Source: Kiritimatiellia bacterium (GTDB lineage: Bacteria > Verrucomicrobiota > Kiritimatiellia > RFP12 > UBA1067). Taken from it: 44,455 nucleotides of DNA. The translations under genes and the position numbers were made by a program. Of this stretch, positions 1 through 44,455 are shown in pieces. Each line of letters opens with the position of its first letter. Positions within the stretch are counted from its first letter, which is position 1. The stretch spans positions 1-44,455 of the forward strand of contig JAFVZE010000350.1 of the NCBI GenBank assembly GCA_017508315.1. Direction: 5' to 3'. The notes beneath the pieces were generated by a model. The model saw only the letters and a program-made list of their open reading frames with translations, searched no databases and was not told where the DNA came from.

Positions 1-541
1 CCTCTTCAAGATGCTTCAGGAGCGCCGCGCAGGCCTCCGCTTCAGGGCGCGATTGCGGCTTCGCCTTCGCTTCCTTGCTCACGCGCTCGTAGCGGCGCTG
101 GAGCTGCTCCATGTCGGCAAGCACGAGCTCCGTTTCGATAACCTCCGCGTCCCCGACCGGATCGATGGGAGCGGACTTGTTGCCGCCTTCCTGCACATGG
201 ATGATGTCATCGTTCTCGAAGCACCTCACCACGTGCAGAATCGCATCGCACTCGCGGATGTTGGCGAGGAACTTGTTGCCCAGTCCCTCGCCCTTGGACG
301 CGCCTTTGACGAGCCCGGCGATATCGGTGAAATCGACGGTCGCGCGGATGATCTGCTCGGGCTTGGCGATTTCCGCAAGCTTCTCAAGCCGCGCATCCGC
401 GACCTCGACCACGGCCGAATTCGGCTCGATGGTGCAGAACGGATAATTCTCCGCCGCCGCCTGCTGTTTTTTAGTCAGCGCGTTGAACAATGTCGACTTG
501 CCCACATTGGGCAGACCCACGATACCGACCGACAGACTCAT
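1..541 (-). CDS. ychF: Ribosome-binding ATPase YchF/OLA1 family, N-terminal ~180 codons (C-terminus lies beyond the left window edge)
   Basis: Absent from the ORF track because it is open at the window edge. Reverse-strand translation from ATG (539-541) gives [61 protein letters not shown]. This shows Walker A GxPNVGKS, DxxG and the YchF-typical [10 protein letters not shown] motif. The + strand ORF 11..598 is its mirror image. Confidence 0.9.
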
Positions 542-1503
542 TTTTTCCTACCGTCTCCGTTCTTGCTGTTCCCGCCTTTGAATTCCCAGCCGGGATAAAG
601 GCTCTTGAGATTCTTTCTGTAAAACTCCGCATCGACCACGCGATCTTCCCTGAGCGCCCGGACATACATGCTTTCGAGCAGGGAGACGATATCCGCCTTC
701 ATTTCTGCCGCCCTGTCCGCCTCCTCTTCGGAAAGCTCGCGTTCCAGTTTTGCGAGCTTACGCGTCGCCCTCGGCAGCGACTTGTCGTTCTCTGCGAGAT
801 ACGGCTCCTTCTTCAAAACCCGGAGATTGCCTTTTTCGTCGACGACCTTGTCGTCCGTGCCGCCGACCCAGGCGAGATCGGCGACTGTCTTCTCCGGCTT
901 GAGCGCGCGCTCGCGCTCGTCAAGCTCCTGCTTGAACTCCATAAGGTCGCGCTCGAGCGTTTCGAAGTCGATCTTCATAAGTTCGAGCGCCTTGGCCTCG
1001 GCGATCACCTTTTCGCTGCGCAGTTTCTCCGCGGCGAGCCTGTCGGCTTCCGCCGCGGCCTTGAGCGCTTCGGCGTTTTCCAGCGCCTTGGCCTTTTCCC
1101 TGCCGGCAGCCGCGCTCTTCGCCCGATCGGCCGCCGCGGCAGCCTCTAGTTTCGCCGCGGCCCGCTCGGCTTCGGCAACCTTGAGCGCCGCTTCCTTCGC
1201 TTTGCGGTTTTCGCTCTCCGCTTTGAGTTTAAGCTCCGCGGATTCTTTTTCCATCCGCGCCGCTTCTTTCGCGTCGGCTTCCGCGGCGGCTTTCGCCTCG
1301 GCCGCCTTCGCCTCGGCCGCGGCCTTTTCCGCCGCCGCCTTTTCGGTCTTGCGCACCGCCTCGGCCTTCGCCTCTTCGGACGCGGCAGCCTCCGCCAAAA
1401 GCCGCGCTTCGGCTTCGCGGCTCATGCCGTTTTTGACGTAGGCGACGGCTCCAGCGATCACCGCAGCGGAAACGGCAATGACCGAAATCACGTTCATCCT
1501 CAT
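538..1503 (-). CDS. Membrane-anchored Ala/Glu/Lys-rich coiled-coil protein, function unknown
   Basis: 321-aa ORF with an N-terminal hydrophobic helix ([23 protein letters not shown]) followed by ~200 aa of AEAKAA-type low-complexity coiled coil. Its stop overlaps the ychF start (ATGA) and its start overlaps the secretin stop, so it is operon-coupled. Confidence 0.6.
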
Positions 1504-4184
1504 CTTTCCGCACCCTTTTCAGCTTTGGCTTTGTCGAGCTTGGAGCGCTCGTTCTCGGCGCGCGTCATTTCCTCGGCCTTGTCGATCTCCTTCTGCGCGG
1601 AGCCGAGCTTGTCCTTCTTGATTTCTTCCACAAGCTTTTTCAACCCTTCCTGGCTGTCCTTGTCGAGCATCTTCTCTTCAAGCTCCTTCCGCTCTTCCTT
1701 TTCAAGCTCCTCTTTGTGCATCTTGAGCCAAACGGCACGCTCTTCGGCGGAAAGCTCCTTCAGTTTCTTGGCGCGGTTGAGTTTCTCCTGCTCGATCGCC
1801 TGACGAGCTTTGCGCTCGGCATCCTGCTTTTTCCATTCGTCTTTCAAACGGCGAAGCTGTTCTTTCTGCGATACGGGATCGGCCAAATCAGACGCGGACC
1901 AACCGCCGTCTTCCCATGGATTAGGATCGGAAAGCGTCTTCTTGCGGCGCAGTGCTTCCGCCTGCGCGACCTCAGCGTCATCCAAAACGTAAGGTGTCAT
2001 AAATATCAAAAGCTCGGACCGATTTTCATCTTTATCCACGCTGCCGAAGAGCCATTTGCCAATATACGGAATATCCTTAAGAATCGGAATTCCCGCCTCT
2101 TTGTCGCTGATGTTCTTCGTGGTTAAACCTCCGAGAATAACCGACTGCCCGTTTTCAAGAATAATATCCGCAGCCATTTTACGCGTAGCCGAGATCTCGA
2201 TATCCTTCGACGTATATGATTCCCCTTCGGGCACAAGCATCGATTGTGTCCCTCCCACCTGAGAATACTCTTCTTCCACTTCCAACATAACTGTCCCGTT
2301 GGGATTGATTTTCGGTGTGATCTTCAAGGTGATACCGATATCTTTCGTCGTGTATTTCGGCGAAGGCATACCGCTTCCGTAGTAACCGCTCCCGGTAGAC
2401 TGCTGCCAATCCTCCACAAACTTCCGTGAACTTGTGGCTTCTATGGTAGCCTCTTTGTTATCAACCGTCATTACTATCGGCGAAGCTACATACTTTGTGC
2501 GCGAATCCGTTTTTGAAGCGTCAATAACGGCCGAAAGATTCAGTTTGTCGGATTTGACAAAATAATTAAGCCCGCTTCCAATCGGATTTACCGCATTTGT
2601 AGTCGCTCCGACGAATTTTGCAATTTCTGTTGACCCGGCACCACCACCAATCATCTGTCCATGATTTAAAAATGCAGATTCCGCCACCTTGCCTCCCATA
2701 ACCCAGTCGACCCCGGTTCGGAGAGTATCACCCAAACTGTCCTCGATTATCACCGTCTCAATCAGCACCTGGCTGAGTTTCACGTCCATCGACTCGATGA
2801 TGGACTCGACGACCGGCACGAGTTCCTTGTTCGTCATCACGACAAGACCGTTGATGCGCTTGTCGGCGAGAACCGTCGTGTTGTCCTTTGAAAGTTCTCC
2901 CGCCTTCGCCTCGCCGGTGCGCTGGTTGGCGGAATTTTTCCTCGCCGCCGCCGGCTGATTGCGCGTCAAATTGCCGCCGCTGCCGGATTTTGAGGCCTGA
3001 TTCTGGTTCTGTTTGCCGGAATTCTTCGAGCTCGGGGCGTTTCCTATAAGATCGTTTATCATGTCGGAGACCTCTTCGGCCTCGGCATACTTCAGGCGGT
3101 AGACCTTGACGACGGTATCGGGAGTGGTCTCCACGTCGAGCTGTTCGATCACCTTGTCGAAAAAGTCCATGTTCGACTTCTGAGTGACGATGATCAGCTT
3201 GTTGGAGCGCTCGTCGGAAAGTATGAGCACCTTGCCGCGGATCATTCCGCGGTCGGCGTCGGAAACGCTCATCACCAGCGAGGCGTTGTTGACAGCCGCG
3301 GGCTGAGCCGCCGGCTGATTGCGCCCCAAGAGGCGGCCGCCGAGCATCGTGCGCGGCTGCTGCGCGGCCGCATTCACCTTTTTACCGCTCTGCTCCTGTT
3401 CTTTCTGCGACTCCTGGACAATCGTTTCAAGCGCGGTTTTAATGTCGTTGGCGGCGGCGTTCTTGATCTGCCGGACGAAAACGTTTTCCAGAACCGGAGA
3501 GGCGACATCTATCGTCTTGGCGATTTCAAGCATCCGGTTGATGTTCTGCTGGGTGTCGGTCACGAGAATCGAATTGGTGCGTTCGAACACGAGCAGGATG
3601 CCGCTGTTGGACTTGAAGCCTTCGAGCGCCTTCTGCGCCTCTTCCGTGGAGATGTTCTTGAAGGGAATCATCATCGAGACGACGCGTCCCGAATCGGCAA
3701 GTCTGGTTTCCGCGTCCATTATGAGCGGAATGCCTTCTTTGCGCACATCCTTGCGCGGCAGAGCGCGGATGAACTTTTCGCCGTAAGGCTCCAGATGGAT
3801 GCCGTTCATCTCCAAGACCACCTCGATGGCCTCTATCCATTCCGCGTCGGTGAAAGTCTGCTTGGAATCGTTCTTGAGGGTGATCGCCGGTTTCGGGGTC
3901 GCGGGATCGACCAGAATCGTCCTGCCCACCATTTCGCTGTAGACCTTGTAGACCATCTCCACCGGAGCGGCCTCGAACGCCCGGCTGCCGGCGCTCGCGG
4001 CGGACGAATCGGCATCGGCGCCGGCGCTGCGCGATGCCGGTACCGGCGCATTGCGCGGACGCAACCCGGGGAACCGGCGCAGCGGACCGCGCTCCTGCTC
4101 CTGCGCGGAAACATCGCCGGCAAGCGACGCGGCAAGAAGCACCACGGCAAAAACGGACAAACTCTTCATCGGACGACCCTCCAT
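1500..4184 (-). CDS. Secretin (PilQ/GspD family outer-membrane channel) with a ~165-aa Lys/Glu-rich C-terminal extension
   Basis: 894-aa ORF with a signal peptide (MKSLSVFAVVLLAASLAGDVSAQ; the real start is probably M6 at 4169). It has N-domain repeats and the conserved secretin C-domain ending ..GIPILKDIPYIGKWLFGS..RSELLIFMTPYVL. It lies directly downstream of PilM/N/O-like genes. Confidence 0.85.
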   Translation of the reverse strand: MEGRPMKSLSVFAVVLLAASLAGDVSAQEQERGPLRRFPGLRPRNAPVPASRSAGADADSSAASAGSRAFEAAPVEMVYKVYSEMVGRTILVDPATPKPAITLKNDSKQTFTDAEWIEAIEVVLEMNGIHLEPYGEKFIRALPRKDVRKEGIPLIMDAETRLADSGRVVSMMIPFKNISTEEAQKALEGFKSNSGILLVFERTNSILVTDTQQNINRMLEIAKTIDVASPVLENVFVRQIKNAAANDIKTALETIVQESQKEQEQSGKKVNAAAQQPRTMLGGRLLGRNQPAAQPAAVNNASLVMSVSDADRGMIRGKVLILSDERSNKLIIVTQKSNMDFFDKVIEQLDVETTPDTVVKVYRLKYAEAEEVSDMINDLIGNAPSSKNSGKQNQNQASKSGSGGNLTRNQPAAARKNSANQRTGEAKAGELSKDNTTVLADKRINGLVVMTNKELVPVVESIIESMDVKLSQVLIETVIIEDSLGDTLRTGVDWVMGGKVAESAFLNHGQMIGGGAGSTEIAKFVGATTNAVNPIGSGLNYFVKSDKLNLSAVIDASKTDSRTKYVASPIVMTVDNKEATIEATSSRKFVEDWQQSTGSGYYGSGMPSPKYTTKDIGITLKITPKINPNGTVMLEVEEEYSQVGGTQSMLVPEGESYTSKDIEISATRKMAADIILENGQSVILGGLTTKNISDKEAGIPILKDIPYIGKWLFGSVDKDENRSELLIFMTPYVLDDAEVAQAEALRRKKTLSDPNPWEDGGWSASDLADPVSQKEQLRRLKDEWKKQDAERKARQAIEQEKLNRAKKLKELSAEERAVWLKMHKEELEKEERKELEEKMLDKDSQEGLKKLVEEIKKDKLGSAQKEIDKAEEMTRAENERSKLDKAKAEKGAER

Positions 4185-4187
4185 CGT

Positions 4188-4745
4188 TTACTCCCGCATA
4201 TATGCGCAAGTCAAAGTGAAACTGCCGCGCAGATATCCTTTTTTCGAACTCGGTTTGAAATTGAGAACCTTGATGTCAAACATCCCCTGATCGGTATTTT
4301 CAAGTTCGTGCATGAACTTGACGAGCGCCTCGAGGCTGCCCTCCCAGCTCTTCACCTCGATCGGCAATTCCAGCACCTCTCCGGCGTCGACTTCCTTCCC
4401 GGGCTGGCGGTGTCCGATCAGAATCCGGTGCTTGAGCGCCATGTCGTCCATTTTCTTGAGCCAGGTGGTGTCCGTCGCCTTCCCGCTCTCGAACATGGGC
4501 ATATTGGACTTTTCCTCCTCGTAGGACTTCGCCCATCTGCCGCGTTCGGCGATCAGAGCGCGCTCGCTCTCGCAGCGTTTCTTCGCGCTGTCGTACATTT
4601 TCGCCGATTTCTTCCAGGCGCTTTCGGCGTAGAGAAACCAGATTGCCGCCGACAGCGCGTACAGAAGCACCATCGCCAGAGCCGCCATTACCGCCTTCTC
4701 TCTGAGAGAGGAATTCACTGCGCTCCCTCCGCCAGATACCGGCAC
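4188..4745 (-). CDS. PilO/GspM-like pilus assembly inner-membrane protein
   Basis: 185-aa ORF with one TM helix (MAALAMVLLYALSAAIWFLY), then a coiled coil and a small C-terminal alpha/beta domain. It sits between the PilM/N-like gene and the secretin. The start may be the internal ATG at 4688, which would remove the 31-nt overlap with the upstream gene. Confidence 0.5.
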   Translation of the reverse strand: MPVSGGGSAVNSSLREKAVMAALAMVLLYALSAAIWFLYAESAWKKSAKMYDSAKKRCESERALIAERGRWAKSYEEEKSNMPMFESGKATDTTWLKKMDDMALKHRILIGHRQPGKEVDAGEVLELPIEVKSWEGSLEALVKFMHELENTDQGMFDIKVLNFKPSSKKGYLRGSFTLTCAYMRE

Positions 4746-5974
4746 TCGAGGTCGAATCGCTGCCTGCCGCCGCGACCGGCCGTAGGCCCGTGCAGGTTCA
4801 CCGTCGCGAACACGACATCCTCGCCGGCCTTGAGTTCGCTCATCGCGTCTTTGAAATCATAAATAAGATCGGCGGAATCCGCCTCGCCGGAAATTCGCAA
4901 TCCTCCGTCGCCGTCTTCGCCGCCCGCGCGCTCGAAGTTCCAGGAGTTGAGTTCGATTCCCTGCGGCAGACGGTCGCTGAGCGCTTTCATCATCTCCAGA
5001 GCTCCGCGGTCGTGATCGGAATACTTCTTTACGAGCTTCACCTTCTCGCGCATCGCCGAGACCTGCGAATACTGTTTCCTGTGGCGGCGGCTGAGCTCCT
5101 TCTGGTAATCGGTCATGAAGCCGTACGCCACCGGCACTCCGAAAAGCACTCCCATGACCAGCGCCCACAAAGTGCCGGCGACCGCGAGATAACGCACCAT
5201 CTTCGACTTGAAACGAGTCTCTTCGAGGAATTCGCGCCAGCTCGCAGGCAGAACATCGAGCGTCATCGGCTCCTGCGAACGCTCCTTGATCCCCTCGAGC
5301 GCACGCTCGATGCCGACTCCGGGGATTCGGCGCACTGGGGCCAAGGGAGAGTCGAAATCCACGTCGCCGGAGACCACGATCTCCTCCAGTTCTTTCGCGC
5401 CGCCGAAATCCTCGGCCTCGAGCAGGCTCAGCATCACCTCGCGCTTCAGACCGCACCCGTTCGCCACCGCGCGCACCGAGACCGGCTGGTCTCCGTCAAG
5501 CACGATGAGCGAAACTCCGTCCTCCGAACCGGTCACAACCATTTTGCGTCCGGATGAAGCCGAAAGGGAATCCCAGATGCCCCGCAGTTCGCCGAACGCC
5601 AACGCATCTATTCGCACGACATTCAACCTGGCCTTGTCGAGCGCTTCGCCTATATCGTCGGCGGAGCCTTCGGGCAATGCCGCGGCGATAACGACCGAAC
5701 CGTTCTCGGTTTCGCGGACGACTTCACAACCCACGCTCAGAGGTTCGTCGGGGAACGGGTTTATCTCCTGCAGGAGCGGAGCGCAGAATCCGGACGGATC
5801 GGCATCATGCGGAACCTTCACCATCTTGACTATCAAGCGGCTCAACGGCAACGCCAGCACGACCTCCCGGCTGTTCGTTCCAGCCTGAAGCAGATGCAAC
5901 TCGCCTCCGACGAAAGCGGCTATCCGCGACTCTCTGACCATATTCCGGTTCGCGCCAAAGTTTAGAACTCCCAA
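4715..5974 (-). CDS. PilM-like (actin-fold) / PilN-like fusion pilus assembly protein
   Basis: 419-aa ORF. A soluble N-terminal ~260 aa is followed by one TM helix (MVRYLAVAGTLWALVMGVLFGVPVAY) and a ~130-aa periplasmic domain. This matches a PilM-PilN fusion by architecture and synteny. The start is probably M12 (5941), which avoids overlap with the upstream oxidoreductase. Confidence 0.5.
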   Translation of the reverse strand: MGVLNFGANRNMVRESRIAAFVGGELHLLQAGTNSREVVLALPLSRLIVKMVKVPHDADPSGFCAPLLQEINPFPDEPLSVGCEVVRETENGSVVIAAALPEGSADDIGEALDKARLNVVRIDALAFGELRGIWDSLSASSGRKMVVTGSEDGVSLIVLDGDQPVSVRAVANGCGLKREVMLSLLEAEDFGGAKELEEIVVSGDVDFDSPLAPVRRIPGVGIERALEGIKERSQEPMTLDVLPASWREFLEETRFKSKMVRYLAVAGTLWALVMGVLFGVPVAYGFMTDYQKELSRRHRKQYSQVSAMREKVKLVKKYSDHDRGALEMMKALSDRLPQGIELNSWNFERAGGEDGDGGLRISGEADSADLIYDFKDAMSELKAGEDVVFATVNLHGPTAGRGGRQRFDLECRYLAEGAQ

Positions 5975-7506
5975 CCCTTGCGGATGAAAGGCCTGACGAA
6001 CTCATTGGCGTCCGCACGGTCGAAGAGCTGCTTCGAGCTGTCCCACGCGAGCTTGCCGCCGACACGCTGGGCCATGCAGCCGACAAGAATGCCCTCCATC
6101 TGCGGAACGCAGAATTCGACGTCGGAGAAACAGCGGGAATTGACCTGCCTGTAGAAGACTCCCTCGCCGCGGATCGCTTCGAGAAACTCGATGTAGTGAC
6201 CGTTGGCGAAGCCCTTCATCTCTACGGTCGAGCCGCCGGAGACGGTCTTCGAATCCGTGCGGAACGGAATGGAGCGGGCAACCGTCCTGGCCGCCTCGTG
6301 CTTGAAGATGTCGACAAAGGCCTTGTCGTCGTTGAGCGCGATCGCGCACTTTGCGCCGTAGTCGTCCTGCATGAGAACCGCGCCCTTCGAGCCGATGATG
6401 TAGCATCCGGTCGCGGGAACCTTGCCGCCGTTGAACTTGGCCCACTTGGGCATGATGGCGGCGTCCGGCTTCACGTTGCCGTCGTACCAGTAGAGTTCGA
6501 GCGACGGCAGCGAAACTCCCGGGCGCACCTTGGATTCGCGGGCCTTGTAGGTGAGTTTCACGACCGACTTGAGCGGATAGGCGATATCGTTTTTCGACTC
6601 GATCCTGACCAGCTCCGCGCCGGAGACTCCGCCGAGCTCAAGACCGCGGAAGGCGAGGTTCATCGTATGGCAGGCCATATCGCCGAAAGCGCCGGCGCCG
6701 AAATCGAAGAATCCGCGCCAGGTGAAAGCGTGGTAGACGTTCTTGCCGAGCTTCCACGGATCGTAAACGGGCGCATCGGCCGGATAGCGGTCGAGGAACG
6801 GGCGGTACTGCGCCGTGGCGAGCCACGCGTCCCAATTGAGCCCGTTGCGGACGTTCTCGCCTTTGGGATGGCTTTTGACCCACTTGGCGACCTCTTCGCC
6901 CTGCGGCCACACGGGACGGTTCGTCCAGACATGAACCTCCTTCACGTCGCCGAGGATGCCGGACTGGATGACCTCGGTGCAGCGGCGCATCGAATCGAGC
7001 GCTGAACCCTGGTTGCCCATCTGAACGACAACTCCGTTCTCCTTCGCGGTGCGGCCGAAATAGTCAAGTTCCCAAAGCGTGCGCACGAGCGGCTTCTGGA
7101 CGAAAACGTGAATCCCCTGCTTCATCGCGGCGACGGCCACGGGAGCGTGGACATGGTCGGGGGTGGAGATGGTCATCGCCTCGACGCCGAGGATGCCGCA
7201 ACGGTCGAGAAGTTTGCGGTAATCGGTGTAGAACGGCACGCTGTACATGTCGAAATCGATACCGTCTCTGACGAGACGCATCTGCGCGGAATTGCGCGTA
7301 TTGTAGTCGCAGTCGCAGAAAGCGACGATCTCGACGAGACCGGACTTGAGCATCGGCGTCCAGTCCGACCAACCCTTGCCCATCACGCCGACGACGGCGA
7401 GCTTGATCTTCTGCTCTCCGCGCGGGCACATGCAGCCGCCGATGGCGAACGTCGACGCCCCGGCAACTCCGCGGATAAATCCTCTTCTTGATGCGCTGAT
7501 ACTCAT
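5962..7506 (-). CDS. Gfo/Idh/MocA-family NAD(P)-dependent oxidoreductase with a twin-arginine (Tat) signal
   Basis: 514 aa. Tat motif SRRGFIRGVAGASTFAIGG at the N-terminus. Rossmann beta-alpha-beta KLAVVGVMGKGWSDW followed by ISTPDHVHAP, which is typical of the family. Confidence 0.85.
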   Translation of the reverse strand: MSISASRRGFIRGVAGASTFAIGGCMCPRGEQKIKLAVVGVMGKGWSDWTPMLKSGLVEIVAFCDCDYNTRNSAQMRLVRDGIDFDMYSVPFYTDYRKLLDRCGILGVEAMTISTPDHVHAPVAVAAMKQGIHVFVQKPLVRTLWELDYFGRTAKENGVVVQMGNQGSALDSMRRCTEVIQSGILGDVKEVHVWTNRPVWPQGEEVAKWVKSHPKGENVRNGLNWDAWLATAQYRPFLDRYPADAPVYDPWKLGKNVYHAFTWRGFFDFGAGAFGDMACHTMNLAFRGLELGGVSGAELVRIESKNDIAYPLKSVVKLTYKARESKVRPGVSLPSLELYWYDGNVKPDAAIMPKWAKFNGGKVPATGCYIIGSKGAVLMQDDYGAKCAIALNDDKAFVDIFKHEAARTVARSIPFRTDSKTVSGGSTVEMKGFANGHYIEFLEAIRGEGVFYRQVNSRCFSDVEFCVPQMEGILVGCMAQRVGGKLAWDSSKQLFDRADANEFVRPFIRKGWEF

Positions 7507-7647
7507 TTTCTACCCTTTCATTGTTTTGTTGGCATACAACACAGAATTTTCGTAATTATATCATATTCCAAGCCGTGAAGTTCCGAAGATTTTCATCAAC
7601 CGCTCAATGCCGCGGCGGAAGGACGATACGGATGAAAGTATTCCGTG

Positions 7648-8991
7648 TCAGTTTTCGGGCGAAAGCGAAATCTCGTACGCTTTCGGACGGGCGGAGTCGA
7701 GTTCGCGGCGCATATCCTCGATATTCTTCTCGATTGCGGCACGCTCTTCGAACGTTTTTTTGAAAGATTTCACGCAGTTTGAATGGTAGGCAGCCGTGCT
7801 GACCTTCTTCGCCCGCATCTCCTCCACCCACTTGTCGAGCGTCGAAAAAGCGCTCCGGCGGTCCTCGGGATCGCCGCCGCGCGATACGACACGGTCGAAC
7901 ATGGCGAAAAACGTGCACATTCTGGACATTCCGGCGGCGATCTTCCCAGAAAGCGCGGCGAGCCTTTTGGCCTCAAGCTGGTTCGGTGTGTCGAGAAGCG
8001 CCAGATTCACCCCGGCGGCGAATTCTTCCGCGGAAAAACGGCCCAGCGCCTTTCCGTCGGCCTTGAGCGTCCACCTGCCCGGCTTCAACCCTTTTACGAC
8101 AAGCATCTCACGGTTCAGTTTCTCGGTGAGAGGATAGACCTCCTCCGCCTTGCGGTACAGATCGGTAACCGGGAGAGGAAACGCTTTCGGCTCGTATCTG
8201 TACGGCAGTTGAGAAGCGGAAAGCCCGCATCTGCCGACGAACGGGGAAGCGCCGGACTGAGCGAAGATCAAAGCCCCCATCAAAAGATGCCCTTCCGCGC
8301 CGGGATGGACGCGATCGGGCTGGAAGCGGCCGGGGTATTTCTTCATGAACCCGAGAAAAGGGTCGAAGAGTTCGATCAGGCCTGATTTTTCCGATGCCGC
8401 CGTTTCCCGCACGATCCCGGCGATGGTGAAAAGCCCATATTCGTTGCAGTCCCTGTTGGCCGGTTTTTTGATGGCGGTCGAATATTCGTCGTAAGGAGTC
8501 GGCGTCATGTACACGGCTTCGGCGCCGGCCTTTGCGATAAGGGCGCCCACCTTCTCCATATTGGACCGGTAGCGCCTGAAGACGTCCAGACGCCTTTTGT
8601 CCAGATCTTTGATTTTCGACGCGTCCTTGGTGTAAAGGTTGTGTCCGACGTCGTTCATCCCGAACATGACGAACACGCGGTCGGGCTTTTTCCCGGCGAC
8701 ATCGCGTTCGAACCGCTTCAGGCATCCGCCGGCCGTATCGCCGCTCAGTCCCGCCGACATGAAAACGCTGCCGCATCCCGGATGCCGCAGGCTCTGGAAG
8801 AGCTGCACCCAGCCGACATAGCCGCCGCCGTGGGTGATGGAGTCGCCCAGAAACACCACCCGCTCGCCGTCGGCGAACGGAGCGACCTCGGCGGTCTGCG
8901 CGAAAAACGGCAGGACCAGCGCCGCGAACAGGAAAAACAATCTACCCGTCTTTAACGTCTTTTCCGGCATAAAGCACTCCTGAGATTCCAT
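7648..8991 (-). CDS. SGNH/GDSL-family hydrolase (secreted esterase/lipase-like)
   Basis: 447 aa with a signal peptide. Block I motif VVFLGDSITHGGG, then FVMFGMNDV (block III-like) and a DRVHP block V-like motif. Confidence 0.75.
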   Translation of the reverse strand: MESQECFMPEKTLKTGRLFFLFAALVLPFFAQTAEVAPFADGERVVFLGDSITHGGGYVGWVQLFQSLRHPGCGSVFMSAGLSGDTAGGCLKRFERDVAGKKPDRVFVMFGMNDVGHNLYTKDASKIKDLDKRRLDVFRRYRSNMEKVGALIAKAGAEAVYMTPTPYDEYSTAIKKPANRDCNEYGLFTIAGIVRETAASEKSGLIELFDPFLGFMKKYPGRFQPDRVHPGAEGHLLMGALIFAQSGASPFVGRCGLSASQLPYRYEPKAFPLPVTDLYRKAEEVYPLTEKLNREMLVVKGLKPGRWTLKADGKALGRFSAEEFAAGVNLALLDTPNQLEAKRLAALSGKIAAGMSRMCTFFAMFDRVVSRGGDPEDRRSAFSTLDKWVEEMRAKKVSTAAYHSNCVKSFKKTFEERAAIEKNIEDMRRELDSARPKAYEISLSPEN

Positions 8992-9003
8992 TGGTTTGCG
9001 TTC

Positions 9004-10494
9004 CTACAGATCGAACTTGACGAGAAACGCCGCCGAACCGGGGAGTTTCTTCTTCAATGTCAGTTTTCCGCCGGCGAAACCGGCATCCGTATTCTCATTG
9101 TCACGCTCGTGATCGAGAAGCGTCGCCGACCTTACGCCGCGCACGCCCTTGACGTCAAGTACGAGCGAATCGGCTTCGCCGCGGTAATCGCTCACGAGCA
9201 GCCAGCCGCTCTTTCCGTCGGCGGATTTCGCCGCCAGCGTGGCGACGGTTCCGCCTCCGGCCGACGCGCACATGACCGGACATTCCTTCATGATCGAACC
9301 GAAAAGTTTGAGCGCGTACCAGATTTTATATTTCCGGCGATGCTCGTCCATGTACCCCCACGCGCCGCTGTGGCGGCAGCCGTAGAAGTAGGACTGGTCG
9401 TATTCGGACGTCTGCATTCTGGCCAACGTCGTGAGCGTGAAGCAGGACGAATCGATGCCGTTGTGCGAAGCCGGGCCTTCCCAGACCTCCTTCAGCACCT
9501 TGGGATCGTTGTTGCGCAGACCTTTCCAGCTGTAGGAGCCGAGGTAGTGCCATTCGTTGATGATAAGCTCGCACTTCGGAAAACCCATCGAATCACAGAG
9601 CTTGCGCGCGTCGTCCGCCCACTTGATGATCGTGTCCGGATCGGCTCCGTAGTAATGCCAGGAAATGAAGTCCGGAGCGACCCCGGCCTCCTTGCAGGCT
9701 TTGAGCATATCGCGGAAATAATCCTTGTAGAACCAGCACATCGCAGGACCTCCGACCTTGAGTTCGGGAAATTCCGACTTGATGCGCTTGAGGCACTTGA
9801 CGAAGAATTCCACGAACATCGCCCGGCGCTTCGCGTCGCGCACCTTGCGGTTCGCCCTCCTTTCCGCTTCCGTCGCGCCCTTGCCGCCGTCGCCGTCGGG
9901 CAGGCACCACATATTGTTGAAGCCGTCGGGCTCGTTCCATATCTCCCAGTACCTGATATCCCAGTTGAAGCCGTCCGCCCAGCCTCGGGTGTAGTGGCGG
10001 ACGGTGCCGGCGAACACTTCGGCCTGCTTGTCGAAATCTTCCGGGATGAGCGAATTGAAATGCACATCCGGACCGGAGTGTTCGATCGAGGTCCCGAGAC
10101 GGTAGAATATCTTTAGCCCCGCATCGAGAGAGAGTTTCAAGAGGTGGTCGGTCGGCTTGAAACAGTAGTTTCTGGGATCCTTCGCGTCAAGATGCATCAG
10201 AGGGAAAATGAAATGGGTATCCACCACGCGCTGTCCGGCGTTGATGAGCGCCAGATCGTGCGTACGCGTGTATTCGAAGTTCAGTTCCCTGATCTGCTCT
10301 GTTATGTTGCCGTTGCTCGTCACCTTGGGGGCGAAGCCCGAAGAATGAAGCGCGCGGCGCACGGGACCGGTCTCCTTTGAAAAATCGGCCGTCATTTGAG
10401 CGGCCTGCGACGCAAAGCAGACGGCGGCAACGATCACCGCCGCGACAGTTTTTACTTTCATGTCAGAATCCTTCTTTGATCGGTATCTACACAT
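9004..10494 (-). CDS. Secreted glycoside hydrolase, clan GH-A (GH39/GH5-like TIM barrel)
   Basis: 496 aa with a signal peptide (probable start M12 at 10461: MKVKTVAAVIVAAVCFASQAAQ). It has the clan GH-A acid/base motif YWEIWNEPDG. The exact family cannot be assigned without a search. Confidence 0.65.
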   Translation of the reverse strand: MCRYRSKKDSDMKVKTVAAVIVAAVCFASQAAQMTADFSKETGPVRRALHSSGFAPKVTSNGNITEQIRELNFEYTRTHDLALINAGQRVVDTHFIFPLMHLDAKDPRNYCFKPTDHLLKLSLDAGLKIFYRLGTSIEHSGPDVHFNSLIPEDFDKQAEVFAGTVRHYTRGWADGFNWDIRYWEIWNEPDGFNNMWCLPDGDGGKGATEAERRANRKVRDAKRRAMFVEFFVKCLKRIKSEFPELKVGGPAMCWFYKDYFRDMLKACKEAGVAPDFISWHYYGADPDTIIKWADDARKLCDSMGFPKCELIINEWHYLGSYSWKGLRNNDPKVLKEVWEGPASHNGIDSSCFTLTTLARMQTSEYDQSYFYGCRHSGAWGYMDEHRRKYKIWYALKLFGSIMKECPVMCASAGGGTVATLAAKSADGKSGWLLVSDYRGEADSLVLDVKGVRGVRSATLLDHERDNENTDAGFAGGKLTLKKKLPGSAAFLVKFDL

Positions 10495-10526
10495 ATTTCC
10501 GCCATTCTATCATCACAACTGCCATT

Positions 10527-12338
10527 TCATCTTATTTCCATCGAATCGACATCCGGCATCGGCGAAGACGGGTTGAAAAGACGCACCGACTGAACGCCGG
10601 CGGCGAAGTCCAGTTCGCAGACGACTTCGGCAAACGCGCCGTTCGTAGGCGGAGATGCGAGTTCCGTCTTCACGCCGCCGACCTCGCAGAAAAACGTCCG
10701 CGTCTCCGGAGATGAGCAGCGGAACACGACTCTCCGCTTCCCGGGCGCGTCCATGCGTACATCCTTCCAGACAAGATCGTTGATTTCCCGCCCGCCGAGG
10801 TTGACGACGGCCACTCCGCCCGAGGCGCCGTCGCGGGAGGTGAAATATGCCCTACCCTGCTTGCGGCAGCTCTCTTCCGAACCGTAGGACGTGCCGTCGA
10901 GTTCGCTGTAATAAGTGAGATACGCGCTCTCCGCCTCGTAAACGCGGCGTTCGAGACGGCGCTCGGCGTCGAAGAGGTAGAATTTCGCCGAATGGGGCGG
11001 CAAGACGACCGTGGACGAGCCGGTGAAAGACCCCGTGTCGGCGCGTTCAACGAGATCGAAGACGTCGATGCGGCCGTCGAGGTCGAGCGCGCGCGCATCC
11101 ACTCTGATTTCCCGTTCGCTGTCGGAGGCGTTGTAGAGCGCGACGTAGCGCGAGGAGCCGAAACGCTCGAAAGCGTCCTTGGCGAGCACGTAGGCTTCGC
11201 CGGAGCGGGAAACCACGATCGCCTGCAGCCCGAGCCGGTTCTGGTTCATCCTCAGCAGAAACGGATTCGTGACGAGTTTCAGCGTCGTCTCGGGGATCTT
11301 GCGGACATCGCAGCCGAGCACGAGCGGAGAGGACATGATGCACCACATTCCGAAATGCGCGGTTTCCTCATCGACGGTCAATCCCGTGTCGCCGTGACCG
11401 ACGAACGCCGATTTCGTATTGCCTTTGTAATGGCCGACCTCAAGCATGTCGAGGTCGTTGAAATGCCCGGGCGAAACATAGGCGCTCAAGTAGAGGTTTT
11501 CCGCGATGATGTCGCGGATGGACTTCCAGCTCGCGCGGATATCCCTCGTCGTCCGCCACGATCCGGCGATCTCCGCGGCCCATACGCCCGGAAACGCCCA
11601 GCGGCAGATGTTCAAGCGGACGTCGCTGCGGCCGGTAGCCAGTATGGCCGCGGCGATTTCGCGGAAGCGTTTCTGCTCTTCGAGTTTGAGTGCTCTGCCG
11701 CCGCAGTAGTCGACCTTGAAGAAATCGAAACCGAGTTCCTTGAAGTGCAGTCTGCAGTCGGCCTCGTCATGACCGTAGAGCCCGGAGCCGATTCCGCCCT
11801 TGTCGCCGTTGAAATTGCTGCCGCAGGTGTCGATGCCCGCGTCGGAATACGTGCCGGCCTTCATGCCGAGCGCGTGAATCCCGTCGACTGTCCCCTTCAT
11901 TCCGTTCGGAAACCGTTTCGGATGGAATATGAGATTGCCGTCTTTGTCGTGGCCGTGGTAAAAACCGTCGTCGAGATTGACGTAGACGTATCCGGCCGCC
12001 TTGAGACCGTTGGTCGCCATCGCCTTGGCCACATCGAGAATAAGTTCTTCCGAAATGTCGAGCGCGAAAGTGTTCCAGCTCGACCACCCCATCAGCGGCG
12101 TCAGCGGATCGGCGGGTTCGACCGGCTCCGCGAGCCGGAGCAGACGCTCGGCGCGCGCCTTCATCCGCTCGCGCTCCGGCGCATCGATGCGGGAAAGGTT
12201 GACGAACGCCTTGACGCCGTCCTCCTGAATGCGGATGCGCTTTTCGCATTTGGGACACTCCACGAAAACGACATTCCCGCCGGCATGCACGCCAAGCGCA
12301 CAAAACACCGTCACCGGAAAAAGCAGACTTCTCTTCAT
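10527..12338 (-). CDS. GH27 alpha-galactosidase / alpha-N-acetylgalactosaminidase with a C-terminal carbohydrate-binding-like domain
   Basis: Signal peptide from ATG 12338 (MKRSLLFPVTVFCALGVHAGG). GH27 signature PLMGWSSWNTF..YVNLDDGF and FFKVDYCGG (catalytic Asp region). A C-terminal ~130-aa beta-rich domain follows. The ORF-track extension to 12380 is upstream read-through to the att repeat edge. Confidence 0.85.
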   Translation of the reverse strand: MKRSLLFPVTVFCALGVHAGGNVVFVECPKCEKRIRIQEDGVKAFVNLSRIDAPERERMKARAERLLRLAEPVEPADPLTPLMGWSSWNTFALDISEELILDVAKAMATNGLKAAGYVYVNLDDGFYHGHDKDGNLIFHPKRFPNGMKGTVDGIHALGMKAGTYSDAGIDTCGSNFNGDKGGIGSGLYGHDEADCRLHFKELGFDFFKVDYCGGRALKLEEQKRFREIAAAILATGRSDVRLNICRWAFPGVWAAEIAGSWRTTRDIRASWKSIRDIIAENLYLSAYVSPGHFNDLDMLEVGHYKGNTKSAFVGHGDTGLTVDEETAHFGMWCIMSSPLVLGCDVRKIPETTLKLVTNPFLLRMNQNRLGLQAIVVSRSGEAYVLAKDAFERFGSSRYVALYNASDSEREIRVDARALDLDGRIDVFDLVERADTGSFTGSSTVVLPPHSAKFYLFDAERRLERRVYEAESAYLTYYSELDGTSYGSEESCRKQGRAYFTSRDGASGGVAVVNLGGREINDLVWKDVRMDAPGKRRVVFRCSSPETRTFFCEVGGVKTELASPPTNGAFAEVVCELDFAAGVQSVRLFNPSSPMPDVDSMEIR

Positions 12339-12379
12339 AAATTCTTTCCCTTCAGCATATATCGAGCAATTCTGCCGCA

Positions 12380-12425
12380 TGGTGCGACTGACTGGGATCG
12401 AACCAGCAACCTTCGGCTTCGGAGG
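12380..12425. repeat. attL: 46-bp exact copy of the 3' part of tRNA-Arg(CCG); displaced tRNA fragment
   Basis: tggtgcgactgactgggatcgaaccagcaaccttcggcttcggagg is identical at 12380-12425 and 42699-42744. Identity ends on both sides (a/t at the 5' edge, gtgtt vs ccaac at the 3' edge). The left copy lacks the 5' half of the tRNA. Confidence 0.92.
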
Positions 12426-12476
12426 GTGTTGGTCGACGATTTCGGGCTTTGTTTTTAGCGGTCATGCTTGCAATGT

Positions 12477-12518
12477 GCGGTCTTTTGTGCGATAATTGGT
12501 GATGATGTTTCTTTCGTT
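12477..12518. repeat. Candidate arm-type recombinase/Xis binding motifs in the int-proximal arm
   Basis: GCGGTCTTTTGTG (12477-12489) and GTTTCTTTCGTT (12507-12518). The same two motifs occur in the same order in the other arm (42612-42659). Confidence 0.4.
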
Positions 12519-12568
12519 TCATTTGGCGAAACGGTTGAAATCTTAACATTTCAGAAAGGATTGGTCAA

Positions 12569-13672
12569 ATGGCGAGACGGGCGAAAGGCTCCGGAACTCT
12601 ATATCGGCGCAACGGCTGGTATTACGCGCAACTGAAGGTCGGCGGCGAGGTGATGCGCCGGGCGCTGGACACTCGCGACAAGCGCGAAGCGTCGAAACGG
12701 CTGGATATCTTGGCCAAGGGTTTCGATCTGCGCGATGAAGAACGTCTCGCGGCTCTGGCGGTACGGCTTAAGCCGAAATCGGCGCGGCGGACGTTTGAGG
12801 AGGCGTGGGAGGTTTATCAGAAGGCGCCGGAAAACGTCGCGCAGCCGGATCAGGCTCGGCGCAACAACGAGACGATGTGGCGGGGGTTTCTGCGATTCCT
12901 GCATGGCCACGACAAGCCGCGCTCAAGATGTAATTGCGAGGCGGCGTATCCGTCCGCCTATCTGCTCGACGATATCACCGAGAATGTGGCGAGCGATTTC
13001 GTCGGCTGGCTCAAGACGAACCGCTCGCCCGAGACGGCGAACAAATACGTCCGCGTGCTGAAGCGCGTCTGGGCGCTCAATCGCGTCGACGAGAATCCCT
13101 GGAACGGTTTTCGCAAGCTCAAGGTCGACGCCGTCCAGCGGCGGGCGCTTTCGCGTGACGAGGTGGATTTTCTCATCTCCAAGGCCGAGGGTGAAATGCG
13201 CACGCTCTTCACGCTCGGCGCTTACACCGGGATGCGTCTCGGCGACTGTCAGCGGTTCCGGTGGGAGATGGTGTGCCGTGACCGACTGATGGTTCGAACA
13301 TCGAAAACGAAACGCCTGGCGGCGATTCCGATTCATCCGGTGTTGGCGGCGGCGCTCGGTCCGGCGAAGGCCAAGGGCTACCTGATGCCGGAGCTCGCCG
13401 CGTGGCCGGAGTGGAAGATCTCCGAGGCCGTGCAGAAGCATTTCGCCGACTGCGGCTTCGAGAAGCCGGTCAAGCGTGAGGGCTACAAGCGCTCGATGGG
13501 CGAGATCGGTTTTCATTCGCTGCGTTCGACGTTCATCACGCGGCTCGGCGAGGCGGGCGTTCCTCTCGCCGTCGTGCGTGAAATGGTCGGCCATGTCTCG
13601 GAGGAGATGTCGCAGCGTTATTTCCGGGCAAATGATGACATGGCGGCGCGGGCAATCGCGGCGCTCACCTGA
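12569..13672 (+). CDS. int: Tyrosine recombinase (phage integrase family)
   Basis: 367 aa. It has an N-terminal arm-binding-like segment (GTLYRRNGWYYAQLKVGG) and a SAM-like core-binding domain. Catalytic motifs are GAYTGMRLGD (Arg I), FHSLRSTF (His-x-x-Arg), VGHVS and QRYF (Tyr). It lies 143 bp from attL. Confidence 0.93.
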   Translation: MARRAKGSGTLYRRNGWYYAQLKVGGEVMRRALDTRDKREASKRLDILAKGFDLRDEERLAALAVRLKPKSARRTFEEAWEVYQKAPENVAQPDQARRNNETMWRGFLRFLHGHDKPRSRCNCEAAYPSAYLLDDITENVASDFVGWLKTNRSPETANKYVRVLKRVWALNRVDENPWNGFRKLKVDAVQRRALSRDEVDFLISKAEGEMRTLFTLGAYTGMRLGDCQRFRWEMVCRDRLMVRTSKTKRLAAIPIHPVLAAALGPAKAKGYLMPELAAWPEWKISEAVQKHFADCGFEKPVKREGYKRSMGEIGFHSLRSTFITRLGEAGVPLAVVREMVGHVSEEMSQRYFRANDDMAARAIAALT

Positions 13673-13691
13673 AAAAAAACAAGGAGAAAAA

Positions 13692-14042
13692 ATGAAGGAT
13701 ACAATCTTAAATATGACACTTGCCGAGGATGGGATTGTCGTTCTGGCGCTCGTTCTTGGCGGTGTTGTCGGATGGCTGATTGCAATTGTCCGTCGTTGGC
13801 GACTCGATAGGAGGTTCAAGGCAGAGGAGAAGTCAATTGACAGGATAATTGCCCGCGCAAGCATTTCCGACCTTGCGGACATGGCCGATGAGAAGAAGTT
13901 GTCCCTTCAGGCACCGGTACGGTCAATGCTTCGAAAAATACGAAATGAAATCGATGCGGCCTCTATGGAGTGCGAAAGTGAGTCCGACTCCGAATTGTTG
14001 ACGGACTTGTCGTTCGATCTTGAGCGCATCGCTGGAAAGTGA
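13692..14042 (+). CDS. Small single-pass membrane protein (candidate lysogeny-expressed moron/superinfection exclusion)
   Basis: ATG at 13692 is preceded by AAGGAGAAAAA. The product is 116 aa: MKDTILNMTLAEDGIVVLALVLGGVVGWLIAIVRRWRL... with one TM helix. The region is visibly more A/T-rich than its neighbours. The longer track ORF 13476..14042 overlaps int and is not supported. Confidence 0.6.
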   Translation: MKDTILNMTLAEDGIVVLALVLGGVVGWLIAIVRRWRLDRRFKAEEKSIDRIIARASISDLADMADEKKLSLQAPVRSMLRKIRNEIDAASMECESESDSELLTDLSFDLERIAGK

Positions 14043-14088
14043 TTTTTAAGCGGTTTTGAAAAAAAATTAAAAAATCTTAAAAACGCGC

Positions 14089-14118
14089 TTGACGGTAGGT
14101 GCTACCATTTGGTAAGAT
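14089..14118 (+). promoter_or_regulatory. Sigma70-like early promoter with operator O1 in its spacer
   Basis: TTGACG (14089-14094), an 18-nt spacer, then TAAGAT (14113-14118). It is preceded by an A/T-rich UP-like stretch (14043-14088) and followed by an RBS GAAAGGA and the RHH1 ATG at 14148. Spacer length and consensus applicability in this phylum are uncertain. Confidence 0.55.
14093..14107. promoter_or_regulatory. Operator O1 (cGGTAG-GTG-CTACCa palindrome)
   Basis: The core GGTAGGTGCTACC (14094-14106) is identical to the cores of O2 and O3. It lies between the -35 and -10 elements. Confidence 0.6.
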
Positions 14119-14147
14119 GTCTGCGTCAGGTCAAGAAAGGATTGAAA

Positions 14148-14384
14148 ATGAAAGCTCCAAAGAAAACGAACCGGCACGGCCGGTACAAGGTCGGAACGGT
14201 CAAGCTGACCGTGACCGTCGATAACGAGGACAAGCTGCGCGTCGAGCGTCGCGCTCAGAATCGTGGCTATAAGGATGTTTCGTCGTTCTTGCGCGAAGCG
14301 ATCCATCAGGCGGTCTGGGACGAACCCCTTCTCCCTGAAGACTACAAGAAACTCGCAGAAATGACAAAAGCGCAGGAGGTCTGA
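14148..14384 (+). CDS. Ribbon-helix-helix (CopG/Arc/MetJ-type) DNA-binding protein 1
   Basis: 78 aa from ATG 14148: ..GTVKLTVTVDNEDKLRVERRAQNRGYKDVSSFLREAIHQAV.. The pattern is a beta-strand, helix A, G/turn, helix B. The upstream extension to 14109 would start inside the promoter. Confidence 0.75.
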   Translation: MKAPKKTNRHGRYKVGTVKLTVTVDNEDKLRVERRAQNRGYKDVSSFLREAIHQAVWDEPLLPEDYKKLAEMTKAQEV

Positions 14385-14388
14385 GACG

Positions 14389-14556
14389 ATGCAACTTACG
14401 ACTGAACTTTCGAACGATACCTGGATCAAACTTGAACGTCGAGCCAAGCGTCTCGGGCTGACCGCTGCGGAGGCGGCGCGGGTGATCGCCGTCAATGGGG
14501 CCGAATTTTTTTTGGCGATGTTGGTAGGTGCTACCAATTCCAGTATCAAGGGCTGA
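14389..14556 (+). CDS. Ribbon-helix-helix DNA-binding protein 2 (55 aa; below the ORF-track cutoff)
   Basis: ATG 14389 lies 10 nt after AGGAGG. Own translation: MQLTTELSNDTWIKLERRAKRLGLTAAEAARVIAVNGAEFFLAMLVGATNSSIKG*. It has an RHH pattern (beta QLTTELS; helices DTWIKLERRAKRLG / LTAAEAARVIAV). Its last codons contain operator O2. Confidence 0.6.
   Translation: MQLTTELSNDTWIKLERRAKRLGLTAAEAARVIAVNGAEFFLAMLVGATNSSIKG
14521..14537. promoter_or_regulatory. Operator O2: perfect palindrome TTGGTAG-GTG-CTACCAA
   Basis: Exact 17-bp inverted repeat, identical to O3. It is preceded by T8-GG-N5, as O3 is. Confidence 0.65.
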
Positions 14557-14596
14557 TGCCCTTGTACGCCTGCCGACGGTCTTTTTTTTGGGGCCG

Positions 14597-14613
14597 TTGG
14601 TAGGTGCTACCAA
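14597..14613. promoter_or_regulatory. Operator O3: perfect palindrome TTGGTAG-GTG-CTACCAA
   Basis: Exact 17-bp inverted repeat, immediately upstream of the RBS GAAGGAGG and the ATG 14628 of RHH3. Confidence 0.65.
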
Positions 14614-14627
14614 ATGAAGGAGGTCTG

Positions 14628-14795
14628 ATGTCTGTGAAATATATCGCGGTTCCGTGCGACGACGAGCTCTACCGGGCGGTCGTTGAGGCTGGCAAGCGCT
14701 CCGGCCTGAAGCTCGGGCCGGAATGCGCCCAGAGACTCCGGAAGGTTTACCGGGTCGGCGTTTTCGCGCCGGTCAAGAAAGGCGGCGCGAAATGA
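14628..14795 (+). CDS. Ribbon-helix-helix-like small DNA-binding protein 3
   Basis: 55 aa from ATG 14628 (RBS GAAGGAGG): MSVKYIAVPCDDELYRAVVEAGKRSGLKLGPECAQRLRKVYRVG.. It has a beta-strand plus two helices. The RHH assignment is weaker than for proteins 1 and 2. Confidence 0.5.
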   Translation: MSVKYIAVPCDDELYRAVVEAGKRSGLKLGPECAQRLRKVYRVGVFAPVKKGGAK

Positions 14796-15088
14796 AACCG
14801 GCGACGGCGAACGCGATCAAGGCGCTGCTCAAGATGGACGCGACGGTGACGACGAACGAGCGTTTGGCTATCGTCGAGGCGATGTCGGCGAAGCCGTCGT
14901 CGGCGGCGGCGCTCGATCTGGCCGGGGAGGTCTCGGTCGCTGATGCGGCGGACTATCTTTCGATGTCGCGCACTACGCTTTGGCGGATGTGTTCGCGCGG
15001 CGACGTCTGCGCGGTCCGGCGCGGGAAGAAATATTACATTGCGGGCGCGGACGTGGCGAGGCTCAAGTCGGCCAAGGAGGTGGCATGA
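14792..15088 (+). CDS. Excisionase/AlpA-like helix-turn-helix DNA-binding protein
   Basis: 98 aa from ATG 14792 (ATGA overlap with the preceding stop). The C-terminal motif VSVADAADYLSMSRTTLWRMCSRGDVCAVRRGKKYYIAGADVARL is typical of the HTH_17/Xis/MerR-like excisionase fold. Confidence 0.7.
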   Translation: MKPATANAIKALLKMDATVTTNERLAIVEAMSAKPSSAAALDLAGEVSVADAADYLSMSRTTLWRMCSRGDVCAVRRGKKYYIAGADVARLKSAKEVA

Positions 15089-15270
15089 GCCGTAGGCTGG
15101 TGTGTGAACGGTGTCCGAAGTGGCGGCGCGGCGTGTCCGTCTGTCTGTTTCGCGGAGTCGTGATGCTCGGTGATTATCCGGTCTGTGATCACGGGCGGCT
15201 CTTCATCAAGCGCGAAGCGAGCCGTCTGTGGATGGCTAAAAACGCAAAGACCAAAAAGGAGGCGCGATGA
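15085..15270 (+). CDS. Small Cys-rich (zinc-binding-like) protein
   Basis: 61 aa with an ATGA overlap: MSRRLVCERCPKWRRGVSVCLFRGVVMLGDYPVCDHG... (CxxC ... C ... CxH). Confidence 0.5.
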   Translation: MSRRLVCERCPKWRRGVSVCLFRGVVMLGDYPVCDHGRLFIKREASRLWMAKNAKTKKEAR

Positions 15271-15416
15271 AATTTTTTCTTTATGTTTTGGAGGCGGCGC
15301 TGATCGCTATGGCGATCGCGGCACTCGTGGCGGTTAAACGCGAGGAGGCCAGGGCGGCGGCGGAGCTTGAGTCTGCGCGGGCGGCGCGTGTGGAGATGAT
15401 GGGAGGTGCGCTATGA
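15267..15416 (+). CDS. Small membrane protein (49 aa; below the track cutoff)
   Basis: Own translation from ATG 15267 (ATGA overlap): MKFFLYVLEAALIAMAIAALVAVKREEARAAAELESARAARVEMMGGAL*. It has one TM helix. Confidence 0.4.
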   Translation: MKFFLYVLEAALIAMAIAALVAVKREEARAAAELESARAARVEMMGGAL

Positions 15417-15592
15417 AAAGACCGCGCATCAAGTTCCTGGTGTTCACGGGGGCGGCGTGGTGGCCGACGTGGGCGGTTTCAGAGGCGCAGGCGATCTCGA
15501 ACGTTGAGTTCCGGATGCGCCAGGCCGGGAAGTTTCCGGTGCGATCGCAGTTCGAGGTCCGCCGCGCTGACATGAAGGAGGCGGTGAAGTGA
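15413..15592 (+). CDS. Small hypothetical protein (59 aa; below the track cutoff)
   Basis: Own translation from ATG 15413 (ATGA overlap): MKRPRIKFLVFTGAAWWPTWAVSEAQAISNVEFRMRQAGKFPVRSQFEVRRADMKEAVK*. Its stop overlaps the GTG start of the next gene (GTGA). Confidence 0.35.
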   Translation: MKRPRIKFLVFTGAAWWPTWAVSEAQAISNVEFRMRQAGKFPVRSQFEVRRADMKEAVK

Positions 15593-17547
15593 GTTCAATC
15601 GATGCTGAAAAGGAACGCTGGGTCAAGGCGTGGTCCCGCAAGAAGAAGATGCTCGGGCCGAAGAAATGGGCGGAGCTCGTCGCGCTTGTTGAAAACCGGA
15701 TGATCGACCATTTGACGCAGGCCGCCGAAGCGGTCACGATGTCAAAGGAGGTCCTGGGCGGGCAGCAGTTCTTTGGTGTCGCGCGTGCGCCGCGCGTGCC
15801 GGATGAGCCGGAATGGATGGAATCGCGATTCTCGATCTTCACGACGGTCGCGGCGGACGGTCAGCCGGTCGCCTACGTGGTCACGCTGAGGTGCTGGGCG
15901 GACTGGGATTGCAAGACCGCGATCGAGTTGAACAAGTCGATGGTGTCGCGAGTCTGCTCGGATCGGCGCTTGAGCTTCTCTACCCGCGCCCAGACGGAAG
16001 TGCAAACGAGGACGGTCATCATGTGGATGCGTCTGCGCGGGTCGTTCTTTTGGAATAAGAACCAGAAAATCAACAACGCGAATCTGTACTTCGATTCCGC
16101 GTCGAACATTCTGCGCGTCATTCATTCCGACGATTTCAAGTCGTGGATCCATGCGCATTCGCAGATCAATCCGGCGAAGGCCGACTTCGATTTCCTGATG
16201 CATCAAATAGACTCTGCGGCGATGAATCCGGAGATCTCGCGCGAGTGCGTTCCTGGGGCGCTCTTCGACCGGCGCGGCGATGTGATCTATGTCTCAAACG
16301 GCGACGCGTCGATGGTGCGCGTCCGGGCGGCGGTCGGCGGGGAGCCGGTGGTCGAAGTTGTGCCGAACGGCACGGACTCGGTCGTGTTCACCCAGGGGAT
16401 GACGCTCCAGCCGTGGGAGATCGTCGACGGCGAGGGTGAGGATCCGTTCGAACATTGTCCGCCGTTCTCGACAGCGAATTATCAGAGCGAACACGGGAGG
16501 ATGATTGCTCGGCTGTGGTTTCTCGGGCTGGTCTCGTGCCTGCGCTCCTACCCGGCGATTGTGTTCACCGGCAGGATGCGCTCGGGTAAAAGCCGAACGG
16601 CTAAGGGTGTATTTGAGCTTCTCGGCGCTCCGGTTCGGCTCTCGGCCATCCGGGCGAACGGCGAAAACGATTTCTGGACCGTCGTCAATAAGGGCGGTGT
16701 GGTCTGCTTCGACAATGTCGACACTAAAAACGCCTGGTTCGGTGACGCCATGCAGCTTGCGTGTACGGACGGCTCGACGGAATCGCGGACGCTGTTCACG
16801 AATGACCAGACCACGACGCTTCGGGCGAATGCCAAAATCGTCATGACCTCTAATAATCCGATGTTCGCGTCGGAGTCTGGTCTCGCTGACCGGCTGCAGA
16901 TCGTGCGGCTCGAGCAGTTCGATGGAAAGAATGGCAAGGAGTCCGGCGACAGCTCGATCACGGAGGCGATTGCTAAAAAGCGCGACTCCGCGCTGACGTG
17001 GCTGGTGCGGACGGTTTCCCGCGCCCTGGCCGACTCCGAGGACGTGGAACCTAACGTCAATATGCGGCATCCGGACTTCGCGGCCTTCTCGATGCGCTGC
17101 GCCCGCGCCCTGTCGTCTGACGCTTATAAGCAGTCCATCTTGGCGCTTAAGTCGGCCGAATTCGACAAGGCTCTGCTGACGATTCAAAACAACTCAACGA
17201 CGAATTACATCTTCGAGGCGCTCTCGGCGAGGTTCACGAATCCGGTCTTTGCCGGTCAGGAATGGGACGGCACGGCGTCGGACATGATGGACGCAATCGT
17301 CGAAATTCATCCCGACTTGGAGAAGTCGAAATACCTCTCTGCGACTTCGATAGGTAAGGCGCTCGGGCGGTATTTTGATCAATTCGCCGTGTTGTTTGCG
17401 ATGCGTCCGCCGCGAAAGTATGGAAGTCAGACCAAGTATCTCGTCTCTGGCTTTTCGGATATGTACGCGAAAAACGTCGAGGTTCTCGAGGGAAAATCCA
17501 AGATAACTCCTGAAGGATCTGAGGAGGCTCTGGCCGACTTCTTATAA
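15589..17547 (+). CDS. Replication protein with a C-terminal SF3 (P4-alpha/D5-like) helicase NTPase domain; N-terminal ~330 aa unassigned
   Basis: 652 aa. Walker A FTGRMRSGKSRTA, Walker B GGVVCFDNVD and SF3 motif C IVMTSNNP occur in the correct order and spacing. I could not recognise any primase (AEP or DnaG) motif in the N-terminal half. Confidence 0.7.
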   Translation: MSSIDAEKERWVKAWSRKKKMLGPKKWAELVALVENRMIDHLTQAAEAVTMSKEVLGGQQFFGVARAPRVPDEPEWMESRFSIFTTVAADGQPVAYVVTLRCWADWDCKTAIELNKSMVSRVCSDRRLSFSTRAQTEVQTRTVIMWMRLRGSFFWNKNQKINNANLYFDSASNILRVIHSDDFKSWIHAHSQINPAKADFDFLMHQIDSAAMNPEISRECVPGALFDRRGDVIYVSNGDASMVRVRAAVGGEPVVEVVPNGTDSVVFTQGMTLQPWEIVDGEGEDPFEHCPPFSTANYQSEHGRMIARLWFLGLVSCLRSYPAIVFTGRMRSGKSRTAKGVFELLGAPVRLSAIRANGENDFWTVVNKGGVVCFDNVDTKNAWFGDAMQLACTDGSTESRTLFTNDQTTTLRANAKIVMTSNNPMFASESGLADRLQIVRLEQFDGKNGKESGDSSITEAIAKKRDSALTWLVRTVSRALADSEDVEPNVNMRHPDFAAFSMRCARALSSDAYKQSILALKSAEFDKALLTIQNNSTTNYIFEALSARFTNPVFAGQEWDGTASDMMDAIVEIHPDLEKSKYLSATSIGKALGRYFDQFAVLFAMRPPRKYGSQTKYLVSGFSDMYAKNVEVLEGKSKITPEGSEEALADFL

Positions 17548-17650
17548 TCTTTATAAGGTTGCGAGGCCGTTTTCCCATTAAGAACTAAAAATACCAATTT
17601 TCCACCTACGTATTCAAATCAATGGTTTAAGGTTATAAACCTTATAAAAT
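17541..17650. promoter_or_regulatory. A/T-rich intergenic region with nested TTATAAGGTT-type palindromes (candidate origin or regulatory site)
   Basis: CTTATAA-TCT-TTATAAG (17541-17557). TTATAAGGTT (17551-17560) has its inverted partner AACCTTATAA at 17638-17647. A local palindrome AAGGTT-ATA-AACCTT lies at 17629-17643. A further TTTAAGGTT occurs at ~18212. Confidence 0.35.
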
Positions 17651-17653
17651 GAA

Positions 17654-18139
17654 ATGAAGGATAAAACGATAGCTGAGTTGATTCATGACCGGGTGTTTGC
17701 CGAGGGCGGAACGCTGAACGTCTGGCTCTCTGGCGCGAAGTTCCGGAAGTTGACGACTCGGATCAACGCTCGAACTTGTCATTCAGCGACCGCCGAGGAG
17801 TCGATGGACTGCCTGGTGGAATTCAAGCCGTCGCCGGAGTTGGCGACGATGATCGCTCGGAATGCCGACGAGCTACGGGGCTATCTGTCCGGAATAGTCC
17901 GGAATTGGGCGGCCGAAGTATCGGCTCGCAGATCTCGCCTGGCCGGTTCGGCACGGGTCCTTCCCGGAGGTTTCGAAGCCGTCTCTCAAAGGTCAAAAGG
18001 TCCGGATATTTGCGACTGTCACGGCGGGATGAGGTCGGCGATTTCAGAGCGTGGGCGAAAAATTACCGGCGCGGCGGTAATTGCGGCGGTTTTTTGTGGT
18101 TTTGCAGGTCTCGGACGGCCTTTTGTCGGTGTTCTCTGA
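17654..18139 (+). CDS. Hypothetical protein (the 3' third is doubtful as coding)
   Basis: 161-aa ORF. The first ~95 aa look protein-like with GC-rich third positions. The last ~65 codons have weaker third-position bias and contain a hairpin plus T-run (18061-18095). Confidence 0.4.
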   Translation: MKDKTIAELIHDRVFAEGGTLNVWLSGAKFRKLTTRINARTCHSATAEESMDCLVEFKPSPELATMIARNADELRGYLSGIVRNWAAEVSARRSRLAGSARVLPGGFEAVSQRSKGPDICDCHGGMRSAISERGRKITGAAVIAAVFCGFAGLGRPFVGVL

Positions 18140-18286
18140 AATCGGCGGCGGTGCGCGTGATTCGGCGGCCGTCGGCGGGGTCGAAATGGGTCAACGTTCA
18201 AGTTTTAAGGTTGAAAGACCGGGCGTGGGGAGCGGGTGTTCGCCGCGTCGGCTTTCGTGAAAAAAAAAGAAAGGAAAAAAACGAAA

Positions 18287-19699
18287 ATGGAAAAAATCAA
18301 ACTGAAAACGCTGCGGGTTGCGGAGCTTGAGCACGCACCGTGGAATCCTCGGTCGGAGGCGGAGCTTGATTGGCAGAATCCGCGCATGGTCGAACTCATC
18401 GAGTCTGTCCGTGCGGGCGGCATCGCGCAATCGCTCGCGGTCTGGGAGTGCGACGACGGTCAGAATATCGTCATCGCCGGAAACCGCCGTCTCGAGGCGG
18501 CGCGGGCCGTCGGTCTTGCGTCCGTTCCGGCGCTGGTGTTCTCCGGAATCTCCGAGGCGCGGGCGCAGGAGATCACGCGCACCGAGAACGAAATCCGTCA
18601 AGGCGTGGATCCGCTGCAGGATGCTCTGCTTATCGAGCGGATGCTCTCCAAGGGAGTCGACCAGAAAACGATCGCGGCGCATTTCGGAATGTCGGAGGCG
18701 ATGGTCTGCCGCCGCGCCAAGCTCATCAATCTCGACGACTCCGTTCGCGCCGTCGTCGCGGAGGGCGGAAATATCGCAATCGACGCGCTCGAGCAGATCG
18801 CGCTTTATCCGGCGGACGTCCAGCGTCGGTGTTCGGCGGAGATTCGGCGCTACTCGAACACGTCCGGCGTTGTGCGGTGGCGCGATATCTCCTGGAAGAT
18901 TAAGCAGATGACTCGTTCTCTCGATGATGCGATTTTTAACACGTCCTGCTGTGTCGCGTGTCCGAATCGCACCGGAGCCCAGCCTGACCTCTGGGCGGAG
19001 ATTCCGGAGGACGGGAAGCTCGGCGACTGCATCTGCAGTGAGTGTTTCGAGCGGAAGGTCCGCGAGTTCGATCTCGGTCGCATCCGCGAAATCGTCGGCG
19101 ACGGTGTCGAGCTTGTCGATGCGAATGAGGCGGGGCTTGAGTCCTGGCGCGCGGATCGTCTCGACTGTTTCGCGCTCAAGCGCTCTGCTGACTTTCCGGT
19201 CGCATGGTATTGGATCAACGATTATGAGTCCGACGCGTCCGATCGCTACAACCTGCGCTACGGTCCTACGCTCGAAGACTACCGCGCGTTCGAAGAAGCC
19301 GAAGAAGAACGTCGCGACCGTGAACGTGAAGCCGCCGAAGCTGAATCCGCCGAAGCCAAGGCGAAACGTGCCGAGCGCCGCGCTCTCGACGACGAGGTTG
19401 AAGGCTGCGTGAGTCGCATTCTGTCCGGTCTCGGCGGTGAGGATCACGCCAGTTTCAAGAAGGCGGTCAAAAAGTGCGTCGCCGGTGCCACGCTCAAAGG
19501 TGCCGCCGCGACCATGCTTGCGCAGATCATCAACGACTGGTGGACGTACGACGCCAACCCTAACGAATCGATTGAGTTCCTGGTGGCCGTTCCCGGTTTC
19601 GCCAAGGCGCTGAAGGTCGAAAAAGAAAACCTCGACGCCTACAAGGCCGCGCTCAAAAAGCTCGAAGCCTGGGATAAGGCAAACAGCTGCAAAGCCTGA
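18287..19699 (+). CDS. ParB/Srx-fold N-terminal domain protein with a Cys-rich middle region and an acidic coiled-coil
   Basis: 470 aa from ATG 18287. ParB N-domain motifs: VAELEHAPWNPR, IVIAGNRRLEAARAVG, and an HTH segment KTIAAHFGMSEAMVCRRAKL. Then CCVACPNRTG..CICSECFERK (a zinc-finger-like cluster) and an EEAEEERRDREREAAEAE stretch. Confidence 0.7.
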   Translation: MEKIKLKTLRVAELEHAPWNPRSEAELDWQNPRMVELIESVRAGGIAQSLAVWECDDGQNIVIAGNRRLEAARAVGLASVPALVFSGISEARAQEITRTENEIRQGVDPLQDALLIERMLSKGVDQKTIAAHFGMSEAMVCRRAKLINLDDSVRAVVAEGGNIAIDALEQIALYPADVQRRCSAEIRRYSNTSGVVRWRDISWKIKQMTRSLDDAIFNTSCCVACPNRTGAQPDLWAEIPEDGKLGDCICSECFERKVREFDLGRIREIVGDGVELVDANEAGLESWRADRLDCFALKRSADFPVAWYWINDYESDASDRYNLRYGPTLEDYRAFEEAEEERRDREREAAEAESAEAKAKRAERRALDDEVEGCVSRILSGLGGEDHASFKKAVKKCVAGATLKGAAATMLAQIINDWWTYDANPNESIEFLVAVPGFAKALKVEKENLDAYKAALKKLEAWDKANSCKA

Positions 19700-19782
19700 T
19701 CCGTTCTGGAACACCGCAAGGTTCAAGGCGTGGCGGTCCGGAGAGACGGGCGTTTCGTACAAAAAAATGAAAGGATGACAAA

Positions 19783-20019
19783 ATGAAATTACTGTTGATT
19801 GCCTTTTTGGCCTGCGCGTCTGTCGGCTGTGACAATCCAGACTGCTGGGAGTTTTGCGCCGTGGTTCCGAAAGGGGCGACGGTGTCTGAACTGATGGATT
19901 GCGAGAATATCTTGAGGTCGAACGGGTATAGACGAGTCGATGTCAATGTGTCTTGTAGTGGTAGTTATTTTATTCATGCGACACGAACCGATTCAAAAAG
20001 CAAGGAGGGCGCCAGGTGA
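19783..20019 (+). CDS. Small secreted protein or lipoprotein
   Basis: 78 aa: MKLLLIAFLACASVGCDNPDCW... It has a signal peptide with Cys residues in lipobox-like positions. The DNA is visibly A/T-richer. Its stop overlaps the GTG start of the methylase gene. Confidence 0.5.
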   Translation: MKLLLIAFLACASVGCDNPDCWEFCAVVPKGATVSELMDCENILRSNGYRRVDVNVSCSGSYFIHATRTDSKSKEGAR

Positions 20020-21395
20020 AAAACGAAACTCTGAAACTGTCCTTGTTCGCGGAGAATCCGGACAATCCGCAGACGGTGACCGACGAAGCCTTCGCCGATC
20101 TCGTCGCGTCCGTCCGCCGCGATCCTGAAACGCTCGCGGCCAACAAGATCGCGTATTGCACCGACTACGTTTCGCCCATCTCCGGCGAATCGTTCGCGGG
20201 ACGACGCATAGTCATGGCCGGAAACAAGCGCCTGCGCGCGCTCAAGAAGATCTATGGCGAGGACGGCGAGGTTCCGGCCGACTGGTTTTTCGACCTGACT
20301 CCGCTCGGAGTCGAGGCTCGCCGTCGCTGGCTGGTGCGCTCCAACGTCCAGACTGGCGAGTGGGAGGCTGAACTGCTGATGAAGCTGTATTCGAAGGATG
20401 AGCTGTCGTCTCTCATGTCTCCGGATGCGCTCGACGAGATATTCACCGCTTTCGATGCCGCTCCGGCGGCGAAAGGCAAAAAGGACGCCGACGCCGTTCC
20501 CGCCGTAGACGCCGCAGAACCTCCTTCGTCTCGTAGGGGGGGGGTGTACGCGCTCGGTCCGCATCGGCTCATGTGCGGCGACTCCACGTCTCTCGAGGAC
20601 GTTGCGCGTCTCATGGGCGGCGTCAAGGCCGACCTGCTCGTCACCGATCCGCCGTACAACGTCGACTATCAGGGGGCAGCCGGTAAGATCATGAACGACT
20701 CCATGGGCGATTCCGATTTCATGAAGTTCCTCGTCGACGTCTATTCCGCCGCCGATTCCGCGCTCCGCTGCGGAGCGCCCTTCTACATCTGGCACGCGGA
20801 TTCGGAAGGTTTCAACTTTCGCGGCGCGGCGCGTGCCGTCGGCTGGCAGATCCGTCAATGTCTCGTCTGGGTCAAGGATTCGCTGGTCCTCGGTCGCCAG
20901 GATTACCAATGGCGGCATGAGCCGTGTCTCTACGGCTGGAAGGACGGCGCGGCGCATACGTGGCGAGGCGGACGTAAGCAGACGACCGTCGTCGAGCTTA
21001 TCCCGGAATCCGTCGAAACCGACACCGCCGCCGGAGTCGTCCGCTTCCATGTCGCGGGTCGGTCGTTCCAGATTCCGCTCGACGCCGTCTGCGAAGTGGT
21101 CGACTTCACCGCCATCCCGATGCCGAAGCCGACCGTCTCCAAGCTCCATCCGACGATGAAGCCGGTCGCGCTCTTCGCCTATCAGATCCGCAATTCGTCC
21201 GAGCCCGGCGCGGTGGTTCTCGATCTCTTCGGCGGCTCCGGCACGAGCGTGATCGCCTGCGAGGAGACCGGCCGCAATTGCCGCGCGATGGAGCTCGATC
21301 CGAAATTCTGCGACGTGATTCGCCGCCGGTGGGCCGAATTCGTCCACGGCGACGGCTGCGACTGGCTGTCGCTCACTCCGGAGGTGGCTTTATGA
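20016..21395 (+). CDS. ParB-like domain fused to a beta-class N6-adenine/N4-cytosine DNA methyltransferase (N6_N4_Mtase type)
   Basis: 459 aa. N-terminal ParB-like motifs (ENPDNPQTV..; IVMAGNKRLRAL). MTase motif IV DLLVTDPPYN precedes motif I VLDLFGGSGTSVIACEETGR, which is the beta-class order. HPTMKPVAL is also present. Confidence 0.88.
   Translation: MKNETLKLSLFAENPDNPQTVTDEAFADLVASVRRDPETLAANKIAYCTDYVSPISGESFAGRRIVMAGNKRLRALKKIYGEDGEVPADWFFDLTPLGVEARRRWLVRSNVQTGEWEAELLMKLYSKDELSSLMSPDALDEIFTAFDAAPAAKGKKDADAVPAVDAAEPPSSRRGGVYALGPHRLMCGDSTSLEDVARLMGGVKADLLVTDPPYNVDYQGAAGKIMNDSMGDSDFMKFLVDVYSAADSALRCGAPFYIWHADSEGFNFRGAARAVGWQIRQCLVWVKDSLVLGRQDYQWRHEPCLYGWKDGAAHTWRGGRKQTTVVELIPESVETDTAAGVVRFHVAGRSFQIPLDAVCEVVDFTAIPMPKPTVSKLHPTMKPVALFAYQIRNSSEPGAVVLDLFGGSGTSVIACEETGRNCRAMELDPKFCDVIRRRWAEFVHGDGCDWLSLTPEVAL
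20536..20543. repeat. G8 homopolymer inside the ParB-methyltransferase CDS (inter-domain linker)
   Basis: tcgtaGGGGGGGGtgtac encodes ..SRRGGVY.. between the ParB-like and MTase domains. Confidence 0.9.
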
Positions 21396-21598
21396 TCTGG
21401 TTGAAGTTGTTGTTTGCGCATCTGTTTTTTCGGCGGTGCGGAAATTGTGCAAATGCAAAGGTTCATCCGTGGGCGACGTTCACTTGCGGATGTGTTTGCG
21501 ACGATCCGGATATGTTTGGGCAGATGCCTTTTCACCATGTGTGTGACGGGCCGTGTAAAAAAATTCGCATTCTTCAAACAAAACGAAAGGAAAAATAA
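21392..21598 (+). CDS. Small Cys-rich protein
   Basis: 68 aa from ATG 21392 (ATGA overlap; RBS GGAGGTGG): MIWLKLLFAHLFFRRCGNCANAKVHPWATFTCGCVCDDPDMFGQMPFHHVCDGPCKK.. It has 8 Cys and a hydrophobic N-terminus. The DNA is A/T-richer. Confidence 0.45.
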   Translation: MIWLKLLFAHLFFRRCGNCANAKVHPWATFTCGCVCDDPDMFGQMPFHHVCDGPCKKIRILQTKRKEK

Positions 21599-21601
21599 AA
21601 A

Positions 21602-22011
21602 ATGAAGCAAACCTCTGAATTCGTCTCTCTCGGCCATCCGGACAAGATCGCCGATTTCGTCAGCTCCTATCTGCTCGACCGCTACCTCGAGCGCGATCCG
21701 TTCACCCGCTATGCGGTCGAATGCCAGATCAAGGACTCGATGGTCACGCTCGGCGGCGAGGTCACATCGTCCTACGCGATGCCGCTCTCCGAGGTACGTG
21801 TCCACGTGGCGGACGCCGTGCGGTCGGCCAGGTTGTCACGGCGACCGGCTTTGCGAACGGCTACGCGAAGGAGTTCACCGACAAGGAAGGCAAAAAGCGC
21901 ACCATGTATGGCGTCCGGTTTCGGCTCACGGATCTGGCGAACGGGTGCGATGGGGCGTCGACTGGCCCGTCTGCTGCTGCCGACGATGGCGACGATGACA
22001 TTCCGTATTGA
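21602..22011 (+). pseudogene. Frame-broken chimeric gene: MetK (SAM synthetase) N-terminal-domain homolog continuing in the -1 frame into an SSB-like C-terminal segment with a DDDIPY tail
   Basis: Frame A (from 21602): [63 protein letters not shown]. This aligns by eye with E. coli MetK residues ~6-85 ([58 protein letters not shown]). The homology continues only after a -1 shift near 21826-21830 ([10 protein letters not shown] ~ IGYVHSDMGF). The sequence then reads [19 protein letters not shown]...[15 protein letters not shown], with its stop at 22009-22011. Confidence 0.6.
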
Positions 22012-22020
22012 TCTGAATTT

Positions 22021-22039
22021 GGCCGGATCGGTTCCGGCC
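22021..22039 (+). terminator. Hairpin directly after the -1-frame stop of the MetK/SSB chimera
   Basis: GGCCGGA-tcggt-TCCGGCC, a 7-bp GC stem with no clear T-run. The frame-A ORF would have to read through it to its stop at 22040-22042. Confidence 0.35.
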
Positions 22040-22060
22040 TGAAACGAGAAAGGATAAAAA

Positions 22061-22645
22061 ATGGAAATCAGCAAGTATGCCGCGTGGATGCGCAAGTGTG
22101 CGGAGGCGGCTCGCACAACGGATCCGAAACTGACGAAGGCGCAGCGTCGGAAGTTCACAAACGAGATTCAGTCCGAGTACCGCGGTCTCGCGGCCCTGCT
22201 CGACCGCGTCGACAACCTTCGGGCCAGCTCGACGCCTGGTGCCGCGTCGACACTTGACAAGCAGGAGCTGATGAACGGCATCTGTGCCGTGTTCGGTGTC
22301 AAAGCGCCGCAGGTCGAGTACACCGATGCCGACCTGCAGCTGATGCTGAAGCGTCGCTTCGCGTCGGAAGGCATGACGTTCGGCTTCGCGCTCGAGGCGA
22401 TGAAGATCGGATGCAAGGTTGCGCGTAAGTCCTGGGCCGGATTCGGTAACGTCTACCTCTGGCTGCTGCCGGAGTCAACGATCAAGCGTGAGTGGGTGAA
22501 GGACAAAATGCTCGCGGAGTGCTTTGTCGCTGACGAGCTCGTTTGTCACGGGGCCATCCGAATGAAAACGGCGAACTGTAAGGTTCTCACGGGCTGGGTT
22601 CCGGACGGGGACGAGCTCTTGGCCGAGGACTGGGTTATCGTCTAA
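22061..22645 (+). CDS. DUF2829-domain protein (Tad2-like candidate anti-Thoeris sponge) with a ~95-aa N-terminal extension
   Basis: 194 aa. The C-terminal ~95 aa, MTFGFALEAMKIGCKVARKSWAGFGNVYLWLL..IRMKTANCKVLTGWVPDGDELLAEDWVIV, matches my recollection of the DUF2829 pattern (FG.AlealK.GkkvaRkgW.g.........MKTadg.i..W..sq.D.LAeDW). Confidence 0.7.
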   Translation: MEISKYAAWMRKCAEAARTTDPKLTKAQRRKFTNEIQSEYRGLAALLDRVDNLRASSTPGAASTLDKQELMNGICAVFGVKAPQVEYTDADLQLMLKRRFASEGMTFGFALEAMKIGCKVARKSWAGFGNVYLWLLPESTIKREWVKDKMLAECFVADELVCHGAIRMKTANCKVLTGWVPDGDELLAEDWVIV

Positions 22646-24924
22646 TGGCCGAGCAGCTCGATCAAATCAAAGCCCTGGCTGCGCAGGGCGTAAACCTCCG
22701 AGACGCCGAGGCCGTTATCGGTCGTGCGTTCACGCCAGAGGAGGTTCAGTCCTTCCGCAAGATTGCGACGCTGCGTCGGCTGCGTCGGTCTGCCGAGGCC
22801 CAGGAGGCGGCGCGGAAGCGCCGTCTCGCGCTCGAGGCGGAGCAGAAGGCCAATCTCGAGGCCCAGCTTGCCGGTACCGATCCGGACTGGGCGTCGAAGA
22901 TTCGCGGCCCGAAGTCGGCCCTTGACCGCCAGCACGAGCACCGTGCTCGCGGTCGGGAGCTTCGCTCGATCCCGCCACCGCGTCGGCGTCGGGTGCGGGA
23001 GCGCTACCGCTTCGACCTGCTGGGGTTCGGTCTCGCCTACGGCGTCGGCAAGTACGAGGGCATGAAGCCGCTCCTGAAGCGCCCACCTTCCCTTCGGATG
23101 GTGCGCTTCGTCCGTGCGCTTCAAGAGAAGATCCTGCACGGCGGTCTGAAGCACGTCCGTTGGCCGCGTGGGAAGGGAAAGTCGACCTGGGTGAAGATCG
23201 CGATTCTCTGGGCGGCTCTCTACGGTCACAAGTTCTTCATGGTCGTGGTCGAAAAGACCAAGGGCATGGCGCAGGTCGTGGTTGAGGAGATATGGAAGCG
23301 GATCTATCTGTCGCCGCGTATCTCGGTGGACTTTCCGGAGTTCGCCGTGCCGATGCGGGACGTCGAATTGTCGCCGCAGCGGATGCGGTCGCAGACCTAC
23401 CACGGTAAGCCGACCTACATGAAGCAGGATATCGTGAAGTTCTGCTACTACAAGCTGCCGACTGTGGACGGGTTCCCGCAAACCGGCGCGATCATCGCGT
23501 TCCGCGGTGCCGACCAGGCGCTCCGCGGAATCAATATCGAGTCGGCTCGTCCGGACTTCTTCTTCATCGACGATCCCTGCTCCGATACCGACGCCAAGAA
23601 TCCGGCGACCTGCGACAAGATCGAGGACAACATCAACGGTGCCGTCCTCGGCTCCGGTGAAATCAACGAGCGCATCTCGGCGGTCATGGCGTCGACGGCA
23701 ATCGAACCGGACGACGTCAGCGAGCGGTTCGCGGATCCGGCAAAGCATCCGGAGTGGCAAACCGAAACCGAGCGGCTCGTCACGACGTTCGGGCCGCAGG
23801 AGATGGTCTCGAAGTACCTGAAGCTCGCAGAAATCGACGAGGCCCAGGCGCACGAGTGGTACGCGGCGAATCAGGCGGCGATTGAGGTCGGCGTCGAAAT
23901 GATGGATGATCGGGACTTCGTTGAAGGAGTCGAATGCTCGGCCTACGAGCACGCTCTCTATCTGCTGCACACCATGAAGCCGACGCGGTTCTATTCCGAG
24001 TACCAAATGGCGCCGTCTCGGTCGCAGGGCATCTACAAGATTTCGCCGAAAATGATCCGCGAGCGCCTGAACGGGCATCCGATGGGCGAAGTTCCGCACG
24101 AGTGCGACCAGGGCGTTCTGGCGTTCTGCGACGTGAATGCGGTCGCCGGTCTGCGGTGGGAGATCTGTGCGTTCGGCAAGGGCCGCGTAACGGCGACGCT
24201 TGCCTACGGGCAGTATCCGGCGAACGGCGAGCGTCTCTATCCGAAGGGAATCCCGAAGTCGGCCATTCCCGACTACCTGGCTCCGGCGATCCGCACCGTC
24301 GCCGAGGTCATCATGGGCGTGGAGCTGAAGGACGAGCTCGGCGAGCCGGTAAAGGTTCGCGGCATCTGCTTCGATGGTGGCTGGATGACCGAGTGCGTCG
24401 CCAGCACCGTGGCGGACCTCTATGCCGGTGGACTGAATTGCTCCTGGTCGAAAGGTTACAACTCGAAGGAGTATTCTCGCTACCATCACGAGGCCGCTGC
24501 GTCCGGCAAGATCAAAGGTCTCAAGGCCGCGGAGGAGTGCCATACCTGGGCCACCGCAAACGGCACGTATCTCGCATTCAATTCGGACTATTGGAAGGAG
24601 GTTTCGCAAACCTCGTATCTCGCGGATCCGCTCTCGCGTTCGTCATCGTCGTTCTTCGGAACGGATAAGCTCACGCATCATCAGTTCGCCCAGGAAATCT
24701 GCAACGAGGAGCTCAAGGCGAAGGACAAATCCACAAAGTACGGCCACGTCTATACCTGGGCGAAGGATCCGTCAAGGCCGAATCACTTCGGCGACGTCCA
24801 TGCTGGTGTGCTCGTCTATGGCGCGATCCGTGGAAACTTCGACCGCATCGCCGCGGTCATCAAAGCCGAGTCGCTCGTCAAGGTTGCAAAGCATCGAAAA
24901 GTTCGCTATGTCTACAAGGGGTAA
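22645..24924 (+). CDS. Terminase large subunit with a ~130-170-aa N-terminal extension (possible fused small-terminase/DNA-binding module)
   Basis: 759 aa. Walker A VRWPRGKGKSTW sits unusually far in, at residues ~172-183. Walker B-like PDFFFIDDP is present, and the C-terminal half is nuclease-sized. The gene lies immediately upstream of the gpW-like and portal genes. The N-terminus is HTH-like (GVNLRDAEAVIGRAFT), followed by a coiled coil and a basic tract. Confidence 0.8.
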   Translation: MAEQLDQIKALAAQGVNLRDAEAVIGRAFTPEEVQSFRKIATLRRLRRSAEAQEAARKRRLALEAEQKANLEAQLAGTDPDWASKIRGPKSALDRQHEHRARGRELRSIPPPRRRRVRERYRFDLLGFGLAYGVGKYEGMKPLLKRPPSLRMVRFVRALQEKILHGGLKHVRWPRGKGKSTWVKIAILWAALYGHKFFMVVVEKTKGMAQVVVEEIWKRIYLSPRISVDFPEFAVPMRDVELSPQRMRSQTYHGKPTYMKQDIVKFCYYKLPTVDGFPQTGAIIAFRGADQALRGINIESARPDFFFIDDPCSDTDAKNPATCDKIEDNINGAVLGSGEINERISAVMASTAIEPDDVSERFADPAKHPEWQTETERLVTTFGPQEMVSKYLKLAEIDEAQAHEWYAANQAAIEVGVEMMDDRDFVEGVECSAYEHALYLLHTMKPTRFYSEYQMAPSRSQGIYKISPKMIRERLNGHPMGEVPHECDQGVLAFCDVNAVAGLRWEICAFGKGRVTATLAYGQYPANGERLYPKGIPKSAIPDYLAPAIRTVAEVIMGVELKDELGEPVKVRGICFDGGWMTECVASTVADLYAGGLNCSWSKGYNSKEYSRYHHEAAASGKIKGLKAAEECHTWATANGTYLAFNSDYWKEVSQTSYLADPLSRSSSSFFGTDKLTHHQFAQEICNEELKAKDKSTKYGHVYTWAKDPSRPNHFGDVHAGVLVYGAIRGNFDRIAAVIKAESLVKVAKHRKVRYVYKG

Positions 24925-25219
24925 GTCGAACGGGCGTTCTGTCCGTATGTCCATCGAAATCGAAGGTATGGGTGTGAAGTTCGATGTTCTGCCGGGGCCG
25001 CAGCGGCTCCCTGCCATGCATCTCACCGAGTGTCGATGCTGCCACTCGCGGGTCTATTTCAGGGCGCGTTCGTCGACGCCGTCGACGGATCCGGCGTTCA
25101 AGGTCGAGTATCTCTACTGTCCGGTCTGCGGGGCCACGGCCACCCAGGTTCGCGAGGTCGAGGTGCTGCCGAAGTCGGCCCTGAAACGGCGAAAGGTCGA
25201 ATGCCGCTATCGGGCGTGA
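24908..25219 (+). CDS. Small zinc-ribbon protein
   Basis: 103 aa from ATG 24908, overlapping the terminase 3' end by 17 nt. It contains ..LTECRCCHSRVYF...YLYCPVCGATA.., i.e. two CxxC-type pairs. Confidence 0.45.
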   Translation: MSTRGKSNGRSVRMSIEIEGMGVKFDVLPGPQRLPAMHLTECRCCHSRVYFRARSSTPSTDPAFKVEYLYCPVCGATATQVREVEVLPKSALKRRKVECRYRA

Positions 25220-25234
25220 TTTGATACTTCAAAT

Positions 25235-25267
25235 GGGCCGCGGCAGTCGTTCCGCGGCTCTCTTTTT
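25235..25267 (+). terminator. Rho-independent terminator at the end of the early/packaging transcription unit
   Basis: ggGCCGCGG-cagtcgtt-CCGCGGCtc, a 7-9 bp GC stem, followed by TCTTTTT. Confidence 0.7.
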
Positions 25268-25283
25268 GTAGTTTCTACAAAAA
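25263..25283. promoter_or_regulatory. Palindrome TTTTTGTAG-TTT-CTACAAAAA upstream of the structural operon (operator variant)
   Basis: Perfect 9+9 inverted repeat with a 3-nt spacer. It shares the GTAG-N3-CTAC core and geometry with O1-O3 (TTGGTAG-GTG-CTACCAA). TTGACG follows 18 nt downstream at 25301-25306. Confidence 0.5.
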
Positions 25284-25373
25284 ATATCAGGGTTTGGCCC
25301 TTGACGGACTTGCGGCGTTATAACACCTGGTGCTATTCTGTTGCCGTCGAGAGCGAATGGAGACCGACCTGAA

Positions 25374-25634
25374 ATGACAAGAAAAGACGCCGAAGTACGG
25401 GTGAAAAAACTGCAAGCGCAGCGTGATGCGCTTGTGGATCAAATTGCCGACGCCGATGTCACGTCGGCGACGATTTCTGCCGGTGGCGGGTCGAAGTCCT
25501 ACACCAATCGGTCGGTGGACGATCTGAAGAAGAAGGTTGCTTTCCTTGACCATGAAATCGCAAAGCTCGAAGCTCGCCTGGGCTACCGCTCCCATCCTGG
25601 CGCGATTCGGCATATCTTTCCGAGGTACGTCTGA
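25374..25634 (+). CDS. gpW-like head-tail joining protein
   Basis: 86 aa from ATG 25374: MTRKDAEVRVKKLQAQRDALVDQI...SYTNRSVDDLKKKVAFLDHEIAKLE. This resembles lambda gpW as I recall it (MTRQEELAAARAALHDL...FTATSVSDLKKYIAELE). It occupies the gpW position between terminase and portal. Confidence 0.55.
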   Translation: MTRKDAEVRVKKLQAQRDALVDQIADADVTSATISAGGGSKSYTNRSVDDLKKKVAFLDHEIAKLEARLGYRSHPGAIRHIFPRYV

Positions 25635-27307
25635 TGAAGCTCTGGCCGTTCAGCAAGCGCAGTAATGGTTCCGTCAGCTGGTCATCGCTCTCCGATGCCC
25701 AGCGTCGCCTGGTGGCTCGCAAGATCGCCGGTGCCGCGATGGAGCTCGGCGCTCGTGCTCACTTCGGCAAGGGGTACGAGGCGGTCACGCTCCCGTTCTC
25801 CGAGCAGCGCCGTCCGTCCTACATCGAGACCAAGGGCGAGGACGGCCAGCTCTCCGCTCGTGACCGCAATCGGATAGTCAATCTCCACCGCGACATGATG
25901 CGGAATTCTCCGACTCGTGTCGCTCAAGACCAGCAGATCCGCGTTAATGTCGTGGGTTCTGTCGGGGGCAAGATGTACGCTTCGTTCCCGCCGGCGTTCG
26001 CGAGTGCCGCGAATAAGGTCATGGAGTATTTTAACAAGACCTGGTTCCCTCGTGCCGAGTTCACCTTCAGGAAAAATTTCAACTGGTTGCTGAAAACTGT
26101 CCTCACGGCAGAGGACACGAACGGGAACGTCATCCTGGTTTTCGACGATGGGATCCTCACGGGCGGCAACGGCACGGGACGCATCCGCGGGTTTGAGGGC
26201 GACGAAATCGGCAACGTGCCGGAGCTTGAGAAGTTCTTCCCGAAGGGATTCGTGCAGTCGCACGGTCTCGTCTACAACAAGTCGGGGATGTTCACCGGTG
26301 CGTTCGTCTCGACCGTGCAGCGCGAGAAGATCCAGCGCGGCAAGGGTACGCTTGATCCGAAGCTCGGCGTGGTCGTGCTGAAGCAGGATCCGTTCGCGGA
26401 CGATCAGCTCGTGAATTGGATCCTTCTCGGCGATATGCGGCGCTTCAATCAGGGACGTGCCGTCTCGCCGATCACCGCAGCGATCACGTGTCTCATCGAC
26501 CTGCACGAGACGTGCGCGTCCGAGGCCCAGGCGGCGAAGATCAATGCGCAACTCGTCGGACAAATTCTCTCGGATGCGTCGGCGGACGAGGACACGTCCG
26601 GCGCTGCCGCGTTCGAGGACGAGCGTCCGGATGGTAAGGCCCTGCCCGAAACGAAGGAGTTCACGACGAAGGAGCTTACGGCCATCGGAGCCCACTTCGA
26701 CCAGATGCCACCGGGGCTGAAAATCGATCTCTTGCGGACCGAGCGGCCCAATCCAAATATGCCCGCCTACATCGAGTTCCTTACGGGGCTCGTCGGCGGG
26801 ACTCGCGGTCTCGCTCGCGTCTATGCGACGCTCAAGGCCCAGACCAGCTACACCGCGTTCCGCGGCGAGCAGGTCATGACCGCGCCGAGCTTCGAGGAGG
26901 CCCGTGCGGATCTCGAACGCGAGGTCTGCGATTGGGCGGCTCAGTGCGTCATCACTCGTGCCGTCCGTCTCGGTCTCATCACGGACGCCCTGCCGGACGG
27001 CTGGGAACATATGATCGCCTGGCGCTGGCCGAAAATGCGCGAGGTGTCCGAGAAGGATGCGCAGACCGCTCTGAAGCTCAAGTTCGAGAACGGCGTCACG
27101 TCTCTCTCGCGTGAGCTCGGCCCTGGCGAGGTTGAGAAGATCATCGCCGAGCGAGCTGCTGAAAAGGCGAAATTTGAAGCCGTGGGTCTCGCCTATCCTG
27201 GCGAGGCGAAGGAGAAGGATCCAGCGGTCAAAACTGTGCCGGAGGATGGTTCCGAAGGCGAAACTGAAGACGACAACAACGGAGGTAAAAATGCCGACGA
27301 AGAATAA
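25634..27307 (+). CDS. Portal protein (lambda gpB-like by position)
   Basis: 557 aa. Its start overlaps the gpW-like stop. It is followed by an overlapping protease/scaffold gene and has an acidic C-terminus (EDGSEGETEDDNNGGKNADEE). The call rests on size and synteny. Confidence 0.75.
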   Translation: MKLWPFSKRSNGSVSWSSLSDAQRRLVARKIAGAAMELGARAHFGKGYEAVTLPFSEQRRPSYIETKGEDGQLSARDRNRIVNLHRDMMRNSPTRVAQDQQIRVNVVGSVGGKMYASFPPAFASAANKVMEYFNKTWFPRAEFTFRKNFNWLLKTVLTAEDTNGNVILVFDDGILTGGNGTGRIRGFEGDEIGNVPELEKFFPKGFVQSHGLVYNKSGMFTGAFVSTVQREKIQRGKGTLDPKLGVVVLKQDPFADDQLVNWILLGDMRRFNQGRAVSPITAAITCLIDLHETCASEAQAAKINAQLVGQILSDASADEDTSGAAAFEDERPDGKALPETKEFTTKELTAIGAHFDQMPPGLKIDLLRTERPNPNMPAYIEFLTGLVGGTRGLARVYATLKAQTSYTAFRGEQVMTAPSFEEARADLEREVCDWAAQCVITRAVRLGLITDALPDGWEHMIAWRWPKMREVSEKDAQTALKLKFENGVTSLSRELGPGEVEKIIAERAAEKAKFEAVGLAYPGEAKEKDPAVKTVPEDGSEGETEDDNNGGKNADEE

Positions 27308-28598
27308 GTTCAAGCCGATGAAGACCCGCTTCCGGGCGACCTTCGCCGGTGTGCAGCTTGGCGACAAGCTGCTCGAATCTGTTGATAAGGAGAACGAGGT
27401 GCTGCACGGGGTGCAGATCACGCTCGAGGGCGAGGCGCGCGGTCACGGCGTCTGGCTCGACCGCGAGTTTTGCGAGGCGGTCGCCGCTGCCGGAAACGCC
27501 ACGGGCGACGTCGGCGTTAAGGTGCGCTATGGTCATCCGGCCATGTGCTCGGACGCTATCGGCACCGAGCTGGCCCGTGCGAAGAATTTCAGGGTTGTGG
27601 TTTTGGATCGGGACAAGTCGGTCGACGGCGAGGACGTCAGCGCCAAGGGCGTGGCGGGTGTGCTCGCGGACGTCTACATCTTGAAGTCCGCTCATTCGGC
27701 TCCGCTTGGCGATATCGCCAAGCACGTGATGGAGACCGCTGCCGAGGATCCGAAGCAGTTCGGGCAGTCCATTGTTTTCACGTATTCCGACTGGGTCGTG
27801 AAGGACAAGGACGGCGTCCGTCATTCCTATCGCGAGGAGGTCATGGGCGTCGATGCCGAAGGTAAGGTCATCGTCGGCGAGGACGGCAAGGCGAAGGATC
27901 GAATCTCCGAGGATGCTTGGAAGGCGCAATCTGCCGACGGCAAGGAGTACGCCGTGCTCGGTAAGTTCCTGGGGACGGACTTCACGGACACTCCGGCGGC
28001 GACCGACGGCATCTTCTCCACGGGGACTCTCGCGGAACGCGTCGAGGACATCCTGGCGGAGAATCCTGAAATCATGGACGTCCTCGAAAAGTCGCCGAAG
28101 AACGTCATGGAGTTCCTCGAGCGCACCGGTCTCGACAAGCGGCTCGAGTCCGTCCGTGTCGCCGGTCTCCAGGCGGCGAAGGATAAGGAGATCGCCGAGC
28201 TTCGCGTGGCGAAGGACGGCGATCTTGCCGCTCTCCAGGCGAAGTTCGATGCTTACAGGAAGACGGCCCAGGACGCTGCCGAAGCGCAGCTCAAGGAGGC
28301 GCTTGGGAAGAAGGACGAGGAGATCTCGAAGCTCGCGTCCGAAGTCGAAGGTTTGAAATCCGGCCATGTCAAGGATGCCGAGGCCCTTGCCGCTCACGGG
28401 TGTGAGTCGGTTGAGCAGCTTTGCGGCAAACTCGACGAAACGACCAAGGCCCTTTCGGAAACGAAAGCAGCCCTGGATCGTGAAGCGAGGCGCTATCGCG
28501 AGCAGGTCGGTGTCGCGTTGGCGATCCCGCATGGCGACGTTGCGGGGCTGACTGGGCGTGATCGTGCGCTCGCGGCTCTCGCGTCTCGTGCGCAGTAA
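27291..28598 (+). CDS. Prohead protease fused to a coiled-coil scaffold domain
   Basis: 435 aa from ATG 27291 (RBS GGAGGT). The N-terminal half has HK97/S78-like patterns (VRYGHPAM..AIG; GQSIVFTY). The C-terminal ~130 aa is an A/K/E-rich coiled coil (LQAAKDKEIAELRVAKDG..LKEALGKKDEEISKLASEVEGLK). The ORF-track start at 27111 lies in the portal overlap frame and is not supported. Confidence 0.6.
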   Translation: MPTKNKFKPMKTRFRATFAGVQLGDKLLESVDKENEVLHGVQITLEGEARGHGVWLDREFCEAVAAAGNATGDVGVKVRYGHPAMCSDAIGTELARAKNFRVVVLDRDKSVDGEDVSAKGVAGVLADVYILKSAHSAPLGDIAKHVMETAAEDPKQFGQSIVFTYSDWVVKDKDGVRHSYREEVMGVDAEGKVIVGEDGKAKDRISEDAWKAQSADGKEYAVLGKFLGTDFTDTPAATDGIFSTGTLAERVEDILAENPEIMDVLEKSPKNVMEFLERTGLDKRLESVRVAGLQAAKDKEIAELRVAKDGDLAALQAKFDAYRKTAQDAAEAQLKEALGKKDEEISKLASEVEGLKSGHVKDAEALAAHGCESVEQLCGKLDETTKALSETKAALDREARRYREQVGVALAIPHGDVAGLTGRDRALAALASRAQ

Positions 28599-28639
28599 CT
28601 GAATCAATCACTTTGCTCTACTGAAAGGAAAAAGTAAAA

Positions 28640-29656
28640 ATGGCTAAGATTATTGATCTTGTGACGAATGCCGGTCAGGTCGACGTCACCAAGGGCATCG
28701 TCGAAGAGGTCATCAAGGTCGTTCCGGAGCTCGAGTTCTTCGATGCGACGACGATCAAGGGTACGACCATCTCGACGCTGGCGCGTACCTCGCTGCCGAC
28801 GGTTGCGTTCCGCAACATCGGCGATCCCGTCTCGAGCAGCCGCTCGACGTTCGAGGAGCGCGAGGCGACCTGTAAAATGCTCTCCGGTCGTGCGGAGATT
28901 TCGGACGCCGAAATCAAGAAGAATCCGCTCATGACGCAGGACGAGCAGTGCGTGGACGAAGCCGTCGCGACGCTGACTGCCGCTGGCAAGACGCTGGCGA
29001 AGCAGATCTGGTACGGGCCGGGTGTGGCGGATGCGAAGGGCTTCGACGGCGCGGTCAATCTCGTCGATGCGTCGATGATCACGAAGGCCGGCAGCGGCAC
29101 GGCTGGCGCGAACACCTCCGTCTGGTTCCTCTGCAATGGCGCGAAGACGGCCTGTGGTCTCCTCTTCTCCGAGAATTCCAAGATCCTCGGAACGGAGGAT
29201 CTTGAGTTCCGTCATGGCGACATCGAGATCAAGGAGAAGAAGACCGTGCTCGTTCCCGACGATGGCGAGGAGTCCGGCTTCAGGGAGGAGGAGATTGAGT
29301 ATGTCGTTGGCGTCGAGCCCGGCATGATCGGCGACCTCACGAGCTACGCGGCGTTCCACGTGGCGAACGAGAAGCAGCTCATGCGTCTCTGCAACGTCAC
29401 GGCGGCCACCGGTCTCACGGACGATATGCTGCGTGACTGCATCGAGGCGTTCGCCGAGGTGAACAACGGCAAGCTGCCGGACGCGATCTTCATGTCCTAC
29501 AGGGCCAGGAAGATGCTCCGCAAGAGCCGCACCCTCACGATGCAGGTGAAGTCCGGCGTGAATGCGCAGGTGTTCGCTCCGACCCCGGTCGACTGCGACG
29601 GCATCCGCATCATCGCGACGGGCGCGATCCTCGACACCGAGGCGGTCGTTTCGTAA
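28640..29656 (+). CDS. Major capsid protein (HK97-fold by position and size)
   Basis: 338 aa. It lies immediately after the protease/scaffold gene and has an AAAGGAAAAAG RBS region. Two strong hairpins follow it. Confidence 0.7.
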   Translation: MAKIIDLVTNAGQVDVTKGIVEEVIKVVPELEFFDATTIKGTTISTLARTSLPTVAFRNIGDPVSSSRSTFEEREATCKMLSGRAEISDAEIKKNPLMTQDEQCVDEAVATLTAAGKTLAKQIWYGPGVADAKGFDGAVNLVDASMITKAGSGTAGANTSVWFLCNGAKTACGLLFSENSKILGTEDLEFRHGDIEIKEKKTVLVPDDGEESGFREEEIEYVVGVEPGMIGDLTSYAAFHVANEKQLMRLCNVTAATGLTDDMLRDCIEAFAEVNNGKLPDAIFMSYRARKMLRKSRTLTMQVKSGVNAQVFAPTPVDCDGIRIIATGAILDTEAVVS

Positions 29657-29668
29657 CGGCCAAGGGTG

Positions 29669-29770
29669 GGGAGCCGGTCGTGTGGCCGGTTCCCTTCCCG
29701 GCAGGGGTCGGACGCGAACCTTGACAATCCTTTCTTTCATTATCCTCCGCGCCCGATCCCTGCCGGGAAG
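29669..29770 (+). other. Two stacked RNA hairpins in the capsid-downstream intergenic region
   Basis: Hairpin 1: GGGAGCCGG-8 nt-CCGGTTCCC (29669-29694). Hairpin 2: CTTCCCGGCAGGGGTCGG (29694-29711) pairs with CCCGATCCCTGCCGGGAAG (29752-29770). That is a 17/18 match enclosing a ~40-nt loop that contains TTGACA. Confidence 0.6.
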
Positions 29771-29797
29771 AATCCCGCCGCAGGGGAGAAATAAGAA

Positions 29798-30130
29798 ATG
29801 TTCAGAATTCCGGTATACGCACTCAAGCCTATGTCCGAGCCGATCGTCTGGAGGCAGGACCGCAAACCGCACCGCACGGCGGCGGTTTCGGCCGTGCTGA
29901 CTCACGGCGCTGCGGATGCGACCGTCGCCGGTCATCCGCTCGGGGAGATCACGGCGGATCCGTGGGTCGTTCAGCTCGTCGACGGTGATGATTTGGAGGG
30001 GCAGATTGCCGTCGGCGACACGTTCCGCTGCGGCGGCGCGGACGGCTCGCTTTTCTCGGTTCAGCAGATCATCTCCGGCGCGGGCGCGAAGCTGTTCGTC
30101 TGCTCGGCCAACGAAAGGTCTCCGCTCTGA
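29798..30130 (+). CDS. Head-tail connector/head completion protein (by position)
   Basis: 110-aa ORF between the capsid and tail genes. Its stop overlaps the next start (TGATG). Confidence 0.45.
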   Translation: MFRIPVYALKPMSEPIVWRQDRKPHRTAAVSAVLTHGAADATVAGHPLGEITADPWVVQLVDGDDLEGQIAVGDTFRCGGADGSLFSVQQIISGAGAKLFVCSANERSPL

Positions 30131-30753
30131 TGCCCTCCTACACGGTAGCAACTCGCGGAATCGACATCTCTCGCGGTCGCGGCGCGGCGAAGGTCACGAT
30201 CTTGGTCTCGTTCAAGGAGCTCGAGGTCTGGGCGAAGAAGAACGCGCTCGATACCTCTCTGCTCATGCAGAGCTCCTTTCTCCGCGCCTGCAAGGGGTTG
30301 AAGGAGAAATTGAAGCAGGTGATGCGCTCTGGCGGCGGCGTTTGCGGCGTGCCGAAATTCAAGGATTTCGAGGCGTTCACGAAGGAGCTCCGCGCCGCGT
30401 CCGGCAAAAAAACGCGCATGGGCGGTGTTCTCGCCGAAAAGGAGTCGTTCTACGGCGGTCGCTCCGGCGCTTGGTATTACGTCGGCTGGAAGGACTATCT
30501 CGCGCAGGCGGCGAAGAAATTCCAGGACGGGCTGGGCGGCGAAATCTCCGAACGGTATTTCACCGATGCGAACTACCGCGCCATGTGGCACCGTAAGGGG
30601 CTGAAGAATGTTCCGCGCTCCTACGTTCACAATCCGCGCCGCGTTCTCCCGGAGCCGTTCGGGTCGTACGTCCGCGCTCATCTCGACGAATGGGCGAAAG
30701 GCGCATTTTACAAGGAGCTTGCACGGCAGATGCAGAAAGGATCGAAGGCGTGA
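30130..30753 (+). CDS. Virion morphogenesis protein (head-tail adaptor region), function unknown
   Basis: 207-aa ORF, translationally coupled on both sides, in the head-tail joining module. Confidence 0.45.
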   Translation: MPSYTVATRGIDISRGRGAAKVTILVSFKELEVWAKKNALDTSLLMQSSFLRACKGLKEKLKQVMRSGGGVCGVPKFKDFEAFTKELRAASGKKTRMGGVLAEKESFYGGRSGAWYYVGWKDYLAQAAKKFQDGLGGEISERYFTDANYRAMWHRKGLKNVPRSYVHNPRRVLPEPFGSYVRAHLDEWAKGAFYKELARQMQKGSKA

Positions 30754-30770
30754 TCTCACATCGCAGAATC

Positions 30771-31241
30771 ATGAAGAATATCGGCGAGGCGGTCCGCTCG
30801 TCTGAAAACGTGCGCCGCTTCTGCGTTGACAATTTCGGTCGGGGACTTGACGTCCACGTCGGCGCTTACCCCGACGGAATTCCGGGCGTCGAGGACTCGC
30901 CGTTTCTGTGGATCCAGCCGAAGGATGAAAGCGAGGACGTAAAAACCGACGAAACCTTCACCGTGCGTCTCGTCGTCGGCGGCGCGGTCAAAGGCCCGGA
31001 GGGCGAGTCGGTGATCGAGAATGTTCTCGCCGTCAGGACCGCCGAATCGAACGGCCTTACAGTCAACGGCGGGAATGAAATCGTCGAGGATCTGCGCGAC
31101 CTCGTTCTCGAGGTTGTGCGCGGCGCGAAGGTCGGCGCGATCGTCGCGAAAATCCGCCGCGACGAAAACGACATCTCTCACTTTCCGCTCGAATGGGCGA
31201 ACGTCTACATCGACTATTTCGAGCCGGAAGCTCTTAACTGA
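30771..31241 (+). CDS. Tail completion/terminator-like protein (by position)
   Basis: 156 aa from ATG 30771. An alternative GTG at 30750 would overlap the previous stop. It lies immediately upstream of the tail tube gene. Confidence 0.45.
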   Translation: MKNIGEAVRSSENVRRFCVDNFGRGLDVHVGAYPDGIPGVEDSPFLWIQPKDESEDVKTDETFTVRLVVGGAVKGPEGESVIENVLAVRTAESNGLTVNGGNEIVEDLRDLVLEVVRGAKVGAIVAKIRRDENDISHFPLEWANVYIDYFEPEALN

Positions 31242-31267
31242 AATCCCCAAAAAAGGAGGAGTCCAAA

Positions 31268-31798
31268 ATGGCAGTCAAACGTTTTGCGGTCAAGTCCGCG
31301 ACATTCAAATTCGGCGACAAGACCTTCGATATGGAGACCGGTCCGGTCATGAAGGCCGAAACGCGCGAGGCGGTCGAGGTGACCGCGCTTTCCGACGCGG
31401 TAAAAAGGTTCATCCCCGGCGCTCTCAAGGAAGTCGACGAGTTCACGGTTTCGCTCTACATGACCGGTGCGGCGGACATCACCGTCGACTCCGCGCCCGC
31501 CGCGCTCAGGATCGAAGTCGTCATCGAGAACGGTGAAAGCGAGGATGTCTCGTTCGCTCTCGAATATCCGACGGCCATCGTCACCAAGGTCGCGCCGTCG
31601 CAGATTCAGGCGAGCTCCGATCGTAAGGCGCTCTACGATGTCACGATCCGTCCCGACGGCTCCGATGCCGCCGCGCAGACCGACGGCTCCGATGCCGCCG
31701 CGCAGACCGACGGCTCCGATGCCGCCGCGCAGACCGACGGCTCCGATGCCGCCGCGCAGACCGACGGCTCCGATGCCGCCGCGCAGACCGACGGCTGA
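31268..31798 (+). CDS. Major tail (tube) protein with a C-terminal (DGSDAAAQT)x5 repeat appendage
   Basis: 176 aa with RBS AAAGGAGGAG. It sits directly upstream of the G/GT chaperone pair and the tape measure gene, the conserved siphovirus order. Confidence 0.65.
   Translation: MAVKRFAVKSATFKFGDKTFDMETGPVMKAETREAVEVTALSDAVKRFIPGALKEVDEFTVSLYMTGAADITVDSAPAALRIEVVIENGESEDVSFALEYPTAIVTKVAPSQIQASSDRKALYDVTIRPDGSDAAAQTDGSDAAAQTDGSDAAAQTDGSDAAAQTDGSDAAAQTDG
31655..31795 (+). repeat. Perfect tandem repeat, 27 bp x 5.2 copies
   Basis: gacggctccgatgccgccgcgcagacc is repeated without a single mismatch at 31655, 31682, 31709, 31736 and 31763. A partial gacggc follows before the stop. Confidence 0.97.
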
Positions 31799-31820
31799 AA
31801 TCTCCGGCGAGGTGTGAACG

Positions 31821-32102
31821 ATGTCGTTTGCGGATGTATTCGAGCTTAAGCTCGGCGAGACTCTGGTCCGGGGGCGTCGGCTGACTATCAGGGAGCTGCG
31901 GGAGAACTATTCCGCGCTCCTGGAGGATCGGCTCGACGTTCCGAGGGCGCTCGAACTTGTCCGCGAGCACGTCACGCTCGCGGACGGCGGCGCGTTCGAT
32001 CCCGAGGACGTCTCGATGGATCAGATGCGTCGGCTCATCGCCGAGATGACGCTTCCGGAGGAAGGACGCGGTATCTCGGATTTTATCGGGCTGCTCTGCT
32101 GA
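31821..32102 (+). CDS. Tail assembly chaperone (gpG-like)
   Basis: 93-aa acidic ORF between the tail tube and tape measure genes. Confidence 0.6.
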   Translation: MSFADVFELKLGETLVRGRRLTIRELRENYSALLEDRLDVPRALELVREHVTLADGGAFDPEDVSMDQMRRLIAEMTLPEEGRGISDFIGLLC

Positions 32103-32407
32103 AAGGCGGAGCGTCGTCGGCGGCGAGCCGGTGTCTCGACGAGGGACGGCTCGCGATGGGGGTGTGGCTGCCGATCGCGCTTGCGGAGATCTACCAGGTT
32201 CTCGTGGCGCACCTGTCGGTATACTCCAAGGAGATAAAGGTCCCGAGCGTCTCCGAGGCTCTCCATTCGTTCGCGCTTCCTGCCCTCTCCGAGGCGATGC
32301 GCGGCGACGAGCGCGAGCGCAAAGACCGCGAACTTGTCGAGCGGCTTCGCTCTATGGCCGAAAAGACCGGCGGTAAATTCAAAATCGAAAAAGGCGGGAA
32401 AACGTGA
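32081..32407 (+). CDS. gpT-like -1 frame extension of the tail assembly chaperone (putative G-T frameshift product)
   Basis: I checked the -1 frame codon by codon. It is open from at least 32042 to the stop at 32405-32407, which overlaps the tape-measure GTG start. A U-run (GAUUUUAUC, 32079-32087) lies 15 nt before the G stop. Confidence 0.45.
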   Translation, partial: FYRAALLKGGASSAASRCLDEGRLAMGVWLPIALAEIYQVLVAHLSVYSKEIKVPSVSEALHSFALPALSEAMRGDERERKDRELVERLRSMAEKTGGKFKIEKGGKT

Positions 32408-33636
32408 GCAGCTCAACTCACCAGATAAAAATCAAAGGCGTCGACCAGACCTCTGCCGCGTTCGGCTCGGTCAAAGGTCGCGCCGTCGCGACCGGGCAGC
32501 AGATCCAGAAGATGGTCGGCGGCGCTCTCGCCGCCGCAGGCGCGTATCTTTCGTTAGGCGCCGTCAAGGGCGGGATCGACGAGCTCGGGCATCTCTCCGA
32601 CATCGCGATGAAGACGTCCACCAACGTCGGCGAGCTTACGCAGATGACGGCGGCGTTCGGTGCGCTCGGGATTCAGAATATGTCGGTCGAAAATCTCGCC
32701 AAGTCGTTCGACTATATGGCGAAGACCACCGGCCGCTCCGGCATGGAAGGATTCTATGAGACCCTTGAGGAGCTCGGCAAAATCGAAGATACCGCCAAGC
32801 GCGGGCAGGAGGCGATGCGCATTTTCGGCCGCTCCGGCATGGAATTCATGCCGCTCATAAACGCCGCCGGTCAAAGCGCCGACGCGCTGCGTACGGTCGC
32901 CTCGGCGATGCCGTCCATCCCGCAGGCGGCTGCCGATGCCGGTGACGCCTGCGCCGACGCGATGGGATTCGCCGCCGGGCAGATGAAATCGATCTGGCTG
33001 CAGGGTCTCGGCGCGGTCTGCGGATGGTTCGACAATGAATACGCCGGCGGCGTCCAGGAGGCGTCTCTCCGCGCCGGGAATTACATGGAGTATTACGCGA
33101 AGGTGGGTGCGGCGAAGGCCATCACCGCGTTTAGAAAAGTCCAGGAATATCTCAAGCGCTTCGGCGATTCCATCGGCTCGTTCATCGGCGCCAAAATGGG
33201 CGGCGGCAGCTGGTCCGACGCATGGGACGCGGCCAAGGGCGCCTATTCGGCGGCGGTCGAAGAATACGAGACGGTCGCGATCGAACTTGAAAAGCGCGAA
33301 ACGGCGCGGACCGAACGTTTCAAGCGCGAATTTGAGAAACGCGCCATCGCGATCGAAAAATACAACGGCGCGGCGACTGCTGCAGCCGTCGGCGTGAAAG
33401 ACCGCGAAAAAATGGGCGGCGGCATCAATATCGCCGAAGAGGCGAAAAAAAGTCCGACCGTCAAAAACGAACTCATTCTCGGCGGGCATGACGCGAACCG
33501 TCTCTCGCTCCTGGGGCCGCAGTTCCAGAGCGAAACGAAAAAGCAGACGACGCTCCTGCAGAAGATCGCCGAAAACACGCAGAAGACTTCGGAGAATACC
33601 GAGGCCGTCTCCGAATCGAATCTGGAGGTCATCTGA
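32404..33636 (+). CDS. Tape measure protein (short, 410 aa)
   Basis: N-terminal TMP-like region ..LGHLSDIAMKTSTNVGELTQMTAAFGALGIQNMSVENLAKSFDYMAKTTGRSG..AMRIFGRSGMEFMPLINA, followed by helical A/E/K-rich sequence. It follows the G/GT pair. Confidence 0.8.
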   Translation: MSSSTHQIKIKGVDQTSAAFGSVKGRAVATGQQIQKMVGGALAAAGAYLSLGAVKGGIDELGHLSDIAMKTSTNVGELTQMTAAFGALGIQNMSVENLAKSFDYMAKTTGRSGMEGFYETLEELGKIEDTAKRGQEAMRIFGRSGMEFMPLINAAGQSADALRTVASAMPSIPQAAADAGDACADAMGFAAGQMKSIWLQGLGAVCGWFDNEYAGGVQEASLRAGNYMEYYAKVGAAKAITAFRKVQEYLKRFGDSIGSFIGAKMGGGSWSDAWDAAKGAYSAAVEEYETVAIELEKRETARTERFKREFEKRAIAIEKYNGAATAAAVGVKDREKMGGGINIAEEAKKSPTVKNELILGGHDANRLSLLGPQFQSETKKQTTLLQKIAENTQKTSENTEAVSESNLEVI

Positions 33637-34553
33637 TGGCTAATGTCTCAAAACTGAAAGACGCGCGGCGCTGGAGCGTCGACATGTGCGGAGTCTCGGC
33701 GCTCAAAAGAAAATATGTCGTCGTTTGCGACGAGGTGACCGGCGAAAACGGCGAGCAGAAGGAATTCCCCGGCGTTCCCGCGATCGGATCCGTGCATCCG
33801 GTTTATAAGAATCTTCAGGTCGAAAGCTACGACGTCGAAGAGGGCGAAGGCGTAGCCAAGCGGACTCTCACCGTGACGGTCAACTACGCCGTGTTCGCGG
33901 GCGAGACCGGCGGCTCGGGACAGGATGCGACCGCGCAGGTCGAAAAGTGGGGCTGGGATTTCGGAACCGATGAGCGTGAAATGGTCGATGCGGTCGACGG
34001 GAAGGCGGTTCTCAATTCGGCGGGCGATGTCTTTGATCGCGTGCCGACGATCTCCGTTCCCGCGCCGACATTCACGAAGGTGGTCAAGTTCCGCACCCGC
34101 CAGAACGGGATGGATAACAACTGCAAGGTCAATCAGGGGTCGGTGACCATCGGCGGTCGCTCCTATCCTGAAGGCTCTCTCCTCTGTCTTGTTTCCGAGG
34201 AGCGCATCATCGGCGATCTTGTATGGGCCTTTCGCTACACCGTCCAGCTCAAGTTCCGCTCCAATCCGGTCAAGCTCGAGGGCGGCTCCACCGCGACCGA
34301 CATCGGTTGGGACGTCGCCATCACCGATGCCGGAATGCGCGAGCTCAGCGCCGACGGCAAGCTGAAACTCATCAAGGCCGTCGATTCCGAAACCGGGAGA
34401 AAATGTACCGTCACCTCCCCGGAACTGCTCGACGGCAACGGTCACGCCGTTTCGCGCTCCGGCGGAGTGCCGAAGCCGTACAACATCCGCTTCAAGGCCT
34501 ACGAGCGCGCGAGCTTTCCGAATTGGTTTTATTCCGAGCCGCCGATGGCTTAA
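33636..34553 (+). CDS. Distal tail/tail-tip protein (by position)
   Basis: 305-aa ORF whose start overlaps the TMP stop (ATGA-type). Confidence 0.45.
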   Translation: MANVSKLKDARRWSVDMCGVSALKRKYVVVCDEVTGENGEQKEFPGVPAIGSVHPVYKNLQVESYDVEEGEGVAKRTLTVTVNYAVFAGETGGSGQDATAQVEKWGWDFGTDEREMVDAVDGKAVLNSAGDVFDRVPTISVPAPTFTKVVKFRTRQNGMDNNCKVNQGSVTIGGRSYPEGSLLCLVSEERIIGDLVWAFRYTVQLKFRSNPVKLEGGSTATDIGWDVAITDAGMRELSADGKLKLIKAVDSETGRKCTVTSPELLDGNGHAVSRSGGVPKPYNIRFKAYERASFPNWFYSEPPMA

Positions 34554-34568
34554 AAAAAAGGAGAGAAA

Positions 34569-35099
34569 ATGAAAGTAGATCTGTCGCTGCAGTTTGAACA
34601 TGATCTGACGTTGCCGGTTCGTCCGGTTAAAGTGTTTACCGGCTCTGCCCTGCCGCTCGAACTTGTCGGAATTCCCGACCGGATCGGAGGCAGGGCCGTT
34701 GAGGGCGTGAGCGTAGGTATCGTCAACGCCGACGGTCGAAGCGTTCAGGCGCTCTGCGAACGTCGCTCTCTCGAGTGGACGGCGACGTTCGCGCCGTCGT
34801 GCTTCGAAACCTACGGCTACGTCCAGCGCGGCTTCAAGGTCTACGTCTCGCTCGGCGGCGACGAGGTGGTCGTCGGCGGAGATCTGGAAGTCGCGGCCGG
34901 TTCGCCGCAGGCGAGCGCCGGAAGCGCGCAAGGCTTCTATCAGCTTGCGGGCGGCGACGTCTACCGCAAGTCGACCGTGGTCGACGGCGTGCAGCACTTC
35001 GTCAAGGAGCAGATGGTCTACGACGGCGACATCGGCTGGGGTCTCGAATGGGTCGGCGATTTCGTCCAGGCCGCCGACGGAACTTTCAAGGAGGTCTAA
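34569..35099 (+). CDS. Tail-tip associated hypothetical protein
   Basis: 176-aa ORF with RBS AAAGGAGAGAAA. Confidence 0.4.
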   Translation: MKVDLSLQFEHDLTLPVRPVKVFTGSALPLELVGIPDRIGGRAVEGVSVGIVNADGRSVQALCERRSLEWTATFAPSCFETYGYVQRGFKVYVSLGGDEVVVGGDLEVAAGSPQASAGSAQGFYQLAGGDVYRKSTVVDGVQHFVKEQMVYDGDIGWGLEWVGDFVQAADGTFKEV

Positions 35100-35102
35100 A
35101 AA

Positions 35103-36521
35103 ATGCGCAGACTCGTTTTGGTTCTTTTTTCTCTCGCCGCCGCGCTCGAGCTCGGCGCGATCACCGCGACGAAGGAATACGTCGACAAGCAGGACGCTGC
35201 CCTTCGCGCGAATCTGTCCGGAGCGCGAAGCGTGCAGGATCTGAATGTTTATGGGGTGAAAGTCAGTCACGATCTTGACGACGCTGCACTTCCGATCACC
35301 TGGCAATACGGCGGCGCAACATACACCAACGCCATCATTGACGCTATCGTTGATGTGGGGGAGGGCGTCTTTCTTTCGTTCAGTGCCGAGGCATCCGGAA
35401 GCTTCGGCGGCGACAGCGTCAAGGTTTATTTCGACGAGGTTGGTGTTGCGTCATCCATTCAGATGAATCTTTCAGCAACCTATTTTTTCGGCGGCAAGCC
35501 TTACAAGGCGGGAGAGTGGCCGCGGCTAAAAACAACCGCCCAGCCTACCGGCGACACGCTCGCCACGTCCGGCGAGATCGGCGAGGTGACCGGCTATGCG
35601 CGGGCGGTCTACAATTACATGCTCGGCAACACCAACGCCTGGTTTTCCGGCACAAACTATCCGGACAAGGCGACCGCGCCGAACAAACACAGATTTCAGT
35701 TTGAGCCGGGGATGGACCTCTTGAGCGTCCCCTGCTCCATGGCACTCTGGGAGATTCGAGACGGCGTGCGCGGCGGCGTCTGGGATCAGCGTGACTGGGT
35801 GAGCTGGTTCTGGTCGTTCAAGGCTTCGCAGATGCGCAGCGAAATCGCGGCGACCAACGCCGCCATCATCGCCGCAATCCCGCGCAAGGCCTGGGGAACT
35901 TATACGGCGAGCGGTCTGGAGAATCCGGATCCGTCGACTGTCTGGGTGGACGCCGCGTCGACTACGCTCGCCGCCGGTTTCGCCTGGCAGACGGTCGCGA
36001 ACGTTTCGGGGTGTGCCTATTGGACAATCGTGGGAAACGGTGCTGTGATCGGCAACTCCGGAACGAACGCGGTTCTCGAGATCCGCGACTTTGAAGGCAA
36101 GGCGGTGATGCGCATTGTCAAGGGCGAAAACTATCTCGCCTACGTCGACAGTTCATCAATGACCGGTCAGGGCAGAGACGCACAAGGCCGCGTCACGTTC
36201 GATATGATGGCGAACGTCCAGCCCGTCGGCGAATATTCGACCGTTCCTGAGACGTCGAGCTTTGTCGAAGAATCCTCAAGCGGCTGTCCGGTCGACTACG
36301 AATGGGAGAATCTGGGCGACGGCAGGTGGCGAATCCATTTCATTTTGAAACCGGGCATCAATTCGGACGCTTGTTTCGCCCGCTTCAAGGTCGCCGTCCA
36401 GCGCGGTTCGACGATCGAATATACGACGGCGCCGACGATTTCCGGCGGTCTCATCTACAACGGCGTAAAAATCGCGCCGGTCATCAACGGCGACACGGTC
36501 ACTTGGAAGGTCATGAAATGA
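35103..36521 (+). CDS. Tail fiber/receptor-binding-like protein with a hydrophobic N-terminus
   Basis: 472 aa. The N-terminus MRRLVLVLFSLAAALELGAITATKEYVDKQDAAL contains the ATKEYVD motif I associate with phage fiber N-termini. The rest is beta-rich. Confidence 0.4.
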   Translation: MRRLVLVLFSLAAALELGAITATKEYVDKQDAALRANLSGARSVQDLNVYGVKVSHDLDDAALPITWQYGGATYTNAIIDAIVDVGEGVFLSFSAEASGSFGGDSVKVYFDEVGVASSIQMNLSATYFFGGKPYKAGEWPRLKTTAQPTGDTLATSGEIGEVTGYARAVYNYMLGNTNAWFSGTNYPDKATAPNKHRFQFEPGMDLLSVPCSMALWEIRDGVRGGVWDQRDWVSWFWSFKASQMRSEIAATNAAIIAAIPRKAWGTYTASGLENPDPSTVWVDAASTTLAAGFAWQTVANVSGCAYWTIVGNGAVIGNSGTNAVLEIRDFEGKAVMRIVKGENYLAYVDSSSMTGQGRDAQGRVTFDMMANVQPVGEYSTVPETSSFVEESSSGCPVDYEWENLGDGRWRIHFILKPGINSDACFARFKVAVQRGSTIEYTTAPTISGGLIYNGVKIAPVINGDTVTWKVMK

Positions 36522-37114
36522 TACCGACCGCGCCCATTCTCGTCTGTCTCGCGCTCGCGCTCCTGGGGCTGTTCATGATCCTCTCGGCGCCGGCTCTGCG
36601 GATGTTGCGGCGAGGCTGGTTCTTTTCTCTTGTTGTCGCCGGGCTCGCTTTCGGCGTCATCTCCGACCGCGTCGGCTTCCATATCATGACCGAGACCGGC
36701 ATTTATGACGCCGGGAGCTTCTTCGATTATTCTTCCAACACCGCGCATGTGCGCTGGGGTTATCAGCCCTACGTCAAGGGTTCGCGCTTCCGCTGGTTTT
36801 ACAAATACAAATACGGCAGCGACGAAATGGGCCCATACGAACTGCCGAGCTGTCCGGTTGAGGATTGCGCGGCGGATTTTAAGCTCGAAGTTCCGGAGGG
36901 TCAGGAATGGAAGTCGGTCATATTCATCGGCTATGCCGAATACGTCGCGCCGCCGGTGGTGACGACGAACGGCGTTTATCATCTGTCCGGAGTCATGCGC
37001 ACGATGGATGGTTCGCAGCGGTACGTGACGCCGCTTGTCGAGATTGTCGTCAATCTCGAAGACGGATCCACTCAAACACTTACACCAACAAACACTCCAG
37101 GAGGGAAAAAATGA
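36518..37114 (+). CDS. Two-TM membrane protein with a C-terminal soluble domain
   Basis: 198 aa from ATG 36518 (overlaps the previous stop): MIPTAPILVCLALALLGLFMILSAP..WFFSLVVAGLAFGVISD.. Confidence 0.45.
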   Translation: MIPTAPILVCLALALLGLFMILSAPALRMLRRGWFFSLVVAGLAFGVISDRVGFHIMTETGIYDAGSFFDYSSNTAHVRWGYQPYVKGSRFRWFYKYKYGSDEMGPYELPSCPVEDCAADFKLEVPEGQEWKSVIFIGYAEYVAPPVVTTNGVYHLSGVMRTMDGSQRYVTPLVEIVVNLEDGSTQTLTPTNTPGGKK

Positions 37115-37824
37115 AAAAAGGAATTCTGCTCGTTCTCGCGCTCGCGGCGCTCGTTGCGCCTGCTGCGCAATACTCAAAGCTCGCGCTCGTTATGGCGGCG
37201 AAGGCTTCTGGCAAGTGGGGCGACCTGAAGAGCTTCATCGCTTCTGCAGGTCTCGTCGACGAGTGGCAGGCGTGCGACTACCTCTCGGACGAATTTCCGC
37301 AGTTCGCGCAAATCACCAACGCGGTCGTCGTGTCCGGCCTTGCGACGGCGGCAGAAGTATCCGCGCTTCTGGAGGCGGCGCGGGATCCTGCCGTCTCCGA
37401 CGCGCTCATCGGCCGCGTCTATTCTTCGGACATGGCCAAGGCGGACGGGCGAGTGCGCTGGCACGGCAAGGTGGTCTCGACCGTCTTTGATACCAATAAG
37501 CTCGAAAAGGTCCAGACGCACGAAGATGGCTACGTCCACCGCCTACCCTTCGCGCTGTCGTCACCGGGATCGGTTGAAAGTCAGCTCTCGGCGGCGGAAC
37601 GTGCCGCTCTCGCCGAAAAGCGCCGCCGGGAAGCGGACGAACGTCGGGAGCGCAAACGCCAGGCGCGAATTGCCGAATTAGAGACGAATCTGACGTTCCA
37701 CGTCTCCGCGCTCATGAAATCGAAACGCTGGCCGGAAAGTCTCGCCCGGCTCTATCTGCAGCATGAGCTCAACACTCTCGTCGGAACCAATGTCGTCAAC
37801 GTCGTAATCGAGCCGCAAAAATGA
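37111..37824 (+). CDS. Secreted protein with a basic coiled-coil segment
   Basis: 237 aa from ATG 37111 (ATGA overlap). Signal peptide MKKGILLVLALAALVAPAAQ, then ..AEKRRREADERRERKRQARIAELE.. Confidence 0.45.
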   Translation: MKKGILLVLALAALVAPAAQYSKLALVMAAKASGKWGDLKSFIASAGLVDEWQACDYLSDEFPQFAQITNAVVVSGLATAAEVSALLEAARDPAVSDALIGRVYSSDMAKADGRVRWHGKVVSTVFDTNKLEKVQTHEDGYVHRLPFALSSPGSVESQLSAAERAALAEKRRREADERRERKRQARIAELETNLTFHVSALMKSKRWPESLARLYLQHELNTLVGTNVVNVVIEPQK

Positions 37825-38054
37825 GAGGCCATGAAAAAATCTACGCGAAGCTTGATAACATCGCCGAAAAGCTCGCCGGTGTCATCACCGCACTTGAGAT
37901 CCGCAAGGACGTTTTGGACGATCACGAGAAACGGCTGCGGGATCTGGAGGCGTTGCGCAACAAGGCGCTCGGCATTTTCGGCGCGATATCTGCCGCGCTC
38001 GGCAGTTTCGGGGCGCTCATTACCATCCTCATCAAAAAGGCGATCGCATCATGA
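37821..38054 (+). CDS. XhlA-like/holin-like small protein (N-terminal coiled coil plus C-terminal TM helix)
   Basis: 77 aa: ..HEKRLRDLEALRNKALGIFGAISAALGSFGALITILIKK. The architecture resembles PBSX XhlA-type lysis-associated proteins. Confidence 0.45.
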   Translation: MRGHEKIYAKLDNIAEKLAGVITALEIRKDVLDDHEKRLRDLEALRNKALGIFGAISAALGSFGALITILIKKAIAS

Positions 38055-38530
38055 AGGCTGAAGTAAGAAACGGAATCACCTTCTACGGTGAAATTCCGAT
38101 GCCGCAGGTGACACCGGCGGCGGTTAAAGGAACGTGGCGACTCCTGGATCCGTACAACGTCTCGGTCGCCTGCGGCGGGAAGCGCTATTCATTTTGGATT
38201 CAGGCGGGGTTCGAGTTCGACGGGGCATCGATTCCGCGCGGGCTGTGGCGGCTCTGCGGCCATCCGCTTGAGGCTCCGCGCATCGCCGCCGCGCTCGTTC
38301 ACGATTGGCTTTACCGCGCCCAGGTCCTTGATCGCGGCGTCGCCGACGAAATATTCAACGTTCTCTGCAAGGCGGTCGGCATGAGCGCCTGGCGCACGGG
38401 GCCTGAATGGGCGGCCTTGCGAGTCTGCGGCTGGGTCGCGTGGCGGGCGAATCGCGACTGGCCGAAGATCGCCGCTGCGCGTAGATTCGGCGTTTTGGAC
38501 ATCAAGGAGGATTTTAACAATGCAGTCTAA
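38051..38530 (+). CDS. DUF1353-family protein
   Basis: 159 aa. The motif QAGFEFDGASIPRGLWRL..P...AAALVHDWLY matches the DUF1353 pattern as I recall it (F.tDGaSiPr..W......p....AavlHDwLY). Confidence 0.6.
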   Translation: MKAEVRNGITFYGEIPMPQVTPAAVKGTWRLLDPYNVSVACGGKRYSFWIQAGFEFDGASIPRGLWRLCGHPLEAPRIAAALVHDWLYRAQVLDRGVADEIFNVLCKAVGMSAWRTGPEWAALRVCGWVAWRANRDWPKIAAARRFGVLDIKEDFNNAV

Positions 38531-38927
38531 AAATGAACCGCTTTCCCTTATCGAGCGCGTCGGCGCGGGTGTCGCTCTTCTCTGGATGATCTTAGGCGTT
38601 CTCGCCGTCGGCGTCGCCTTTTGCGGGTGTTCGTCGAAAACGCGCACGGTCGATGTCGGCGGAATGTTCACGCAGGCGGAGCTCGGAATGCTTGCCATCG
38701 GTTCGGTCGAGGTGATGTCCTCTCCGTCCGGCGAGGAGTCCGCGCTCATACGCTACGTCGAAGACTGTGCGCTCTTGAATTCATCGATGATGCTGCGCAA
38801 TCTGTCCATCCAGCTGACCGGGACCAACGCTGTTCAGGGCGCAGAAAAAATCGCCTCTGAAGTCTGTCGCGCAATTGTCGATTCGGCATTGCTCACGAAC
38901 CGCACGGCGGCTGTGGAGGTCAAGTGA
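38520..38927 (+). CDS. Membrane-anchored or lipoprotein-like protein (spanin-position)
   Basis: 135 aa with a hydrophobic segment VGAGVALLWMILGVLAVGVAFCGCSS that ends in Cys residues. Confidence 0.4.
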   Translation: MQSKNEPLSLIERVGAGVALLWMILGVLAVGVAFCGCSSKTRTVDVGGMFTQAELGMLAIGSVEVMSSPSGEESALIRYVEDCALLNSSMMLRNLSIQLTGTNAVQGAEKIASEVCRAIVDSALLTNRTAAVEVK

Positions 38928-40039
38928 TGGCCCGGCAGTATGTTCTTGGCGAGAATTCGGCGCGGAAGCTGCGCGAGATGTTCAACTCCGGCGGCGGCGG
39001 ATCCGTTCGCGGAGCTCCGGCGTCGCTCGCGTTCGAGGATGAGTTCGCTCATCCCTTCGAGGTGCGCTGGGCCGCGTCGGCGGGCGAAGGCGGCGGATGG
39101 ATCGTCTATCTTCCATCAAAGACGGCGCTCATCGATATCGGCGGGCATCTTTACGATCCGACCGAGTATCTCGAGGCGGTCGGCGGCGACTATCCGCCGG
39201 AGTGGTATCTTCTCGACGAGGAGGCGATGAGCCGCGAGAACGCGGGTAAGCTGTATCTCGTAGTCGGCGAGATCGAAGGCGTGGACTCGGCGAAGTTCTC
39301 CGCGAGTCCCGAGCTCGGCGGGGAGGACGTGAGCCGATACCTGATCTGCGAGGGCGAGGTCGACGCTTCGACCGGCGAGCGGAAGGTGCGGCAGTTCGTC
39401 TCGTCTGCGATCATCGTCGGCGGCGGCGGAGGCGGCGGAGGAGGCGGCGACGGTAAGGAATACTACGGCGACGTTCAGTCGATCTCGTTGAATTCCGGCG
39501 CCGATTCCGACAGCGGTTCGGAGACGGGCGACGTTTTTCAGCTGACCGGGTTCGGCAAGTTCAATCTTGAGGATCGCGGCGAAGGCGGCGCATTCCTCGA
39601 AAGCTCCGAGATGTTTGTCGGCGACACTCCCGACGATACTGTCGCTTTTGTGGTACGTGTCGGAAATTCGAAGGAAGTGAACGCGAATACGCTGCAGTAC
39701 AAAACTCTGCGCGTCGGCTCGAAAAGCGCGTTCCGTCTCGAAAGCGTCGGCGAGGGTTCGTGGCGGATCGTCGACTGCTACTACAACGTCGGCGGCATTC
39801 TCAATCTCGCGCCCGCATCGGCGCTTGATAAGGATTCGCTCTCGGCCGGATGTATCGCGGCGTTCTGCCTGCCGTCTCAGAATGTGAGGGTTTTTTCATC
39901 GCTTGCGGATCTGCGGGAAGCGCAGAAGAAAGCCGACGAATACATCGTCGCGCTCTACGTGTTCGACGCAGACGGTGCTGTCGCCGTCGATCTTCGGACC
40001 GCGCCGCAGGTCCAGTACTTCGAGGAGGGTTTGGTATGA
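38927..40039 (+). CDS. ORFan, 370 aa, with an internal Gly10 tract
   Basis: ATG 38927, or GTG 38924 overlapping the previous stop. I recognise no motif. GGGGGGGGGG is encoded at 39419-39448. Confidence 0.5.
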   Translation: MARQYVLGENSARKLREMFNSGGGGSVRGAPASLAFEDEFAHPFEVRWAASAGEGGGWIVYLPSKTALIDIGGHLYDPTEYLEAVGGDYPPEWYLLDEEAMSRENAGKLYLVVGEIEGVDSAKFSASPELGGEDVSRYLICEGEVDASTGERKVRQFVSSAIIVGGGGGGGGGGDGKEYYGDVQSISLNSGADSDSGSETGDVFQLTGFGKFNLEDRGEGGAFLESSEMFVGDTPDDTVAFVVRVGNSKEVNANTLQYKTLRVGSKSAFRLESVGEGSWRIVDCYYNVGGILNLAPASALDKDSLSAGCIAAFCLPSQNVRVFSSLADLREAQKKADEYIVALYVFDADGAVAVDLRTAPQVQYFEEGLV

Positions 40040-42396
40040 TTTCGCTGTTCGCGCTTGCGTTCGCCGCTATAACGCTCTCCTTCGACAAGTCGACGATCAA
40101 GTATCCCAACGCCGGGCGCGACTCGTTCGCGGCGGATTGGATCGCTGGCAACGGCGGCGACGTGAAGCGTATCGGTGCCGAGTCGCGGCTGGCCATGCTC
40201 GGCACTATCGACGCGACGATCAGCCGTCTGCTGTTTCCGACGCTCGGCAACTACGGTGGCGCGCGTAACGCGAATTCGTCCCGTCTGAGCTCCGCCGACT
40301 GGAACGAGCAGGTTTTGACGGAAAGTGAATATTTTTGGACGGAGCCGATGATGATCGACAGCGACGGCTGGCCTTATCGGCTGATGAATTTATCTCTTAA
40401 CGTCGACGGGGAGGTCACGCATTACGGGTATCGGTTCAACGTGGCCGAACGGCGGGATTTCTCGAAAGCGCAGCGGCGCATCGAGGAGATTAACGCGCTT
40501 ATCAACCGTTATGTTCTCGGGGAGGCGTACTACGATGATGAATATGATACGATCTTCGGAAACGGGCTGTGCGGCGAAGGCTTCTGGCTCGTTCCGGCCA
40601 ACGTCAAGGGAGCTGGTCTTGAGATTCCACTTTGCCAATGGACCGAGAAGTTCCGCGATTTCAATCCGTTCGCGGGCGATTATGCGCTTGCGATCGGCGA
40701 GTTATCCAAGCGCGGGCTGGGCGGTTCCTGGCGCGGCGCGATGATGGGGGCGCTTCACAGTTTCTATTATGACTTTTGGCATCAGGATTTCTGGAACTTC
40801 GCTCATGCGCTGAACGGTTCTCCGAACTGGGACGGTGTCGATCCACTCGATGTCATGAGCTTCGCGCTCGGGCCCGTTTATGCCGCAGGCGAGACCAACG
40901 AATCGATTCGGGCTGAGAAGCAGGTCAGCGTCGCCGATCTCCTGGCGGCTCATTCTGACGGGATTGATTTCACCTCGTTCACGAACCGTCCGACGAACCG
41001 GATCTGGAAAGAACGCATCGCCTTCGCGAACGCTTATCTCGCGGCCTGCCGGACCAAGGCGATTCCTCTGCCGCGAACGATGCCGGTCGTTTTTCACGCG
41101 GGAAGTAATACGCTCAGTTCCGTCGGGACGGTCTGGAAGAGTCCCTACCATCATTTCCAGCGCGAGGAATACAGCGGCAATCTGAGCGCGAAACTCCGGA
41201 TGACCATGGATCTCGGCGAGGGCGAATCGTTCGGCATCAACAGCGACGACGGGATGATTCCGCTCGACCTCGGTTCGTTCAAAACCGAATCGTTCACCGC
41301 GACGAACGACTACACGTGCTCAACGAACTGGGCGGAAAACCTGACGTGCGCTTGGACTGAGGAAGACGCGAAGATCACCGTCGGCGGAGACGTCTTGCAG
41401 CCGGTGCGGTTCTCCCAGTTCGGCGTCACGGCTGATGAGATTTATTCGCGGCACGGGTCGGAATGGACGACGCTCTTCCTGAGCTACAACGTATCTGCGG
41501 ACAATCCGTACAAGTCGGCGCTCGTCATGCGCGACGGAGATTATCAGGTCGGGCTGAGCGTCGGTCCGGAGGTCTCGACGAACTGGACCGGTTATATCGA
41601 TCTCGTCTACAACGGCAAGGTTCGCGGCGTCGAGTGTCTCGGTGTCGGCGAGGCGGTCGATGGGTATTACTTCGCCGGCGACAAAACGCAGGAGGAGCTT
41701 GCCGAATATTCTCTGGACAAGACGATCCTGCCGCCGCAGCTGAATCCTATCTCAGAAAGTCTCATCGGCGGCATCACGTTAAATTATGTCGACGTGCTGG
41801 GAATCTCGACGAACCGCGAAGATGTCGGCGGCGTGGCGGGCGGCGGGTTCTGGGTGGCGGGCGAGTGCTTTGATCGGGGCGATCCCGGCCAGCCGGACGT
41901 GTTCAAGCCGAAGGATACCTGGATTTATCTGCGCACGGCGAAGCTCGAACAGAAACTGGCGTCCAAGTCGGAGATGGACGCTTATATGGTGGCGATGTAT
42001 GACGAGGCGGTCGGACAGCTTCCGGTAGCATATGGACTTACTGCCGGTCTCGGCGACGTGTACCCGCCGAACAAGGCCGCGTCGCAGATCTCCGAGGGTG
42101 TTTTGCAGCGTGTTGCGCAGAAGATCATCTCCGGTCAGGGCGGCGTGAAGATGCAGCCGCAGGCGCCGTCAATCCTGACGCCGAATCTGCGCGTCAGGGC
42201 GACGAGCGAAGACAAGCTCGAGGTCGCTGACGGCGAGGATCAGGTCGTCGCGTCGTTTTCGTTCCGCATCGCGCTCACGAAATCGGCGAGCGGCGACGAC
42301 GCTCCGCTTCGCACGTCATGCGCTGTGGGGTTCTGGCGGCAGCCGCACGCGATTGTGGACTGGAACTTTCCGGCGATGGGATTCTCCGGCGAGTGA
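40036..42396 (+). CDS. ORFan, 786 aa, with a hydrophobic N-terminus
   Basis: ATG 40036 (ATGA overlap): MISLFALAFAAITLSF... It is Trp/Tyr/Asp/Gly-rich and looks beta-rich. I recognise no catalytic motif. It is the last gene before the operon terminator. The track start at 39850 is in-frame upstream read-through. Confidence 0.55.
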   Translation: MISLFALAFAAITLSFDKSTIKYPNAGRDSFAADWIAGNGGDVKRIGAESRLAMLGTIDATISRLLFPTLGNYGGARNANSSRLSSADWNEQVLTESEYFWTEPMMIDSDGWPYRLMNLSLNVDGEVTHYGYRFNVAERRDFSKAQRRIEEINALINRYVLGEAYYDDEYDTIFGNGLCGEGFWLVPANVKGAGLEIPLCQWTEKFRDFNPFAGDYALAIGELSKRGLGGSWRGAMMGALHSFYYDFWHQDFWNFAHALNGSPNWDGVDPLDVMSFALGPVYAAGETNESIRAEKQVSVADLLAAHSDGIDFTSFTNRPTNRIWKERIAFANAYLAACRTKAIPLPRTMPVVFHAGSNTLSSVGTVWKSPYHHFQREEYSGNLSAKLRMTMDLGEGESFGINSDDGMIPLDLGSFKTESFTATNDYTCSTNWAENLTCAWTEEDAKITVGGDVLQPVRFSQFGVTADEIYSRHGSEWTTLFLSYNVSADNPYKSALVMRDGDYQVGLSVGPEVSTNWTGYIDLVYNGKVRGVECLGVGEAVDGYYFAGDKTQEELAEYSLDKTILPPQLNPISESLIGGITLNYVDVLGISTNREDVGGVAGGGFWVAGECFDRGDPGQPDVFKPKDTWIYLRTAKLEQKLASKSEMDAYMVAMYDEAVGQLPVAYGLTAGLGDVYPPNKAASQISEGVLQRVAQKIISGQGGVKMQPQAPSILTPNLRVRATSEDKLEVADGEDQVVASFSFRIALTKSASGDDAPLRTSCAVGFWRQPHAIVDWNFPAMGFSGE

Positions 42397-42506
42397 TTTC
42401 CGGGCCGTGGCGGGGTCGCGTGGGCGGCGCGGCAGGTTCTTTCCCGCTGCGGTCAGTTCGGAATTTTGGCCGCTCCGGTTGACGGCGGTGTCGTTCCGAG
42501 CTCCAA

Positions 42507-42544
42507 GCGGCCGGTGGGTTTGAGCACCGGCCGCGCCTTTTTTT
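42507..42544 (+). terminator. Strong rho-independent terminator of the late operon
   Basis: GCGGCCGGTG-ggtttgag-CACCGGCCGC, a perfect 10-bp stem, followed by GCC-TTTTTTT. Confidence 0.85.
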
Positions 42545-42611
42545 CCCGCGCTCGTGGTTTTTTCGCCGCGAGCGCCGTTTCCCGCCGTCCGGACCGCCTG
42601 AAACATAACGG

Positions 42612-42659
42612 GCGGTATTTTGTGCGGTATTTTGTGTGGTGTTTTTGGTTTCTTTCGTT
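42612..42659. repeat. Candidate arm-type recombinase binding repeats next to attR
   Basis: GCGGTATTTTGT occurs twice in tandem (42612-42623, 42624-42635), followed by a degenerate third copy GTGGTGTTTTTG (42636-42647) and then GTTTCTTTCGTT (42648-42659). Both motif types recur at 12477-12518. Confidence 0.45.
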
Positions 42660-42670
42660 CCGCCTAAATA

Positions 42671-42698
42671 AAAAAAGCCCCTTATTTCTGGGGCTTTT
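42671..42698 (-). terminator. Bidirectional hairpin terminator abutting the tRNA 3' end
   Basis: AAAAAAGCCCC-ttatttct-GGGGCTTTTT. On the minus strand the hairpin is followed by a T6 run directly downstream of the tRNA CCA end. It lies on phage-derived DNA. Confidence 0.75.
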
Positions 42699-42744
42699 TG
42701 GTGCGACTGACTGGGATCGAACCAGCAACCTTCGGCTTCGGAGG
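42699..42744. repeat. attR: 46-bp repeat forming the 3' part (anticodon loop to CCA) of the intact tRNA-Arg
   Basis: Identical to 12380-12425. Confidence 0.92.
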
Positions 42745-42775
42745 CCAACGCTCTATCCAATTGAGCTACAGTCGC
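42699..42775 (-). tRNA. tRNA-Arg (anticodon CCG), 77 nt with encoded CCA
   Basis: Reverse complement: GCGACTG-TA-GCTC-AATTGGATA-GAGC-G-TTGGC-CTCCGAA-GCCGA-AGGTT-GCTGG-TTCGATC-CCAGT-CAGTCGC-A-CCA. All four stems pair and the anticodon loop CU-CCG-AA gives Arg. Confidence 0.92.
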
Positions 42776-42937
42776 ATCGACTCATTGGCGATATTCGGTT
42801 TTTTGTGTAATTTTCGTATAATCACAACAACCGAACACAACCAAAATGATTAAGCAGAGTATAGCATTTCAGCGGCGGAATAGTCAAATCCGTGTGTAAT
42901 CCACCCTTATCCCACTTTTTTTGAAAAAGCTGACTTG

Positions 42938-44455
42938 TTACCGCAAATCTCTCTCCGCTCCCCAGGGATCTTCGCCGTGGCGGCGGATCCATTCTTTACA
43001 CATCTCCACCGCCTCAAGACCGGTATCGACAAGCGGCGTACAGTGGAAAACGATCCCGTGGATGACGCCGGTGCGCATCAGCCGCTCCGCCAGATCAAGC
43101 TGGCGCTGCATGCTCGCTCTGGGAATTTCGGCCTTCTTCGGGAAATTCCACATGTAAATTCCCAGCAGTATCGATTTCCCGGGACCGGCCAGTTCACGGC
43201 ACTTCGCCAGACGTTCCTCCATTTGGGGGATGTCGTTGGCGTCGTAGACCCAGAACGATATCTGATCGCACGCGTCGAACGTCGGTTTTGGATTGCGGTT
43301 GAACTCGGTCGAATAGAACACCACCGTCAGCTTGGGCGACTGCGGGAGCTTGAGCATCTCGTTTTTCAGCCGGAAGAGTTCAACCTCCGGGCGCACGAAC
43401 GACGAAGCGAAATAGTCGTCAAGCCAGAAGGAATTGAGCTTCGGATGCCTCTTGGCCAGATCAAGGGCGATATTGGCCTTCTCGGCGAACGAATAATCGC
43501 CGTCGTTGTCGGTAATACTCCAGCCGAACCCCGAAAGACCGGACAGTTCCTTCACCGCGGCGTCAAACGGCGGCTTCGGCAGCGCCTGCCAGCGGCAGAC
43601 GCTGACGTTCGGAATCCCCATCGCGAGGCATGCCGCCCCCATGTCGAGATGATCGGGCCCGAACCACTTGCGTTCGTTCCCGGACGACGTGCGGAACGCA
43701 TGCGCATGATGCCCCCACATCCAGAGCCGCTTGCGGAAAGTGTCCGCAGGCGAACGTTCGGAAACCGACATTCTCGCATCGCCGAGCTGCCGGAGCTTCC
43801 ATTCAAGATGTTCACGGTCGGCGACGTAGAACATCGACGGCTCCCAGCCGAGCGACGAATCGGCGTCAACGAGCGGGATCGTCTCGCGCACGTTCTTCTC
43901 CTCGTCGTCGAGAACCGCGTAAAGCCGCCGCGCCGCCGCTTCACGCTCGGCGCCGGACGATTTCGGGTCCGTCAGCGCGAGACCGTCGCGCTTGAAAAGA
44001 ATGCTGTTGCGCACGGTGCGGACCGTATGCTCGAAAAACCGTCCGAGTCCGAGCATCCGTTCCGCATACGGACGCTTCACCGCCGGCACGTTCGCGAGCG
44101 CCAATGCCAGACGTTCGTTTCCCCGCCGCCAGAGCGCAAGCTCCTTTTCGGTCGTCTTGAGCCGTCCGGCGATCTGGCTTTCCGGAATATCGTAGGAACT
44201 GCCGAGATACTTCCAGCCGTTTCCGTAACGGCGCCCCTCGTACCATTCGTACTGCGGATGCGGCGGCAGCGGCCAGGGCTCGCCCGGCAGCACGAACGCG
44301 AAGGCCGGTCCGATGCGCAGCGGCCCGTACTGATCGAACGAACGGGCGCTGTGGAATAGAAACGCCTCGCTCCAGTCCCGCCAGGCGTCGATGACGGCAT
44401 CAACGTTCATGCATCCGAAATCCCGCGCCGCGATACCGCGCAGAGTTTCCCGCAC
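42938..44455 (-). CDS. Host hypothetical protein (possibly a glycoside-hydrolase-like TIM-barrel), N-terminus beyond the right window edge
   Basis: The ORF is open to the window end, with >505 aa visible. I recognise no signature motif. It sits among other carbohydrate-active genes. The leading M in the track is a translated internal GTG. Confidence 0.5.
   Translation of the reverse strand: MRETLRGIAARDFGCMNVDAVIDAWRDWSEAFLFHSARSFDQYGPLRIGPAFAFVLPGEPWPLPPHPQYEWYEGRRYGNGWKYLGSSYDIPESQIAGRLKTTEKELALWRRGNERLALALANVPAVKRPYAERMLGLGRFFEHTVRTVRNSILFKRDGLALTDPKSSGAEREAAARRLYAVLDDEEKNVRETIPLVDADSSLGWEPSMFYVADREHLEWKLRQLGDARMSVSERSPADTFRKRLWMWGHHAHAFRTSSGNERKWFGPDHLDMGAACLAMGIPNVSVCRWQALPKPPFDAAVKELSGLSGFGWSITDNDGDYSFAEKANIALDLAKRHPKLNSFWLDDYFASSFVRPEVELFRLKNEMLKLPQSPKLTVVFYSTEFNRNPKPTFDACDQISFWVYDANDIPQMEERLAKCRELAGPGKSILLGIYMWNFPKKAEIPRASMQRQLDLAERLMRTGVIHGIVFHCTPLVDTGLEAVEMCKEWIRRHGEDPWGAERDLR

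Follow-up and report, generated by a model that had tools for sequence, protein, structure and literature searches.

A two-gene ribbon-helix-helix cassette with repeated operator-like sites, plausibly an immunity module, in a prophage of a Kiritimatiellia bacterium

Several described systems resemble parts of the locus considered here. The prototype of the ribbon-helix-helix (RHH) family RHH_1 is CopG (RepA), a 45-residue protein of the copy-control operon of plasmid pMV158. In the satellite phage P4, immunity is established by premature termination, in which a small RNA (CI) pairs with the transcript. Phage P22 encodes Arc in the first gene of the operon that Arc represses, and its Mnt, a protein of about 80 residues, carries an oligomerisation tail at the C-terminus and acts at a 17-bp operator. 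Both are mentioned as RHH repressors of P22 in PMC2629481. The Cluster A mycobacteriophages L5 and Bxb1 combine an operator at Pleft with stoperators that block elongation, and heteroimmune phages of this kind carry sites that co-vary (PMC6550527). Natural protein roadblocks to transcription have been reviewed (PMC10310618), and in termination by Pol I, Reb1/Nsi1 acts together with an upstream T-rich element (PMC12366685).

The window, by which we mean the whole 44,455-nucleotide stretch of DNA analysed, contains a 30.3-kb prophage (12380-42744) integrated in tRNA-Arg. Its right attachment site forms the 3' end of the tRNA-Arg(CCG) gene, which spans 42699-42775. Third-position GC content places every prophage gene on the + strand. 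From left to right, the element encodes the integrase, the membrane protein g2, g3, g4, g5 and an HTH_17 excisionase-like gene, followed by three tiny genes and the replication protein. A ParB-like gene, a ParB-methyltransferase, an S-AdoMet-synthetase fragment and a Tad2-like gene come next, and further rightward lie the terminase, a gpW-like gene, a lambda-type portal, and the capsid, tail and lysis genes. Searches detect the same phage in 18 contigs from metagenomes and in 20 runs of gut metagenomes, while no RNA-seq run was found that contains the region; an uncultured Verrucomicrobia MAG has a related prophage. INPHARED contains no isolated phage related to this prophage, and a search of genome contigs with the primase as sole query gave no match. 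The features discussed below are collected in Table 1.

Table 1. Coordinates of the features discussed, numbered from the first letter of the window.
Feature	Position	Strand	Description
attL	12380-12425		46-bp direct repeat, identical to 42699-42744 (attR)
Integrase	12569-13672	+	tyrosine integrase; Phage_integrase 1.2e-15; phrog_1 2e-37
g2	13692-14042	+	116 aa; N-terminal transmembrane segment
Cassette promoter	14089-14118	+	TTGACG-18 nt-TAAGAT, from consensus scan
O1	14094-14106		13-bp core GGTAGGTGCTACC, within promoter spacer
g3	14148-14384	+	78 aa; candidate operator-binding repressor; RHH domain residues 20-56
g4	14389-14556	+	55 aa; RHH-type small protein; C-terminal helix FFLAMLVGAT encoded by T-run and O2
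T8 run before O2	14506-14513	+	ends 7 nt short of the O2 17-mer and 9 nt short of its core
O2	14521-14537		exact 17-mer TTGGTAGGTGCTACCAA, 7-3-7 inverted repeat, within g4 3' end
Hairpin	14547-14564	+	CAAGGGC-TGAT-GCCCTTG; spans g4 stop (14554-14556), between O2 and O3
T8 run before O3	14582-14589	+	7 nt upstream of the O3 17-mer, non-coding
O3	14597-14613		exact 17-mer TTGGTAGGTGCTACCAA, non-coding, 3 nt before g5 ribosome-binding site
g5	14628-14795	+	55 aa; first gene past cassette border
g6	14792-15088	+	HTH_17 excisionase/AlpA-like (Pfam, PHROGs); opens early operon running into 652-aa replication protein

The first-pass annotation had seen no S24-peptidase or HTH cI-like repressor, and Pfam and PHROGs searches of all genes of the element bear this out, with no match to HTH_3, HTH_31 or Peptidase_S24; a conventional repressor elsewhere in the element, which that annotation held would count against its reading, was sought by the same kind of profile search and none was found. 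An NCBIfam search of the prophage proteins added nothing further. The lambda-type arrangement of an HTH repressor divergent from an HTH Cro is absent, all genes being on one strand, and so is the P22 immI arrangement of Arc/Mnt, a downstream antirepressor and a divergent mnt: Pfam and PHROGs give no match to the Arc family or to antirepressor families in the prophage, and there is no divergent gene. The right end of the prophage was considered as a site for a repressor and rejected, as the roughly 300 bp at 42396-42699 hold no plausible ORF. Several window proteins have no family match (for example those at 17654-18139 and 24800-25219), and a repressor could hide among them.

In the place where cI and cro might be expected, the first-pass annotation had proposed a lysis-lysogeny switch built from three tandem RHH genes and a repeated palindrome. 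Pattern searches recover two exact copies of the 17-mer and a third copy of its core exactly where these had been reported (O1 to O3 in Table 1). The repeat had been called a perfect palindrome. Strictly, it is an inverted repeat of the form 7-3-7 and not a fully perfect palindrome, since the central GTG lacks self-complementarity. At up to 3 mismatches the 17-mer has 5 matches in the window against 0.03 expected, a count reached by 0 of 100 shuffles, and the core pattern GGTAG-N3-CTACC occurs across the 44 kb only at O1, O2 and O3, apart from one chance match with 1 mismatch at 22445. The flanks of O1 (ACGGTAG...ACCAT) differ from the outer bases of the 17-mer, and since these bases are missing O1 may be the weaker site. 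What had been taken for a further variant of the operator, at 25263-25283, is a different palindrome, TTTTTGTAGTTTCTACAAAAA; with 2 core mismatches and another sequence context, it was rejected as a fourth operator.

Other roles for the two downstream copies were also considered. As promoters they were rejected, having no following -10 or promoter-like hexamers and a ribosome-binding site close behind, and as intrinsic terminators they were rejected because the T-run precedes the hairpin and a terminator scan is empty there. In L018, which is a natural variant of this phage, precisely the 76 bp separating the two repeats are missing, so the repeat copy number is polymorphic, and contigs from DNA runs show the two-copy form only. 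The short hairpin over the g4 stop codon falls inside these 76 bp and is not conserved in relatives. O1 to O3 are real operator-like elements.

The promoter that had been claimed around O1, with the core in its spacer, is present and is conserved in all relatives compared. Its -35 element (TTGACG) lies at 14089-14094 and its -10 element (TAAGAT) at 14113-14118, with a TG at 14110-14111 that makes it an extended -10 promoter, and there is an A/T-rich stretch upstream. Every relative compared retains the skeleton aTTGAC-core-ATTTGG-TAnnAT, and a TGn usually precedes the -10.

Related loci were gathered through a search with the 17-mer and through g3 homologues, leaving out near-identical copies of this phage, which gave 14 loci (L006, L009, L021, L023, L024, L026-L030, L036, L037, L039 and L041). 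An exact 17-mer occurs in 10 viral contigs; among these only L006 and L009 are relatives, and the other 8 were set aside as unrelated chance matches. Identity to the window, taken for ten loci, is 58-76% for g3 and 48-62% for g4. These two genes are adjacent in all 14 relatives and are the only genes common to them. All relatives keep the core both in the promoter spacer and at the 3' end of g4, and five of them (L021, L023, L029, L030 and L041) have a third, O3-type copy 69-79 bp past O2, as the window does. The next gene follows the downstream site at a distance of 3 to about 100 nt. A DNA alignment of 12 loci, at 65% mean identity, contains invariant runs of at least 6 nt only at CGGTAGGTGCTACC (O1), TTTTTTTG (T-run) and TGGTAGGTGCTACCA (O2).

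This comparison also sets the limits of the unit. The three + strand reading frames of the proposed switch exist and are called as genes in independent public assemblies, but the unit has two genes and not three, as no relative has a g5 homologue adjoining the cassette. Where such a homologue does occur, in L042 and L044, a distance of 0.8-2 kb and other genes separate it from the last site, and g5 therefore belongs to the early operon rather than to the cassette. The single orientation that had been noted holds for this phage but not as a general design, since most relatives have divergent genes upstream. These encode unrelated membrane, lipoprotein or secreted proteins, including in L021 a homologue of the window's g2 that is divergently placed upstream of g3 (30% identity, E 7e-8). 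So heterogeneous a set was rejected as analogues of cI, and the position of cI is instead filled by moron-like genes. An HTH_3 gene on the opposite strand is present only in L023, adjacent to the cassette, and in L030, about 550 bp away, so some members of the family may use a conventional repressor.

The claim that all three small proteins are RHH proteins holds to a different degree for each. The strongest case is g3, which scores 22.7 bits against Pfam RHH_1 (cut-off 20.5) over residues 20-56. Four of the 25 members of the g3 family match RHH_1, and the RHH domain of NikR gives weak matches to g3 that are in register. K19, T21 and T23 of the ribbon show no variation across the 25 sequences, and the family also keeps unchanged the alternating K-L-T-V-T-V strand pattern, a basic N-terminal arm (R9, H10, Y13 and G16) and the C-terminal tail AVWDEPLLPEDY. 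By its profile match and residue pattern, g3 is a true RHH protein.

The window's g4 protein has no Pfam match, and we classify it as RHH-type from family matches and a model. Among 18 members of its family there are matches to NikA-like (3), FitA-like_RHH (2), RHH_1 (1) and RelB (1). Structure prediction, which the first-pass annotation had proposed as a check, gives an AF2 model for g4 with a pLDDT of 82 and an extended N-terminus (residues 1-8) followed by helices at 9-21, 26-36 and, in addition, 38-54, the third being formed by the operator-encoded tail. The best Foldseek matches are RHH proteins of antitoxin and phage origin (DinJ, FitA, ParD and an RHH protein of a Gordonia phage), none of them significant (E at least 2), and hhalign of g4 against g3 gives a probability of 47%. 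The predicted ribbon positions of g4 vary and include a mostly conserved Glu, so an invariant site is less likely to be read by g4 than by g3. The family is tiny: word-indexed protein searches with g4 and g5 return only 3-4 close matches, and an exhaustive search finds 14 representatives for g4. For g5 an RHH fold is no more than possible: its AF2 model has a pLDDT of 54 and two helices, none of 5 members has a Pfam match, TraY matches weakly (E 0.18-0.25), and hhalign against g3 gives a probability of 0.4%.

The overlap between O2 and g4 helps to distinguish what selection acts on. In the window, O2 encodes the g4 tail ...LVGATK. Relatives in which the centre triplet is flipped (GGTAGCACCTACC) have the tail LVAPTK instead, and two cluster representatives translate the O2 DNA in a different frame, as GRCYQ. 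As the tail follows the site, it is the DNA that is constrained, not the protein or the RNA. Furthermore, in L039 the centre is GTG at O1 and CAC at O2, and this flip within one phage suggests that recognition is symmetric and acts at the level of DNA rather than through an RNA motif. The overlap is thus a clear case of a DNA site that dictates the tail of a protein.

A second element accompanies the downstream sites. A T6-8 run lies 9 nt (once 8) before the core in 21 of 21 downstream sites from 16 loci, always on the promoter-proximal side regardless of the orientation of the centre, while O1 sites have only variable A/T tracts and no T6-8 run. At O2 the run encodes Phe-Phe. Comparison of the 7-nt spacer between O3 and O2 of the same genome shows that 3-6 of its 7 positions differ and that the T-run is kept. 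Because it persists at the non-coding O3 while the spacer varies freely, the run is selected together with the downstream sites.

A further comparison is with L042, a phage closely related to the window outside the cassette (83% identity in the integrase, 81% in the primase and 80% in g5, with g6 and g9 also common to both). Its cassette position is taken up by two small, unrelated genes, one encoding 76 aa and the other 42 aa. L042 has promoter flanks homologous to those of the window (TTGAC-...-TTTTGGTAAAAT-ACGCGCCGTTG), and the spacer contains a 13-mer, GGATGAAACCACC, that is different from the window core. The reverse complement of this 13-mer, GGTGGTTTnAnCC, lies across the stop codon of gene 2, with another copy 58 bp beyond that one, and the 13-mer has 4 matches against 0.06 expected. 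Different regulator genes are thus paired with co-varying sites at three equivalent positions, and this combination of a shared architecture with another specificity makes the swap look like a heteroimmune exchange. Since the L042 sites occupy equivalent positions although no T8 run is present, the architecture can do without the T-run.

Taken on sequence comparison, the region is plausibly a lysis-lysogeny switch or immunity module, and this reading is strengthened by the conservation of the architecture and the heteroimmune-like swap of the cassette. The specific arrangement that we favour, at even odds (a probability of roughly 0.5), is an immunity cassette in which g3 would bind the repeated sites, shutting the promoter at O1 and stopping read-through at O2 and O3 in the manner of stoperators. 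A single extended -10 promoter would drive both g3 and g4. Dimers of g3 would bind the repeat symmetrically through the invariant Lys-Thr-Thr ribbon and the basic arm; at O1 they would block RNA polymerase, so that the cassette represses itself, and at the full sites O2 and O3 they would halt polymerases that have already passed through g3 and g4, ahead of g5, xis and the genes for replication and late functions. Transcript release would be eased by the U-run in the stalled complex, and g4 may act as a co-repressor or modulator. In a lysogen, this single same-strand operon would keep the repressor genes on and the lytic genes off.

Release at the U-run is the weakest part of this model. The T-run and operator together might form a repressor-dependent terminator, in which the RHH protein takes the place of the hairpin and polymerase stalls on a U-rich hybrid and falls off, an idea we hold to be tentative and probably wrong. 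Polymerase is expected to stall about 13-18 nt ahead of a bound protein. The stall would therefore be expected at the start of the T-run and not at its end, which makes the fit to release of the intrinsic-terminator type imperfect. RHH proteins are not known to act as strong roadblocks, and no natural bacterial example of termination by a T-tract and a bound protein is known to us. If the repressor-dependent terminator were real, the repressor and all lytic genes could share one co-directional operon with a single promoter, and no divergent gene of the cI type would be needed.

Alternatively, g3 may be only an early regulator similar to Cro or Arc, with lysogeny kept by another protein or an RNA of the phage or the host. 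As the first gene of the early operon, g3 occupies the position of Cro or Arc; the HTH_3 genes near the cassettes of L023 and L030 would suit this explanation, as would the window proteins without a family match. We nevertheless consider it unlikely, since in the window and in most relatives no gene for a DNA-binding protein lies close to the cassette, the divergent genes there encoding membrane or secreted proteins, and since turning down a promoter leaves unexplained why all relatives, and the unrelated cassette of L042 too, have a site fixed at the 3' border.

It is also conceivable, if rather improbable, that O2 and O3 are auxiliary operators that raise the occupancy of O1 by looping or through cooperative oligomers, with no block to elongation. 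Auxiliary operators that act by looping or cooperativity are familiar from lac O2/O3 and from lambda OL-OR. The three identical sites are spaced in a way that could allow this, with 424-467 bp between O1 and O2 (726 bp in L009) and 57-79 bp between O2 and O3, and the conserved tail of g3 could oligomerise; however, the operator distances show no helical phasing, and looping accounts neither for the strict placement at the end of gene 2 nor for the one-sided, promoter-proximal T-run. Looping proteins with both roles are known (PMC5477534).

That the downstream repeats act as RNA hairpins, controlling stability or hiding the next ribosome-binding site, is very improbable: the RNA from 14493 to 14636 does fold at -65.3 kcal/mol (z = -6.0), with U-runs able to pair with the purine-rich ribosome-binding site of g5, but O1 lies upstream of the start of transcription, the loop triplet can be either GUG or CAC, the next gene lies at varying distances as given above, and five relatives show no covariation and no common structure besides the palindromes, for which reason a conserved RNA structure was rejected.

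Under the favoured reading of an immunity cassette, the locus would amount to a minimal module for immunity, about 0.5 kb long, in a group of gut and rumen phages and hosts of the Verrucomicrobia/PVC that has received very little study, and RHH proteins would have taken over the role usually played by the HTH proteins cI and Cro. The border site in gene 2 with its T-run offers a directly testable case of an elongation block. The cassettes of the window and L042 form a natural pair for the study of immunity specificity and may supply compact orthogonal repressor and operator parts.

Among known systems, the closest likeness is to L5. As with an operator and its stoperators, a 13-bp site stands in the early lytic promoter and recurs inside the transcription unit away from any promoter; repressor (here a candidate) and lytic genes share one strand, and related phages are heteroimmune, as they appear to be here, with co-varying sites. 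The L5 repressor is an HTH protein, whereas the proteins here are RHH-type. L5 has 20-30 asymmetric sites across its genome in one orientation, in contrast to the 2-3 symmetric sites here (three in the window), whose centre flips and whose downstream copies occur only at the cassette border, one within coding sequence and each with a T-run upstream. The immI region of P22 is similar in having small RHH proteins in a tailed temperate phage and short symmetric operators that overlap promoters, binding being predicted in our case. It differs in that the present locus has no Arc family match, antirepressor gene or divergent mnt-like gene, and P22 relies on the HTH repressor c2 and has no downstream operator copies.

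CopG shares with g3 the RHH_1 family, the place as first gene of an operon (autoregulated for CopG, predicted to be so for g3) and a 13-bp symmetric promoter element, but it has no N-terminal arm, C-terminal tail or downstream sites. P4 is alike in that the immunity determinant shares an operon with its targets, and in that a prophage promoter remains partly active while control is exerted after initiation, as we propose here; it differs in using an RNA, whereas the evidence at this locus points to DNA-binding proteins. The likeness to Reb1/Nsi1 is geometric only, a DNA-bound protein (by prediction here) standing a short fixed distance past a T-rich tract, and that system is eukaryotic and involves another polymerase. 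The locus is thus a cassette of two RHH-type genes and two or three operators that plausibly serves as an immunity module, and what would set it apart from RHH autoregulators and from control of the L5 type, to judge by the genomes compared, is the border operator within coding sequence, the fixed T-run and the exchange of the whole cassette.

The second and third copies of the operator-like inverted repeat, O2 and O3, lie inside the 3' end of g4, the second gene of the RHH-type cassette, and beyond it, respectively. The phage also occurs in a naturally variant form, L018. When L018:1440-1530 is set against window 14506-14613, the 76 bp between two 32-nt repeats are exactly missing in L018. 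The g4 product of L018 ends in ...LVGATK-stop at its single palindrome, and the ribosome-binding site of g5, the next gene, follows directly. In the window, FFLGPLVGATK-stop is still readable in the non-coding O3 region (14582-14616) when the frame is set +1 to that of g4. The O3 region is probably the former end of g4, predating the duplication that gave rise to O2.

The O2-O3 interval (14493-14636) is also predicted to form an unusually stable RNA fold (-65.3 kcal/mol, z = -6.0), in which the region of the g5 ribosome-binding site is paired with U-runs and the left arm of O3 with a pseudo right-arm, CCTGCCGAC. This fold is common to L021 only, a related phage locus. L021 is one of two copies of a related prophage early region on a 104-kb contig of a Verrucomicrobia MAG (CAMZEN010000003.1); the other, L022, lies ~32 kb away, and gene content is identical across the regions fetched.

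Upstream of the cassette, the membrane protein gene g2 (13692-14042) has a homologue at L021:5371-5829 (30% identity, E 7e-8), which is on the opposite strand and diverges from the promoter of the cassette. At 12468-12496, between attL and the integrase gene, there is a TG-bearing sigma-70-like promoter (TTGCAA-17-GATAAT), and read-through from it would reach the cassette from upstream of O1, the copy in the cassette promoter.

Elsewhere in the prophage, an accessory block was noted, along with a tandem repeat at 31626-31823 (unit 27 bp, ~6 copies) that gives a 176-aa protein (31268-31798) its C-terminal DGSDAAAQT repeats.

Accessory-block genes and the 9-3-9 palindrome of the window
Feature	Position	Remark
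ParB-like protein		within accessory block 18236-22645
Lipoprotein-like 78-aa gene	19783-20019	within accessory block 18236-22645
ParB-N6/N4 DNA methyltransferase		within accessory block 18236-22645
S-AdoMet-synthetase N-domain fragment, 146 aa		within accessory block 18236-22645
Tad2-like (anti-Thoeris) protein		within accessory block 18236-22645
9-3-9 palindrome TTTTTGTAGTTTCTACAAAAA	25263-25283	perfect

The tabulated palindrome stands second in a stretch at 25238-25310, after a terminator-like GC hairpin with a T-run and before TTGACG. This stretch has the terminase-side genes on one side and the gpW-like and portal genes on the other, and its palindrome has only GTAG-N3-CTAC in common with the operator. 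In the close relative L042 (1490-2010), a two-gene cassette unrelated to that of the window carries a different 13-mer, GGTGGTTTnAnCC, which is found in the same promoter spacer, overlapping the second gene's stop codon, and once more 58 bp beyond.

Follow-up and report, generated by a model that had tools for sequence, protein, structure and literature searches.

We argue that the 146-codon open reading frame (ORF) at positions 21602-22042 of the DNA analysed here, a Kiritimatiellae MAG contig of 44,455 nucleotides (hereafter the window), is very probably the scar of one recent 1002-bp deletion in a Kiritimatiellae prophage, and that the locus, as judged from comparison with its relatives, is an ordinary broken gene pair rather than a designed chimera. 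A preliminary description had read it as the N-terminal domain of S-adenosylmethionine synthetase (MetK) joined to a tail of the single-stranded DNA-binding protein (SSB) type across a -1 frame break, and had left three options, a decayed mosaic, an assembly indel or a functional chimera. The first of these was essentially right, in that the region is intact in relatives and the window lacks 1002 bp between 7-bp repeats; programmed frameshifting, an artefact and a new function jointly retain very little of our confidence. Loci of this kind, microhomology-mediated deletion pseudogenes, are already known. The main value of the analysis is thus a correction: the NCBI entry for the 146-aa ORF (MBR2983539.1, “hypothetical protein”, Kiritimatiellae bacterium MAG) is a fusion artefact that the deletion created, and there is no reason to follow up the apparent MetK/SSB chimera as an anti-defence effector. 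An incidental gain is a family, hitherto unannotated, of very small OB-fold proteins that resemble SSB; they have a conserved SSB-type tip and are encoded directly upstream of terL in a group of phages of gut Kiritimatiellae.

The evidence that carries this interpretation comes from intact relatives. The closest of them are two metagenome contigs, L006 and L007, which run collinear with the window to the left and to the right of the scar (96.7% and 99% identity): window 20740-21826 aligns with L006 1-1086 at 96.7% identity and window 21820-22490 aligns with L006 2082-2751 at 99.0% identity, the two alignments overlapping by 7 nt in the window. L006 carries an intact metK of 346 aa (862-1902) and, 11 bp after it, a separate gene of 119 aa (P0003; 1914-2273). 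Its MetK matches PHROG 1569 over the whole length (E 1.2e-67) and, in Pfam, the N domain (4e-19), the C domain (2.4e-14) and, weakly, the M domain (1.5e-3). A deletion is likewise evident from comparison with the more distant L001, L003 and L004, and in these and in L010 the gene order is N6/N4 DNA methyltransferase, MetK of 339-346 aa, a gene of 115-119 aa and the large terminase. A search for intact versions in relatives, which had been proposed earlier, therefore finds two full and separate genes in L006/L007 and in L001, L003, L004 and L010; homologs in which the two frames are independent ORFs had been named in advance as the observation that would speak against a chimera. Consistently, the conceptually repaired protein retrieves two separate sets of matches, MetK N-domain proteins with its first half only and proteins of 115-124 aa with its second half only (P0002, P0003, P0004, P0006, P0008 and P0010). 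The reverse history, an ancestral fusion followed by an insertion in L006, was also considered and is ruled out, because both L006 genes are full-length and belong to families with independent homologs. When the region was compared with GenBank phages by blastn, only the methyltransferase gave a match, and a weak one.

Absent from the window are metK from codon 76 to its last, 346, the spacer of 11 bp, and the small gene up to and including its codon 56. Both breakpoints in L006 carry the heptamer GCGGTCG: one copy, at 1080-1086, spans metK codons 73-75, and the other, at 2082-2088, falls on codons 57-59 of the small gene (119 aa). Up to 21826 the window aligns with the left copy, and from 21820 with the right copy, the offsets differing by 1002 bp, and it keeps one copy of the repeat at a gap that is otherwise precise when set against L006/L007. 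This junction sits within cggtcggcc, where the frame break had been placed, and the coding frame does change at 21820-21826, as both the alignment and GC3 indicate: GC3 is highest in frame 0 over 21602-21819 (0.82) and in frame 2 over 21827-22011 (0.73). Since the small gene of L006 starts 1052 nt after the start of metK, and hence in frame +2, and since a loss of 1002 bp, divisible by 3, leaves this offset unchanged, the two genes are joined out of frame, and what had been described as a -1 frame break is best read as an out-of-frame deletion joint. The remnants have barely diverged, metK (21602-21826) being 100% identical in nucleotide sequence to L006 862-1086 and the ssb remnant differing from L006 at 1 nt; the deletion is therefore recent.

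The ancestral order, which the close relatives still show, was N6/N4 methyltransferase, 346-aa metK, 11-bp spacer, 119-aa SSB-like gene, Tad2-like gene and terL. A single 1002-bp deletion then joined the GCGGTCG of metK codons 73-75 to that of SSB-like codons 57-59; to judge from the 7-bp repeat, replication slippage or another form of RecA-independent illegitimate recombination at microhomology is the likely mechanism. As a consequence, the metK start now drives an ORF of 75 MetK and 71 nonsense residues, and the SSB-like C-terminus is left without a start codon of its own. Because most of the MetK fold and active site is gone, and because only the last OB strands and the tail of the other protein are kept, both genes would have been inactivated, the 146-aa ORF being a non-functional by-product. 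All of this resembles other microhomology-mediated deletion scars in prophages, which arise between short direct repeats: here a precise deletion between 7-bp repeats has kept one copy, and two neighbouring accessory genes, each truncated, have been fused out of frame between flanks that are otherwise collinear with those of intact relatives. Compared with the usual scars of this type there is nothing unusual about the window, which stands out only because, the event being recent, each remnant can still be identified. The features concerned are collected in Table 1.

Table 1. Features of the prophage and of the deletion scar (window positions)
Feature	Position	Strand	Remarks
Prophage carrying the scar, ~30.4 kb	12380..42744	.	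perfect 46-bp direct repeat at both ends
Integrase	12569-13672		
N6/N4 DNA methyltransferase, 459 aa	20016..21395	+	upstream of metK; Pfam PF01555, E 1.3e-22
Putative accidental fusion ORF, 146 aa	21602..22042	+	75 MetK residues, then 71 Arg/Ala-rich out-of-frame residues across the ssb remnant
5' remnant of phage metK	21602..21826	+	own ribosome-binding site region, ATG, codons 1-75, GHPDK motif
Deletion junction	21820..21826	+	single kept copy of the 7-bp direct repeat GCGGTCG; from alignment to L006
3' remnant of SSB-like (OB-fold) gene	21820..22011	+	codons 57-119 and stop, in a frame 2 nt downstream of that of metK
Hairpin GGCCGGA-TCGGT-TCCGGCC	22021..22039	+	7-bp stem; spacer separating the ssb stop from the Tad2-like gene
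Tad2-like (DUF2829) protein, 194 aa	22061..22645	+	Pfam PF11195, E 3.9e-14, residues 105-194
Terminase large subunit, 759 aa	22645..24924	+	PHROG 38, E 6e-15, residues 135-466
tRNA-Arg(CCG)	42699-42775	-	contains the right repeat

The MetK part of the ORF had been identified correctly, its first 75 or so codons being those of a MetK N-terminal domain. Residues 3-65 match positions 4-66 of the 99 in Pfam PF00438 (S-AdoMet_synt_N; E 8.9e-17, 61.9 bits against a cut-off of 33.1), and the 146-aa ORF matches PHROG 1569 (E 7e-16), the family of phage MetK to which its first 75 codons belong. Beyond residues 65-67, the Pfam scan gave no MetK match in either the window ORF or the conceptually repaired protein. 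The window copy thus differs from phage MetK in lacking both the C-terminal domain (PF02773) and the central region (PF02772, to which the intact relative itself shows only a weak match), and it falls far short of the full length of ~340-400 aa; on this sequence evidence it is a fragment rather than a member of the enzyme family, and cannot act as an enzyme. The further claim that the MetK alignment runs on in the shifted frame, up to a likeness to IGYVHSDMGF, turned out to be a coincidence: intact MetK continues AVRSIGYTMEYLKRWG, and the shifted-frame segment corresponds to residues 58-67 of the separate small protein.

Some observations on other metK sequences belong here. In L018 (649-1665; also L019 and L020, protein P0012), phage contigs from anaerobic digesters and ENA samples, metK is interrupted in frame by one TAG, in place of a conserved Trp (..EYQNM*DKENT.. 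against ..EYQQKWGADNT..), after which the frame stays open for 225 codons. P0009, a diverged relative that differs from P0012 at several residues, terminates where P0012 does; this could reflect reassignment of the stop codon, read-through or a pseudogene common to both. A class of proteins consisting of the MetK N domain only was considered as well. The short MetK-N matches were all of <=238 aa despite the existence of intact 346-aa relatives, which suggests a length bias of that search, and several of them are frameshifted or adapter-chimeric assemblies. The metagenomic MetK-N match P0005 contains the peptide GAEMCIRDRS, which we take to be a translated Nextera transposase adapter, and some short MetK-N proteins in the databases are for this reason adapter-chimeric assembly artefacts.

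The second half of the locus had been likened to the last OB-fold strands, linker and acidic tip of bacterial SSB. The ssb remnant does comprise the two final long beta-strands, a disordered linker and the acidic tip DDDIPY, its frame ending in ...DDGDDDIPY* with the stop at 22009-22011. Translated, it gives 62 residues (AVGQVV...DDDIPY) that match the C-terminus of the intact protein P0002 with 100% identity. In E. coli SSB the C-terminal tip is DDDIPF; among 18 aligned members of the small family, the motif [DE][DE][IVFM]P[FY] ends 17, the remaining one ending in L, so that a linker followed by an acidic-hydrophobic tip is found both in the family and in the window. An AlphaFold2 (AF2) model of intact P0002, built from 18 diverse sequences, reached a pLDDT of 85, with a core above 95, residues 101-119 disordered and the tail below 50; it replaces an earlier run with 7 near-identical sequences, for which pLDDT was 59. 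When this model was compared with the PDB by Foldseek, the top 50 matches were all SSB or PriB, the best being Rim1 (6cqm_D; E 2e-5, TMt 0.74), followed by SsbA and PriB, and its structural matches in BFVD were mostly phage SSBs. The intact 119-aa protein is thus confidently modelled as a divergent mini-SSB with an SSB/PriB-like OB fold. A complete SSB-type OB-fold core is present in intact P0002 only, the window keeping residues 57-119 and hence an incomplete fold.

At the level of sequence profiles the resemblance finds no counterpart. In Pfam and PHROG at E <= 1, neither PF00436 nor a phage SSB PHROG was matched, and no match was obtained for the window remnant, for this part of the conceptually repaired 136-aa protein, for P0002, for P0008 or for the 18 family members, the sole Pfam exception among the latter being one DUF3127 match (E 0.029). 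The family profile likewise gave only chance matches with PDB sequences (E > 0.3). The likeness to SSB claimed earlier is therefore upheld by the OB-fold model of the intact relative and by the conserved tip, but not by any Pfam or PHROG profile. An exhaustive HMMER scan of 1.8 billion representative proteins (50% identity representatives) returned 20 matches at E <= 0.001, of which ~14 are family-sized (P0003, P0065-P0076 and P0081; 104-127 aa); the other six are longer proteins, each aligned over a number of short segments, and probably have no relation to the family.

What the family shares with SSB is accordingly an intact form with a single OB fold, a disordered linker and a conserved acidic tip. 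It differs in being much shorter (105-127 aa), in showing no profile similarity to Pfam SSB or to any PHROG, and in its place, which is always immediately upstream of terL and not in a replication module; the remnant in the window differs further in comprising only the last 63 residues and in having no start codon. The SSB-type tail in the window is thus the tail of a separate mini-SSB and not part of a chimera. Intact genes of 105-127 aa are found at L001 4813-5160, L002 595-942, L003 1673-2020, L010 8001-8348, L013 6001-6366 and L015 4236-4616, and in every relative examined the mini-SSB gene lies immediately upstream of the large terminase gene or abuts it. The position directly before the large terminase is usually held by the small terminase, and from this gene order the mini-SSB might conceivably be associated with packaging instead of serving as an SSB in replication.

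We next consider whether the allele itself might matter. The exact 146-aa ORF occurs on 15 contigs (ENA, Logan and NCBI), against 4 contigs (L006-L009) for the closest intact form, and the 40-nt junction is identical in 11 of the 11 further loci read (L005 and L021-L030), whose scars differ at 0-1 nt; over 4040 positions L005 and the window show 3 differences, and L021 has the same chromosomal neighbour, an alpha-galactosidase (melibiase) gene, followed by the integrase. Because the junction is identical in 11 other contigs, and the ORF present on 15, from several projects, we regard the scar, on the strength of these concordant assemblies, as a real allele, a near-clonal prophage variant that has spread, and not as an assembly indel. 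Searched for as a string of 22 nt, the junction did not occur in IMG/VR or in the metagenome contigs of JGI and had two matches in GTDB representative genomes, a Spirochaetia MAG, whose locus shows no similarity to the window beyond these 22 nt, and Nonomuraea, presumably a chance match in a high-GC genome.

Such a wide spread, together with the retention of an AAAGGA-type ribosome-binding region and an ATG at the start of the 146-aa ORF, could conceivably indicate a new function. The scar ORF, with its 75 MetK residues and its basic tail of 71, might be dominant-negative toward MetK oligomers, or the loss of metK and ssb might be adaptive, allowing escape from a defence that senses phage SSB; phage-defence studies have found that phage SSBs can trigger some abortive-infection systems. 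We consider this quite improbable. The copies are essentially clonal, so that their abundance is better explained by the spread of one prophage lineage than by selection on the ORF; both known variant alleles (n=2) alter the product, P0098 changing R to H in the nonsense tail and P0001 changing Y to D in the MetK part; and MetK residues 1-75 are unlikely to fold alone, given that the domains in MetK crystal structures are built from discontinuous segments. The out-of-frame tail has no homologs other than copies of the same allele (P0001 and P0098). Nor is the identity of the exact-match contigs evidence of selection, because these contigs were chosen by exact protein match; it reflects the search method and the recent origin of the allele. 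The 146-aa polypeptide may possibly be expressed, or may even have gained some activity. More generally, that the allele is non-neutral, with the ORF acting on host SAM metabolism or with loss of metK and the mini-SSB selected as an escape from defence, seems to us improbable; if the loss had indeed been selected, it would represent a natural escape mutant spread through gut Kiritimatiellae populations.

A genuine chimera is a highly improbable alternative. Here ribosomes would shift by -1 near 21826 and thereby produce a fusion of ~136 aa, a MetK N domain with an SSB tail, which would hit host MetK or recruit SSB partners. In its favour, the two frames both stay open through the junction, the MetK part and the SSB-type tip can each be recognised, and the neighbours, a DNA methyltransferase and a Tad2-like gene, are likely to be anti-defence genes. 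However, the metK frame contains no heptamer of the form X XXY YYZ over 21602-21900, just as the preliminary description had noted, and the only homopolymer is an A5 downstream of the junction. The two-frame layout was not inherited but made by the 1002-bp deletion between separate genes, and there are no diverged homologs with the fusion, only near-identical copies of one allele; neither a slippery site nor an architecture kept in diverged homologs, the two marks of a programmed -1 frameshift, is thus found. Moreover, of MetK the product would hold 75 residues out of 346, and of the five strands modelled for the OB core only the final two. With an out-of-frame join and 75/346 and 63/119 residues left, the earlier suggestion of a protein that hijacks SAM supply or the SSB interactome receives no support.

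The shifted frame had also been thought to gain support as the genuine end of the gene from a hairpin that follows its stop. This hairpin does exist at 22021-22039, but it is not unusual: its MFE of -16.3 kcal/mol corresponds to z = -1.7, and 9/200 shuffles fold equally well. It has no T-run, and a terminator scan found nothing there on the + strand. It is therefore not a canonical terminator and not statistically unusual, and the spacer in which it lies aligns at 99% to L006, which has intact genes. The stop of the fusion ORF is located 31 nt past the ssb stop.

Finally, the window is a metagenome-assembled contig and is judged here from assemblies, but it can scarcely be credited that its junction is an artefact of sequencing or assembly, whether an indel or a collapse, since the identical junction recurs in 11 independently assembled contigs (ENA, Logan, several sample accessions), among them the independent assembly L005, since a 7-bp repeat is far too short for assembly collapse, and since the difference from the relatives is a deletion of 1002 bp and not a 1-nt indel.

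The deletion scar lies in a prophage integrated at a tRNA gene, the 46-bp direct repeats (12380-12425 and 42699-42744) corresponding to the 3' part of tRNA-Arg(CCG). Cellular genes occupy 1-12380 (secretin, PilN-like, GFO/IDH/MocA oxidoreductase, GDSL lipase, GH39 and alpha-galactosidase). Exact-sequence matching of two of the host proteins encoded in the window gave no match, and the assignment of the host is based on the names that NCBI gives for the phage proteins of the window. Within the prophage, the integrase is followed by an HTH_17 protein, a 652-aa protein, a ParB/KorB-like protein, the methyltransferase and the scar, and the scar by the Tad2-like (DUF2829) gene, TerL, a lambda-type portal and a GP7-type capsid protein. 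The methyltransferase is found at the same position in L001, L003, L004, L010 and L013, and terL is 93.7% identical in nucleotide sequence to L001-L003. In the L006 lineage the Tad2-like gene stands between the ssb gene and terL, and the gene called downstream of ssb in L006 (2322-2750) aligns to the Tad2-like region of the window at 99%; the Tad2-like gene is absent from L001-type relatives, where the ssb-like gene abuts terL.

Among phages, those of Streptococcus included, annotated homologs of MetK are common, and viral metK has been described as an auxiliary gene that often accompanies dcm (bioRxiv 10.1101/2021.01.05.425418). Our phages share this arrangement, the relatives carrying the 346-aa gene beside N6/N4 and C5 DNA methyltransferases. 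The position of metK beside one or two DNA methyltransferases is consistent with a supply of SAM for protective methylation. Within the phage group metK is variable, being absent from L013, shortened in L015 and deleted in the window; the mini-SSB gene is conserved in every other relative examined, L013 having it without any metK, and in the window it has been lost together with metK. In the more distant L015 (2504-4109) the methyltransferase is called as 190 + 87 aa and MetK has only 262 aa, which suggests that the accessory module of methyltransferase and metK decays in other members of the phage group too.

Several minor observations concern the neighbouring genes. The 194-aa protein consists of an uncharacterised N-terminal part of ~100 aa and a C-terminal domain of 90 residues that is Tad2-like (Thoeris anti-defence 2-like). 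In TerL, the first ~130 residues form an unexplained basic and helical-looking extension ahead of the profile match, and the NCBI annotation of the protein is shorter (643 aa, MBR2983542.1). In L021 terL is called as two pieces (209 + 548 aa), which could reflect either further decay or an assembly error. A Cys-rich ORF of 68 aa, with no family match, is located at 21392-21598 on the + strand (RRCGNCANAK...CGCVCDD...CDGPC); its ATG overlaps the methyltransferase stop, and it fills the ~200-bp spacer before metK, a spacer that is absent from L001-type relatives. In L006 its version has two residue changes, and the C-terminus is frameshifted by a 1-nt difference in an A-run.
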